A stretch of 37,549 nt of DNA from Candidatus Omnitrophota bacterium (GTDB lineage: Bacteria > Omnitrophota > Gorgyraeia > Duberdicusellales > 4484-171), in NCBI GenBank assembly GCA_020352775.1, contig CP070684.1:520421-557969 (forward strand). Reading direction: 5' to 3'. Positions 1-37,549 of the stretch are shown one piece after another. The stretch's first letter is position 1. Each line of letters starts with the position of its first letter. Below the pieces are notes generated by a model. It did not search any database and was not told the origin of the DNA. It worked only from the letters and a program-made list of their open reading frames with translations. The position numbers and the translations under genes are program-made.

Positions 1-102
1 CATGGATTTGTGTATATGGTTGGTTTTGATATGTATTGCCGTCTTCTTAAAAAAGAGATAGAATATCTGCGCCAAGCATTTAAGATAGATATGGGGGGTT
101 GA
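1..102 (+). CDS. mfd: 3' end of transcription-repair coupling factor Mfd (partial, runs off the window start)
   Basis: Frame 1 reads HGFVYMVGFDMYCRLLKKEIEYLRQAFKIDMGG*, matching the Mfd 'QxG...VGFDLY..LL' segment after the TRG motif; stop TGA at 100-102. Confidence 0.8.
   Translation, partial: HGFVYMVGFDMYCRLLKKEIEYLRQAFKIDMGG
1..102 (+). repeat. Direct repeat copy 1 (mfd 3' end), paired with 3378-3479
   Basis: Manual alignment with 3378-3479 gives 94/102 identical nt; differences at 30, 39, 75, 78, 81, 96, 101, 102 are all synonymous or a TGA/TAG stop swap. The repeat may extend left of the window. Confidence 0.95.
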
Positions 103-103
103 G

Positions 104-154
104 ATGCGAAAGGTTTTGATGGCTACCCTTTTATTGGTCGAGAGCGAAAAGTAA
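104..154 (+). pseudogene. Probable remnant of a surA-like 5' end (MRKVLMATLLLVESEK*)
   Basis: ATG sits 1 nt after the mfd stop, exactly as the intact surA-like ATG (3481) follows the second mfd copy; both begin MRK.L, but this one stops after 16 codons. Confidence 0.55.
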
Positions 155-184
155 CACCGCAGCTTACGCAATATTTGTTAAAAC

Positions 185-892
185 ATGAAATTATCTATTA
201 TTATTCCTACCTACAACGAACAGACTACCATAAAGCATCTTATTGACTATGTTCGATCAGCTAAATATCTTATTGAGTATGAAATTATTATTGTCGATGA
301 TGCATCTATCGATAGGACATATGAGAAAGAATTATTGATTAGACTGAAAAGCAAAGCAAAGAGCGGTAATGTCAGGCTTTTTAAAAACAGAATTAATCGT
401 GGAAAAGGTTTTTCTGTTAGAAAGGGAATTAGAAGGGCAAGCGGTGATATTATCATTGTTCAAGATGCCGACACAGAATATGATCCTCGTGAAATACCAA
501 GATTGATTAGCCCCATTATAGAGGGTAAAGCAGCGGTTGTATATGGAAGCAGATTTTTAAATAAAGTTCGTCCCAAAGAAATGGCCTTTCCTAATTGGGT
601 TGCCAATAAGATTTTAACATCTTTCACAAATTTTCTTTTTAAGATCAAACTAACTGATATGGAAACATGTTACAAGGCAATTAGGGCAGATATTGCTAAA
701 GATTTAAAACTGAAAGCCAATAGGTTTACGTTTGAGCCCGAAATAACAGCATTGCTTGCGAAAAGAAAAATAGAGATTAAAGAGATGCCAATATCTTATC
801 ATGGCCGATCCGCAAAAGAAGGCAAGAAAATAAAAGCGAAAGATTTTATTTTTGCAATCTTAGTATTATTATGGCAAAGAGTAATAAAATGA
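185..892 (+). CDS. GT2 family glycosyltransferase (DPM-synthase-like / polyprenol-phosphate sugar synthase)
   Basis: LSIIIPTYNE, IIVDDASID, NRGKG, QDAD.EYDP, VYGSRF, LTDMETCYK, FEPEIT motifs. Confidence 0.9.
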   Translation: MKLSIIIPTYNEQTTIKHLIDYVRSAKYLIEYEIIIVDDASIDRTYEKELLIRLKSKAKSGNVRLFKNRINRGKGFSVRKGIRRASGDIIIVQDADTEYDPREIPRLISPIIEGKAAVVYGSRFLNKVRPKEMAFPNWVANKILTSFTNFLFKIKLTDMETCYKAIRADIAKDLKLKANRFTFEPEITALLAKRKIEIKEMPISYHGRSAKEGKKIKAKDFIFAILVLLWQRVIK

Positions 893-957
893 TTGAAGCC
901 AAGAAAACCCAATTCAATGTCTGTAATAGCCGTTAAAAAAAGGAATCATATTTAGCT

Positions 958-3102
958 ATGAATATTGGGATACTAAAACATTTTTGGCAAATGACAGTTT
1001 TTGCTATAGTTCTAATGGGTCCAGTGCCTTTTTCTTTATTTTTTATCAATTTGGATAATTATGAGACGAAAAAATATAGTTTTGCCCATAATATATTAGT
1101 ACTATTGATAAGCTGGTTTGTAATACAAACAATTATGGCGCTTGTATTTGGGGTTATTGGTTTTCTTAATCTTATTAGCGTGGTTGTGTTCCAGTTTGTT
1201 ATCTTTCTCTTGGGCATTAAATGCTATAAGTCAACAGAGCAGTTTAAACCTAGATTTTTCGTAAGAGACATAGCGAAAGTAATATCTTCTTTAAATAGTA
1301 GCGAACTATTAATTTTAGCTTCATTTTTTGCAATATGCACTACTTTTTTGTGGCGAATTATTGCTGCACCGATTATTGAATATGATAGCTTAGCCTATCA
1401 TCTTCCAGCCATGGTGGAGTGGTACCAAACGAGTTTCGTCAGATTCGGACCACGTACCTTCCCGGGCAATTTTGAATTGATAAGCACTCTATTTCTGATG
1501 CCATTTGGAGAAGATTTGTTTGCAGCTTTTCCAAATTTAATATCCTGGTTTTTATTAGCTCTTTCTGTCTTTTGTCTAGCTATCGAGATAGGGGCAAAAA
1601 AAATTTATGCTTTGGCATCAAGTATTTTTGTATTGTTTACCCCTCGAATGATAGAAACCCTTGGTGGGGCACAGGTTGATATTTACTTTGCGGCACTTTT
1701 TATGGCCAGTTTATATTTTATATATCTATACAGCAAAGGAGGCTCTTACGTTCAGCTTGCATTATTCATTGTATGCCTGGCAATGCTTCTAGGCACAAAA
1801 ACAACTGGGTTGTTGTATGGTGCGTTGCTTGGATTTATTCTTTGCATTGCTGTTTTTCAAAGAATAATTAGGCGCCAAACTACAGTGCGGTATAGAAATG
1901 AATTAAAAAAATCGGTCATTATTTTTTTTATGATAGTTCTCTTTTGTTCCTTTTTTATGGCAGGATTCTGGTATGTTCTAAATTTAATCAAATATGGTAA
2001 TCCTTTAGGAATATATGAGATAAAGCTAGGTAATTTTGTGTTGTTTGCTGGCACAAGAAGCCTTGCGACTCTAAAAGCGACCTCACTTGCAAATCTTTTT
2101 AACCCTTTGGAGTTTTCTGATTGGGTAATGCTGTTTACGGGTGTAGGTAAGAATTTTCAGCTACCTTTTTTTATAATGAGTTTAGTTTTTATGGTTTCTT
2201 TTATAAAAAGCTTAGTTTTTTCTCGAAATCAGTCTTTGGAAAAAAAATTATTGCATCCAACGCTACTGCTTCTTTTTTTAAGCATTGGTTTAATATACTG
2301 GCATATACCGTGGAGCGGTGGTCCTGGTACTACATTAGGACCAGCGGGGTGGATAGGTCAGGAGTTAAGACTTTGTTTTCCTTTGTTGGGAATTTTGGGC
2401 GTTGCAGCAGCAATAAGCCTAGACAATCTAAAGGTAAATAATAAAATTATCACAATGACTGTTATAGTATTTGGTATTTTTGAGATTGCATATACAAACT
2501 TATGGCAGAGGGTTGCGTTTAAAGATGTTTTAAGGGGGAGGGGATTAAATCAAGCCGTAGGTGAATCCATTATATTTTTAATATTATTTGCTTTAGTAAC
2601 TGCATTGCTTTTTTGGTGGAGAAAAAAGATTGATATTGTTTTGAAAGCAAATTTGAGTTTGCACAGATTATCTAAACCAATATTATTATTTGTATTTCTT
2701 TTTTTCTTTTGTGGTATAACTTTCTCCTATATTGCGCGAGAGGTGAGAAATGTTCAAAGAAAAGATGCTTACGGTGGAATTTTAGAATTTATCGAATTAT
2801 ATACTGATAAGAACCGAGCTATCGGTACCATTTTTTCACATCGCCCATATCTATTGTATGGAAAAAATCTTGATAGGAAAGTATTACACGTGGATAGAAA
2901 AACAGAAAGTTTGTCTGAATGGTTGAATTTTTTAAATAGTCATAATGTGTCTTTTGTGGGGGCGGGTCCCCTTGTGGTCGAAAAAGAGAGAGAAGAAATG
3001 AGAAAAAGAGTTGTTTCGTGGCTGGAGGATAGAAATGGTGCGTTTATTCGAGTTTTTGGAGAAGATCCCGAAAAAGAATTGGTTTTATATAAAGTGAAGT
3101 AG
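958..3102 (+). CDS. Multi-pass membrane protein, probably a GT-C (ArnT/PMT-like) glycosyltransferase
   Basis: 714 aa with many hydrophobic segments, an extracytoplasmic 'YDSLAYHLP' loop, 'LGTK.TG' and 'WY..N...YGNPL' motifs and a soluble C-terminal domain; adjacent to a DPM-like GT2. Confidence 0.6.
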   Translation: MNIGILKHFWQMTVFAIVLMGPVPFSLFFINLDNYETKKYSFAHNILVLLISWFVIQTIMALVFGVIGFLNLISVVVFQFVIFLLGIKCYKSTEQFKPRFFVRDIAKVISSLNSSELLILASFFAICTTFLWRIIAAPIIEYDSLAYHLPAMVEWYQTSFVRFGPRTFPGNFELISTLFLMPFGEDLFAAFPNLISWFLLALSVFCLAIEIGAKKIYALASSIFVLFTPRMIETLGGAQVDIYFAALFMASLYFIYLYSKGGSYVQLALFIVCLAMLLGTKTTGLLYGALLGFILCIAVFQRIIRRQTTVRYRNELKKSVIIFFMIVLFCSFFMAGFWYVLNLIKYGNPLGIYEIKLGNFVLFAGTRSLATLKATSLANLFNPLEFSDWVMLFTGVGKNFQLPFFIMSLVFMVSFIKSLVFSRNQSLEKKLLHPTLLLLFLSIGLIYWHIPWSGGPGTTLGPAGWIGQELRLCFPLLGILGVAAAISLDNLKVNNKIITMTVIVFGIFEIAYTNLWQRVAFKDVLRGRGLNQAVGESIIFLILFALVTALLFWWRKKIDIVLKANLSLHRLSKPILLFVFLFFFCGITFSYIAREVRNVQRKDAYGGILEFIELYTDKNRAIGTIFSHRPYLLYGKNLDRKVLHVDRKTESLSEWLNFLNSHNVSFVGAGPLVVEKEREEMRKRVVSWLEDRNGAFIRVFGEDPEKELVLYKVK

Positions 3103-3120
3103 ATAATATAGGAATAAAAA

Positions 3121-3267
3121 ATGATAAAAAGATACCGGTACAGCCCTAGTAATAACAAAGCGCGAAGAATTAAATCTTGGTGATTGTTTCGAAAGCATTA
3201 AGCGGGCAGATGGAATCGCGATGGTAGACGCTGATATATAGATAAAACAATTGAAATAGCGAAGCAA
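3121..3267 (+). pseudogene. Frameshifted N-terminal remnant of a second GT2 (WaaE/KdtX-like)
   Basis: Across frameshifts reads KIPV/TALVITKREELNLGDCFESIKRADGIAMVDADI/DKTIEIAKQ, resembling the GT2 start 'SVVIITKNEE.NI..CLES...ADEIIVVDSGSTD.TVEIA'. Confidence 0.65.
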
Positions 3268-3479
3268 AAAAGCGCTTAGAGCTGATTCAGGAGTTTTCAC
3301 ATCTGGGGGCAGGGTTTGAGGTGGCAATGAGTGATTTGGAATTGCGCGAAGCTGGTAATATTTTAGGTCATGAGCAGCATGGATTTGTGTATATGGTTGG
3401 TTTTGACATGTATTGTCGTCTTCTTAAAAAAGAGATAGAATATCTGCGCCAGGCTTTCAAGATAGATATGGGAGGTTAG
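3261..3479 (+). pseudogene. mfd: Second, 5'-truncated mfd 3' fragment (includes direct repeat copy 2, 3378-3479)
   Basis: EAKKRLELIQEFSHLGAGFEVAMSDLELREAGNILGHEQHGFVYMVGFDMYCRLL..., the Mfd TRG region; in-frame TGA at 3252-3254 upstream; REAG in place of the conserved RGAG. Confidence 0.85.
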
Positions 3480-3480
3480 G

Positions 3481-4365
3481 ATGCGCAAACTCTTAATAAT
3501 CACGGTGTTATCGGCTATTACATTTGCAGTAAGTGGCGAAGAAATCACCAAGATTGCTGCCAAGGTCAATAATGAGGTGATAACCTCTAAAGACCTTGAT
3601 AATCATATCAGAGCGTTGTCTCGTCGTCTTTCCCAGGATAAGATGGATGCAAAGCTCGATTCTGAGGAATTCCGCGCGGAGATTTTGCAACGGCTCATTG
3701 AAGACAAGCTTATTCTTGATGTGGCTCGACAAGATAAAATCGAAGTTCCGCCGACCTGGGTCGAGAGCAAGGTCAATCAAATGATATTAACCTATCCTTC
3801 CCGCGAAGCATTTGAGTTTTCCCTTATTACCGAAGGGCTTAATCTTCCTTACATGAGAGAGAAACTTAAAGAGCAGTATCTTTTGCAGGAGGCGATAGAT
3901 AGATACGTAAAGAGAGAACTGCGCGTATCCCCCCAAGAAATAAGTCGTTATCACAAGGAACATAAAGACGAATTTACTTTCCCTCCAAAATACTCACTTT
4001 GGATTGCTAAATTAACAGACGATAAGGATTTCAACAAATTGATGAACGTAGTCAAAAGAGACGGAATTCAAGGTGCAAAAGAAACCTGGCCTGATCTTTT
4101 CATGGACTTAGAGTTGTACCAAAATCAGCTGCGCAAAGAACTGGCAGAAGCAGTTCTGGAAATAAAAGAAGGTAAATACATTGTAAAAGACATAGATGAG
4201 ACAATACATCTTATTTATTTAGATAAAATCACCCCTCCCAGATCCGTCTCGCTACGCGAGGCAAAAGAAGAAATAAAAGTAATATTAGAAAGTGAAAAAT
4301 TTAAAAAAAGATATAGCGAATGGGTTGAGAAATTAAGAGAGGCCGCAATAATAAAAGTCTATTAA
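3481..4365 (+). CDS. SurA N-terminal-domain periplasmic chaperone / PPIase-like
   Basis: Signal peptide, KIAAKVNNEVIT..DL, LQRLIEDKLIL, C-terminal W..KLR..A.IK; lies between mfd and pdxA; GGAGG SD. Confidence 0.8.
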   Translation: MRKLLIITVLSAITFAVSGEEITKIAAKVNNEVITSKDLDNHIRALSRRLSQDKMDAKLDSEEFRAEILQRLIEDKLILDVARQDKIEVPPTWVESKVNQMILTYPSREAFEFSLITEGLNLPYMREKLKEQYLLQEAIDRYVKRELRVSPQEISRYHKEHKDEFTFPPKYSLWIAKLTDDKDFNKLMNVVKRDGIQGAKETWPDLFMDLELYQNQLRKELAEAVLEIKEGKYIVKDIDETIHLIYLDKITPPRSVSLREAKEEIKVILESEKFKKRYSEWVEKLREAAIIKVY

Positions 4366-4368
4366 CAA

Positions 4369-5298
4369 ATGGCTGTAAAAAAAATCGTTATCACTACAGG
4401 TGACCCTGCCGGTTGCGGTCCTCTTATCACATTAGATGCTTTGAATAGCCTAAAAGACGCTAACGCGGATTTTTTCGTGGTGGGGGATGAACGAATTCTA
4501 AAAAGATTTCCCATTTATACAAGGATAAAAAAAAGATTTTGCCTTATCGGTGCAAATAGTCCTTATGTGGACAAAATTAAATCCGGATATCCATCCCGCC
4601 TTTGCGGTCAGGCTGCTTTAAATTATTTGCGTACCGGCCTAAAAACTCTTAAAAAGGAAAAAATAAAGCGACTGGTTACTGCCCCGGTATCCAAAGAAGC
4701 AATACAGAAGGTCGTTTCAGGATTTAGCGGCCATACTGAATATTTAGCCGATTATTTTGGCGTAAAGAACTTTGAAATGATGATGGTCTCTCCTGAATTA
4801 AAAGTAGTCCTTGGGACGCGCCACATTCCTTTACGAAAAGTTTGTGCTTCAATACAAACTAAAAATATAATTAAAACCTTAAATCTAGTGCATAGTTCAC
4901 TTCTTAAAATGTTTAAGATTAAAAATCCAAAAATCGCACTAGTATCAATAAATCCCCATGCCGGAATAAACACTCATCTTGAGAAAGAGGAACGCATAAT
5001 GCTTGATACCCTTAAGAGGGTGAATGCCAAAATCTTTGGTCCATTTCCAGCAGATACGATTTTTATCGAGCAAAACCTAAAAAAATATGACTGTCTTGTT
5101 TGCTTCTATCATGACCAGGCTATGATACCGTTTAAGCTTCTTTCGATAAAAGAAGGGGTGAATCTCACCCTGGGTCTTCCGATTATTCGCACATCGCCTG
5201 CCCATGGCGTAGCATTTGATGTGATGAAGGCAGGCAAAAAACCTTTTTCATCCTCAATGGTTGCTGCTATCAGGCTAGCCTTAAAATTACAGGTATAA
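4369..5298 (+). CDS. pdxA: 4-hydroxythreonine-4-phosphate dehydrogenase
   Basis: GDPAG.GP, GHTEYL, NPHAG, GPFPADT, YHDQ, RTSPAHG motifs; surA-pdxA-rsmA synteny. Confidence 0.93.
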   Translation: MAVKKIVITTGDPAGCGPLITLDALNSLKDANADFFVVGDERILKRFPIYTRIKKRFCLIGANSPYVDKIKSGYPSRLCGQAALNYLRTGLKTLKKEKIKRLVTAPVSKEAIQKVVSGFSGHTEYLADYFGVKNFEMMMVSPELKVVLGTRHIPLRKVCASIQTKNIIKTLNLVHSSLLKMFKIKNPKIALVSINPHAGINTHLEKEERIMLDTLKRVNAKIFGPFPADTIFIEQNLKKYDCLVCFYHDQAMIPFKLLSIKEGVNLTLGLPIIRTSPAHGVAFDVMKAGKKPFSSSMVAAIRLALKLQV

Positions 5299-5307
5299 GT
5301 TAAAAAG

Positions 5308-6087
5308 ATGAAGCTTTCAAAATCTTTCGGCCAAATATTTTTACATGATAAAAAATATGTTGGAAAAATTATCGATGCTCTTGAAATTGAAGGGGAAGTG
5401 GTAGTTGAAATCGGTCCCGGCAGCGGCATCATGACCGCAAAGCTTATTAAAAAAGCTAAAAAACTTCTTTGTATTGAATATGACCCGCGCTTTTATAAAC
5501 TCCTTAACCAGCGCTACAAAGGACACCCCATTGTTGAGATTATACGAGCTGATGTTTTGAAGTTTTCACTTTCTAAGTTTAAGAAAAAAGTAGTTGTTTT
5601 TGGAAATATTCCTTATCATATAAGCAACCGCTTAATACATTACCTTATTGAAAACAGAAAAAAAATTAAGCGCGTATATCTTACTCTTCAGAAAGAATTT
5701 GCCGATAAACTTAGCGCTTCGGCTTCAACCAAGGCCTTTAGTTTTTTAAGTTGTTATTTGCAATATTACGCAAGCGTGATGAAATTATTTGATATTCCGG
5801 CTGGGGCATTTTTGCCTAAGCCTAAAGTGGATTCTTCATTTGTGAAGATAGATTTCTACGAAAAACTCCCCTTTTTGGCTAAAAATGAAGATTTCCTTTT
5901 TAATCTTATGCGCAAAGCATTCATGAACCGCCGTAAAAAAATCACAAACTCCCTGCCAGCCTTAAAAGATAAGCGTATGTTTCTTAGCTCATTAGGTATA
6001 AGTCCAGAATCTCGCCCCCAGAATCTTTCTGTTTCGGATTTTGTTGGTTTGGCCAATAAGCTTTTGCAATTATCCCCTAAAAAATAA
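5308..6087 (+). CDS. rsmA: 16S rRNA m6,2A dimethyltransferase
   Basis: FGQ.FL, VEIGPG.G, GNIPYHIS, F.P.PKVDS, RRK motifs. Confidence 0.95.
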   Translation: MKLSKSFGQIFLHDKKYVGKIIDALEIEGEVVVEIGPGSGIMTAKLIKKAKKLLCIEYDPRFYKLLNQRYKGHPIVEIIRADVLKFSLSKFKKKVVVFGNIPYHISNRLIHYLIENRKKIKRVYLTLQKEFADKLSASASTKAFSFLSCYLQYYASVMKLFDIPAGAFLPKPKVDSSFVKIDFYEKLPFLAKNEDFLFNLMRKAFMNRRKKITNSLPALKDKRMFLSSLGISPESRPQNLSVSDFVGLANKLLQLSPKK

Positions 6088-6166
6088 TAAAATCACGTTT
6101 AAGTCCCGCCAGTTTTAACTGAATAATCATTGACTTTCTTAATGTTTTGTGATAATTTATGGCCTC

Positions 6167-6967
6167 ATGGCAAAAAAAGATAAAATCGGCATTATCGGGT
6201 TCGGAAATATGGGTAGCGCCATCGGGTTTGCCCTTAAGGCCAAAGGGTGGCAACTCTTTATCTATGAAAAAGATAAGAAAAAGATAAAGGATCTTAAAGG
6301 CTTTAAGGTTGCTTCCAGCGCCAAAGAGCTGATTGAGAGTGTTGAGATAGTAATTCTCGCCGTAAAACCCCAAGATACCCGTCAGTTCTTGCAAACAAAT
6401 AAAGATTATTTAAAAAGAAAAGGGAACTTATTGATTACCATTGTCGCTGGAATCCCCGCAAGATTATACGAAAAATACGTTAATAATATTCGCCTACTGC
6501 GTATAATGCCTAACTTGGCTGCAAAAGTAAAAGAATCTGTTTCTTTTATGGCCTGTGGCAGATTTTGTAAGAAAAAAGATTCAGGTGTGGGAAAGAGGAT
6601 TTTTTCTTTGGTAGGGGAAGTAATTGAAATTAAAGAAGATCTTTTAGACATGGTTACTGCAATAAGCGGTAGCGGCCCTGGCTATATTTTTTATTTTATG
6701 GATTATATATATCGGTCCGCGATAAAGTTAGGATTAAACCGCGAACAAGCACAAGAGATGGTGCTTCAGGTCTTTAAGGGGGCTACCAAGCTAGCCGCGA
6801 GTTCTCAGAAGGATTTTCATCTTTTAGTCCAGGAAGTGGCTTCGCCCCGTGGAACTACTGACGCAGCCCTTGATGTTTTTAATAATGCCAATCTGGGCGG
6901 AATTATCTATAAAGGTATCGATGCTGCCTATCGACGCGCCCGGGAAATTTCTCGCCTGTTTGTCTAG
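6167..6967 (+). CDS. proC: Pyrroline-5-carboxylate reductase (start placed at ATG 6167 rather than GTG 6149)
   Basis: IGFGNMG, LAVKPQ, RIMPN, TAISGSGP, V.SP.GTT motifs. Confidence 0.93.
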   Translation: MAKKDKIGIIGFGNMGSAIGFALKAKGWQLFIYEKDKKKIKDLKGFKVASSAKELIESVEIVILAVKPQDTRQFLQTNKDYLKRKGNLLITIVAGIPARLYEKYVNNIRLLRIMPNLAAKVKESVSFMACGRFCKKKDSGVGKRIFSLVGEVIEIKEDLLDMVTAISGSGPGYIFYFMDYIYRSAIKLGLNREQAQEMVLQVFKGATKLAASSQKDFHLLVQEVASPRGTTDAALDVFNNANLGGIIYKGIDAAYRRAREISRLFV

Positions 6968-6979
6968 AGGAGGTAACCC

Positions 6980-7840
6980 ATGGAAAGAATTGGGATTATT
7001 GGTGGAAGCGGCTTGTATCAGCTAGAAGGCGTAAAGGTTAAAAAAGAAATCTCGCTTAATACCCCTTTTGGTGATCCTTCAGATAAGTTTATCCTTGTGG
7101 AGCTAGATGGAAGAGAAGTTGTATTTTTACCCCGGCACGGTAAAGCCCATAGCATAAGCCCCTCACGCATAAACTATCGTGCAAACATTTATGGCATGAA
7201 GAAGTTGAACGTAGGCTGGATAATTTCTGTTTCTGCCTGCGGGTCTTTGAAGGAAGAGCTTAAGCCTTTAGATTTTGTAATACCGACCCAGTTTGTGGAT
7301 CGCACCAATCAGGCGCGGGCCCATACTTTTTTTGATGAAGGCATCGTAGCTCATATCGGCTTTGCCCAGCCTATATGCACAGAATTGGCAAAAGTGGTAC
7401 AAAAGGCCGCAGAAGGTGTGGGAGTAACAGTTCATTACGGTGGTACTTATCTTAATATGGAAGGGCCTCAATTTTCTACTCTGGCAGAGTCCAATCTCTA
7501 CCGAAGCTGGGGCCTGGATATTATTGGGATGACCAATATGGCGGAAGCTCGCCTTGCACGCGAGGCTGAGATTTGCTATAGTAGTCTGGCTGCAGTCACT
7601 GATTATGATTGCTGGCATCAAACTGAAGAATCGGTCTCGGTAGATATTATTCTAGATAATCTAAGAAGAAATGTAGATAATGCCAAAAAAGTCATAAAGA
7701 GCGCGATTTCAGCAATCAGTAAAGCGCGTAGCTGCTCCTGCGAGAATGCTCTTAAATATGCAATTGTCACCCAAGCTCCTGCAATACCTAAAAAAGTAAA
7801 GCAAAAACTCGATATTATCATCGGCAAATACATCACATAA
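6980..7840 (+). CDS. mtnP: S-methyl-5'-thioadenosine phosphorylase
   Basis: IGIIGGSGLY, LPRHG..H, NYRANI, MEGPQFST.AES, GMT, TDYDCW; SD AGGAGG. Confidence 0.93.
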   Translation: MERIGIIGGSGLYQLEGVKVKKEISLNTPFGDPSDKFILVELDGREVVFLPRHGKAHSISPSRINYRANIYGMKKLNVGWIISVSACGSLKEELKPLDFVIPTQFVDRTNQARAHTFFDEGIVAHIGFAQPICTELAKVVQKAAEGVGVTVHYGGTYLNMEGPQFSTLAESNLYRSWGLDIIGMTNMAEARLAREAEICYSSLAAVTDYDCWHQTEESVSVDIILDNLRRNVDNAKKVIKSAISAISKARSCSCENALKYAIVTQAPAIPKKVKQKLDIIIGKYIT

Positions 7841-7841
7841 G

Positions 7842-8741
7842 ATGAGCGTCTTAATCACTGGAACTGTAGCCCTGGATACAATAACTAGTCCGGTCGGCAA
7901 ATGCCACCAAGCGCTAGGTGGTTCTGCCAGTTATGCCTCAGTAAGCGCCAGTTTCTTTACCCCGGTTAATCTGGTTGCTACGGTCGGTAAAGATTTCCCC
8001 AAAGCTCACATCCAACTCTTTAAACGCAAAGGAATAGATACTCAAGGGTTGACCATAAAAAAGGGTAAGACCTTTCATTGGGAAGGTGAATACGGCTGGG
8101 ATTTTAGCGATGCCAGGACCTTAGCAACACACATTAATGTTTTATCGCAGTTTAACACTACCCTCCCTAAAGACTATACCAAGAGTAAGTATGTATTTCT
8201 GGCCAATATCGATCCTCAAATGCAGGCAACGGTTCTAAAACAGGTATCGAGTCCGCGCTTTGTGATATGTGATACCATGAACTACTGGATAAGTAATGCC
8301 CGCAAGCACCTCGTTAGGCTTCTTAAAAAGATAGATATGTCTTTACTTAACGAATCAGAGGCTAGACAGCTTTCCGGCCAAACCAATATCATGAAGGCTG
8401 CTAAAGCATTACTAAAGCTAGGACCCAAAATACTGGTAATCAAAAAAGGTGAACACGGAGCAATAATGTTTACAAATAATAGAGTCATTTGCGTACCGGG
8501 ATTTTTACTGGAAGATATCTCAGACCCTACCGGAGCCGGAGATACTTTTGGTGGAGCGTTGGTGGGATACCTGGCAAGCCGTAGCGGAAATAATTTAGCG
8601 AATTTAAAGAGCGCAGTGGTGTATGGCAAAATCATGGCAACATTTGCTGTGGAGGATTTTAGCCTACGTAGGCTTATTTCTCTACGTAAATCCGATATTT
8701 CAAAGCGCTTTAATGAATTTAGGAAGTTTAGTTGTTTTTAA
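7842..8741 (+). CDS. PfkB-family carbohydrate/nucleoside kinase
   Basis: LGGSASY, DTMNYWI, NESEA, DPTGAGDTF signature. Confidence 0.88.
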   Translation: MSVLITGTVALDTITSPVGKCHQALGGSASYASVSASFFTPVNLVATVGKDFPKAHIQLFKRKGIDTQGLTIKKGKTFHWEGEYGWDFSDARTLATHINVLSQFNTTLPKDYTKSKYVFLANIDPQMQATVLKQVSSPRFVICDTMNYWISNARKHLVRLLKKIDMSLLNESEARQLSGQTNIMKAAKALLKLGPKILVIKKGEHGAIMFTNNRVICVPGFLLEDISDPTGAGDTFGGALVGYLASRSGNNLANLKSAVVYGKIMATFAVEDFSLRRLISLRKSDISKRFNEFRKFSCF

Positions 8742-8744
8742 AAA

Positions 8745-11489
8745 ATGAATTACCGCGACACCCTTAATTTGCCGAAAACCGATTTTCCCATGAAGGCTAA
8801 TTTATCGGCGCTTGAACCGCGCATGCTTTCTAAGTGGGAGAAGATGCAGATTTATGAGCGTTTAGGAAAAGAGCGAAAAGACAATGATAAATTCATCCTT
8901 CATGACGGCCCTCCTTACGCTAACGGACTAATTCATGTGGGCACCGCCCTTAATAAACTGCTTAAAGACATCGTCCTTAAATATAAAGCATTGAGGGGGT
9001 TTAATGTTCCGTTTATTGTGGGCTGGGATTGTCACGGGCTTCCAGTGGAACACCAGTTGTTTAAGGAGTTAGAATCCAGTAAGCATGAAGTTGAAGTGGT
9101 TGATTTTCGCAAAAAAGCAAAAGAATTTGCCTTAAAGTATGTGGAATTGCAGAAGGAGGATTTTAAGAAACTGGGTGTATTTAGCGATTGGGATAATCCT
9201 TATCTTACCCTGGATCCAAAATATGAACAGACGGTAATAAAGTTGCTTGAGTTTCTGGTTCGAGAAGGGTATGTGTATCGCGGCCGAAAACCAGTAAATT
9301 GGTGCCCAACTTGCGAAACTGCTTTAGCTGAAGCAGAAGTAGAATATGCGGATAAAGAATCTGATTCGATTTATCTTCTGTTTAAGACCAAGAAAGAAAA
9401 AGAGCTTTTTGGCAAAAAAGACGTATATTTTCTTATCTGGACTACCACCCCCTGGACACTCATCTCAAACGTAGCAGTGGCAGTTCATCCTGATTATCAA
9501 TACGCCCTGGTTGATTATAAAGGAAAAATCATTCTCATCGGGCAGGATTTTGTTGACCGCCTTCAAGATAAATTCCAGGCCAAATTAACCACTCTTAAGA
9601 CCTTAACCGGTAAAGAGCTTGAAGGAATAACGCTTGAGCACCCCTTCTTAGAGCGCAACGCAACAGTTGTTTTGGCTGATTTTGTCTCTAAAGAAGAGGG
9701 TAGTGGCTGTGTTCATATTGCGCCTGGCCACGGCCAAGAGGATTTCTCCCTTACCCATAAATATCCCTTAGAGACTATTATGCCGGTTAATGAAAAGGGT
9801 GTTTTTGATGAGCCGGATAAATTTAAAGGTAAAAACATAGTTCAAGCCAATGAAGCGGTAATCAAAGCTTTAGGAGAAAACACTTTACTTATCAAGCATG
9901 AAAAAATACAGCATTCTTATCCACATTGTTGGCGTTGCAAAAACCCTATTATTTTCCGGGCGACTTTTCAATGGTTTATGAATGTGGATTATAATGATTT
10001 GCGCGATAAATTACTGGCTGAAGCTGAAAAAGTGCGCTGGGTCCCGCAAAGCGGTAAAGAGCGAATGAGGGGGATGTTAATTTTGCGGCCAGATTGGTGT
10101 CTTTCCCGCCAAAGACTTTGGGGGGTGCCGATTCCTGCCCTGAGGTGTAAACAATGCAACGAGGTTATCTTAAATAAAGATATTATTGCGCAAGTAGCTC
10201 GCGTTTTTGGTGAATGCGGTTCTGATTCATGGTTTACGCATAAACTCGATGATTTTATCCCCGCAGGGTTTAGCTGTGATAAGTGTGGCGCAAAAGATTT
10301 TGATAAAGAATACGATATTCTTGATGTCTGGTTTGAGTCCGGGGTAAGCTTTGCGGCAGTATTAAAGAACAATCCCGCACTTGATTTTCCAGCAGATATG
10401 TATTTAGAAGGGAGTGATCAACACCGGGGTTGGTTTCAGGTATCGCTTATTCCCTCGGTTGCGAAAGAGAGGCGCGCGCCTTTTAAAATCATTTTAACTC
10501 ATGGCTTTACGGTTGATGGGGAAGGTCGTAAAATGTCTAAGTCGTTAGGCAATGTCATTGCCCCCCAAGAGGTTATAAAAAAAGATGGCGCTGAGATTTT
10601 AAGGCTCTGGGCTGCTTATAGTGATTACAGTGAAGACGTAAAGATTTCAGAAGGTATTATAAAACAGCTGGTTGATATTTATCGAAAAATAAGGAATACG
10701 ATCCGTTTCATTATGGGTAACATCCATGATTTTGATATCGAAAAGCACGCGATGGACGTCAGCGCTTTGGTGGAGGTAGATCGCTACATGCTTTCGCGCA
10801 CCACCCAATTTGTAAATGAGGTTATTAATTGTTATGAGGATTTTAGTTTTTATCGTGCGGCTCAGAAAATCTTTAATTTTTGCAACCTTGATCTCAGTTC
10901 ATTTTATCTTGACATTTTAAAGGACAGACTTTATACTCTTTCCTCTAATTCAAAGGAGCGTCGCTCCTGCCAGTATGTTCTTTATTATATTTTAAAAGTT
11001 CTTTTAAAAGTGATTGCCCCCATATTATCGTTTACCGCTGAAGAGGTTTATGAGACATGGGAAAACCTTAAGGGCAGGAAGGATTCAATCTTTCTTGATA
11101 CGATCGATGAGGATCTTTCGCCGCAATTATTTGATGAAGAGTTGATGCAACGTTGGGAAAGAATCCTTTCGCTTCGCGATGAGGCCTTAAAAGAAATCGA
11201 GAAAATGCGCGAAGGGGGTCAAATCGGAAGCTCTTTGGAAGCAGAGGTCAGCCTGCATTTACCCAAAGCCGAATATAAGTTATTTTCTAACGATACTGAC
11301 ACCTTAAGAGAGGTGTTTATCGTATCGGATGTCTTGACAAAAGAGGGTGAGTTTAAGGTTGAGGTGAAAAAAGCAAGCGGAGCTAAATGCATCCGGTGCT
11401 GGAACTGGAGAAAAGACATAGGCTTAAATAAAGAATTTCCCGAAATCTGCGCACGTTGTGCGAATGCATTAAAAGGAGGAAGTAAATGA
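8745..11489 (+). CDS. ileS: Isoleucine-tRNA ligase (type 1)
   Basis: LHDGPPYANG, GWDCHGLP, WTTTPWT, KMSKS and a C-terminal CxxC...CxxC zinc finger. Confidence 0.97.
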   Translation: MNYRDTLNLPKTDFPMKANLSALEPRMLSKWEKMQIYERLGKERKDNDKFILHDGPPYANGLIHVGTALNKLLKDIVLKYKALRGFNVPFIVGWDCHGLPVEHQLFKELESSKHEVEVVDFRKKAKEFALKYVELQKEDFKKLGVFSDWDNPYLTLDPKYEQTVIKLLEFLVREGYVYRGRKPVNWCPTCETALAEAEVEYADKESDSIYLLFKTKKEKELFGKKDVYFLIWTTTPWTLISNVAVAVHPDYQYALVDYKGKIILIGQDFVDRLQDKFQAKLTTLKTLTGKELEGITLEHPFLERNATVVLADFVSKEEGSGCVHIAPGHGQEDFSLTHKYPLETIMPVNEKGVFDEPDKFKGKNIVQANEAVIKALGENTLLIKHEKIQHSYPHCWRCKNPIIFRATFQWFMNVDYNDLRDKLLAEAEKVRWVPQSGKERMRGMLILRPDWCLSRQRLWGVPIPALRCKQCNEVILNKDIIAQVARVFGECGSDSWFTHKLDDFIPAGFSCDKCGAKDFDKEYDILDVWFESGVSFAAVLKNNPALDFPADMYLEGSDQHRGWFQVSLIPSVAKERRAPFKIILTHGFTVDGEGRKMSKSLGNVIAPQEVIKKDGAEILRLWAAYSDYSEDVKISEGIIKQLVDIYRKIRNTIRFIMGNIHDFDIEKHAMDVSALVEVDRYMLSRTTQFVNEVINCYEDFSFYRAAQKIFNFCNLDLSSFYLDILKDRLYTLSSNSKERRSCQYVLYYILKVLLKVIAPILSFTAEEVYETWENLKGRKDSIFLDTIDEDLSPQLFDEELMQRWERILSLRDEALKEIEKMREGGQIGSSLEAEVSLHLPKAEYKLFSNDTDTLREVFIVSDVLTKEGEFKVEVKKASGAKCIRCWNWRKDIGLNKEFPEICARCANALKGGSK

Positions 11490-12118
11490 AGAAAGCAAAA
11501 GCCAAAAAGAGCAAAAAGAAAGCCGCAAGAAAAACAAAGAAAAAAAGCGTAAAGAAAACGGTTAGGAAAGCAAAAAAGAAAGTACTCAAAAAACGCGTAA
11601 AAAAAGCTGTAAAGAAAGTAAGAAAGAAGGTTGTTAAAAAGGCGGTAAAAAAAGCAATAAAAAAGAAAACAAAGCCAAAAGCAAAGAAGATCTTAAAGCC
11701 TATCAAGGCGAAAAAGCCCGCTAAAATAAAAACTCCTTATTCGAAAAGAGAGCTAAAGAGCTTTAGAGAGCTTTTACTGAACCTCAAAGAGGATGTCTTA
11801 GAAAGAATACGTGAGATGTCCGAGGATACGCTCATGAAATCACGCAAAGAGCTTTCCGGCGATATCTCCGGATACTCCATACATCTGGCAGATATGGCTA
11901 GTGATAACTACGAGCGAGATTTTAATCTCGGTCTTGTTTCAAACGAACGAAGGCTTTTGTTGGAAATCGACGAAGCCTTAAAGCGAATCGAAGAAGAAAC
12001 CTACGGGATATGCGTGCTTTCCGGAAAACCCATTTCCAAAACACGCCTCAAAGTAATACCCTATGCAAAGTACTGCAAAAACGTGCAGGAAAAGCTTGAA
12101 AGAGAAGGTAAACTATAA
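11486..12118 (+). CDS. DksA/TraR-family transcription factor with a Lys/Ala-rich histone-like N-terminus
   Basis: HLADMASD coiled-coil tip, EIDEALKRIEE.TYGIC...RL..IPYA.YC; about 80 aa K-rich N-terminal extension; ileS-dksA-lspA order. Confidence 0.85.
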   Translation: MKKAKAKKSKKKAARKTKKKSVKKTVRKAKKKVLKKRVKKAVKKVRKKVVKKAVKKAIKKKTKPKAKKILKPIKAKKPAKIKTPYSKRELKSFRELLLNLKEDVLERIREMSEDTLMKSRKELSGDISGYSIHLADMASDNYERDFNLGLVSNERRLLLEIDEALKRIEEETYGICVLSGKPISKTRLKVIPYAKYCKNVQEKLEREGKL

Positions 12119-12129
12119 GGCATGGGGTA

Positions 12130-12561
12130 GTGTGGGGCGTTGCAGCGTTAGTCTTCTTTTGCGACCTCCTTGTTAAAGGGTATCTGAGACATAATCTTGC
12201 CTTTCAATCGATACCGGTCATAAAAAATATTTTCCATATCACGGTGGTATTTAATACCGGCGCGGCATTCGGGGTCTTGCAGGGAAAAACCACTTTTATA
12301 ATCTATATTACTGTATTATTTATTCTCTGGCTTTTCATCTTTCTCAGGAAAGAGAAACAAATCAAGCCTAAATTTGCCATTCCTTATGGCTTGATTTTTG
12401 GGGGAGCACTTTCTAATCTTTATGACCGTCTTCTTTTAGGATATGTAGTGGATTATATTGATCTAAGAGTATGGCCGGTCTTTAACCTTTCTGATACCTG
12501 TATTACAATCGGAATTGGCCTGCTTTTGATTTATTCCTTCAGACCTCAAAAACAAAGCTGA
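12130..12561 (+). CDS. lspA: Lipoprotein signal peptidase II
   Basis: N.GAAFG, GGALSNLYDR, VVDYID, WPVFNLSD motifs. Confidence 0.93.
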   Translation: MWGVAALVFFCDLLVKGYLRHNLAFQSIPVIKNIFHITVVFNTGAAFGVLQGKTTFIIYITVLFILWLFIFLRKEKQIKPKFAIPYGLIFGGALSNLYDRLLLGYVVDYIDLRVWPVFNLSDTCITIGIGLLLIYSFRPQKQS

Positions 12562-12562
12562 T

Positions 12563-13468
12563 ATGCATAAAGAACTGAGCGTGGGGCACAACGAGAACGG
12601 CGAACGCCTGGACCGGATTTTGGCCGTACATATCACGTCTTTTTCTCGCAGCAAACTGCACGACTTAATTGAAAACGGCAATGTGCTGGTGAATGGCCAG
12701 GTCAAAAAGCCCAGTTTTCATCTTAAGACCGGTGATCGTATTTTAATTAAAATCGAAAAACCCAAAGAAGAGCCCGCTCTCTATGAATGCCAAATACCTA
12801 TTATTTATGAAGATAATGACATCATTGTGGTAGATAAACCGTCTGGGTTAGTAGTACATCCTCCACATCCAGGCTATGTAGAAACATTAGTCAATGCTCT
12901 TACTTTTATGAAAAAGGAATTATCAACTGTGGATATTTCCAGAAGAGGAGTGGTACACAGGTTGGATAAAGAGACTAGCGGGGTGATGATCCTGGCAAAA
13001 AATAATGAAAGCCATAATAACCTCGTAACTCAGTTTAAAGAAAGAAAAGTTAAAAAAGAATATCAGGCAATCTGTTGGGGGCAAGTTAAAAAAGAAAGCA
13101 TCCGGCTGGATTTACCCCTAAAGCGTGATGAGAAAAAACGCCTACGAATGAAGGTGAGCTTTGTGGGGGCAAAAAGAGCTTTGACTGAAATTATACCACT
13201 TAAGAAATTTGAGGACTCAACCCTTCTTTCCATAAGACTTTATACTGGACGCATGCATCAAATAAGGGTGCATCTTAACTTTTTAGGGTATCCTATCGTG
13301 GGTGACAAGAAATACGGCAAGAAAGATAAATACGAGGAGCTTTTCCTACATTCTCATTGCTTGGGCCTGCACCACCCACGCAGCAAAAAACCCTTAGAAT
13401 TTGTTTCGCCAATACCAGAGCGTTTTAAAAAATTTGTCGAAAGTAAAAACCAATTGTATAATAAATAG
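12563..13468 (+). CDS. RluA/RluD-family pseudouridine synthase with S4 domain
   Basis: RLD..SRS S4 domain, KPSGLVVHP, HRLDKETSG, TGRMHQIRVH. Confidence 0.92.
   Translation: MHKELSVGHNENGERLDRILAVHITSFSRSKLHDLIENGNVLVNGQVKKPSFHLKTGDRILIKIEKPKEEPALYECQIPIIYEDNDIIVVDKPSGLVVHPPHPGYVETLVNALTFMKKELSTVDISRRGVVHRLDKETSGVMILAKNNESHNNLVTQFKERKVKKEYQAICWGQVKKESIRLDLPLKRDEKKRLRMKVSFVGAKRALTEIIPLKKFEDSTLLSIRLYTGRMHQIRVHLNFLGYPIVGDKKYGKKDKYEELFLHSHCLGLHHPRSKKPLEFVSPIPERFKKFVESKNQLYNK
13434..13462 (+). promoter_or_regulatory. Putative sigma70 promoter for aroA inside the 3' end of the pseudouridine synthase gene
   Basis: TTGTCG (13434-39), 17 nt spacer, TATAAT (13457-62). Confidence 0.45.
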
Positions 13469-13472
13469 CAAG

Positions 13473-14789
13473 ATGAAATACGAAATAAAACCACCCCCGG
13501 CATTAAAAAAAGAAATCAAAGTTCCTCCGGATAAGTCGATCTCTCACCGTGCAGTTATGCTTTCCTCGCTATGCAAAGGAAAAACAGTAATAAAACCGTT
13601 TTTAAAAAGCGACGATACCCTGGCTACACTACATTGTATGAGCAGGCTGGGCGTGAATACCTACTTAAAGGATTATGAGCTAGTCATTGAGGGCTCAGGT
13701 CTACAATTTCCTTGTAATAACGCAGTGCGCCTTTATGCTCAGGACTCAGGTACGACCATGAGGATTTTAAGTGGTCTTTTATGTGCCCAAAAAATTCCTT
13801 CAATATTTGAGGCTTCACCTTCCCTAGAGCGCCGGCCCATGAAAAGAATAACTATTCCACTGCGAATGATGGGTGCAAATATTGAAGGGAAAAGAAAAGG
13901 CTCAAACGAGTATCCGCCACTTACCATAATACCGGTTAAAAAACTCAAAGGCATAAAATATGCGCTTGCCGTTGCCAGTGCCCAGGTTAAATCCGCAATC
14001 ATGCTCGCAGCACTATACGCTGATAAGCCTACAACGATTAGTGAGCCGTTTCAGTCCCGTGATCATACCGAGCGCATGCTAAAACTATTTAAGGCAAGGA
14101 TAAGGAAAAAAGGCAAAGCTATTATCTGCCAACCCACTAAAAACCTCATCTCTCCTAAAAAGGTTTTTATTCCGGGGGATTTCTCTTCCGCATCATTTTT
14201 TATTATTCTGGGGTTAATCTTAAAAAATAGCCAACTGCGCATTAAAAACGTAAATATTAATCCTACCCGCTGTGGCCTTCTTAAAGTATTAAAAAGAATG
14301 GGGGCCAATATCAGAATCGTAAATAAAAAGGGAGGATATGAGCCTTATGCAGATATTATTGTAAAGAGCTCTAAGCTTAAAGCAACCAAAGTGGCTGAGA
14401 AAGAAATCCCTTTAATGATTGATGAAATTCCTATTCTTTGTGTGGCAGCCGCATTTGCCAAGGGTAAAACCATTATAAATGGAGTGGAGGAGTTAGTTAT
14501 AAAAGAGACTAACCGCGTTAGTTCCATGATATTTAATTTACTTAAGGCGGGAGTAAAAGTGGGTACCTTAACCTATCCCAAGAAAAGCGCCAAGCAACAT
14601 GTAATGTTGTCAGTTGAGGGGAAAAAGCAATTTAAGGCTGCTGATTTTAAAAGTTTCAATGATCACCGTACCGCGATGAGTATGGTTATTTTTGCCATGG
14701 CAGCCCAGAAATCTTTTACTATTGACAATATTAAATGCATTAATAAATCCTTTCCAGAATTTATTCCCCTAATTAATTCGTTATACTGA
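13473..14789 (+). CDS. aroA: 3-phosphoshikimate 1-carboxyvinyltransferase (start placed at ATG 13473)
   Basis: PPDKSISHR, SGTT.R, RPM.R, ASAQVKSA, SRDHTE, IDEIP, KETNR, DHR.AM. Confidence 0.95.
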   Translation: MKYEIKPPPALKKEIKVPPDKSISHRAVMLSSLCKGKTVIKPFLKSDDTLATLHCMSRLGVNTYLKDYELVIEGSGLQFPCNNAVRLYAQDSGTTMRILSGLLCAQKIPSIFEASPSLERRPMKRITIPLRMMGANIEGKRKGSNEYPPLTIIPVKKLKGIKYALAVASAQVKSAIMLAALYADKPTTISEPFQSRDHTERMLKLFKARIRKKGKAIICQPTKNLISPKKVFIPGDFSSASFFIILGLILKNSQLRIKNVNINPTRCGLLKVLKRMGANIRIVNKKGGYEPYADIIVKSSKLKATKVAEKEIPLMIDEIPILCVAAAFAKGKTIINGVEELVIKETNRVSSMIFNLLKAGVKVGTLTYPKKSAKQHVMLSVEGKKQFKAADFKSFNDHRTAMSMVIFAMAAQKSFTIDNIKCINKSFPEFIPLINSLY

Positions 14790-14795
14790 AAAGAT

Positions 14796-15548
14796 ATGAA
14801 AATCGTAAGGCTCCTTTATAAAAAAGAAGAATTATGGGGGATACTTAAGAATAACCACATTAATACGGTGCGCAATCACCCTTATCAACGAATAAGATTA
14901 ACTTCTAAACAAATCCTTTTTAAAAAAGTAAAGCTCCTTGCGCCTACAATTCCCACTAAGATTATACTGGCCGGGCTTAACTATAAAGATCATGCGCGGG
15001 AATTAAAGATGAAAATCCCCAAAGAACCGGTGATTTTCCTAAAGCCTCCCACCACAATTGTCGGGCATAATGAGGCAATAGTCTATCCTGAAGGAGTCAA
15101 ACGCCTGGATTATGAGGCAGAATTGGCAGTGGTCATTAAAAAAAGAGCAAGAAATATTTCAGCCCGAAACGCCAAAAAGTATATTTTGGGCTACACCTGT
15201 CTTAATGATGTTACTGCACGGGACTTACAGAAAAAAGACGGTCAATGGACGCGCGCAAAGTCATTTGATACTTTCTGTCCCATTGGGCCCTGGGTTGAGA
15301 CTGATTTTAATCCTGAAAAAGCCAACATTAAGCTTTACGTAAATGGAAAGCTAAAACAAGACTCCTGTACTTCTAATTTTATATTCTCAGTGGATTATCT
15401 TGTTTCATTTATTTCTAAGGTTATGACCCTTTTACCCGGAGACGTCATTTCTAGCGGCACCCCTGCCGGAGTGGGACCGCTTAAAAAACATAATATCGTA
15501 GAGGTTGAAATAAAGGGGATTGGCCGCCTAAGAAATAAGATTATCTGA
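14796..15548 (+). CDS. Fumarylacetoacetate hydrolase family protein
   Basis: GLNY..HA.E, FLKP, DYEAEL, NDVTARD.Q, AKSFDTFCP.GP, GTPAGVG. Confidence 0.92.
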   Translation: MKIVRLLYKKEELWGILKNNHINTVRNHPYQRIRLTSKQILFKKVKLLAPTIPTKIILAGLNYKDHARELKMKIPKEPVIFLKPPTTIVGHNEAIVYPEGVKRLDYEAELAVVIKKRARNISARNAKKYILGYTCLNDVTARDLQKKDGQWTRAKSFDTFCPIGPWVETDFNPEKANIKLYVNGKLKQDSCTSNFIFSVDYLVSFISKVMTLLPGDVISSGTPAGVGPLKKHNIVEVEIKGIGRLRNKII

Positions 15549-15592
15549 ATGCATTCAGGGCCGCGATTATTTAAATGCTTCCATTTTCTTTC

Positions 15593-15620
15593 TTGACAAT
15601 TAGATGCGTATATATATAAT
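15593..15620 (+). promoter_or_regulatory. sigma70 promoter of nfnA-nfnB-gdhA
   Basis: Consensus TTGACA (15593-98), 16 nt spacer, TATAAT (15615-20). Confidence 0.75.
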
Positions 15621-15632
15621 AATAAAACTTTC

Positions 15633-15677
15633 AGGACAAAGGCGTCCTTATGCCAAAGGGGCGCTTTTTTTATTTTT
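15633..15677 (+). promoter_or_regulatory. ANTAR-type RNA hairpin overlapping an intrinsic terminator (module N1)
   Basis: AGGAC-AAAGGC-GTCCT (hexaloop A1/G4, 15633-48), then GCC-AAAGG-GGC; alternative terminator stem GCGTCCTT (15642-49)/AGGGGCGC (15657-64) followed by a T-tract. Confidence 0.75.
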
Positions 15678-15714
15678 GCTCCCTTTAAATGAACTACAAA
15701 TTGCAACGTAAACA

Positions 15715-16575
15715 ATGAAGATACTAACTAAAGAAATACTAGCTCAAACTTCCGATACAAGGATTACCAAAATCGAAATCGAAGCCCCCCTTATAGCCAA
15801 AAAAGTTCAAGCCGGACAATTCGTTCTTTTGATGGTCACTGAAAAAGGGGAAAGAATCCCTTTGACTGTTGTCGGTAACGATCCCCAACGCGAGAGTATA
15901 ACTCTTATTTTTCAGGAAGTTGGGTATTCGACAAAAATTTTAGGTACCTTAAATATCGAAGATTCTCTATATGCCCTTGTCGGTCCCCTGGGACATCCTA
16001 CCCCCATAAAGAATTACGGCAGGATTCTGGTGATTGGAGGCGGGGTAGGAATTGCAGAAATCCTTCCGGTAGCTAAAGCGCTTAAGGAAGCAGGTAATGT
16101 GGTTTATTCGATTCTGGGCGCGCGGACAAAAGAATTACTGATTTTAAAAAATGAAATCAAGAGCTATTCCGATAACCTATATATAGCCACTGATGACGGC
16201 AGTTTAGGGCAAAAAGGATTTGTCAGTAATATTTTAGAAAAAATACTAAAAGAGGATAAGGATTTTCAATTGGTTTACTGCGTGGGTCCGGTTCCGATGA
16301 TGAAAGTCGTTTCTAATGTAACACGGCCTTATAAAATAAAAACATTAGTGTGTTTAAACGCCATTATGCTTGATGCAACAGGAATGTGCGGCGGTTGCCG
16401 TCTCATTGAAGGAGGAAAGGTCAAATTTTGCTGTGTCGACGGGCCGGAGTTTAATGGTCATGAGGTTGATTTTGATGAACTGATGCACCGACAGGGTCGG
16501 TTCATTAATGAAGAGAAAGTATCGTTACGTAAACTCAAACATAAATGCAAACTGGATTCGGGTAAAAAGAAATGA
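15715..16575 (+). CDS. nfnA: NfnA/SudB-like FAD/NAD [2Fe-2S] subunit of electron-bifurcating transhydrogenase
   Basis: GERIPLT, GPLG.P, GGGVG.A, TDDGS.G, GPVPMM, D.TGMCGGCR...CVDGPEF. Confidence 0.82.
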   Translation: MKILTKEILAQTSDTRITKIEIEAPLIAKKVQAGQFVLLMVTEKGERIPLTVVGNDPQRESITLIFQEVGYSTKILGTLNIEDSLYALVGPLGHPTPIKNYGRILVIGGGVGIAEILPVAKALKEAGNVVYSILGARTKELLILKNEIKSYSDNLYIATDDGSLGQKGFVSNILEKILKEDKDFQLVYCVGPVPMMKVVSNVTRPYKIKTLVCLNAIMLDATGMCGGCRLIEGGKVKFCCVDGPEFNGHEVDFDELMHRQGRFINEEKVSLRKLKHKCKLDSGKKK

Positions 16576-17969
16576 AAAGAAAAAAGCCTGAAGGACAAAT
16601 AACAAAAATCCCCTTAAAGCAAAGGAGACGTACGTTTACGGAAGTCTCCAGGGGTTTTAGCCTCCCGGAGGCACTTAAGGAAGCATGCCGCTGTCTTCAA
16701 TGTAAAGAGCCAATGTGTAAGGCGGGTTGTCCGGCAGGCATTGACATTAAAGAATTTATCAGACTAATCCAGGAAAAAAACTATATGGGTGCAGTTAAGA
16801 AAATAAAAGAGACTAATAATTTGCCGGGAGTATGTGGCCGGGTGTGCCCCCAGGAAGAACAATGCCAGCTTTACTGTATCTTAAAGAATAAAGGCAATGC
16901 TATCAAAATCGGGTACCTGGAAAGGTTTGTGGCTGATTGGGAGCTTGAGCACGCAGTGCAATATAGAGTGGCACATATTCAGCAGCAAAAACCAACTAAG
17001 GTTGCAGTAATTGGTTCAGGGCCAGCTGGCCTTACCTGCGCAGCGGATTTAGTCCAAGAAGGATTTGAAGTTCATTTATTTGAAGCATTGCACAAACCCG
17101 GTGGAGTTCTTGTGTATGGCATCCCAGAATTCAGACTTCCTAAACATATCGTTAACGAAGAGGTAGATTATATTGAAAGTCTGGGGGTTGCGGTTCATAA
17201 AAACTTTTTGGTCGGCAGAACTAAAACTATTGATGAGTTAAAAAATGAAGGGTTTAAAGCTTTTTTTATCGGAGTAGGAGCCGGGGCACCTAAATTTTTA
17301 GGGATTCCGGGTGAGATTTTAAATGGGGTTTATTCGGCAAATGAATTCCTTACCCGGGTTAATTTAATGAAAGGTTATCGTTTTCCGGAATATGATACCC
17401 CGGTAACAGTGGGTAAAATAGTCGGCGTATTTGGGGGAGGAAACGTTGCTTTTGACTGCGCGCGTTCAGCATTACGTTTAGGTGCAGCTAAAGTTTGTAT
17501 GATTTATCGCCGTACTGAAACGGAAATGCCGGCACGGGATGAAGAAATAGAAAATGCAAAAGAAGAAGGTATAAAACTTCGCCTTTTAGTTTCACCTAAA
17601 GAGTTTATTGCCGATAAAAAAGGTAATATAAAAGGAGTGCGCTGTATTAAAAATAAGCTTGGTGAACCGGATTCATCCGGCAGGCGCTCACCTGTTCCTA
17701 TTCAAGGCTCGAAATTTACCATTAAAATTGATACCGCCATTGTAGCCATCGGCACCATGGCGAATCCGCTCCTGCTTCAGACAATCCCAGGGTTAGAGTT
17801 AACCTCAAAAGGTTACATTAATGTGAATGATAATTACCAGACTTCGGTTCCGGATATTTTTGCCGGGGGAGATATTGTAAGCGGTTCGGCAACTGTAATA
17901 AGCGCAATCCAGCAGGCAAAGCTTGCTGCCAAATCCATAAAAGATTATCTTAGCGCCAGCGGCGCTTAA
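16572..17969 (+). CDS. nfnB: NfnB/SudA (GltD-like) NADPH flavoprotein with two Fe-S clusters
   Basis: RCLQC...C..GCP, CGRVCPQE.QC...C, GSGPAGL, YGIPEFRLPK, GGGNVA.D, AGGD; ATGA overlap with nfnA. Confidence 0.82.
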   Translation: MKRKKPEGQITKIPLKQRRRTFTEVSRGFSLPEALKEACRCLQCKEPMCKAGCPAGIDIKEFIRLIQEKNYMGAVKKIKETNNLPGVCGRVCPQEEQCQLYCILKNKGNAIKIGYLERFVADWELEHAVQYRVAHIQQQKPTKVAVIGSGPAGLTCAADLVQEGFEVHLFEALHKPGGVLVYGIPEFRLPKHIVNEEVDYIESLGVAVHKNFLVGRTKTIDELKNEGFKAFFIGVGAGAPKFLGIPGEILNGVYSANEFLTRVNLMKGYRFPEYDTPVTVGKIVGVFGGGNVAFDCARSALRLGAAKVCMIYRRTETEMPARDEEIENAKEEGIKLRLLVSPKEFIADKKGNIKGVRCIKNKLGEPDSSGRRSPVPIQGSKFTIKIDTAIVAIGTMANPLLLQTIPGLELTSKGYINVNDNYQTSVPDIFAGGDIVSGSATVISAIQQAKLAAKSIKDYLSASGA

Positions 17970-18027
17970 GCGATTTCTATACGGCGACAGCATTTGTCGG
18001 TTTTAATTGTTGAGTAGTAATATCTAA

Positions 18028-19371
<1,344 letters not shown>

Positions 19372-19410
19372 GGCAAAAAGGGATTAAAAATTTAAGAGAT
19401 GTAAAAGAAC

Positions 19411-19439
19411 TTGACAAATTTAAAATAGTGTGTTATATT
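19411..19439 (+). promoter_or_regulatory. sigma70 promoter of the glutamate-synthase-like gene leader
   Basis: TTGACA (19411-16), 17 nt spacer, extended TG.TATATT (19431-39). Confidence 0.7.
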
Positions 19440-19447
19440 TCTTCTAC

Positions 19448-19509
19448 GAAACACAAAGGTTGTGTTTCTTGGAAAGGACAAGGACGTTAAAAAAAGACGT
19501 CCTTTTTTT
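19448..19509 (+). promoter_or_regulatory. ANTAR dual hairpin plus terminator (module G1)
   Basis: P1 GAAACAC-AAAGGTT-GTGTTTC; P2 GAC-AAGGAC-GTT (A1/G4); terminator AAGGACGT (19480-87)/ACGTCCTT (19497-504) plus T-tract sequesters P2. Confidence 0.75.
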
Positions 19510-19526
19510 ATTTTTAGGTCCTTTCA

Positions 19527-19593
19527 TTCAAAGTTAGAAAACCGGATAATGGCGTCCTTTTTGACAGCAAAGACTGTTGGGGGGCGTTTTTTT
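19527..19593 (+). promoter_or_regulatory. ANTAR hairpin plus terminator (module G2)
   Basis: Weak P1 TTC-AAAGTTA-GAA; P2 GGAT-AATGGC-GTCC (19544-57); terminator GCGTCCT..TTGACAG-CAAAGA-CTGTTGG-GGGGCGT plus T7. Confidence 0.72.
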
Positions 19594-19598
19594 ATTTA

Positions 19599-19692
19599 GT
19601 CAATAACTTGCGTTTTTAAGGCGGGTTATTGACACGTTATAGGACGATGGCGTTCTAAGCCTGAACCAAAGGCATGGAACGCTATTTTTTTT
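19599..19692 (+). promoter_or_regulatory. Long hairpin, ANTAR hairpin and terminator (module G3)
   Basis: GTCAATAACTTGC...GCGGGTTATTGAC stem (19599-633); AGGAC-GATGGC-GTTCT (19641-56); terminator TGGCGTTCTA (19648-57)/TGGAACGCTA (19675-84) plus T8. Confidence 0.72.
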
Positions 19693-19721
19693 GAGTCGAT
19701 ATACAGCAAAAGGAGGTAAAA

Positions 19722-21344
19722 ATGAATTTACAACAACCAAACGCAAACGAGGCATTACAAACTGCCAACCGCTCCAGGAGCGTATCGCCCCTATCGGGAA
19801 TTTGCACGCGTTGCATCGACGGCTGCCGGGGAAATTGTGATATTTTCAAGGCAACATTTAGGGGCCGGGAAGTGATTTATCCTGGGCCTTATGGCGCGGT
19901 GACTGCCGGCGGGGATAAGAATTATCCTCTGGATTACTCTCATCTTAACATTCAGGGCTATGCGATGGATGCTAAGGGTCTTCCTGAAGGGGTTGAGGCT
20001 AATCCTGATACTGCTACGTTCCCTGCGGTTGATACCGAAACTGATTATGGCTGGAATAAAAAGGTAAAAATGTGCGTACCTATTTTTACTGGTGCCCTTG
20101 GTTCTACGGAAATTGCACGAAGAAACTGGGAGCATTTTGCAGTGGGTGCTGCGATTTCAGGAATTACTCTGGTTTGCGGAGAAAATGTTTGTGGAATCGA
20201 CCCTAAATTAGAGCTAGATTCCAACGGAAAAATAAAAAAAGCACCTGATATGGATCGTAGAATTGAAGTTTATAAAAGATTCCACGAAGGCTATGGAGAG
20301 ATTTTGGTCCAGATGAACGTTGAAGATACCCGTTTAGGTGTTGCGGAATACGTAAGAAAAAAACATAATCTGGAAACCATTGAACTTAAATGGGGCCAGG
20401 GCGCAAAGTGCATCGGTGGTGAGATTAAGGTTAACACCATTGAACGAGCCCGGGAACTTAAAAAACGCGGTTACATTGTCACCCCCGACCCTACCTTGCA
20501 TTCGGTTCAAGAAGCATACCGGGTAGGGGAAATCAAAGAGTTTGAGCGTCATTCCCGTTTGGGATTTGTAACCGAAGGGGCTTTCTTCGATGAAATCCAA
20601 CGGTTAAGAGATTTAGGCTTTAAGCGCATAACCTTAAAAACCGGAGCTTATCCGATGCGCGAATTAGCCATGGCAATTAAATATTCATCACTTGCAGGAA
20701 TTGATCTTCTTACAGTTGATGGTGCAGGGGGCGGAACAGGAATGAGTCCCTGGAGAATGATGCAAGAGTGGGGTGTGCCTACTTTTTATCTGCAATCCAT
20801 GACTTATGAAATCTGCGAGAAACTTAAGAAAAAAGGCATGCGTGTTCCGGATATTGCCATTGCCGGCGGCTTTTCATCGGAAGACCATGTGTTTAAAGTG
20901 CTTGCAATGGGAGCTCCTTACGTAAAAGCAGTTTGTATGGGGCGCGCACTTATGATTCCGGGTATGGTTGGTAAAAATATCGGGGAATGGATTAAAAACA
21001 ATGATTTGCCTAAAACAGTTTCAACCTATGGCAGCACCCCCGAGGAAATCTTTATCGGATATGAAGAATTAATAGATAAATACGGTAAAGAAATGAAAAA
21101 TATCCCTCTGGGTGCAGTGGGAGTTTACTGCTTCACTCAGAAAATAAAGGTCGGCTTGCAGCAACTTATGGCCGGCAGCAGAAATTTTAGGATAAACAGT
21201 ATTTCAAGAAAAGACCTGATGTGTCTCACTGAAGAAGCAGCAAAGGTATCCGGGATACCTTATGTAATGGATGCTTACCGCAAAGAGGCAGAACAAATTT
21301 TGGACAGCGAAGTGAAAGCTCGGTTTAAAGCTGTAAAACACTAA
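19722..21344 (+). CDS. Stand-alone FMN-binding glutamate synthase family protein with an N-terminal 4-Cys motif
   Basis: IELKWGQGAK..GG, DGAGGGTG, AGG......FK..AMGA; CTRCIDGCRGNC; no amidotransferase domain; SD AAGGAGGT. Confidence 0.85.
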   Translation: MNLQQPNANEALQTANRSRSVSPLSGICTRCIDGCRGNCDIFKATFRGREVIYPGPYGAVTAGGDKNYPLDYSHLNIQGYAMDAKGLPEGVEANPDTATFPAVDTETDYGWNKKVKMCVPIFTGALGSTEIARRNWEHFAVGAAISGITLVCGENVCGIDPKLELDSNGKIKKAPDMDRRIEVYKRFHEGYGEILVQMNVEDTRLGVAEYVRKKHNLETIELKWGQGAKCIGGEIKVNTIERARELKKRGYIVTPDPTLHSVQEAYRVGEIKEFERHSRLGFVTEGAFFDEIQRLRDLGFKRITLKTGAYPMRELAMAIKYSSLAGIDLLTVDGAGGGTGMSPWRMMQEWGVPTFYLQSMTYEICEKLKKKGMRVPDIAIAGGFSSEDHVFKVLAMGAPYVKAVCMGRALMIPGMVGKNIGEWIKNNDLPKTVSTYGSTPEEIFIGYEELIDKYGKEMKNIPLGAVGVYCFTQKIKVGLQQLMAGSRNFRINSISRKDLMCLTEEAAKVSGIPYVMDAYRKEAEQILDSEVKARFKAVKH

Positions 21345-21355
21345 ATATTCCTACA

Positions 21356-21377
21356 CCCCTTCTTGATAAAGAAGGGG
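21356..21377 (+). other. Intergenic stem-loop without T-tract (possible mRNA stability/processing element)
   Basis: CCCCTTCTT-GATA-AAGAAGGGG perfect 9-bp stem. Confidence 0.5.
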
Positions 21378-21400
21378 AGCGTGCAAACAGGAGGCGAAGC

Positions 21401-21559
21401 ATGAATGACAAAGGTCTGTGTCTAACATGTGCATATGATAAACGCTGCTTTTTCCCGCGAAAATACCCTGTATTTGAATGTACTGAGTTTTCAGCGGTAA
21501 AAGTCAAGCCAGCAGCGCTGAAACGAAAGAAAATCAAAAGAAAACATCCATCCTGTTAA
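21401..21559 (+). CDS. Small Cys-rich protein, 52 aa (not in the ORF track)
   Basis: AGGAGG at 21389-94, 6 nt before ATG; MNDKGLCLTCAYDKRCFFPRKYPVFECTEFSAVKVKPAALKRKKIKRKHPSC*; Cx2C-x5-C-x10-C plus a basic tail. Confidence 0.7.
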   Translation: MNDKGLCLTCAYDKRCFFPRKYPVFECTEFSAVKVKPAALKRKKIKRKHPSC

Positions 21560-21606
21560 GCAATAGGCAAGCCCCCAGACCCCTTAATCATCCGTAAAAA
21601 GGATTC

Positions 21607-21634
21607 TTGATTTAATAAAAAACCCTGTTAAAAT
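21607..21634 (+). promoter_or_regulatory. Putative sigma70 promoter of glnA
   Basis: TTGATT (21607-12), 16 nt spacer, TG.TAAAAT (21626-34). Confidence 0.5.
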
Positions 21635-21686
21635 ATCTTTCTTGATAAGCGTATGATTACTTACGATAAAATTCGGAGGAAATAGA

Positions 21687-23006
21687 ATGACACGGCAAAT
21701 GCTGCTAAAAACTGTAAAAAGCAAAAAGGTAGGGTTTGTGCGTCTCTGGTTTACGGATGTGTTAGGGTTTTTAAAAAGCTTTGATATGCCTGTCGAAGAG
21801 CTGGCCGGAGCACTGAAGGACGGTATGGGCTTTGATGGTTCATCTATCGAAGGTTTTTCGCGGATCGAAGAATCAGATATGGTGGTAAAGCCTGACCCGA
21901 ACACCTTTCAACTTCTGCCCTGGATTGAAGAAGATAGGCCTGTGGCGAGAATGTTTTGCGATGTGGTGGAGCCGGGAGGAAAGCCCTTTACCGGTGATCC
22001 GCGCTATGTCTTAAAAAGAAATTTAGAAGAAGCTAAACGTATGGGGTTTACTTTTTACGTAGGGCCGGAACTGGAATATTTTTATTTTCGCAATAAAGGT
22101 GGGACCCAGATTCTTGATCGCGGAGGTTATTTTGATCTTACTCCTATGGATATTGGACAAGATTTGAGGCGTCAAACCGTGGTGATGCTTGAGAAAATGG
22201 GCATTGATGTTGAATATTGGCATCATGAAGTAGCGTCGTCGCAACACGAAATCGATTTGCGCTACAACGACGCGCTTGCTATGGCCGATGGTGTTATGAC
22301 CTATCGTATGATAGTAAAAGAAGTAGCAATGCAGAACAATCTTTATGCTACATTTATGCCAAAACCGATATACGGGATAAATGGAAGCGGCATGCACACG
22401 CATATGTCATTGTTTAAAGGAAACCGAAATGCTTTCTTCGATCCGAACGATAAATATCATCTCTCAAAAATAGCTAAATACTTTATTGCCGGATTATTGA
22501 AACATGCCCGGGAAATTTGTTCAGTTTGCTGTCAGTGGGTAAATTCCTATAAGCGATTAGTTCCCGGCCATGAAGCTCCGGTTTATGTCTCTTGGGCGCA
22601 AAAAAACCGCTCGGCCCTTGTCCGTGTCCCTGTATATAAACCAGGAAAAGAAAAAGCAACACGCGTTGAATTGCGCAATCCAGATCCTGCCTGCAATCCC
22701 TATCTGGCGTTTGCGGTGATGCTGGCGGCAGGGTTAGAAGGCATCAAAAGAAAATACCCTTTAGCGAAAGAGGTGTCCAGCAATATTTACGAAATGACTG
22801 AAAATGAAAGGAAAAATGTCGGAATAGAATCTTTGCCCGATGATTTATTTGAAGCAATCAATATCACTGAAAAAAGTGCGTTGGTGAGAAAAGCTTTAGG
22901 AGATAAAGTCTTTGAATTCTTTATCCGCAACAAGAAGGATGAATGGAGTGACTATCGAAAGCAAATTACGAAGTATGAGCTGGATAAATATCTCCCGATT
23001 CTGTAA
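21687..23006 (+). CDS. glnA: Glutamine synthetase type I (alpha-like, 439 aa)
   Basis: FDGSSIEGF.RI.ESDM, GPELEY, HHEVA..QHEI, TFMPKP..GINGSGMH.H.SL, NSYKRLVPG.EAP, ELR.PDP.CNPYL. Confidence 0.96.
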   Translation: MTRQMLLKTVKSKKVGFVRLWFTDVLGFLKSFDMPVEELAGALKDGMGFDGSSIEGFSRIEESDMVVKPDPNTFQLLPWIEEDRPVARMFCDVVEPGGKPFTGDPRYVLKRNLEEAKRMGFTFYVGPELEYFYFRNKGGTQILDRGGYFDLTPMDIGQDLRRQTVVMLEKMGIDVEYWHHEVASSQHEIDLRYNDALAMADGVMTYRMIVKEVAMQNNLYATFMPKPIYGINGSGMHTHMSLFKGNRNAFFDPNDKYHLSKIAKYFIAGLLKHAREICSVCCQWVNSYKRLVPGHEAPVYVSWAQKNRSALVRVPVYKPGKEKATRVELRNPDPACNPYLAFAVMLAAGLEGIKRKYPLAKEVSSNIYEMTENERKNVGIESLPDDLFEAINITEKSALVRKALGDKVFEFFIRNKKDEWSDYRKQITKYELDKYLPIL

Positions 23007-23068
23007 ACTTACACCTTGAGATTAAAATTATTGTATACTCACTCCTGTAGCCTTAAATCTACAAAAAC

Positions 23069-23773
23069 ATGCCAAAGGCATCTTACAAAGAATATATCAA
23101 TACTCTAAGCAAAATCAGCAAAGCGATCACCTCTGAGCTATACCTGGAGGATGTGCTTAAGCTAATTGTTACCCTTACTGCGAATGTAATGAAGGCCAAG
23201 ATCTGCTCACTCTGGCTTCTGGATAAAAATACAAAAGAACTGAAAATAAGAGCCACTCAAGCCATGGGGCAGGAGTATTTAAAAGAACGCAGCCTCAGAT
23301 TAGGAGAGGGTATCGTGGGATTGGTCGCAAAAGAAAAAAAACCAATTGTGATTCTTGATGTTGTAAAGGATCTTAAATACAAAGAGAAACAGCTTGCAAA
23401 AAAAGAAGGTCTGATTTCGATGTTGAGTGTACCGATGATGGTAAAGAAAAAAGTGGTCGGAGTAATAAACCTTTACACCACCACTCCTTATAAATTCAGC
23501 AAAAGCGATATCGATCTTTTAAGTGCTGTTGCCAATCAGGCTGCGGTGGCAATTGAAAATACTGAGCTGATGGTTAAAACTAGAATTATCCAGGAGGAGC
23601 TAGATACCAGAAAGAAGGTAGAGCGGGCAAAGGGAATATTGATGAACGAGCAAAGCCTGACCGAAGAAGAGGCTTATAATCTTATTCGTAAATCCAGCAT
23701 GAACAAACGTGTTCCTATGAAAGATATTGCCGAGGCCATAATTCTTTCTCATGAAATTAAAGGTAATAAATAA
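23069..23773 (+). CDS. GAF-ANTAR one-component RNA-binding antiterminator
   Basis: N-terminal GAF (GEGIVG.VA, SMLSVP, VGVINL, ANQAAVAIEN) and C-terminal ANTAR (RKKVERAKGILM....LTEEEAY.LIRK.SM..R..MKDIAEAI). Confidence 0.93.
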   Translation: MPKASYKEYINTLSKISKAITSELYLEDVLKLIVTLTANVMKAKICSLWLLDKNTKELKIRATQAMGQEYLKERSLRLGEGIVGLVAKEKKPIVILDVVKDLKYKEKQLAKKEGLISMLSVPMMVKKKVVGVINLYTTTPYKFSKSDIDLLSAVANQAAVAIENTELMVKTRIIQEELDTRKKVERAKGILMNEQSLTEEEAYNLIRKSSMNKRVPMKDIAEAIILSHEIKGNK

Positions 23774-23784
23774 AGGAGGGTAAG

Positions 23785-24021
23785 ATGCCTTACAATCAGC
23801 AACTAGACGAGTGTTTGTTTACCAAAGCCTGGGAAGGTGAAGCAACAAGGTTAACCGTTAGTGTTTACTCTTACAATAAAGGACCTAAAAAGCTACAAAT
23901 TGTAAGGGAGAATAAAGACACCGAAGGCAATTTTAGGTTTACCCGCTTGGGCAGAATCAGCAAAGAGGAGCTTGAGGCTATTCTTCCTTTGATTAAGGAA
24001 GCGCAAGGTAACTTGGAGTAG
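23785..24021 (+). CDS. Small hypothetical protein, possibly a PC4/YdbC-like nucleic-acid-binding fold
   Basis: SD AAGGAGG; predicted beta-rich N-part (VSVYSYN.G.KKLQI.R) followed by a C-terminal helix (ISKEELEAIL). The fold call is inference. Confidence 0.7.
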   Translation: MPYNQQLDECLFTKAWEGEATRLTVSVYSYNKGPKKLQIVRENKDTEGNFRFTRLGRISKEELEAILPLIKEAQGNLE

Positions 24022-24049
24022 ATTTCTACCATCGGTTTTCGGAAAATTA

Positions 24050-24077
24050 TTGACAAGTAATTTTTTTGTGGTATAGT
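24050..24077 (+). promoter_or_regulatory. sigma70 promoter of the carB leader
   Basis: TTGACA (24050-55), 16 nt spacer, TG.TATAGT (24069-77). Confidence 0.7.
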
Positions 24078-24097
24078 TCCTTTGAAATATCGTGAAT

Positions 24098-24160
24098 TTC
24101 TACAAAGACAGTGGAAGAAAAAGGCAAAGAAGCCCCCGGTAAAATGACGGGGGTTTTTTT
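24098..24160 (+). promoter_or_regulatory. ANTAR dual hairpin plus terminator (module C1)
   Basis: P1 TTCTAC-AAAGACA-GTGGAA; P2 GGC-AAAGAA-GCC (A1/G4 hexaloop, 24123-34); terminator GCCCCCG (24132-38)/CGGGGGT (24148-54) plus T-tract. Confidence 0.8.
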
Positions 24161-24162
24161 CT

Positions 24163-24249
24163 GTCAATAAGCATTAGAGTGGATTGATGCATTGAGTAGG
24201 ACGATGGCGTCCTTCTTGCTACGGCGCAGTAGAGGGACGCTTTATTCTT
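24163..24249 (+). promoter_or_regulatory. Long hairpin, ANTAR hairpin and terminator (module C2)
   Basis: TCAAT..GCATTAG-AGTGGA-TTGATGC-ATTGA; AGGAC-GATGGC-GTCCT (24198-213); terminator GCGTCCTTCT (24207-16)/AGAGGGACGC (24231-40) plus TTTATTCTT. Confidence 0.75.
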
Positions 24250-24283
24250 ATCTGAGAGTTTTTATTAATGAAGGAGAGCGGTA

Positions 24284-27200
24284 ATGCCAAGACGCAAAGA
24301 TATTAAAAAGGTATTGATTATCGGTTCCGGGCCGATCATTATCGGACAGGCCTGTGAATTTGATTATTCCGGTACTCAGGCTTGTAAGGCATTAAAAGAA
24401 GAAGGCTATGAGGTCGTGTTGGTCAATTCCAACCCCGCTACGATCATGACTGACCCTGGTATGGCTCACAAAACATATATCGCGCCCCTTACGGTTGAAA
24501 GCCTTGAAAAAATCATCGAAAAAGAAAAACCTGATGCTCTTCTTCCTAATCTAGGCGGCCAGACCGGTCTTAATCTAGCCTCGAACCTCTATAAGGCTGG
24601 GATTTTAGATAAATACAAGGTGGAGGTTATTGGGGTTAAGGCAGATGCGATTGAGCGCGGCGAAGACCGTCTTATTTTTAAAGAAACCATGAATAAGTTG
24701 GGGATTCCTTTGCCTAAATCTGAGATTAGCCGCTCAATCCAGGAGGCAGAGGCTATCGCGGAGAGGTTAAAATACCCAGTGGTATTGCGCCCTGCCTATA
24801 CTCTGGGCGGAACCGGCGGAGGAATTGCTTACAACATCGAAGAACTAAGAACTATTGTCAGCAGGGGTCTTTCCGCAAGCATTGTTAATCAAGTCTTGGT
24901 AGAAGAGGCGGTGATTGGCTGGGAAGAGTTAGAACTTGAAGTAGTGCGTGATGAAAAAAATCAAAAGATAACGGTCTGCTTTATTGAAAACATCGATGCG
25001 ATGGGTGTACATACCGGTGACAGTTTCTGTGCGGCACCGATGCTTACCGTGCCTGAAAAATTACAGAAAAAGATGCAGGAATATTCCTATAAGATTGTCG
25101 ATGCCATTGGAGTGGTGGGCGGAACAAATATCCAATTTGCTCACAATTTAGAAGATGATCGATTGGTGGTAATTGAAATCAATCCTCGTACTTCCCGTTC
25201 GTCAGCTCTTGCTTCTAAAGCAACCGGCTTTCCTATTGCAAGAATTTCAACTAAGCTTGCCGCAGGTTTAAGTATGGATGAAATCCCTTATTGGCGAAAA
25301 GGTACGCTTGAGAAATACGAACCCTGGGGAGATTATGTGGTTATTAAGTTTGCGCGTTGGGCTTTTGAGAAATTCCCCAAAGCCAAAGACATCCTCGGAA
25401 CCCAAATGAAGGCTGTGGGGGAGGTAATGAGTATTGGTAAGAATTTTAAGGAAGCTTTCCAGAAGGCTATTCGTTCTTTGGAGATAAAACGTTATGGTTT
25501 AGGGCTGTCTAAATTTAAAGAGCTTGACTTTGCAGAGCTTCAAGCAAGGCTTACTTTTCCTTCCAGCGAACGCATATTTTTGGTATACGAAGCTTTGCGC
25601 AGAGGTATATCCGTAGAAGAACTCTATAAGGTGACCCATATCGGACGCTGGTTCATCAATGAAATGAAGGAGCTGGTCGAACTTGAAGAATACCTGCTAA
25701 CCAAGAGCTGGAATGATTTGCCAGCTAAAGATTTAGCTAAAGCAAAAGAATGGGGTTTTTCAGACCGGTGCCTGGCAGATATTTTTGGCATCGCCGAGGC
25801 GCAAATAAGAAACAGAAGGATTGAGATCGGTAAAGCCGGCTGCTTTGATGCAGTGCCGGTAAGCGGAGTGGAAAACGCCGCTTATTATTATTCCACTTAT
25901 AATGGTGAGGATAAGGTGCCGGTATCATCCAATAAAAAGATAATGATTTTAGGAGGGGGGCCTAACCGTATTGGTCAGGGTATTGAGTTTGACTATACCT
26001 GTGTTCATGCGGCATTTGCTTTGCGCGATGAAGGCTATGAATCCATCATGATAAACTGTAATCCTGAAACGGTCTCAACTGACTATGATACATCAAATAA
26101 GCTTTATTTTGAACCGTTAACAGTAGAAGATGTCTTGACCATCTATGAAAAAGAAAAGCCCGAAGGTGTGATTGTACAATTCGGGGGACAAACCCCGTTA
26201 AATATCGCTCAAGAGTTAAAAGATAACGGGGTAAATATTTTAGGAACCTCTCCCGAAAGTATTCGTTTAGCAGAAGACCGGGAATATTTTCGAAAGAGGA
26301 TGCTTGAATTAAATGTCCCTCAGCCTGAAGGTGGCACTGCTCGTTCACTCCATGAGGCGATCGAGATTGCCAACAAAATAGGGTACCCACTTATGGTGCG
26401 GCCATCATTTGTTTTGGGCGGTCGAGGAATGGAGATTATTTACGATGAGATAATGTTAAAAAGATATGCTCAAGAAGCTATTCAGGTCAGCCCTGAATAC
26501 CCCATGCTCATTGACCGCTTTCTGGAGCAGGCAATCGAGGCTGAAGTTGATGCTCTTTCAGACGGCCAAGATATTTTTATTGCTGCGGTTATGGAACATA
26601 TCGAATTAGCAGGTGTACATTCTGGTGATTCCGCATGTGCGATTCCACCCCGGACCCTTAAAGAAAAACACCTGAGTGATATTAAAAAGTATACTGCTCA
26701 AATCGCTAAAGAACTTAAAGTTGTGGGGCTTATGAATATTCAATATGCGATACACGAAAACAAAGTGTACATCCTAGAAGCGAATCCGCGGGCTTCACGT
26801 ACGGTTCCTTTAGTATCCAAGGTGACCGGAGCACCGATTGCACGCATTGCTACTCAGATTATGCTCGGAAAAAAAATAAAAGATTTTCCGGAATTAAAAA
26901 AGTGCACCCCTCGTTTCGTGGGGGTTAAAGAGGCAGTATTTCCGTTTAATATGTTTCCGGAGGTCGACCCCTTATTGGGTCCGGAAATGCGAGCAACCGG
27001 TGAAGTTATGGGTATGGCTGATACTTTTGGCCTTGCGTTTTATCTTGCTGAAGAAGCTGCCGGCTCAAAACTACCCATTGAAGGAAATGCGCTTCTTACT
27101 GTAGCTGATAAAGATAAAAAGTTTTTACTTCCCATTGCGCAGCGTCTTAAGAAGCTGGGATTTAATATTTATGCTACTGAAAGAACTAGCAAGTTCTTGA

Positions 27201-27520
27201 AAGAAAACAAGATTGAAAACACCGAAATCAAGAAAGTACACGAAGGACGCCCCAATATCGTTGATGCTATTAAAAACAAGGATATCAATCTTATTATCAA
27301 CACGCCTGTGGGGCGCAGCTCCAAATACGACGACAGCCACATCCGTATTATGGCCATACAACACAAAGTTCCCTACATTACATCAATGGCCGCTGCCCAA
27401 GCTAGTGTGGAAGGGATCGAGGTAACAAAAAAAGGTAAAATCTTGCCCAAAGCACTGCAAGATTATTATAAAGATAACTCATTTGCCGAAAAAAGTCAAA
27501 AAGCATGTAAGAAATCGTGA
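24284..27520 (+). CDS. carB: Carbamoyl-phosphate synthase large subunit
   Basis: IGSGPIIIGQACEFDYSG, IEINPRTSRSSALASKATGFPIA, GGGPNRIGQGIEFDY, NPRASRTVP and a C-terminal MGS-like domain. Confidence 0.97.
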   Translation: MPRRKDIKKVLIIGSGPIIIGQACEFDYSGTQACKALKEEGYEVVLVNSNPATIMTDPGMAHKTYIAPLTVESLEKIIEKEKPDALLPNLGGQTGLNLASNLYKAGILDKYKVEVIGVKADAIERGEDRLIFKETMNKLGIPLPKSEISRSIQEAEAIAERLKYPVVLRPAYTLGGTGGGIAYNIEELRTIVSRGLSASIVNQVLVEEAVIGWEELELEVVRDEKNQKITVCFIENIDAMGVHTGDSFCAAPMLTVPEKLQKKMQEYSYKIVDAIGVVGGTNIQFAHNLEDDRLVVIEINPRTSRSSALASKATGFPIARISTKLAAGLSMDEIPYWRKGTLEKYEPWGDYVVIKFARWAFEKFPKAKDILGTQMKAVGEVMSIGKNFKEAFQKAIRSLEIKRYGLGLSKFKELDFAELQARLTFPSSERIFLVYEALRRGISVEELYKVTHIGRWFINEMKELVELEEYLLTKSWNDLPAKDLAKAKEWGFSDRCLADIFGIAEAQIRNRRIEIGKAGCFDAVPVSGVENAAYYYSTYNGEDKVPVSSNKKIMILGGGPNRIGQGIEFDYTCVHAAFALRDEGYESIMINCNPETVSTDYDTSNKLYFEPLTVEDVLTIYEKEKPEGVIVQFGGQTPLNIAQELKDNGVNILGTSPESIRLAEDREYFRKRMLELNVPQPEGGTARSLHEAIEIANKIGYPLMVRPSFVLGGRGMEIIYDEIMLKRYAQEAIQVSPEYPMLIDRFLEQAIEAEVDALSDGQDIFIAAVMEHIELAGVHSGDSACAIPPRTLKEKHLSDIKKYTAQIAKELKVVGLMNIQYAIHENKVYILEANPRASRTVPLVSKVTGAPIARIATQIMLGKKIKDFPELKKCTPRFVGVKEAVFPFNMFPEVDPLLGPEMRATGEVMGMADTFGLAFYLAEEAAGSKLPIEGNALLTVADKDKKFLLPIAQRLKKLGFNIYATERTSKFLKENKIENTEIKKVHEGRPNIVDAIKNKDINLIINTPVGRSSKYDDSHIRIMAIQHKVPYITSMAAAQASVEGIEVTKKGKILPKALQDYYKDNSFAEKSQKACKKS

Positions 27521-27574
27521 TCGCACAACAAAATATGATACCAAGATTGGATAGATCCTAAACGGAGGATAGAT

Positions 27575-29086
27575 ATGAAGATAGGATTTGATAATGAGAA
27601 ATATTTAAAAGAACAGACTCATGCGATCCTTGAAAGAGTTAAAAAATTCAACAATAAATTATACTTAGAGTTCGGCGGTAAAATTATCTTTGATTATCAT
27701 GCCTCGCGCGTTTTGCCCGGTTTTGACCCCAATGTGAAGATGAGGTTATTACAGAAACTCAAAGATAAGGCAGATATCATTCTGTGCATTTACTCCGGCG
27801 ACATTGAAAGACGAAAAGTAAGAGCAGATTTCGGCATCACTTATGACGTTGATGCCATGAAGTTGATTGATGATTTGCGGGATTGGGGCATTGATGTTCG
27901 GGCAGTGGTAATAACCCGCTTTGATGATCAGCCCTCAGCCATAATATTTAAAAACAAGCTGGAACGCCGGGGCGTAAAAGTATATACCCACCGCTTTACA
28001 AAAGGATATCCCACCGACATCGATACAATTGTAAGCGATGAAGGCTATGGCGCCAATGCTTATATTGAGACCACTAACCCTTTAGTTATTGTTACTGCGC
28101 CCGGTCCCGGAAGCGGAAAGCTGGCCACCTGCCTTTCACAGTTATACCACGAGAACAAACACGGCATAAAAGCCGGATATGCAAAATTTGAGACTTTTCC
28201 CATTTGGAACCTGGCGCTTAAGCATCCGGTGAATGTGGCATATGAGGCCGCTACTGCCGATATCAGAGATTTTAATATGATTGATCCCTTTCACCTTACG
28301 GCCTACAAAAAGACAACTGTTAACTATAACCGTGATGTGGAGGTATTCCCAGTACTTAAACGAATACTTGAAAAAATAACTGGTTCAGAATCAATATACA
28401 AATCTCCCACTGATATGGGGGTAAATCGTGCTGGATTTGGCATCGTTGACGATAAAAGGGTGCAGCTAGCCGCAAAACAAGAAGTAATCCGAAGGTATTT
28501 CCGGTATCAATGCGAATACATGATGGGGTTTGTGGATAAGGAAACTGTTCAGCGTGCCGAGCTTATAATGGAGGAATTGGGCGTAAAACCTGCTGACCGA
28601 ACCACCGTAGAGCAGGCACGCCAGGCCGCAAGCGAGGCTCAAGAAAAAGGCAAGGGAAACAATGGTATTTTCTGTGGGGCAGCAATAGAGCTAAAAAACG
28701 GCACAATTATAACCGGAAAAAATTCTACACTCATGCATGCCACCTCCAGTCTTATCTTAAATGCTATAAAGCAATTGGCTGATATCCCGGATAAAATACA
28801 CCTTCTTTCACCCAATATAATTGATTCCATAGGGGTCCTCAAAAAGGATACCTTGTCCTCAAAAAGCGTAAGTTTAGATTTGGAGGAAACCCTCATCGCT
28901 TTAAGCATCAGCGCTGCCACAAATCCATCAGCACAGCTTGCGATGCAAGGTCTAAAAGAACTTAGCGGTTGCGAGGTACATATTACGCATATTCCTACGC
29001 CAGGAGATGAGGCTGGCCTAAGAAGCCTGGGCGTTAACTTAACCAGCGATCCGCAGTTTTCCAGTCACAGTCTATTTGTGGGGTAG
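27575..29086 (+). CDS. DUF1846 / UPF0371 family protein (P-loop-containing)
   Basis: [59 protein letters not shown]; family recognised from memory. Confidence 0.85.
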
Positions 29087-29118
29087 AGAGCTTTGTTGAT
29101 ATTGTTTGACGGCATGAA

Positions 29119-30234
29119 ATGATCGACAACGAGATTACGATAATCGGTGCTGGGGTAATCGGGCTGGCGATTGCCGATAAGCTTTCCGAGAGCGGCAAAA
29201 ATATTGTCGTGCTCGATAAAGAACCCACTTTCGGGCAAGAAATAAGCTCCAGAAATTCCGAGGTAATTCATGCTGGCCTCTATTACCCTCCTAATTCCTT
29301 AAAAGCCAAAACCTGTATTAGAGGAAGAGAGCTATTGTATGACTTGTGTCAAACGCATAATATCGGACACAAAAAACTGGGTAAATTAGTGGTAGCATCA
29401 AATGATGCTGAAATTGAAAAAATAGAAAAGATTTATGAAAATGCCACTCAATGCGGTGTTAAGAATCTAAGATTACTGAAGGAAAAAGAAATCAGTGAGC
29501 TTGAACCAGCGGTTTGTGCAAAAGAAGCCATATTTTCACCGGACTCAGGGATAATAGATACTCACGCTCTTATGGATTTCTTCTTTCATAAAGCCAAAGA
29601 AAAAGGGGTAATGTTTTCCTTTTCTACAGAGGTAATTGGTGTAAAAAAACAAAATAATGATTACGAAATAACAGTAAAAGAACCCTCTGGGGAGACTTTT
29701 GCGTTTATAACTCCTACTGTTATAAATTCAGCCGGGCTATACGCTGACAAAATTGCGCAAATGCCCGGTATAAACATCGAGGATGCAGCTTATAAGCTTC
29801 ACTATTGCAAAGGACAGTATTTTCGAATCGCCCATCCTAAAAAATTTTCTATAAATCATCTTGTATACCCCCCCGCAACTAAAATTGATTTAGGCATACA
29901 TCTAACACTGGATTTAGGCGGAGGTCTACGGCTTGGGCCGGATGCTAAATATATACCCAGTATTGATTACAATATTAATGAAGCAGACAGCGCTTATTTT
30001 TATGAGTCAGTACAGAAATTCTTACCTTCCTTAAGCCAGGATGATTTAATACCTGATACCGCCGGTATTAGGCCCAAATTGCAGAAAGAAACAGAAGATT
30101 TCAGGGATTTTGTGATAAACGAGGAGAGTGATAAAGGCTTTGGGAGATTTATTAATCTTATTGGCATTGAATCGCCCGGACTCACAGGATGTTTAGCTAT
30201 CGCAGAAATCGTTGAGAAGCTCGCCAATACCTAA
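29119..30234 (+). CDS. FAD-dependent oxidoreductase, L-2-hydroxyglutarate oxidase (LhgO)-like
   Basis: IGAGVIGLA, SSRNSEVIHAG.YYP..SLKA, KGQYF, LG.H.T.DL.G..R.GPD, GIRPK, GIESPGLT. Confidence 0.85.
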   Translation: MIDNEITIIGAGVIGLAIADKLSESGKNIVVLDKEPTFGQEISSRNSEVIHAGLYYPPNSLKAKTCIRGRELLYDLCQTHNIGHKKLGKLVVASNDAEIEKIEKIYENATQCGVKNLRLLKEKEISELEPAVCAKEAIFSPDSGIIDTHALMDFFFHKAKEKGVMFSFSTEVIGVKKQNNDYEITVKEPSGETFAFITPTVINSAGLYADKIAQMPGINIEDAAYKLHYCKGQYFRIAHPKKFSINHLVYPPATKIDLGIHLTLDLGGGLRLGPDAKYIPSIDYNINEADSAYFYESVQKFLPSLSQDDLIPDTAGIRPKLQKETEDFRDFVINEESDKGFGRFINLIGIESPGLTGCLAIAEIVEKLANT

Positions 30235-30340
30235 GATAAAAAAATCTATATATATAGTGGTAGCATCCAGGTTTTTATGATATAATTCATAATTGAAAGC
30301 TGTAATTAGCCAAGCGCCTAATATCCTATGGAGGTGGAGA

Positions 30341-32557
30341 ATGAAAGATAAACTAATAAAGAGTTTGCTTTATGCCTATATCTTTACATTTGTTTTATTC
30401 TTTCCACCGTTTTTAGCAAACGCCCAGGAACCCGTCAGCGCGCGCATAGATTTTATATATGAACAAGCTGTTGTTTCCTTTACAAAGCAAGATTATGACG
30501 TCGCCCAACAACTTTTTAAAGAGATTCTTGATCTGGATCCCACCCATAGAGAAGCGCGAGACTATCTTCAAAACAGGATCCCCGCAGAGCTAGAAATAAT
30601 AAAAAGAGAGAAAATAAAACCTCTTCAGCGGGAAGCATTCAAGACCTTTAAAAACAAAGAGTATGAAATATCACGGGAATATTTTCTTAAAATACTTGAG
30701 ATCGACCCTGAGCACCAAAAGGCTGCTCAATATGCCAACGATATAATCCCCAAACTAATCACCGAGGGGAAAATAAAATCTTTATACCGCAACGCAATAC
30801 AATCTTATAAAGAAAAGGATTCAGAAACCGCTTCCCAGTTTTTTGAAGAAATACTCACTTTAGATCCTGAACAGAAAAAAGCACGCGTCTATCTTGATAA
30901 ATATATCCCCCGTCAAGTAAGGGTGGTGCAGAAGAACAAGATAAAATCTTTATACCGACAAGCTTTTAACTTGTATTATCAAAGAAAATACGATGAAGCA
31001 CGCCAAATGTTTTTAAAAGTCCTTGAGTTAGACCCCGAAAAGAAAGAAGCTAAGTTCTATGCTTACGAGAAAATACCCTTTGTAAGCACCCGCCTTAAAA
31101 TAAAATCTCTCTATGAGGAGGCATTAGGGGCTTATGCGGACAAAGACTATGAGCGTGCCAGTGTTATTTTTAAGGAAATACTTGAGTTAGAACCGCAGCA
31201 TCCAGAGGCAAGCGTTTATCTTACAAAACGAATCCCGCGCATGGTGCGCCGCCTCACGCACGAAAAAATAGCTCTCCTCGAGAAGGAAGCCCAAAAGCTT
31301 TACTATCGCAAAAAATACGAAGAATCAAAAGATCTTTTTGAACAGATACTGACTGTTGACCCCGACAACAGAAAAGCGCGTCTTTATCTTGAGAAAAAAC
31401 TTCCTGATAAGTTTATCGCAATGAAAAAAGGGGAAATTCGTACTCTTTCCAAAGAAGCGTTTCGTTCCTTCTATAAAAAGCGCTACCGGGAAGCCCAGGA
31501 GTTATTTTTACAAATAATTGAGCTGGACCCGGAACACGCAAGGGCAAGGCGCTATGCCCAGGGTATAATTCCCCGCCTAATAAACAAGGATAAAATAAAA
31601 TCTCTCTACATAGAAGGCGTAAGAGCCTTTCGTGACGGCCGCTATGAGGAAGCCAATGATCTTTTCGAGAAAATTTTACAACTTGATCCTTACCATAATA
31701 AAGCAAAGCTCTATGTTAACAAAAAGCTTCCCCGCAAATTAGGGATGGATAAAGATAAAAAAATAAGAGGATTATATCGCGATGCGCTTGCGCAACTTTC
31801 CGCGAAAAATTATGAAGCGGCCAATAAAATATTTAAAGAAATACTTTATTTAGACCCTACTGAAAGAAAAGCAAGGTATTATTTGACCGAGAAAATGCCT
31901 TCCCTTCTGGGCGAAGATAGAATAAAGGTTCTTTACGATGAGGCTTATCGACTTTATGATATTCAAGACTATGAAGGAGCTCGCCAAGTTTTTAAGGAAA
32001 TTCTTGCGATTGATCCTGGCCAGAAAACAGCGCGCACCTACCTTGCGAAAGAAATCCCTGCAGAAAGAGTAGAACGAAAGGGCCGTATCGATCTTTTATA
32101 TGATGACGCCTTAGCATATTTCGATGAGGGCCGTTACAGAAGAGCCGAAGCAGTATTTAAAGAAATACTGGCTCTTGACCCTACCCAGGATAAGGCGCGC
32201 ACCTATATCGAGGCAATAATTCCTGATAAATTAGCCGTAACAGCGGCAGTTCCACCTGCGGTGAGAGCAATTGAAGCTTATCCTCGAGCAGCAAGGCGAC
32301 CCGAGGTTTCTCCCAAATTATATATTGCGCCGTGTCCTGAAGTAGGGCCGGCGAGACTACCGGGAGAGTTGGCGCGACCCACTGCCAAAGGTATTGGTTT
32401 TCTTTACGATCAAGCCTTTGCGTACTATAACCGCAGAGAATATACTAATGCTCACAACTATTTTGAAAAGATTCTTGCCCTGGATCCGGAACAAGGTGTA
32501 GCGAGAACCTATTTAGGCTTAATAAAAGAACGCGCGGCATTAGAGCGCGAACAATGA
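30341..32557 (+). CDS. Secreted TPR-like repeat protein with 12 units of about 53-56 aa (start placed at ATG 30341)
   Basis: SD GGAGG before 30341, signal peptide ending ANA-Q, repeated KIKSLY..A...Y....Y..A...F..IL.LDP....A..Y....IP. Confidence 0.85.
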   Translation: MKDKLIKSLLYAYIFTFVLFFPPFLANAQEPVSARIDFIYEQAVVSFTKQDYDVAQQLFKEILDLDPTHREARDYLQNRIPAELEIIKREKIKPLQREAFKTFKNKEYEISREYFLKILEIDPEHQKAAQYANDIIPKLITEGKIKSLYRNAIQSYKEKDSETASQFFEEILTLDPEQKKARVYLDKYIPRQVRVVQKNKIKSLYRQAFNLYYQRKYDEARQMFLKVLELDPEKKEAKFYAYEKIPFVSTRLKIKSLYEEALGAYADKDYERASVIFKEILELEPQHPEASVYLTKRIPRMVRRLTHEKIALLEKEAQKLYYRKKYEESKDLFEQILTVDPDNRKARLYLEKKLPDKFIAMKKGEIRTLSKEAFRSFYKKRYREAQELFLQIIELDPEHARARRYAQGIIPRLINKDKIKSLYIEGVRAFRDGRYEEANDLFEKILQLDPYHNKAKLYVNKKLPRKLGMDKDKKIRGLYRDALAQLSAKNYEAANKIFKEILYLDPTERKARYYLTEKMPSLLGEDRIKVLYDEAYRLYDIQDYEGARQVFKEILAIDPGQKTARTYLAKEIPAERVERKGRIDLLYDDALAYFDEGRYRRAEAVFKEILALDPTQDKARTYIEAIIPDKLAVTAAVPPAVRAIEAYPRAARRPEVSPKLYIAPCPEVGPARLPGELARPTAKGIGFLYDQAFAYYNRREYTNAHNYFEKILALDPEQGVARTYLGLIKERAALEREQ

Positions 32558-32928
32558 TGCTGAAAGTAAAAAATTCTATTTTCTTTATCCTTCTGGGTTT
32601 CTTCTTTCTGACAGCATGTTCCCCACAACCTACTACCCCCAAGTCAAAAGTTTCCGAGCCAAAAGATGGAGTATATTTAGGTTATTCCCGCCTCGTGGAT
32701 GTCAAAGTAACAATCAAGGGCGGTAAAATCGCCGCAATTGAAATAGTCGAACATCGCGGAGGCGGCAAAAAATATGAAAACATGATATTGCCACTTGCTA
32801 AAGAAATAGTCAAGACTCAATCTTTAGAGGTAGATACGATTTCCGGCGCAACTGCTAGCAGCAACTACCTTATAAATGCTGTCAAAGAGGCATTAGATAA
32901 AGCGACTGTGAGCCCGGCCCGAAAATAA
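32554..32928 (+). CDS. FMN-binding-domain lipoprotein (ApbE flavinylation substrate)
   Basis: Lipobox LTA-C; DG.Y.G, V.V....GKI..I.I and the flavinylation motif VDTISGATASS. Confidence 0.85.
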   Translation: MMLKVKNSIFFILLGFFFLTACSPQPTTPKSKVSEPKDGVYLGYSRLVDVKVTIKGGKIAAIEIVEHRGGGKKYENMILPLAKEIVKTQSLEVDTISGATASSNYLINAVKEALDKATVSPARK

Positions 32929-32964
32929 TTACCCCTTTAACCCATTTTTTACGACTTATTTAAT

Positions 32965-33915
32965 ATGAAGCGCTATATTTTAACTGTCACCTTAAACCCC
33001 GCAGTAGATAAAACTGTTTATGTGCCTGATTTTCGTATCGGAAAGGACTTTAGAGAAACTCAGCTGCATCTAAGCGCGGGAGGTAAGGGTTTAAACGTTT
33101 CAAGAACATTAAAGCATCTTGGGCATCGCGCACTTGCTACTGGCTTTATTGGTGGCGGTAGCGGATCATATATCGGGCGGCAATTAGATAAAGAAAAAAT
33201 AAAACACAGGTTTACTCCCATTGAAGGTAATACCCGAACAAGCCTTACTATTATTGATTCCCAAACCAAAAAAATAACCCGGGTATTAGAGAGAGGTCCA
33301 AAAATCAGCCCGCGAGAGCTCAAGGCATTCAAGAAAGCCTTTACTTCTCATTTGTCGCGCGCAAGTTTCGTTTTATTCTGCGGCAGAAATATTCCTGGCG
33401 CAGGGGATTCGATTTATGCCGGGCTGATTGCAATCGCAAAAAAAAGAGGGGTCAAAACCTTACTTGATACCAGTGGCAAGGCGCTCATTCTGGGATTAAA
33501 AAAGAAACCCTTCATGGTAAAGCCAAACCTCCAAGAAGCCGAGCATGTTGTAAGAAAAAAGTTAAAGTCTTTCTCAGACATCAAAAAAGCCCTAAGGCAC
33601 TTTCACAATCTTGGTATCGAAGTTGTTGCGATCACCATGGGTTCAAAAGGAGCAGTGGTCTCAGATAAAAATGAGGTGATATTTGCCCGACCCCCTGAAA
33701 TAACACGAAAAAACCCGGTAGGGTGCGGGGATGCCTTTTTAGCTGGGTTTGTGCTCTCAGTGGTACGCAAAAAAAGCCTTAAAGAATCCCTGACCTTAGG
33801 GGTTGCTTGCGGTGCAGCAAATGCCGCAAGTATTAGCCCGGGATTTATAAAAAGGGAATCTTTGGGCGGTATAATCAAGAAAATACAACTCAAAAGAATT
33901 AATTCTTGCGTTTAA
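32965..33915 (+). CDS. 1-phosphofructokinase family hexose kinase (PfkB/LacC)
   Basis: TVTLNPAVD, AGGKGLNVSR, DTSG, KPN..E, PVGCGDAF. Confidence 0.92.
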   Translation: MKRYILTVTLNPAVDKTVYVPDFRIGKDFRETQLHLSAGGKGLNVSRTLKHLGHRALATGFIGGGSGSYIGRQLDKEKIKHRFTPIEGNTRTSLTIIDSQTKKITRVLERGPKISPRELKAFKKAFTSHLSRASFVLFCGRNIPGAGDSIYAGLIAIAKKRGVKTLLDTSGKALILGLKKKPFMVKPNLQEAEHVVRKKLKSFSDIKKALRHFHNLGIEVVAITMGSKGAVVSDKNEVIFARPPEITRKNPVGCGDAFLAGFVLSVVRKKSLKESLTLGVACGAANAASISPGFIKRESLGGIIKKIQLKRINSCV

Positions 33916-33963
33916 TTCTGCCGGTATTGATAACGTTTTCCTTCCTGCCTGCGGTAACTAAAC

Positions 33964-33992
33964 TTGAACCAAAGCTTTCTCTGTGATATTAT
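33964..33992 (+). promoter_or_regulatory. Putative sigma70 promoter
   Basis: TTGAAC, 17 nt spacer, TG.TATTAT. Confidence 0.5.
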
Positions 33993-34049
33993 AACTAAGG
34001 CACTTCGTGACCCCTAGTCGCTCAGTGCTAATCATTAAAGGAGGTAAAT

Positions 34050-34598
34050 ATGATCAGTATAATGCTTTTTTTCATGCTTATCGCCATTGGGTTAGTAGTA
34101 ATGGCGTTTTTTCTACCGTCTAAAAAGGCACCCACCGTAAAAAAAGAGGCAGCGGTCAAAGAAATAGCCAAAGATACAATTGACCAATTAGAAACTGAAC
34201 TTAGTTCTTTAAAGATGGAACTAGAGAAAGAACAACTAAAAACTTCCGCACTCCAGGGCGAAGTAAATGCCGCTAAAGAATCTGAGAGCGCTGTACGCCA
34301 GGAATTGGAAAAACTACAGTCCAAAGCCGCCGCACCTAAGGAAACTGAAAAAATTGCTGCGCTAAGTAAAGAGCTGGAAGAAAAAAATAAACAAATTCAG
34401 TCGCTTAATTCCCAGATTCAGGATCATAAGAAAAAAATCGAAGAAATGAGTAAGGCAGCTGCAAAAGAAGAACAACCCGCACCCCCGAAAGAGAAGCCAG
34501 CTGAACCGGCGCCTGAAAAACCAAAAGAAGAGTCTGCGGAAGGTAAAGAAGAAAACAAAGAAGGTGGAACGCAAGAATCCGGCGAAACAAAAGAATAA
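34050..34598 (+). CDS. Membrane-anchored coiled-coil hypothetical protein
   Basis: SD AAGGAGGT; N-terminal TM helix, heptad-rich E/K/Q region, P/E/K tail. Confidence 0.8.
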   Translation: MISIMLFFMLIAIGLVVMAFFLPSKKAPTVKKEAAVKEIAKDTIDQLETELSSLKMELEKEQLKTSALQGEVNAAKESESAVRQELEKLQSKAAAPKETEKIAALSKELEEKNKQIQSLNSQIQDHKKKIEEMSKAAAKEEQPAPPKEKPAEPAPEKPKEESAEGKEENKEGGTQESGETKE

Positions 34599-34604
34599 AA
34601 ATCA

Positions 34605-36317
34605 ATGAGTCCGCAACGTTTTTCAAAGCCATCCGGCGCAAGAATACGAAAAAAAGAAAAAAGGATTGCCTATTTCTCCATGGAAATAGGTATTGACCCT
34701 AAAATCCCTACTTACAGCGGAGGATTAGGGATTTTGGCAGGCGACACCATAAAATCCTGCGCAGACCTCCATGTACCCCTGGTCGCAGTTACTCTTCTTT
34801 ATAAGAAAGGTTATTTCTATCAAAAACTGGATGAGGAGGGTCAACAAACCGAACTTCCTCATGATTGGAAGCCAAAAAAGCATCTAACGCTCCTGCCTAA
34901 AAAAGTAAAAGTAACGATCGAAGGCCGCAGTGTGACAGTGGGGGCCTGGATTTTAAAAGTAGCCGGAATTAAAGGATATAGTATTCCGGTCATATTTCTT
35001 GATACGGATTTCGAAGAAAACAGCGAATACGACCGTAGCCTTTCATATTACCTTTACACTGGCGACAGAAAATACCGCTTGGCACAAGAAATCGTACTTG
35101 GAATCGGCGGAGTGAGAATGCTTAAAGAACTGGGGTTTCACCGCCTAAGCCGCTACCATATGAATGAAGGCCACGCCAGTCTCCTGACTTTAGAGCTTCT
35201 GCGTGAAAGAAGAAAGGGTAATAACGATTGGGATATTGAAGGAGTAAGGCGACTTTGTGTATTTACTACCCATACTCCGGTTCCCGTCGGCCATGACCAA
35301 TTTGAATATGACTTAGTAAAAAAAGTTTTAGGTGAGTTTGTTCCTAGGGATTTATTAAAACAGTTATCAGGGGGCGAAACGCATCTTAACATGACTCTTC
35401 TTGCCTTAAACTTAAGTGACTATGTTAACGGGGTAGCCAAGCAGCACGGCAAAGTATCCCGCGAGATGTTTCCGGGTTATCATATCGATTCAATTACCAA
35501 CGGAGTCCATATCACTACCTGGACCTGTAAGAGTTTTCGCCAACTGTATAAGGCCTACATGCCGGGCTGGAAAACCGATCCTTCCAGTTTGCGCTACGCC
35601 TTAAGTATTCCACGGGAGGAATTATGGAATGCGCACATAGAAGCAAAAACCATCCTGATTAATTATGTAAACAGTAAGACCAATATCGGCATGGATTATG
35701 ATGCTTTAACTATTGGTTTTGCCAGAAGAGCCACGGCCTATAAACGCGCAGATTTGGTATTTCATAACCCCCCACGCCTGGAAGAGGTGGCAAGAAAAGC
35801 CGGAAAGATACAATTTATCTTTGCCGGAAAAGCGCATCCGCAGGATAATCCTGGTAAGGAAATGATAAAGCGAATAGTTTCAATGTCGAAGAAGCTCGAT
35901 AGCAACATAAAAATCGCTTATCTGGATAATTACGATATTGATCTTGCCAAAATTCTCGTTGCCGGAGTTGATTTATGGCTTAACACTCCCCGTAAGCCCC
36001 AGGAAGCCTCGGGAACTTCAGGCATGAAAGCTGCCCTTAATGGGGTGCCCAGCTTTAGTATCCTTGACGGCTGGTGGATTGAAGGCTGCATCGAAGGTCT
36101 TACTGGTTGGGCAATAGATTCCGCATCAGACCGTGAAAGCAATGATGAGGACAATGCTCACGCGCTATATCGTAAGCTTGCAGAGGTAATTATACCCCTT
36201 TTCTATCGTGATCGACAGCGCTGGATTGATATTATGCGCCATACAATTGCAATCAACGGCTCTTTTTTCACTACCCACCGCATGATACAGCAATACGTGT
36301 TGCTTGCGTATCTCTAA
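34605..36317 (+). CDS. glgP: Alpha-glucan (glycogen/maltodextrin) phosphorylase
   Basis: AYFSME, YSGGLG.LAGD, H.NEGH, FARR...YKR, AGKAHP, EASGTSGMK (PLP lysine), LDGWW.E. Confidence 0.93.
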   Translation: MSPQRFSKPSGARIRKKEKRIAYFSMEIGIDPKIPTYSGGLGILAGDTIKSCADLHVPLVAVTLLYKKGYFYQKLDEEGQQTELPHDWKPKKHLTLLPKKVKVTIEGRSVTVGAWILKVAGIKGYSIPVIFLDTDFEENSEYDRSLSYYLYTGDRKYRLAQEIVLGIGGVRMLKELGFHRLSRYHMNEGHASLLTLELLRERRKGNNDWDIEGVRRLCVFTTHTPVPVGHDQFEYDLVKKVLGEFVPRDLLKQLSGGETHLNMTLLALNLSDYVNGVAKQHGKVSREMFPGYHIDSITNGVHITTWTCKSFRQLYKAYMPGWKTDPSSLRYALSIPREELWNAHIEAKTILINYVNSKTNIGMDYDALTIGFARRATAYKRADLVFHNPPRLEEVARKAGKIQFIFAGKAHPQDNPGKEMIKRIVSMSKKLDSNIKIAYLDNYDIDLAKILVAGVDLWLNTPRKPQEASGTSGMKAALNGVPSFSILDGWWIEGCIEGLTGWAIDSASDRESNDEDNAHALYRKLAEVIIPLFYRDRQRWIDIMRHTIAINGSFFTTHRMIQQYVLLAYL

Positions 36318-36430
36318 GCCCTATTTTACCTTAAAATCAGTACCCATTATTCACCTTGACAGATCTTACCAAGGAGGCGTAAAATATCATGAGCCACGGG
36401 AGAGGTCAGCTAAACCGGGTGGTTTAAAAG

Positions 36431-36892
36431 ATGGATAAAAGGCTTACCAAATCCGTGGGTATCTTTAAATTCCTGTTTTTATGCTGCGTTTTTATTGTCG
36501 CCCCCCTTGGTGCGAGAGCCTACCAGAATCCCGATTATTTTGATACAAACTACCCCAATTCTTACGATCGCAACAACTATTATTCAAATACATACCCCCT
36601 CCACAGCCAGACATTACATAATCAAGCCGACATTGAACCGTCAAATATAGATTATTATACCAGCAATTATATATTACCAAGCAATATGGGTTATTATAGC
36701 GGCGCATCTTCACCGCACGATGATATAAGCTACTGCAATGATGTGTATTTTGCAACTACTGTTAATGCCTACCATCGCGAGGTAGAAGAAAACTTAAATG
36801 ACTACCGCGAAAAAATTCAGGAAACAACCGAACGCATCAAATCCTACCAGAATGATTTAAAAAGCTTGGAGCAGACTGAAACCGTGCCCTAG
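36431..36892 (+). CDS. Hypothetical exported protein, Tyr/Asn-rich with C-terminal coiled coil
   Basis: Signal-like N-terminus ending ARA-Y, Y/N/S/D-rich middle; candidate promoter TTGACA (36356), 18 nt spacer, TAAAAT (36380). Confidence 0.6.
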   Translation: MDKRLTKSVGIFKFLFLCCVFIVAPLGARAYQNPDYFDTNYPNSYDRNNYYSNTYPLHSQTLHNQADIEPSNIDYYTSNYILPSNMGYYSGASSPHDDISYCNDVYFATTVNAYHREVEENLNDYREKIQETTERIKSYQNDLKSLEQTETVP

Positions 36893-36988
36893 CTAAAGTG
36901 TTTCTAAGCCGGACCCGAAGATAATCTTACATTTTTAACCTTGAATTTGGGTTGGCTTTTTAGTGGCGTCTGGTATAATAATAAAGCT

Positions 36989-37327
36989 ATGAACGCTAAT
37001 TCTGCACCAACCATGAATAGAGGCGAGAAATTTCTATTCGGTATCGGCATGTCATTGCTTGTATTTTTAATCATTGATAGTTACCTTATCCATCTTTGGA
37101 CAGTGCTAATCGCTTATGATTTTGGAGGATTTGGGCCGGCCCTTATCACCTTTTTATTGCCGTTCTTTGCGCAGGTTTTCTGGGCAACATATCACATCAT
37201 GTACTTGCGAACAATTTTAGATCCGTATCTTCTGGGGATTATTTTTTATCTGCTTTTTCTCCTTTTAATGATGTTATGCCTGATTCTATCTAGCGCACGC
37301 TCAAGTTGCGAAATCAGTAAACGCTAA
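36989..37327 (+). CDS. Small membrane protein, about 3 TM helices (start probably ATG 36989 or 37013)
   Basis: Three hydrophobic stretches; the ORF-track start (TTG 36941) overlaps a TG.TATAAT box at 36971-79. Confidence 0.6.
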   Translation: MNANSAPTMNRGEKFLFGIGMSLLVFLIIDSYLIHLWTVLIAYDFGGFGPALITFLLPFFAQVFWATYHIMYLRTILDPYLLGIIFYLLFLLLMMLCLILSSARSSCEISKR

Positions 37328-37339
37328 CACACGACAGAC

Positions 37340-37549
37340 ATGATCAGAAAGCCTTTCCTTTTAAAAATTTATGAATCCGCCAGTATGCAGCGCTGGAATG
37401 ATCAGATAAGGCCGGTGGAGCTGACCGAGCTTGACAAGCAGGCGCATAAAATGATAATTGCCTACGTCTTAGGCAAATGTGAGGAGCAAAATAAAAACAA
37501 AGACCTTAACTGGATTGAAATTATCGAAGCGGGCCTGTTTGAATACCTG
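37340..37549 (+). CDS. HD-domain (YfbR-like) protein, 5' part, runs off the window end
   Basis: Open frame MIRKPFLLKIYESASMQRWNDQIRPVELTELDKQAHKMIIAYVLGK...; the 'QRWND..RP.EL.ELDKQAHK' motif is recalled from HD-family proteins. Confidence 0.7.
   Translation, partial: MIRKPFLLKIYESASMQRWNDQIRPVELTELDKQAHKMIIAYVLGKCEEQNKNKDLNWIEIIEAGLFEYL

Follow-up and report, generated by a model that had tools for sequence, protein, structure and literature searches.

The window analysed in this study (37,549 nucleotides) belongs to the 1.28 Mb MAG of a Candidatus Omnitrophota bacterium and contains a gene for a GAF-ANTAR protein directly downstream of glnA, together with six short hairpins in the three leaders of an nfnA-like, a gltS-like and a carB transcription unit (Table 1). 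All six hairpins, as well as the GAF-ANTAR gene (Pfam PF13185 and PF03861), were located where the earlier note on this DNA had placed them. The whole genome has this gene as its only ANTAR gene. The GAF domain of its product scored 80.8 bits and the ANTAR domain 73 bits (cut-off 27.3); a Pfam search of the protein yielded no domain type besides GAF and ANTAR, Response_reg being absent. The ANTAR domain aligned to those of EutV (E = 4e-11), Rv1626 (4.9e-10), NasR (1.5e-6) and AmiR (5e-3), and Y203 aligned with the Tyr of the EutV EEAY motif, with a numbering offset of 2 and as the sole Tyr in the stretch. The closest PDB match of the GAF domain was the PtsP GAF domain 3ci6 (E = 4.6e-17). Its matches to the NCBIfam models of PtsP (5.5e-20, 71 vs 583 bits) and NifA (8e-17, 61 vs 529 bits) fell far under the full-length cut-offs, so that the likeness is one of the domain level only. 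The proteins of relatives carry the JGI label "signal transduction protein with GAF and PtsI domain".

Table 1. Features of the window. R1, covariance model of the terminator; terminator arms are given as 5′ arm/3′ arm.
Feature	Position	Strand	Description
Promoter-like, nfnA-like/gltA-like/gdhA operon	15593..15620	+	TTGACA-16-TATAAT, 12/12 consensus
Attenuator 1	15633..15671	+	hairpin AGGAC-AAAGGC-GTCCT 15633-15648; terminator GCGTCC 15642-15647/GGGCGC 15659-15664; T-tract 15665-15671; R1 E 2.8e-6
Target operon	15715..19371	+	nfnA-like 15715-16575, nfnB/GltA-type 16572-17969, NADP-specific gdhA 18043-19371; Pfam, NCBIfam
Promoter-like, gltS-like gene	19411..19439	+	TTGACA-17-TATATT, 11/12 consensus, TG extension
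Attenuator 2a, weak	19476..19510	+	hairpin GAC-AAGGAC-GTT 19477-19488, 3 bp including one G-U
Attenuator 2b	19544..19593	+	hairpin GGAT-AATGGC-GTCC 19544-19557; overlapping terminator; T-tract about 19587-19593; R1 E 1.6e-5
Attenuator 2c	19641..19692	+	hairpin AGGAC-GATGGC-GTTCT 19641-19656; terminator GCGTTC/GAACGC; T-tract about 19684-19692; R1 E 1.6e-5
gltS-like target	19722..21344	+	540 aa, glutamate-synthase FMN domain, PF01645
glnA	21687..23006	+	type I glutamine synthetase, directly upstream neighbour of the regulator; Pfam, NCBIfam
GAF-ANTAR regulator	23069..23773	+	234 aa; Pfam, NCBIfam, structure-sequence alignments
Promoter-like, carB operon	24050..24077	+	TTGACA-16-TATAGT, 11/12 consensus
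Attenuator 3a, class B	24123..24160	+	hairpin GGC-AAAGAA-GCC 24123-24134; terminator CCCCCG/CGGGGG; T-tract about 24154-24160
Attenuator 3b	24198..24249	+	hairpin AGGAC-GATGGC-GTCCT 24198-24213; terminator GCGTCC/GGACGC, then TTTATTCTT; T-tract about 24241-24249
Target operon	24284..30234	+	carB 24284-27520, DUF1846 protein 27575-29086, FAD oxidase 29119-30234; Pfam, NCBIfam

The nfnA-like product matched NCBIfam NF004862 (sulfide/dihydroorotate dehydrogenase-like FAD/NAD-binding protein, 368 vs 220 bits) and the nfnB-like product TIGR01316 ("gltA", NADPH-dependent glutamate synthase, 559 vs 472 bits). The name nfnAB is a plausible one for this domain pair, which would fit both Nfn and a GltA-type glutamate synthase. 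The FAD oxidase of the carB operon is of the DAO/L-2-hydroxyglutarate-oxidase type. Each of the three leaders is preceded by the TTGACA promoter-like sequence described in the earlier note, with 11–12 of 12 consensus positions, and these sequences (15593, 19411 and 24050) were the top three of the 33 promoter-like sites obtained in a scan of positions 15000–31000.

The near-identical core noted in four of the hairpins was found as the exact sequence GGAYRAWGGCGTYC at 15634, 19544, 19642 and 24199, each time on the plus strand and in a leader, with zero occurrences in 100 dinucleotide shuffles. The count of loop bases was likewise reproduced, with G4 in six of six window hexaloops and A1 in four. 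Folding of the three leaders gave a mutually exclusive terminator at every hairpin. The minimum free energy fold was the terminator at all six sites, the 3′ arm of the hairpin being reused as the 5′ arm of the terminator, and at each site a T-tract came next. Terminator folds ranged from −12.3 to −23.5 kcal/mol for the window six (down to −32 kcal/mol for window and genome together), and the first 21 nt, i.e., the hairpin region, folded alone at −0.2 to −8.1 kcal/mol. The claim that loop and 3′ arm double as the terminator 5′ arm in every case holds for the five class-A sites, where the end of the loop is also part of that arm, but not for the class-B site GGC-AAAGAA-GCC, where the terminator takes up only the last bases of the hairpin 3′ arm. 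Class B (GGC-AANGNA-GCC) was found at 11 further places in the loci of relatives. The terminator of attenuator 2a (AAGGACGUU/GACGUCCUU) swallows the entire hexaloop, and its R1 match at 19473 reached merely E 0.14 and 23 bits in the whole-genome search. A terminator scan detected three of the six window sites (15638, 19480, 19557); the other three were missed because their loops exceed the length permitted by the scan. A look-up of RNA runs gave none listed with this DNA.

Since R1 models the terminator and not the hairpin, hairpin pairing was not imposed by the site search, although the 18 seed sites were picked by a script demanding pairing. The R1 E-values are approximate (short calibration), and searches covering over 40 genomes used stricter filters. 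Over the 1.28 Mb genome R1 gave six strong sites, all on the sense strand and all in leaders, preceding the nfnA-like, gltS-like (two), carB, purL and nagB-like genes, with attenuator 3b as the top match (E 9.7e-7); no attenuator was found upstream of glnA in this search. The nfn-like/gdhA, gltS-like and carB leaders named in the earlier note are among the predicted targets, and the set was too narrow, given the sites beyond the window upstream of purL-purF and of the nagB-like gene, and a full nitrogen regulon in relatives.

From 31 of 40 relatives 76 R1 matches were kept, in which the element has the form RGAC-ANNGRC-GTCY plus terminator. Of the 82 sites with a downstream ORF, 73 had the start of that ORF on the same strand at most 150 nt away. 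The commonest target was the gltS-like gene (18 of 82 sites, 14 genomes), followed by nfnA-like (12 sites), PII (8) and nagB (4) genes, by gdhA, purL and carB (3 each), by carA, GSIII, glnA and amtB (2 each), and by gltB, pyrG, nifH and purS (one each). Orthologous gltS-like loci chosen by gene and not by motif had an upstream site in 16 of 24 cases (E ≤ 1e-3).

In a phylum sample of 151 genomes, searched with an R1 threshold of E ≤ 1e-3, the motif was present in 43 of 99 ANTAR-bearing but in only 2 of 52 ANTAR-less genomes (Fisher p = 6e-8, calculated over genomes among which kin are not independent). By hand count, an R1 match lay within 10 kb of an ANTAR gene in 22 of the 42 other genomes having both. 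In G014, which has no ANTAR gene, the gltS-like leader has a promoter without an attenuator. These data bear on the most probable of the alternatives, namely that the attenuators are real and are read by a different trans factor (some other RNA-binding protein, or else a small RNA), with the targets of the GAF-ANTAR protein lying elsewhere. Such a factor would account for the sites in three genomes where an ANTAR gene was not found (R1 matches in G037, 94% complete, and in G083, and one match in G009, 86% complete), as well as for the 56 of 99 ANTAR-bearing genomes with zero R1 matches at E ≤ 1e-3, and the pairing of this protein with the hairpins is itself a prediction. We nevertheless consider it unlikely, because the A1/G4 loop signature is a known ANTAR determinant (PMC3369931, PMC8934654), an ANTAR protein, GnfR, is described as binding a nearly identical hairpin (PMC2995071), and the sites directly adjoin ANTAR genes in many genomes. 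As to CsrA, a search of this genome gave none, and a CsrA reader is disfavoured by the GGA of the 5′ arm, which lacks conservation and has AGAC and AAAC as covarying replacements. Genomes G018 and G006 carry orthologues 78–80% identical, yet gave zero R1 matches even at E ≤ 1; in G018 degenerate copies lie beside a broken amtB-like region.

Among the 82 unique sites the hexaloop had A1 in 70 and G4 in 82; that G4 and C6 never vary in R1 matches is partly circular, since the seeds carried both. Stem pair 1 was G-C in 41 sites and A-U in 19, and pair 2 was G-C in 52, A-U in 15, G-U in 14 and A-C in one; for each of the two pairs the observed paired count was reached by 0 of 2000 shuffles. Stem cells were paired in 89% of cases, as compared with 40–53% when the partner was slid by 1–3 columns, and a matching stem covariation was seen in the seed alignment. 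The stem thus covaries independently of R1, by which the sites were located. The tandem hexaloop pairs that the earlier note cited for ANTAR proteins were not recovered: each hairpin owns a terminator, and a second hairpin (at least 3 bp, with a purine as first and G as fourth base of the hexaloop) was present at only 14 of 82 sites (5.3 ± 2.2 in shuffled sequences). The linkers (2–32 nt) are unconserved, and many are too short for a second hairpin. The sites thus fall outside the tandem P1/P2 definition of Ramesh 2012.

The same alignment speaks to the reading of GGAC-N6-GTCC as a DNA operator for a dimeric transcription factor, with the terminators incidental. Although the motif is palindromic and, in the nfnA-like, purL and nagB-like leaders, follows the −10 box at a distance of 5–15 bp, this is very improbable, as the half-sites covary rather than hold one sequence, G-U pairs are common (pair 2 in 14 of 82 sites, a closing U-G in 8 of 82), the asymmetric loop is conserved and every site is on the sense strand. 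In addition, up to three units with their own T-tracts follow one another distant from the promoter (19544 and 19641 vs 19411), and the fifth loop base is paired to the final base of the terminator 3′ arm in 18 of 18 seed sites (G-C 11, A-U 5, G-U 2). We give just as little credence to unregulated leader terminators or pause sites that dampen expression constitutively, their ANTAR likeness being ancestry without current function. The degenerate copies of G018 would suit such decay, but compensatory changes preserve a weak 4–5 bp hairpin that plays no part in termination, and in several families and classes of this phylum the element is retained upstream of nitrogen genes that make a coherent functional group. 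Riboswitches sensing a metabolite directly would also be cis-acting terminator-antiterminator units before metabolic genes, but are the least credible reading, since the conserved part of about 16 nt excludes an aptamer by size, the linkers between are unconserved, and Rfam gave no family at the gathering score, nor at E ≤ 1 in the leaders.

With the elements, their exclusive folds, conservation and covariation, the ANTAR association and the regulon's set of genes established by computation, it is likely that the elements are ANTAR-type transcription attenuators making up a nitrogen regulon of this Omnitrophota bacterium under a one-component GAF sensor. Such antitermination, put forward in the earlier note, is supported by the sole ANTAR gene, the A1/G4 loops, the covariation, the co-occurrence and the clustering of sites beside ANTAR genes, and we infer that the GAF-ANTAR protein binds these hairpins.

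According to the proposed mechanism, a strong constitutive promoter of sigma-70 type would drive each target operon, and a short hairpin of 3–5 bp with hexaloop A-N-N-G-R-C would form early in the transcript, in its first few tens of bases. In the main class the 5′ arm of a far stabler terminator would consist of the two final bases of the loop together with the hairpin 3′ arm, whereas in the GGC-AANGNA-GCC class the terminator would take merely the final bases of the 3′ arm. By default the terminator would win and transcription would stop. In its RNA-binding state the GAF-ANTAR protein would clamp the hexaloop hairpin, with G4 stacked on Y203, and the clamped hairpin would withhold the terminator 5′ arm, allowing readthrough by RNA polymerase. 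A sharper response may be expected from the three serial units of the gltS-like leader and the two of the carB leader.

Candidates for the ligand and for the direction of control are suggested by the similarity of the GAF domain and by the gene content of relatives. The GAF domain of NifA binds 2-oxoglutarate. Glutamine binds that of EI-Ntr (PMC4848567). With one GAF domain that, at the domain level, most resembles those of PtsP and NifA, the sensor probably reads a nitrogen-status metabolite directly, such as glutamine and/or 2-oxoglutarate; a kinase would not be required, and in this genome perhaps not PII either. We somewhat favour readthrough when nitrogen is limiting, since in relatives the element precedes amtB, PII, glnA, GSIII, gltB and nifH genes, but the bacterium's own targets gdhA, carB and purL/purF could equally fit induction at plentiful nitrogen. 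One RNA-binding protein appears to govern both nitrogen-assimilation and nucleotide-building genes of an uncultivated bacterium.

Among known systems, the nearest in design is GnfR of Geobacter, which binds CAGGCAANGGCGCC, overlapping the nifH, glnK and amtB terminators (PMC2995071); in this sequence we read an AANGGC hexaloop closed by a GGC/GCC stem. Both systems have one hairpin per terminator, nitrogen genes as targets and the same loop consensus, but GnfR is described as a phosphorylated receiver-ANTAR protein under the kinase GnfK, whereas the Omnitrophota regulator has a GAF and no receiver domain; the GnfR promoters are sigma-54 dependent, under GnfL/GnfM, and those found here look like sigma-70 type. 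With EutV/EutW of Enterococcus faecalis are shared the ANTAR domain, the A1/G4 hexaloops, terminator exclusion and the G4-stacking tyrosine (PMC3369931, PMC8934654). The minimal ANTAR target is reported to be a single hexaloop, whose G4 stacks on EutV Tyr164 (Walshe 2022, PMC8934654). However, EutV is a response regulator, and in the eut sites, as in the ANTAR motif of two tandem hexaloop hairpins, P1 and P2, with a short linker (Ramesh 2012, PMC3369931), the order is P1-linker-P2 with the terminator overlapping P2, whereas in Omnitrophota the terminator overlaps a single hairpin. NasR of Klebsiella oxytoca is also a one-component ligand sensor-ANTAR protein for antitermination in nitrogen assimilation (PMC12591593, PMC3369931), but it is described with a NIT domain binding nitrate/nitrite and one target operon, as compared with a GAF domain and at least five operons here. 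The nitR antiterminator gene of Clostridium acetobutylicum and C. saccharobutylicum adjoins glnA and is implicated in nitrogen control (PMC4676874); that system, compared by its description alone, includes an antisense RNA. From PtsP and NifA the regulator differs in its output domain, which is ANTAR in place of a phosphotransferase or an AAA+ activator.

The earlier note, which knew of no description of this target set, overstated its novelty. ANTAR sites upstream of genes for making glutamate, glutamine and arginine had been predicted (Ramesh 2012, PMC3369931), including multi-operon regulons of Desulfotomaculum reducens, D. acetoxidans and Pelobacter with glutamate synthase, PII, amtB and nitrogenase genes, and the GnfR hairpin is nearly the same (PMC2995071). 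Those regulons lie in other phyla and follow the dual-hairpin model, and their overlap with the present regulator and targets may exceed that stated here. Thus, the ANTAR hairpin-terminator switch as such is already known, and the new features are a GAF domain as sensor, a design with a single hexaloop, the occurrence in this phylum and, among the targets, nagB and the nucleotide-synthesis genes.

The six hairpins reported earlier in three leaders of the window, with loops AAAGGC, AAGGAC, AATGGC, GATGGC, AAAGAA and GATGGC, were all present when the leader sequences were read, with G4 in six of six and A1 in four of six. The near-identical core attributed to four of them was located as an exact GGAYRAWGGCGTYC at 15634, 19544, 19642 and 24199; these are its only four occurrences in the window, all of them on the plus strand and in a leader, with 0 occurrences in 100 shuffles. 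Hairpin GAC-AAGGAC-GTT at 19477 is a weaker member of this class A (hexaloop hairpin RGAC-ANNGRC-GTCY overlapping a terminator), scoring 23 bits (E 0.14) with R1, a covariance model of the attenuator with the terminator as structure. Hairpin GGC-AAAGAA-GCC at 24123, the other weaker one of the six, belongs to class B (GGC-AANGNA-GCC overlapping a terminator). The promoters described ahead of the leaders were recovered at 15593, 19411 and 24050 with 11-12 of 12 consensus matches, ranking above every other promoter-like site in the region. RNA folding of the six sites gave the terminator as the minimum-free-energy structure in each, followed by a T-tract; the terminators folded at -12.3 to -23.5 kcal/mol, and the first 21 nt, which contain the hairpin, alone at only -0.2 to -8.1 kcal/mol. 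The earlier note had the loop and 3' arm of every hairpin doubling as the terminator 5' arm; this holds for the 3' arm in six of six and for the end of the loop in the five class A sites, not in the AAAGAA site. No Rfam family reached its gathering score across the whole window, and the sole match at E <= 1 within 15400-24400 was a chance lncRNA match inside a coding region. No RNA run was listed as covering 15500-25000; those listed were two DNA runs from sediment metagenomes, both of the same study, and a third run with hardly any match.

R1 was built from 18 seed sites, five from the window's genome and 13 from loci of other Omnitrophota, chosen by a script requiring pairing; its E-values are rough, and the filters were stricter in searches of more than 40 genomes. 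Since R1 pairs the terminator and treats the hairpin 5' arm as unpaired, pairing of the hairpin arms among its matches is not imposed by the model. The hairpin covariation that such a model was expected to reveal was found as stem pair swaps among 82 unique sites from relatives and the window's genome: the second stem pair was G-C in 52, A-U in 15, G-U in 14 and A-C in one, and the outer pair was G-C in 41, A-U in 19 and unpaired in 18. For each of these two pairs the observed paired number was reached in 0 of 2000 shuffles. Stem cells were paired in 89%, versus 40-53% with the partner slid by 1-3 columns, and the same picture was obtained with the 67 non-seed sites and with the seed alignment. 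Loop positions carried A1 in 70, G4 in 82 and C6 in 76 of the 82 sites, counts that are in part circular, as these bases were already present in the seeds. In the seed alignment, loop position 5 is complementary to the final base of the terminator 3' arm in 18 of 18 sites (G-C 11, A-U 5, G-U 2), which supports the terminator.

The stretch from the hairpin to the terminator 3' arm measured 2-32 nt (median 21; 82 sites), and at 14 of the 82 sites it accommodates a second R1/G4 hexaloop hairpin (R at loop position 1, G at position 4; stem of 3 bp or more), versus 5.3 +/- 2.2 in shuffles. A second canonical hairpin inside the terminator loop was rejected as the general arrangement, being present in this minority of sites only. 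By eye, one leader of a relative (L177, G025:C6) has the hairpins AGC-AAAGAA-GCT and GAGC-AAAGGA-GCTC adjacent in one terminator, ~130 nt 5' of a gltS-like start; it looks like a canonical dual ANTAR site, and the regulator of that genome is 55% identical to the window's.

The window's genome (1.275 Mb, single contig, 84.6% complete, 39.6% G+C) contains eight sites in total. Six are strong R1 matches (E <= 1.6e-5), four of them in the window and two outside it, upstream of purL-purF and of a nagB-like gene. Both outside sites have TTGACA-16-TATATT directly 5', as read from the sequence. Because this promoter lies immediately upstream, the hairpin would start a few bases from the likely transcript start, so that no space is left for an upstream partner hairpin. 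A loop-agnostic scan of the same genome (any 4-bp hairpin with any hexaloop overlapping a terminator) gave 34 candidates, five of them class A; the others resemble chance matches, as they are rich in G-U pairs and in many cases apparently lie outside leaders. The corresponding scan of the relatives' loci was left out of the evidence, as these loci had been fetched around motif matches and are hence biased. The class B expression GGC[AG]ANGNNGCC matched 17 times in the window's genome, with a terminator at the carB leader only; class B with a terminator was found at 11 other places in the relatives' loci, and in most cases it is the unit nearest to the ANTAR gene on its downstream side, the window included.

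Gene order in the window was obtained from an ORF listing and Pfam/NCBIfam searches, and is given in the table together with the features outside the window.

Genes of the window, R1 sites elsewhere in its genome, and GAF-ANTAR paralogue loci of relatives
Feature	Location	Strand	Basis or remark
nfnA-like FAD/NAD/[2Fe-2S] protein	15715-16575	+	Pfam/NCBIfam
GltD/NfnB/GltA-type oxidoreductase	16572-17969	+	Pfam/NCBIfam
gdhA, NADP-specific	18043-19371	+	Pfam/NCBIfam
gltS-like (540 aa, glutamate-synthase FMN domain)	19722-21344	+	Pfam/NCBIfam
glnA, type I	21687-23006	+	Pfam/NCBIfam
GAF-ANTAR, 234 aa	23069-23773	+	Pfam/NCBIfam
carB	24284-27520	+	Pfam/NCBIfam
DUF1846 protein	27575-29086	+	Pfam/NCBIfam; NCBIfam 'hypothetical protein' equivalog, 791 bits
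DAO-family FAD oxidase, related to L-2-hydroxyglutarate oxidase	29119-30234	+	Pfam/NCBIfam
R1 site upstream of purL-purF	C1:1125677		
R1 site upstream of nagB-like gene (glucosamine-6-phosphate deaminase)	C1:679501		family confirmed on orthologue
GAF-ANTAR paralogue locus	G002:C1:739221-740092		
GAF-ANTAR paralogue locus	G007:C46:3439-4492		
GAF-ANTAR paralogue locus	G016:C66:215-1256		
GAF-ANTAR paralogue locus	G021:C30:7029-7902		

Within the carB operon (24284-30234) carA is not adjacent, and the DUF1846 protein and the FAD oxidase are unusual partners for carB. Two small ORFs without a Pfam match were also noted: a Cys-rich one of 52 codons (four Cys; 21401-21559), preceded by a Shine-Dalgarno-like GGAGG and located between gltS-like and glnA, and one of 78 codons (23785-24021) with a strong AGGAGG ribosome-binding site, directly 3' of the GAF-ANTAR gene and 5' of the carB promoter.

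R1 matches at E <= 0.01 were found in 32 of 41 genomes, the window's included. The site set comprised 76 matches from relatives and seven from the window's genome, 83 in all, an antisense duplicate (G032:C40:294-342:-) having been dropped. A same-strand ORF followed at 82 of the 83 sites, starting within 150 nt in 73 of the 82; the exception (G036:C13) lies at a contig end and has the same sequence as G036:C4:157826. First downstream genes were assigned in these incomplete metagenome-assembled genomes by a simple ORF caller, clustering and Pfam. At G002:C1:739943 and 740037 the caller took small, probably spurious ORFs, the real downstream gene being the GAF-ANTAR paralogue at 739221-739904.

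The genes so assigned were gltS-like (18 sites in 14 genomes), nfnA-like (12 in 12), PII (8 in 7, one fused to an amino-acid permease), a protein of 250-297 aa without Pfam match (5 in 4), nagB (4 in 4), gdhA, purL, carB and a LuxR-type regulator (each 3 in 3), type III glutamine synthetase, carA, glnA and amtB (each 2 in 2), a BBP2 porin and the GAF-ANTAR paralogue (each 2 in 1), and gltB, pyrG, nifH, purS and a Fis-type HTH gene (single site each), besides a few small ORFs left unassigned. Judged from sequence, this attenuator-preceded gene set is a predicted nitrogen regulon. When gltS-like orthologues were picked by gene and not by motif, a site was found upstream at E <= 1e-3 in 16 of 24 loci, directly upstream in 14 and ahead of an operon starting with an ANTAR paralogue in two; four further loci have weaker or variant sites, recognized by eye or from other searches. 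In G014, a genome without an ANTAR gene, the TTGACA promoter is retained before the gltS-like gene and the attenuator is absent. The permease fusion is a 641-aa protein with a C-terminal PII domain downstream of a class A attenuator (L146:413-2335, G015:C2). The recurrent 250-297 aa target (L095:1404-2294; G033, G034, G037, G038) has a signal-peptide-like N-terminus and is possibly a channel through which a nitrogen compound crosses the outer membrane.

The window's genome has one ANTAR gene only. A match to GAF-ANTAR was found in 40 of 40 relatives sampled, with orthologues of 72-80% identity in 26, and its ANTAR domain aligns with those of EutV, Rv1626, NasR and AmiR, the G4-stacking tyrosine being kept as Y203. 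In a sample of 151 genomes of the phylum, an ANTAR gene was present in 99 and an R1 match at E <= 1e-3 in 45; the motif occurred in 43 of the 99 genomes with an ANTAR gene versus 2 of the 52 without (G037, G083; Fisher p = 6e-8, which is overstated as relatives are not independent). By hand count, in 22 of 42 other genomes with both, an R1 match and the ANTAR gene share a contig and are no more than 10 kb apart. Against the link stand G037 (94% complete), G083 and G009, in which the ANTAR gene was undetected though sites are present, the 56 ANTAR-bearing genomes of the same sample without an R1 match, and G018 and G006, whose orthologues are 78-80% identical, yet which gave no R1 match even at E <= 1. 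CsrA was dismissed as a reader of the hairpins, none having been found in the window's 84.6%-complete genome.

Downstream of the ANTAR gene of G018, the minus strand (L004:480-1520, G018:C3) has a class-B-like GGC-AAAGGG-GCC and a degenerate class-A-like copy, and an apparently interrupted amtB-like frame follows the degenerate copies; this genome may be losing the regulon. Family f30, a large family in the phylum sample, has an ANTAR gene in 23 of 51 genomes and an R1 match in only two of 51, so its targets, if any, must look different. Four relatives have an additional GAF-ANTAR paralogue that shares 57-64% identity with the window's protein, and one to three class A attenuators precede each of these genes. 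A gltS-like gene follows it in G002, G007 and G021, with a Fis-type HTH gene in between in G007. The attenuated paralogues look like a regulatory cascade or autoregulation.

The best solved relatives of the GAF domain are the PtsP GAFs 3ci6 (E 4.6e-17) and 3trc, its best partial NCBIfam matches are PtsP and NifA, and relatives carry the JGI name 'signal transduction protein with GAF and PtsI domain'. The GAF domain of NifA binds 2-oxoglutarate, and E. coli EI-Ntr responds to both glutamine and 2-oxoglutarate. For EI-Ntr, glutamine is a ligand of the GAF domain (PMC4848567, available part). Neither PII (PF00543) nor an ammonium transporter (PF00909) was found in the window's 84.6%-complete genome; in relatives an attenuator precedes both. 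Sigma-54 activators in the window's genome amount to one strong match (C1:309060) and two weaker ones. Because of the PtsP/NifA kinship, the binding of glutamine by EI-Ntr and the missing PII and AmtB, we tentatively suggest, as a possibility somewhat short of an even chance, that GAF-ANTAR senses glutamine and/or 2-oxoglutarate directly. Among the targets in relatives, amtB, PII, glnA, type III glutamine synthetase, gltB and nifH favour readthrough when nitrogen is limiting; control in the reverse direction would also suit the window genome's own target set (gdhA, carB, purL/purF, nagB).

The PtsP-type GAF-ANTAR could sense glutamine and/or 2-oxoglutarate directly and serve across much of Omnitrophota as the master regulator of nitrogen, acting in this reduced genome without PII/AmtB through natural single-hexaloop attenuators, reaching nucleotide synthesis and nagB, and forming a paralogue cascade in some lineages, a composite that we regard as rather unlikely to hold in full. 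If it did, the 'minimal single hexaloop' put forward on the basis of the EutV structure would have its in vivo counterpart in these attenuators, nitrogen status would be tied beyond assimilation to glutamine-consuming nucleotide synthesis (carA/carB, purL/purF/purS, pyrG) and to amino-sugar deamination (nagB), and in some lineages a paralogous GAF-ANTAR, itself attenuated, would set up a cascade. The locus is a compact, very well conserved test case (a 234-aa protein, 72-88% identical across many Omnitrophota, and a 16-nt RNA target) that would reveal how a one-component metabolite sensor drives ANTAR and whether antitermination in vivo can be achieved with a single hexaloop. The regulon would give a first, predicted regulatory map of nitrogen metabolism for an uncultivated, ultra-small-cell phylum; its content could let metatranscriptomes report nitrogen status, and its small parts could serve as a synthetic ligand-controlled terminator switch.

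Clostridium nitR has reportedly been the subject of work by Stutz/Reid. The suggestion that the target set might be undescribed stands in part. ANTAR control of nitrogen genes is established in Geobacter (PMC2995071, available part), ANTAR sites were predicted widely, among other places ahead of genes for the synthesis of glutamate, glutamine and arginine (Ramesh 2012, PMC3369931, available part), and an antiterminator gene adjoins glnA in Clostridium (PMC4676874, available part). Purine and pyrimidine amidotransferases and nagB were not found in print as ANTAR targets, with possible overlap in the supplementary tables of Ramesh 2012, which lay outside the search. The available text of that paper states that no GAF-ANTAR protein was characterised, that of a 2025 review (PMC12591593) mentions GAF in a domain legend only, and no characterised GAF-ANTAR, PtsP-type included, was found in the literature searched. 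No paper was found naming both ANTAR and Omnitrophota, nor was the single-hexaloop attenuator found as a general regulon design. The GAF sensor, this design, the phylum and the amidotransferase and nagB targets, as predicted here, are thus new with respect to the print searched.

Ramesh 2012 defined the canonical ANTAR target as two hexaloop hairpins in tandem, whereas the Omnitrophota terminators each have one conserved hairpin. One hairpin per terminator fits the minimal target as redefined by Walshe 2022 (PMC8934654, available part), a single hexaloop whose G4 stacks on Tyr164 of EutV, and also the Geobacter GnfR sites (PMC2995071). The GnfR consensus, read from the accessible portion of that paper as GGC-AANGGC-GCC, combines the loop of class A with the stem of class B.

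Follow-up and report, generated by a model that had tools for sequence, protein, structure and literature searches.

The locus described here raises the question of why a single gene should be preceded by three transcription terminators, one behind the other. The window (the whole stretch of DNA that was analysed, 37,549 nucleotides) is part of a single contig of 1,275,267 bases with 39.6% G+C, from the genome of a Candidatus Omnitrophota bacterium that is estimated to be 84.6% complete. Omnitrophota are uncultured, and their nitrogen control is known from sequence alone. Between gdhA and a gene for a glutamate-synthase-like protein of 540 residues lies an untranslated leader (19446-19721) with three hairpins in series, each followed by a U-tract. 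We consider it probable that three transcription attenuators act one after another in this leader, each of them dependent on an ANTAR-domain protein. The genes around it are as follows.

15715-16575, + strand: nfnA-like gene
16572-17969, + strand: nfnB/gltD-like gene
18043-19371, + strand: gdhA
19722-21344, + strand: glutamate-synthase-like gene, 540 residues (ATG at 19722; FMN-type domain PF01645, E 2.1e-14)
21401-21559, + strand: Cys-rich open reading frame of 52 residues, between the glutamate-synthase-like gene and glnA
21687-23006, + strand: glnA, type I glutamine synthetase
23069-23773, + strand: GAF-ANTAR gene (PF03861, 73 bits)
23785-24021, + strand: open reading frame of 78 residues, directly 3' of the GAF-ANTAR gene and 5' of the carB promoter
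24284-27520, + strand: carB

A search of NCBIfam returned no family for the 540-residue glutamate-synthase-like protein, for the 52-residue Cys-rich product or for the 78-residue product. Terminator prediction on the + strand from the 540-residue gene to the end of the ANTAR gene found none except one weak intragenic match, so that transcripts begun at the triple leader may continue into glnA and the ANTAR gene. A promoter match of 9 of 12 positions precedes glnA.

Anatomy of the leader

The elements of the leader are listed below from 5' to 3'; R1 is a covariance model of the module, the construction of which is described in the next section.

19411-19439, + strand: sigma-70-type promoter (-35 at 19411-19416, -10 at 19434-19439, TG at 19431-19432; 11 of 12 matches)
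19448-19468, + strand: P1 hairpin, just 3' of the predicted start (-7.8 kcal/mol; 7-nt loop here)
19477-19488, + strand: module 1 hexaloop hairpin (A1, G4; 3-bp stem), within the R1 match 19473-19510
19480-19515, + strand: terminator 1 (stem-loop 19480-19504, 9 pairs, -11.4 kcal/mol; U-tract 19503-19509)
19544-19557, + strand: module 2 hexaloop hairpin (A1, G4; 4-bp stem; -3.4 kcal/mol)
19551-19593, + strand: terminator 2 (stem 19551-19587 with an inner hairpin, 11 pairs, many of them G-U, -15.1 kcal/mol; U-tract 19587-19593; R1 match 19541-19597)
19599-19633, + strand: hairpin separating modules 2 and 3, with no U-tract (13 bp, -16.9 kcal/mol)
19640-19657, + strand: module 3 hexaloop hairpin (G1, G4; 6-bp stem; -6.0 kcal/mol)
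19647-19692, + strand: terminator 3 (stem 19647-19685 with an inner hairpin, -22.6 kcal/mol; U-tract 19685-19692; R1 match 19639-19692, the best in the genome at 48.8 bits)
19709-19716, + strand: Shine-Dalgarno sequence of the 540-residue glutamate-synthase-like gene

The promoter has a consensus -35 hexamer, a 17-nt spacer, a -10 hexamer that matches at five of six positions and a TG upstream of the -10. The initial annotation had proposed three hairpin and terminator modules in series, with T-tracts at about 19503, 19587 and 19685, and this proposal holds: the U-tracts are found at those coordinates, the hairpins fold, and each stable stem-loop leads directly into a tract of 7-8 U, the arrangement by which intrinsic terminators are recognized. 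The bases that form the 5' arm of each terminator can instead serve as the 3' arm of an ANTAR-type hairpin whose loop has six bases, and the two structures are mutually exclusive; both the elements and this exclusivity are shown by computation. The terminators (-11.4, -15.1 and -22.6 kcal/mol) are far stronger than the hexaloop hairpins that they overlap (-0.2, -3.4 and -6.0 kcal/mol), the first of which has a stability of about zero, reaching +0.9 or so when folded alone. This difference implies that termination is the default and that a stabilizing factor would be needed for the alternative fold to prevail. Open reading frames of 20-45 residues overlap the leader, and no ribosome-binding site was seen for them by eye.

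An internal promoter at TTGACA 19561 or 19629, which would bypass the upstream modules, had been named as a possible refutation of the serial arrangement. Our scan found no acceptable + strand -10 element after either hexamer, and neither hexamer is kept in the three more distant triple leaders described below; both candidates were rejected. The hairpin at 19599-19633 was considered as a repeated element and was also rejected, since the genome contains no second copy; of the five triple leaders, only those of the source genome (G000) and of G002 have it.

Folded as a whole, the leader reaches -95.7 kcal/mol compared with -61.2 +/- 5.0 kcal/mol for shuffled versions (z = -6.86), and none of 200 shuffles folds as well. 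When the modules are folded one at a time, none of 200 shuffles equals module 1 (z = -4.06) and none equals module 3 (z = -7.62), but module 2 does not stand out from its shuffles, 40 of 200 of which fold as well (z = -0.87). A simple terminator scan recovers two of the three leader terminators, a count that shows no excess over shuffles (2 versus 2.4 +/- 1.5). The hexaloop hairpins share a degenerate core of 14 bases, of which the window contains four copies, each on the + strand and spread over three leaders, where 0.01 copies are expected; none of 100 shuffles reaches four and the core is found nowhere else in the genome, although, since it was read off the same four sites, the count documents clustering and strand bias and is not an independent test. 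The signal beyond chance comes from the shared module. Rfam families searched over the window at their gathering scores gave no match, and no Rfam family fits the leader, where the best match below threshold (E <= 10) scores 23.9 bits against a cut-off of 56 and is not credible.

The module as an RNA family and its presumed regulator

Modules were collected with a script run over the window and the loci of relatives, which required a hexaloop stem, G4 and 7 of 8 terminator pairs; from its output, 33 modules of this and related genomes that were judged true were aligned. The terminator stem is 95.5% paired across these modules and the alternative hexaloop hairpin 91.9%, percentages that are inflated by construction because the script had demanded the hexaloop stem and the terminator pairs. 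Double changes occur in 6 of 9 pairs of the terminator stem; its covariation score is reached by none of 500 shuffles, and slid control partners pair at 46-65%. In the alternative hairpin 2 of 5 pairs show double changes, a number also reached by 227 of 500 shuffles, and the covariation score is reached by none of the 500. One alignment column covaries with both its terminator and its hexaloop partners, and three-way covariation of this sort is what the pairing of a terminator with an antiterminator predicts. The constancy of G4 was imposed by the selection filter; an A at loop position 2, which the selection did not require, is present in 33 of 33 modules.

R1, the covariance model of this alignment, covers one module type only. 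It has seven matches in the 1.28-Mb genome (E <= 7.1e-6), five of which had served in its training, and three of the seven fall within 220 nt in the triple leader. All seven are on the sense strand, upstream of nitrogen- or glutamine-linked genes. Apart from the triple leader, the modules of the source genome are these.

15631-15674, + strand: single module before nfnA-nfnB-gdhA, of the same type as those of the triple (R1, 47.9 bits)
24098-24250, + strand: carB leader with two terminators (24131-24155 and 24206-24241), behind a promoter at 24050-24077 (11 of 12 matches)
G000:C1:679501-679559, outside the window: R1 module after a good promoter and before a nagB-like gene (named by eye from the translation)
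G000:C1:1125677-1125735, outside the window: R1 module after a good promoter and before purL-purF-purM (named by eye from the translations)

The second carB module is of the same type as the modules of the triple leader and is an R1 match. The first (24098-24162) follows a hairpin with a 7-nt loop; it has a hexaloop and terminator sequence of another type and no R1 match, and it may represent a second module type recognized by the same ANTAR protein. With this qualification, the folds and R1 agree with the earlier count of one, two and three modules before nfnAB-gdhA, carB and the glutamate-synthase-like gene, respectively. The nagB-like and purLFM modules would extend the presumed regulon to glutamine-using pathways.

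A single regulator for all of these modules had also been proposed, and the genome is in keeping with this idea: the GAF-ANTAR gene at 23069-23773, 3.3 kb downstream of the leader in the same gene cluster, is the only ANTAR gene found, and each module overlaps a hexaloop hairpin of the ANTAR type. We presume that its product is the antiterminator of the leaders. The GAF part of this protein is similar to the N-terminal GAF regions in the models of PtsP and NifA, with scores that fall far short of the cut-offs for the full-length models. The GAF domains of PtsP and NifA sense nitrogen metabolites, and the likeness offers a lead on the signal, which may be nitrogen status. At 21 loci with relatives of the ANTAR protein, R1 gives only six matches (E <= 0.1), none of them in series upstream of the regulator.

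Antitermination through hexaloop hairpins by ANTAR proteins has been published (PMC3369931, PMC8934654), and a comparison with the published definitions places the modules as follows. They depart from the strict dual-hexaloop definition (Ramesh 2012), which calls for two adjacent stem-loops with hexanucleotide loops. Module 1 has one hexaloop hairpin together with the upstream P1, whose loop has 7 nt here and 6 nt in G021 and G033, and modules 2 and 3 each have one hexaloop hairpin together with an inner terminator hairpin, the 6-7-nt loop of which is of another type. Under the rule of A1 and G4 in the loop, modules 1 and 2 are A1/G4 and module 3 is G1/G4. A single hexaloop has been proposed as the minimal ANTAR motif (Walshe et al. 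2022, PMC8934654), and all three modules correspond to that definition, a G4 hairpin that excludes an intrinsic terminator; an ANTAR-domain protein is encoded nearby in the genome. The leader contains three complete sensor-plus-terminator units, which, with one ANTAR gene found, may respond to the same signal.

The system that invites the closest comparison is EutV/EutW with the eut leaders of Enterococcus faecalis (PMC3369931, PMC8934654), in which a G4 hexaloop hairpin likewise excludes an intrinsic terminator, the ANTAR protein is encoded in the locus and several terminators answer to one regulator. There, however, each terminator has two hexaloops, four terminators are spread between the genes of the operon and a phosphorylated receiver is the sensor, whereas here a single hexaloop hairpin is mostly found, three terminators share one leader and the sensor is a GAF domain. 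A link between ANTAR control and nitrogen genes, those for glutamate synthase in Desulfotomaculum among them, has been published, and the ANTAR nitrogen regulons predicted for Firmicutes (Ramesh et al. 2012, PMC3369931) have sites 5' of amt, P-II and nif genes and of genes for glutamine synthetase and glutamate synthase(-like) proteins. In supplementary file 6 of that study, Carboxydothermus has a site before an ANTAR gene that is followed by genes for glutamine synthetase and a glutamate-synthase-like protein, and Desulfotomaculum acetoxidans has two sites about 130 nt apart before one nif unit. Two further sites about 200 nt apart precede one regulator gene of D. acetoxidans (PMC3369931), so that series of two have already been listed. 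These regulons belong to another phylum, and the study does not seem to analyse the series, to describe a triple or to show one conserved as a unit. In Geobacter sulfurreducens, GnfK/GnfR provides an ANTAR regulator that overrides leader terminators of nifH, glnK and amtB, and premature termination was shown in mutants (PMC2995071); GnfR differs in being a two-component response regulator under an RpoN cascade, and we noticed no mention of serial terminators in that paper. GAF-ANTAR one-component regulators are common, and none is characterized in the literature that we searched. What is new here is a triple conserved as an ordered unit, the mostly single-hexaloop modules and the GAF sensor; ANTAR nitrogen regulons, two-site leaders and tandem riboswitches are in print.

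Conservation of the triple leader and alternative readings

A protein search of 61 genomes yielded 16 loci with an orthologue of the 540-residue gene (69-96% identity; two partial). The DNA upstream of each was read, and R1 was run on it with filters off, giving 17 genomes with the source genome included. This count of modules in orthologous leaders, which had been suggested as a check, revealed the triple in 5 of the 17 gene-carrying genomes: G000; G002, G035 and G021, which are of the same family as G000; and G044, which belongs to another family of the order. One module stands directly upstream of the orthologue in five genomes (G003, G049, G059, G048, G028) and ahead of an interposed gene in four (G057, G026, G034, G007). 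In G037 one terminator is accompanied by hexaloop hairpins of other kinds and R1 has no match, and no module was seen in the upstream DNA examined of G016 and G024.

The five triples can be aligned module to module in the same order, together with the promoter, both hexamers of which keep their position, and with P1, which is found at the same place in all five and in the leaders of G033 and G034, with loops of 6 or 7 nt. RNAalifold applied to this alignment recovers P1 and all three terminators, with compensatory changes in 11 of 64 pairs. The features conserved across genomes differ from one module position to the next, and an order of terminators from weak to strong recurs among the triples. 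Not every module is well preserved: one in G035 scores only 16.1 bits, and the middle module of G021 is degenerate, with no R1 match even with filters off. Conservation of the ordered triple is nevertheless shown by computation, as is its co-occurrence with ANTAR genes, two of which were found in each of G002, G035 and G021 and one in G044; in G049 none was found by an ANTAR domain search of the assembly, which is 94% complete, despite the serial terminators described below. In G044 the triple lies directly before the orthologue of the 540-residue gene. In G002, G035 and G021 the triple is followed by a second GAF-ANTAR gene (Pfam) and then by the orthologue, so that the leader driving the GAF-ANTAR gene would constitute autoregulation. 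The leader of G002 is nearly identical to the source leader and is also 3' of gdhA; it differs by the regulator gene between leader and 540-residue gene. The source GAF-ANTAR protein shares 79% identity with the copy in G002 that is not linked to the leader, and 63% with the leader-linked copy, which indicates that it is orthologous to the former and that the source genome is without the leader-linked paralogue.

These comparisons allow other readings of the leader to be weighed. The simplest is that hairpins and T-runs have arisen by chance in an AT-rich intergenic region and regulate nothing. The base composition of the genome and the failure of the simple terminator scan to exceed its shuffles would permit this, but the folding z-score of the leader, the motif count that none of 100 shuffles reaches and the conservation in other genera do not; the comparative data already contradict such a reading, and we give it practically no credence. 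A more serious possibility is that a regulatory role belongs to only one or two of the three: terminator 1 would serve mainly to end the nfnAB-gdhA transcript and the remainder would be redundant or decaying copies, so that the number of modules carries no logic. The stretch from the gdhA stop codon (19371) to the promoter is free of predicted terminators, and terminator 1 is therefore the first stop for gdhA transcripts; the hexaloop hairpin of module 1 is barely stable, module 2 is not better than its shuffles, the middle module of G021 has degenerated and most orthologous leaders have one module. On the other hand, five genomes from two families have retained the full set of three modules in the same sequence, with compensatory changes, and terminator 1 of G035 is also 3' of the conserved promoter although the upstream gene there is a different one. 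A role in terminating gdhA transcripts is in any case compatible with regulation, and we regard this reading as unlikely.

Slightly better placed, but still doubtful, is the notion that the modules are differentiated inputs, with different affinities or, in the relatives, serving two GAF-ANTAR paralogues, and that the leader forms a cascade or logic gate and an autoregulatory switch. The features peculiar to each module position, the two ANTAR genes in each of G002, G035 and G021, one of them directly behind the triple, and the orthology of the source protein to the other copy are all in its favor. G000 and G044, however, keep three modules with one ANTAR gene found, so that a second paralogue is not required, and the modules bear no sequence sign of different specificity. 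Finally, the short terminated leader RNAs might be abundant and functional in themselves, for example by acting as decoys for the ANTAR protein, in the manner of EutX/Rli55, which titrates EutV. A near-consensus promoter would yield many such RNAs with P1 and the hexaloop sites, and a sequestering RNA is known for EutV (PMC8934654). A terminated RNA would, however, contain the terminator in place of the hexaloop hairpin, leaving only P1 free, and we believe a decoy to be very improbable. The chain of three ANTAR-controlled attenuators is the reading that we carry forward.

Module number, threshold and steepness

In the mechanism that we favor, transcription would start at the promoter at 19411-19439 and, by default, each of the three intrinsic terminators would form in its turn and RNA polymerase would stop. 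In the alternative, bases of the terminator 5' arm would close the hairpin with a six-base loop and G4, the minimal ANTAR recognition element. The GAF-ANTAR protein, with its GAF domain in the active state (probably reflecting nitrogen status), would bind and stabilize these weak hairpins as they emerge, and a stabilized hexaloop hairpin would prevent the terminator from forming. Only polymerase that had passed all three gates would reach the glutamate-synthase-like gene and probably also the small open reading frame, glnA and the ANTAR gene. Protein binding, the signal, the direction of regulation and the independent, multiplicative action of the modules are what we infer in drawing this scheme. 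It predicts a very low level of expression without induction, a threshold above that of the one-module leaders of the regulon and a modest gain in steepness.

A toy model with independent and identical modules and a leak of 5-20% per terminator puts figures on these expectations. With three modules, basal expression is 1.25e-4 to 8e-3 of the maximum, the cube of the leak per terminator. The EC50 is 2.9-3.6 times that of one module with leak and 3.85 times without leak, and the effective Hill coefficient is only 1.17-1.24 with that leak and 1.17-1.26 over all settings. Across module numbers, basal expression falls roughly as a power of the count, the EC50 rises about 2-fold for two modules and 3-4-fold for three, and the effective Hill coefficient is only about 1.1-1.3. 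The initial annotation had suggested that the number of modules could set both graded thresholds and steepness. In this model the first part is reasonable, the EC50 being shifted by a factor of 2.9-3.9, whereas the second is weak. Module number would thus mainly set tightness and threshold and would do little for steepness, and real steepness would need cooperativity or feedback.

The layout in the relatives, with the regulator gene behind its own triple, suggests feedback. A bolder proposal, which we advance tentatively and think rather unlikely to hold in full, makes the triple leader an autoregulatory switch that is old and conserved: in G002, G035 and G021 a dedicated GAF-ANTAR paralogue would have to open its own three gates, tuned from weak to strong, and a hysteretic, all-or-none commitment could result. 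If this were true, positive feedback through three multiplicative checkpoints could commit a cell to the assimilation of glutamate and glutamine. The paralogue would then have been cut out, in the source genome, exactly between the leader and the glutamate-synthase-like gene, and the remaining regulator of that genome may feed back by readthrough into glnA and the ANTAR gene.

Repeated units in a leader have been described for tandem riboswitches (TPP doublets and c-di-GMP-I triplets; PMC9481103), in which sensor-plus-terminator units respond to the same signal and an independent decision between termination and readthrough at each unit leads to a more 'digital' output. In those leaders the RNA itself binds the metabolite, whereas here every unit would require the loading of a trans-acting protein, and the concentration of the regulator as well as that of the ligand would therefore set the output. 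Our search of the literature for ANTAR systems with tandem terminators found no paper, and it found no study of attenuator number in relation to leak, threshold or steepness for antiterminator proteins, a relation that has been studied for tandem riboswitches. The locus is a compact test set in which such a relation could be measured: one regulator and five leaders, three of them with one module, one with two and one with three, to which the relatives add natural variants with the regulator gene behind the triple. The conserved order of module types likewise supplies numerous natural variants from which the requirements of an ANTAR domain, other than a single hexaloop, could be worked out.

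Arrangements in series are not confined to the glutamate-synthase-like operon. In 85 genomes of the order, R1 has matches (E <= 1e-4) in 62, with 129 matches when the tables are summed, and matches no more than 200 nt apart on the same strand occur as triples in three genomes (G000, G002 and G044) and as pairs in three others (G035, G021 and G075). At E <= 1e-3, the sample of 61 genomes contains further pairs in G034, G033 and G049. In G034 two modules precede a gene for a small sigma-70 region 4 protein (Pfam; L034, G034:C13) and another pair precedes nifH, identified by eye; the pair in G033 precedes an ammonium transporter gene (Pfam). In G049 (L036, G049:C9) three terminators in series, two of which are R1 matches, precede a gene for a secreted-looking protein to which Pfam assigns no family. 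These counts make the series a recurrent minority layout in the lineage, and the triple goes with the glutamate-synthase-like operon. In a separate observation, at two loci with a single module (L013 and L017) long structured stretches of leader, about 150-230 nt, lie between the module and the gene.
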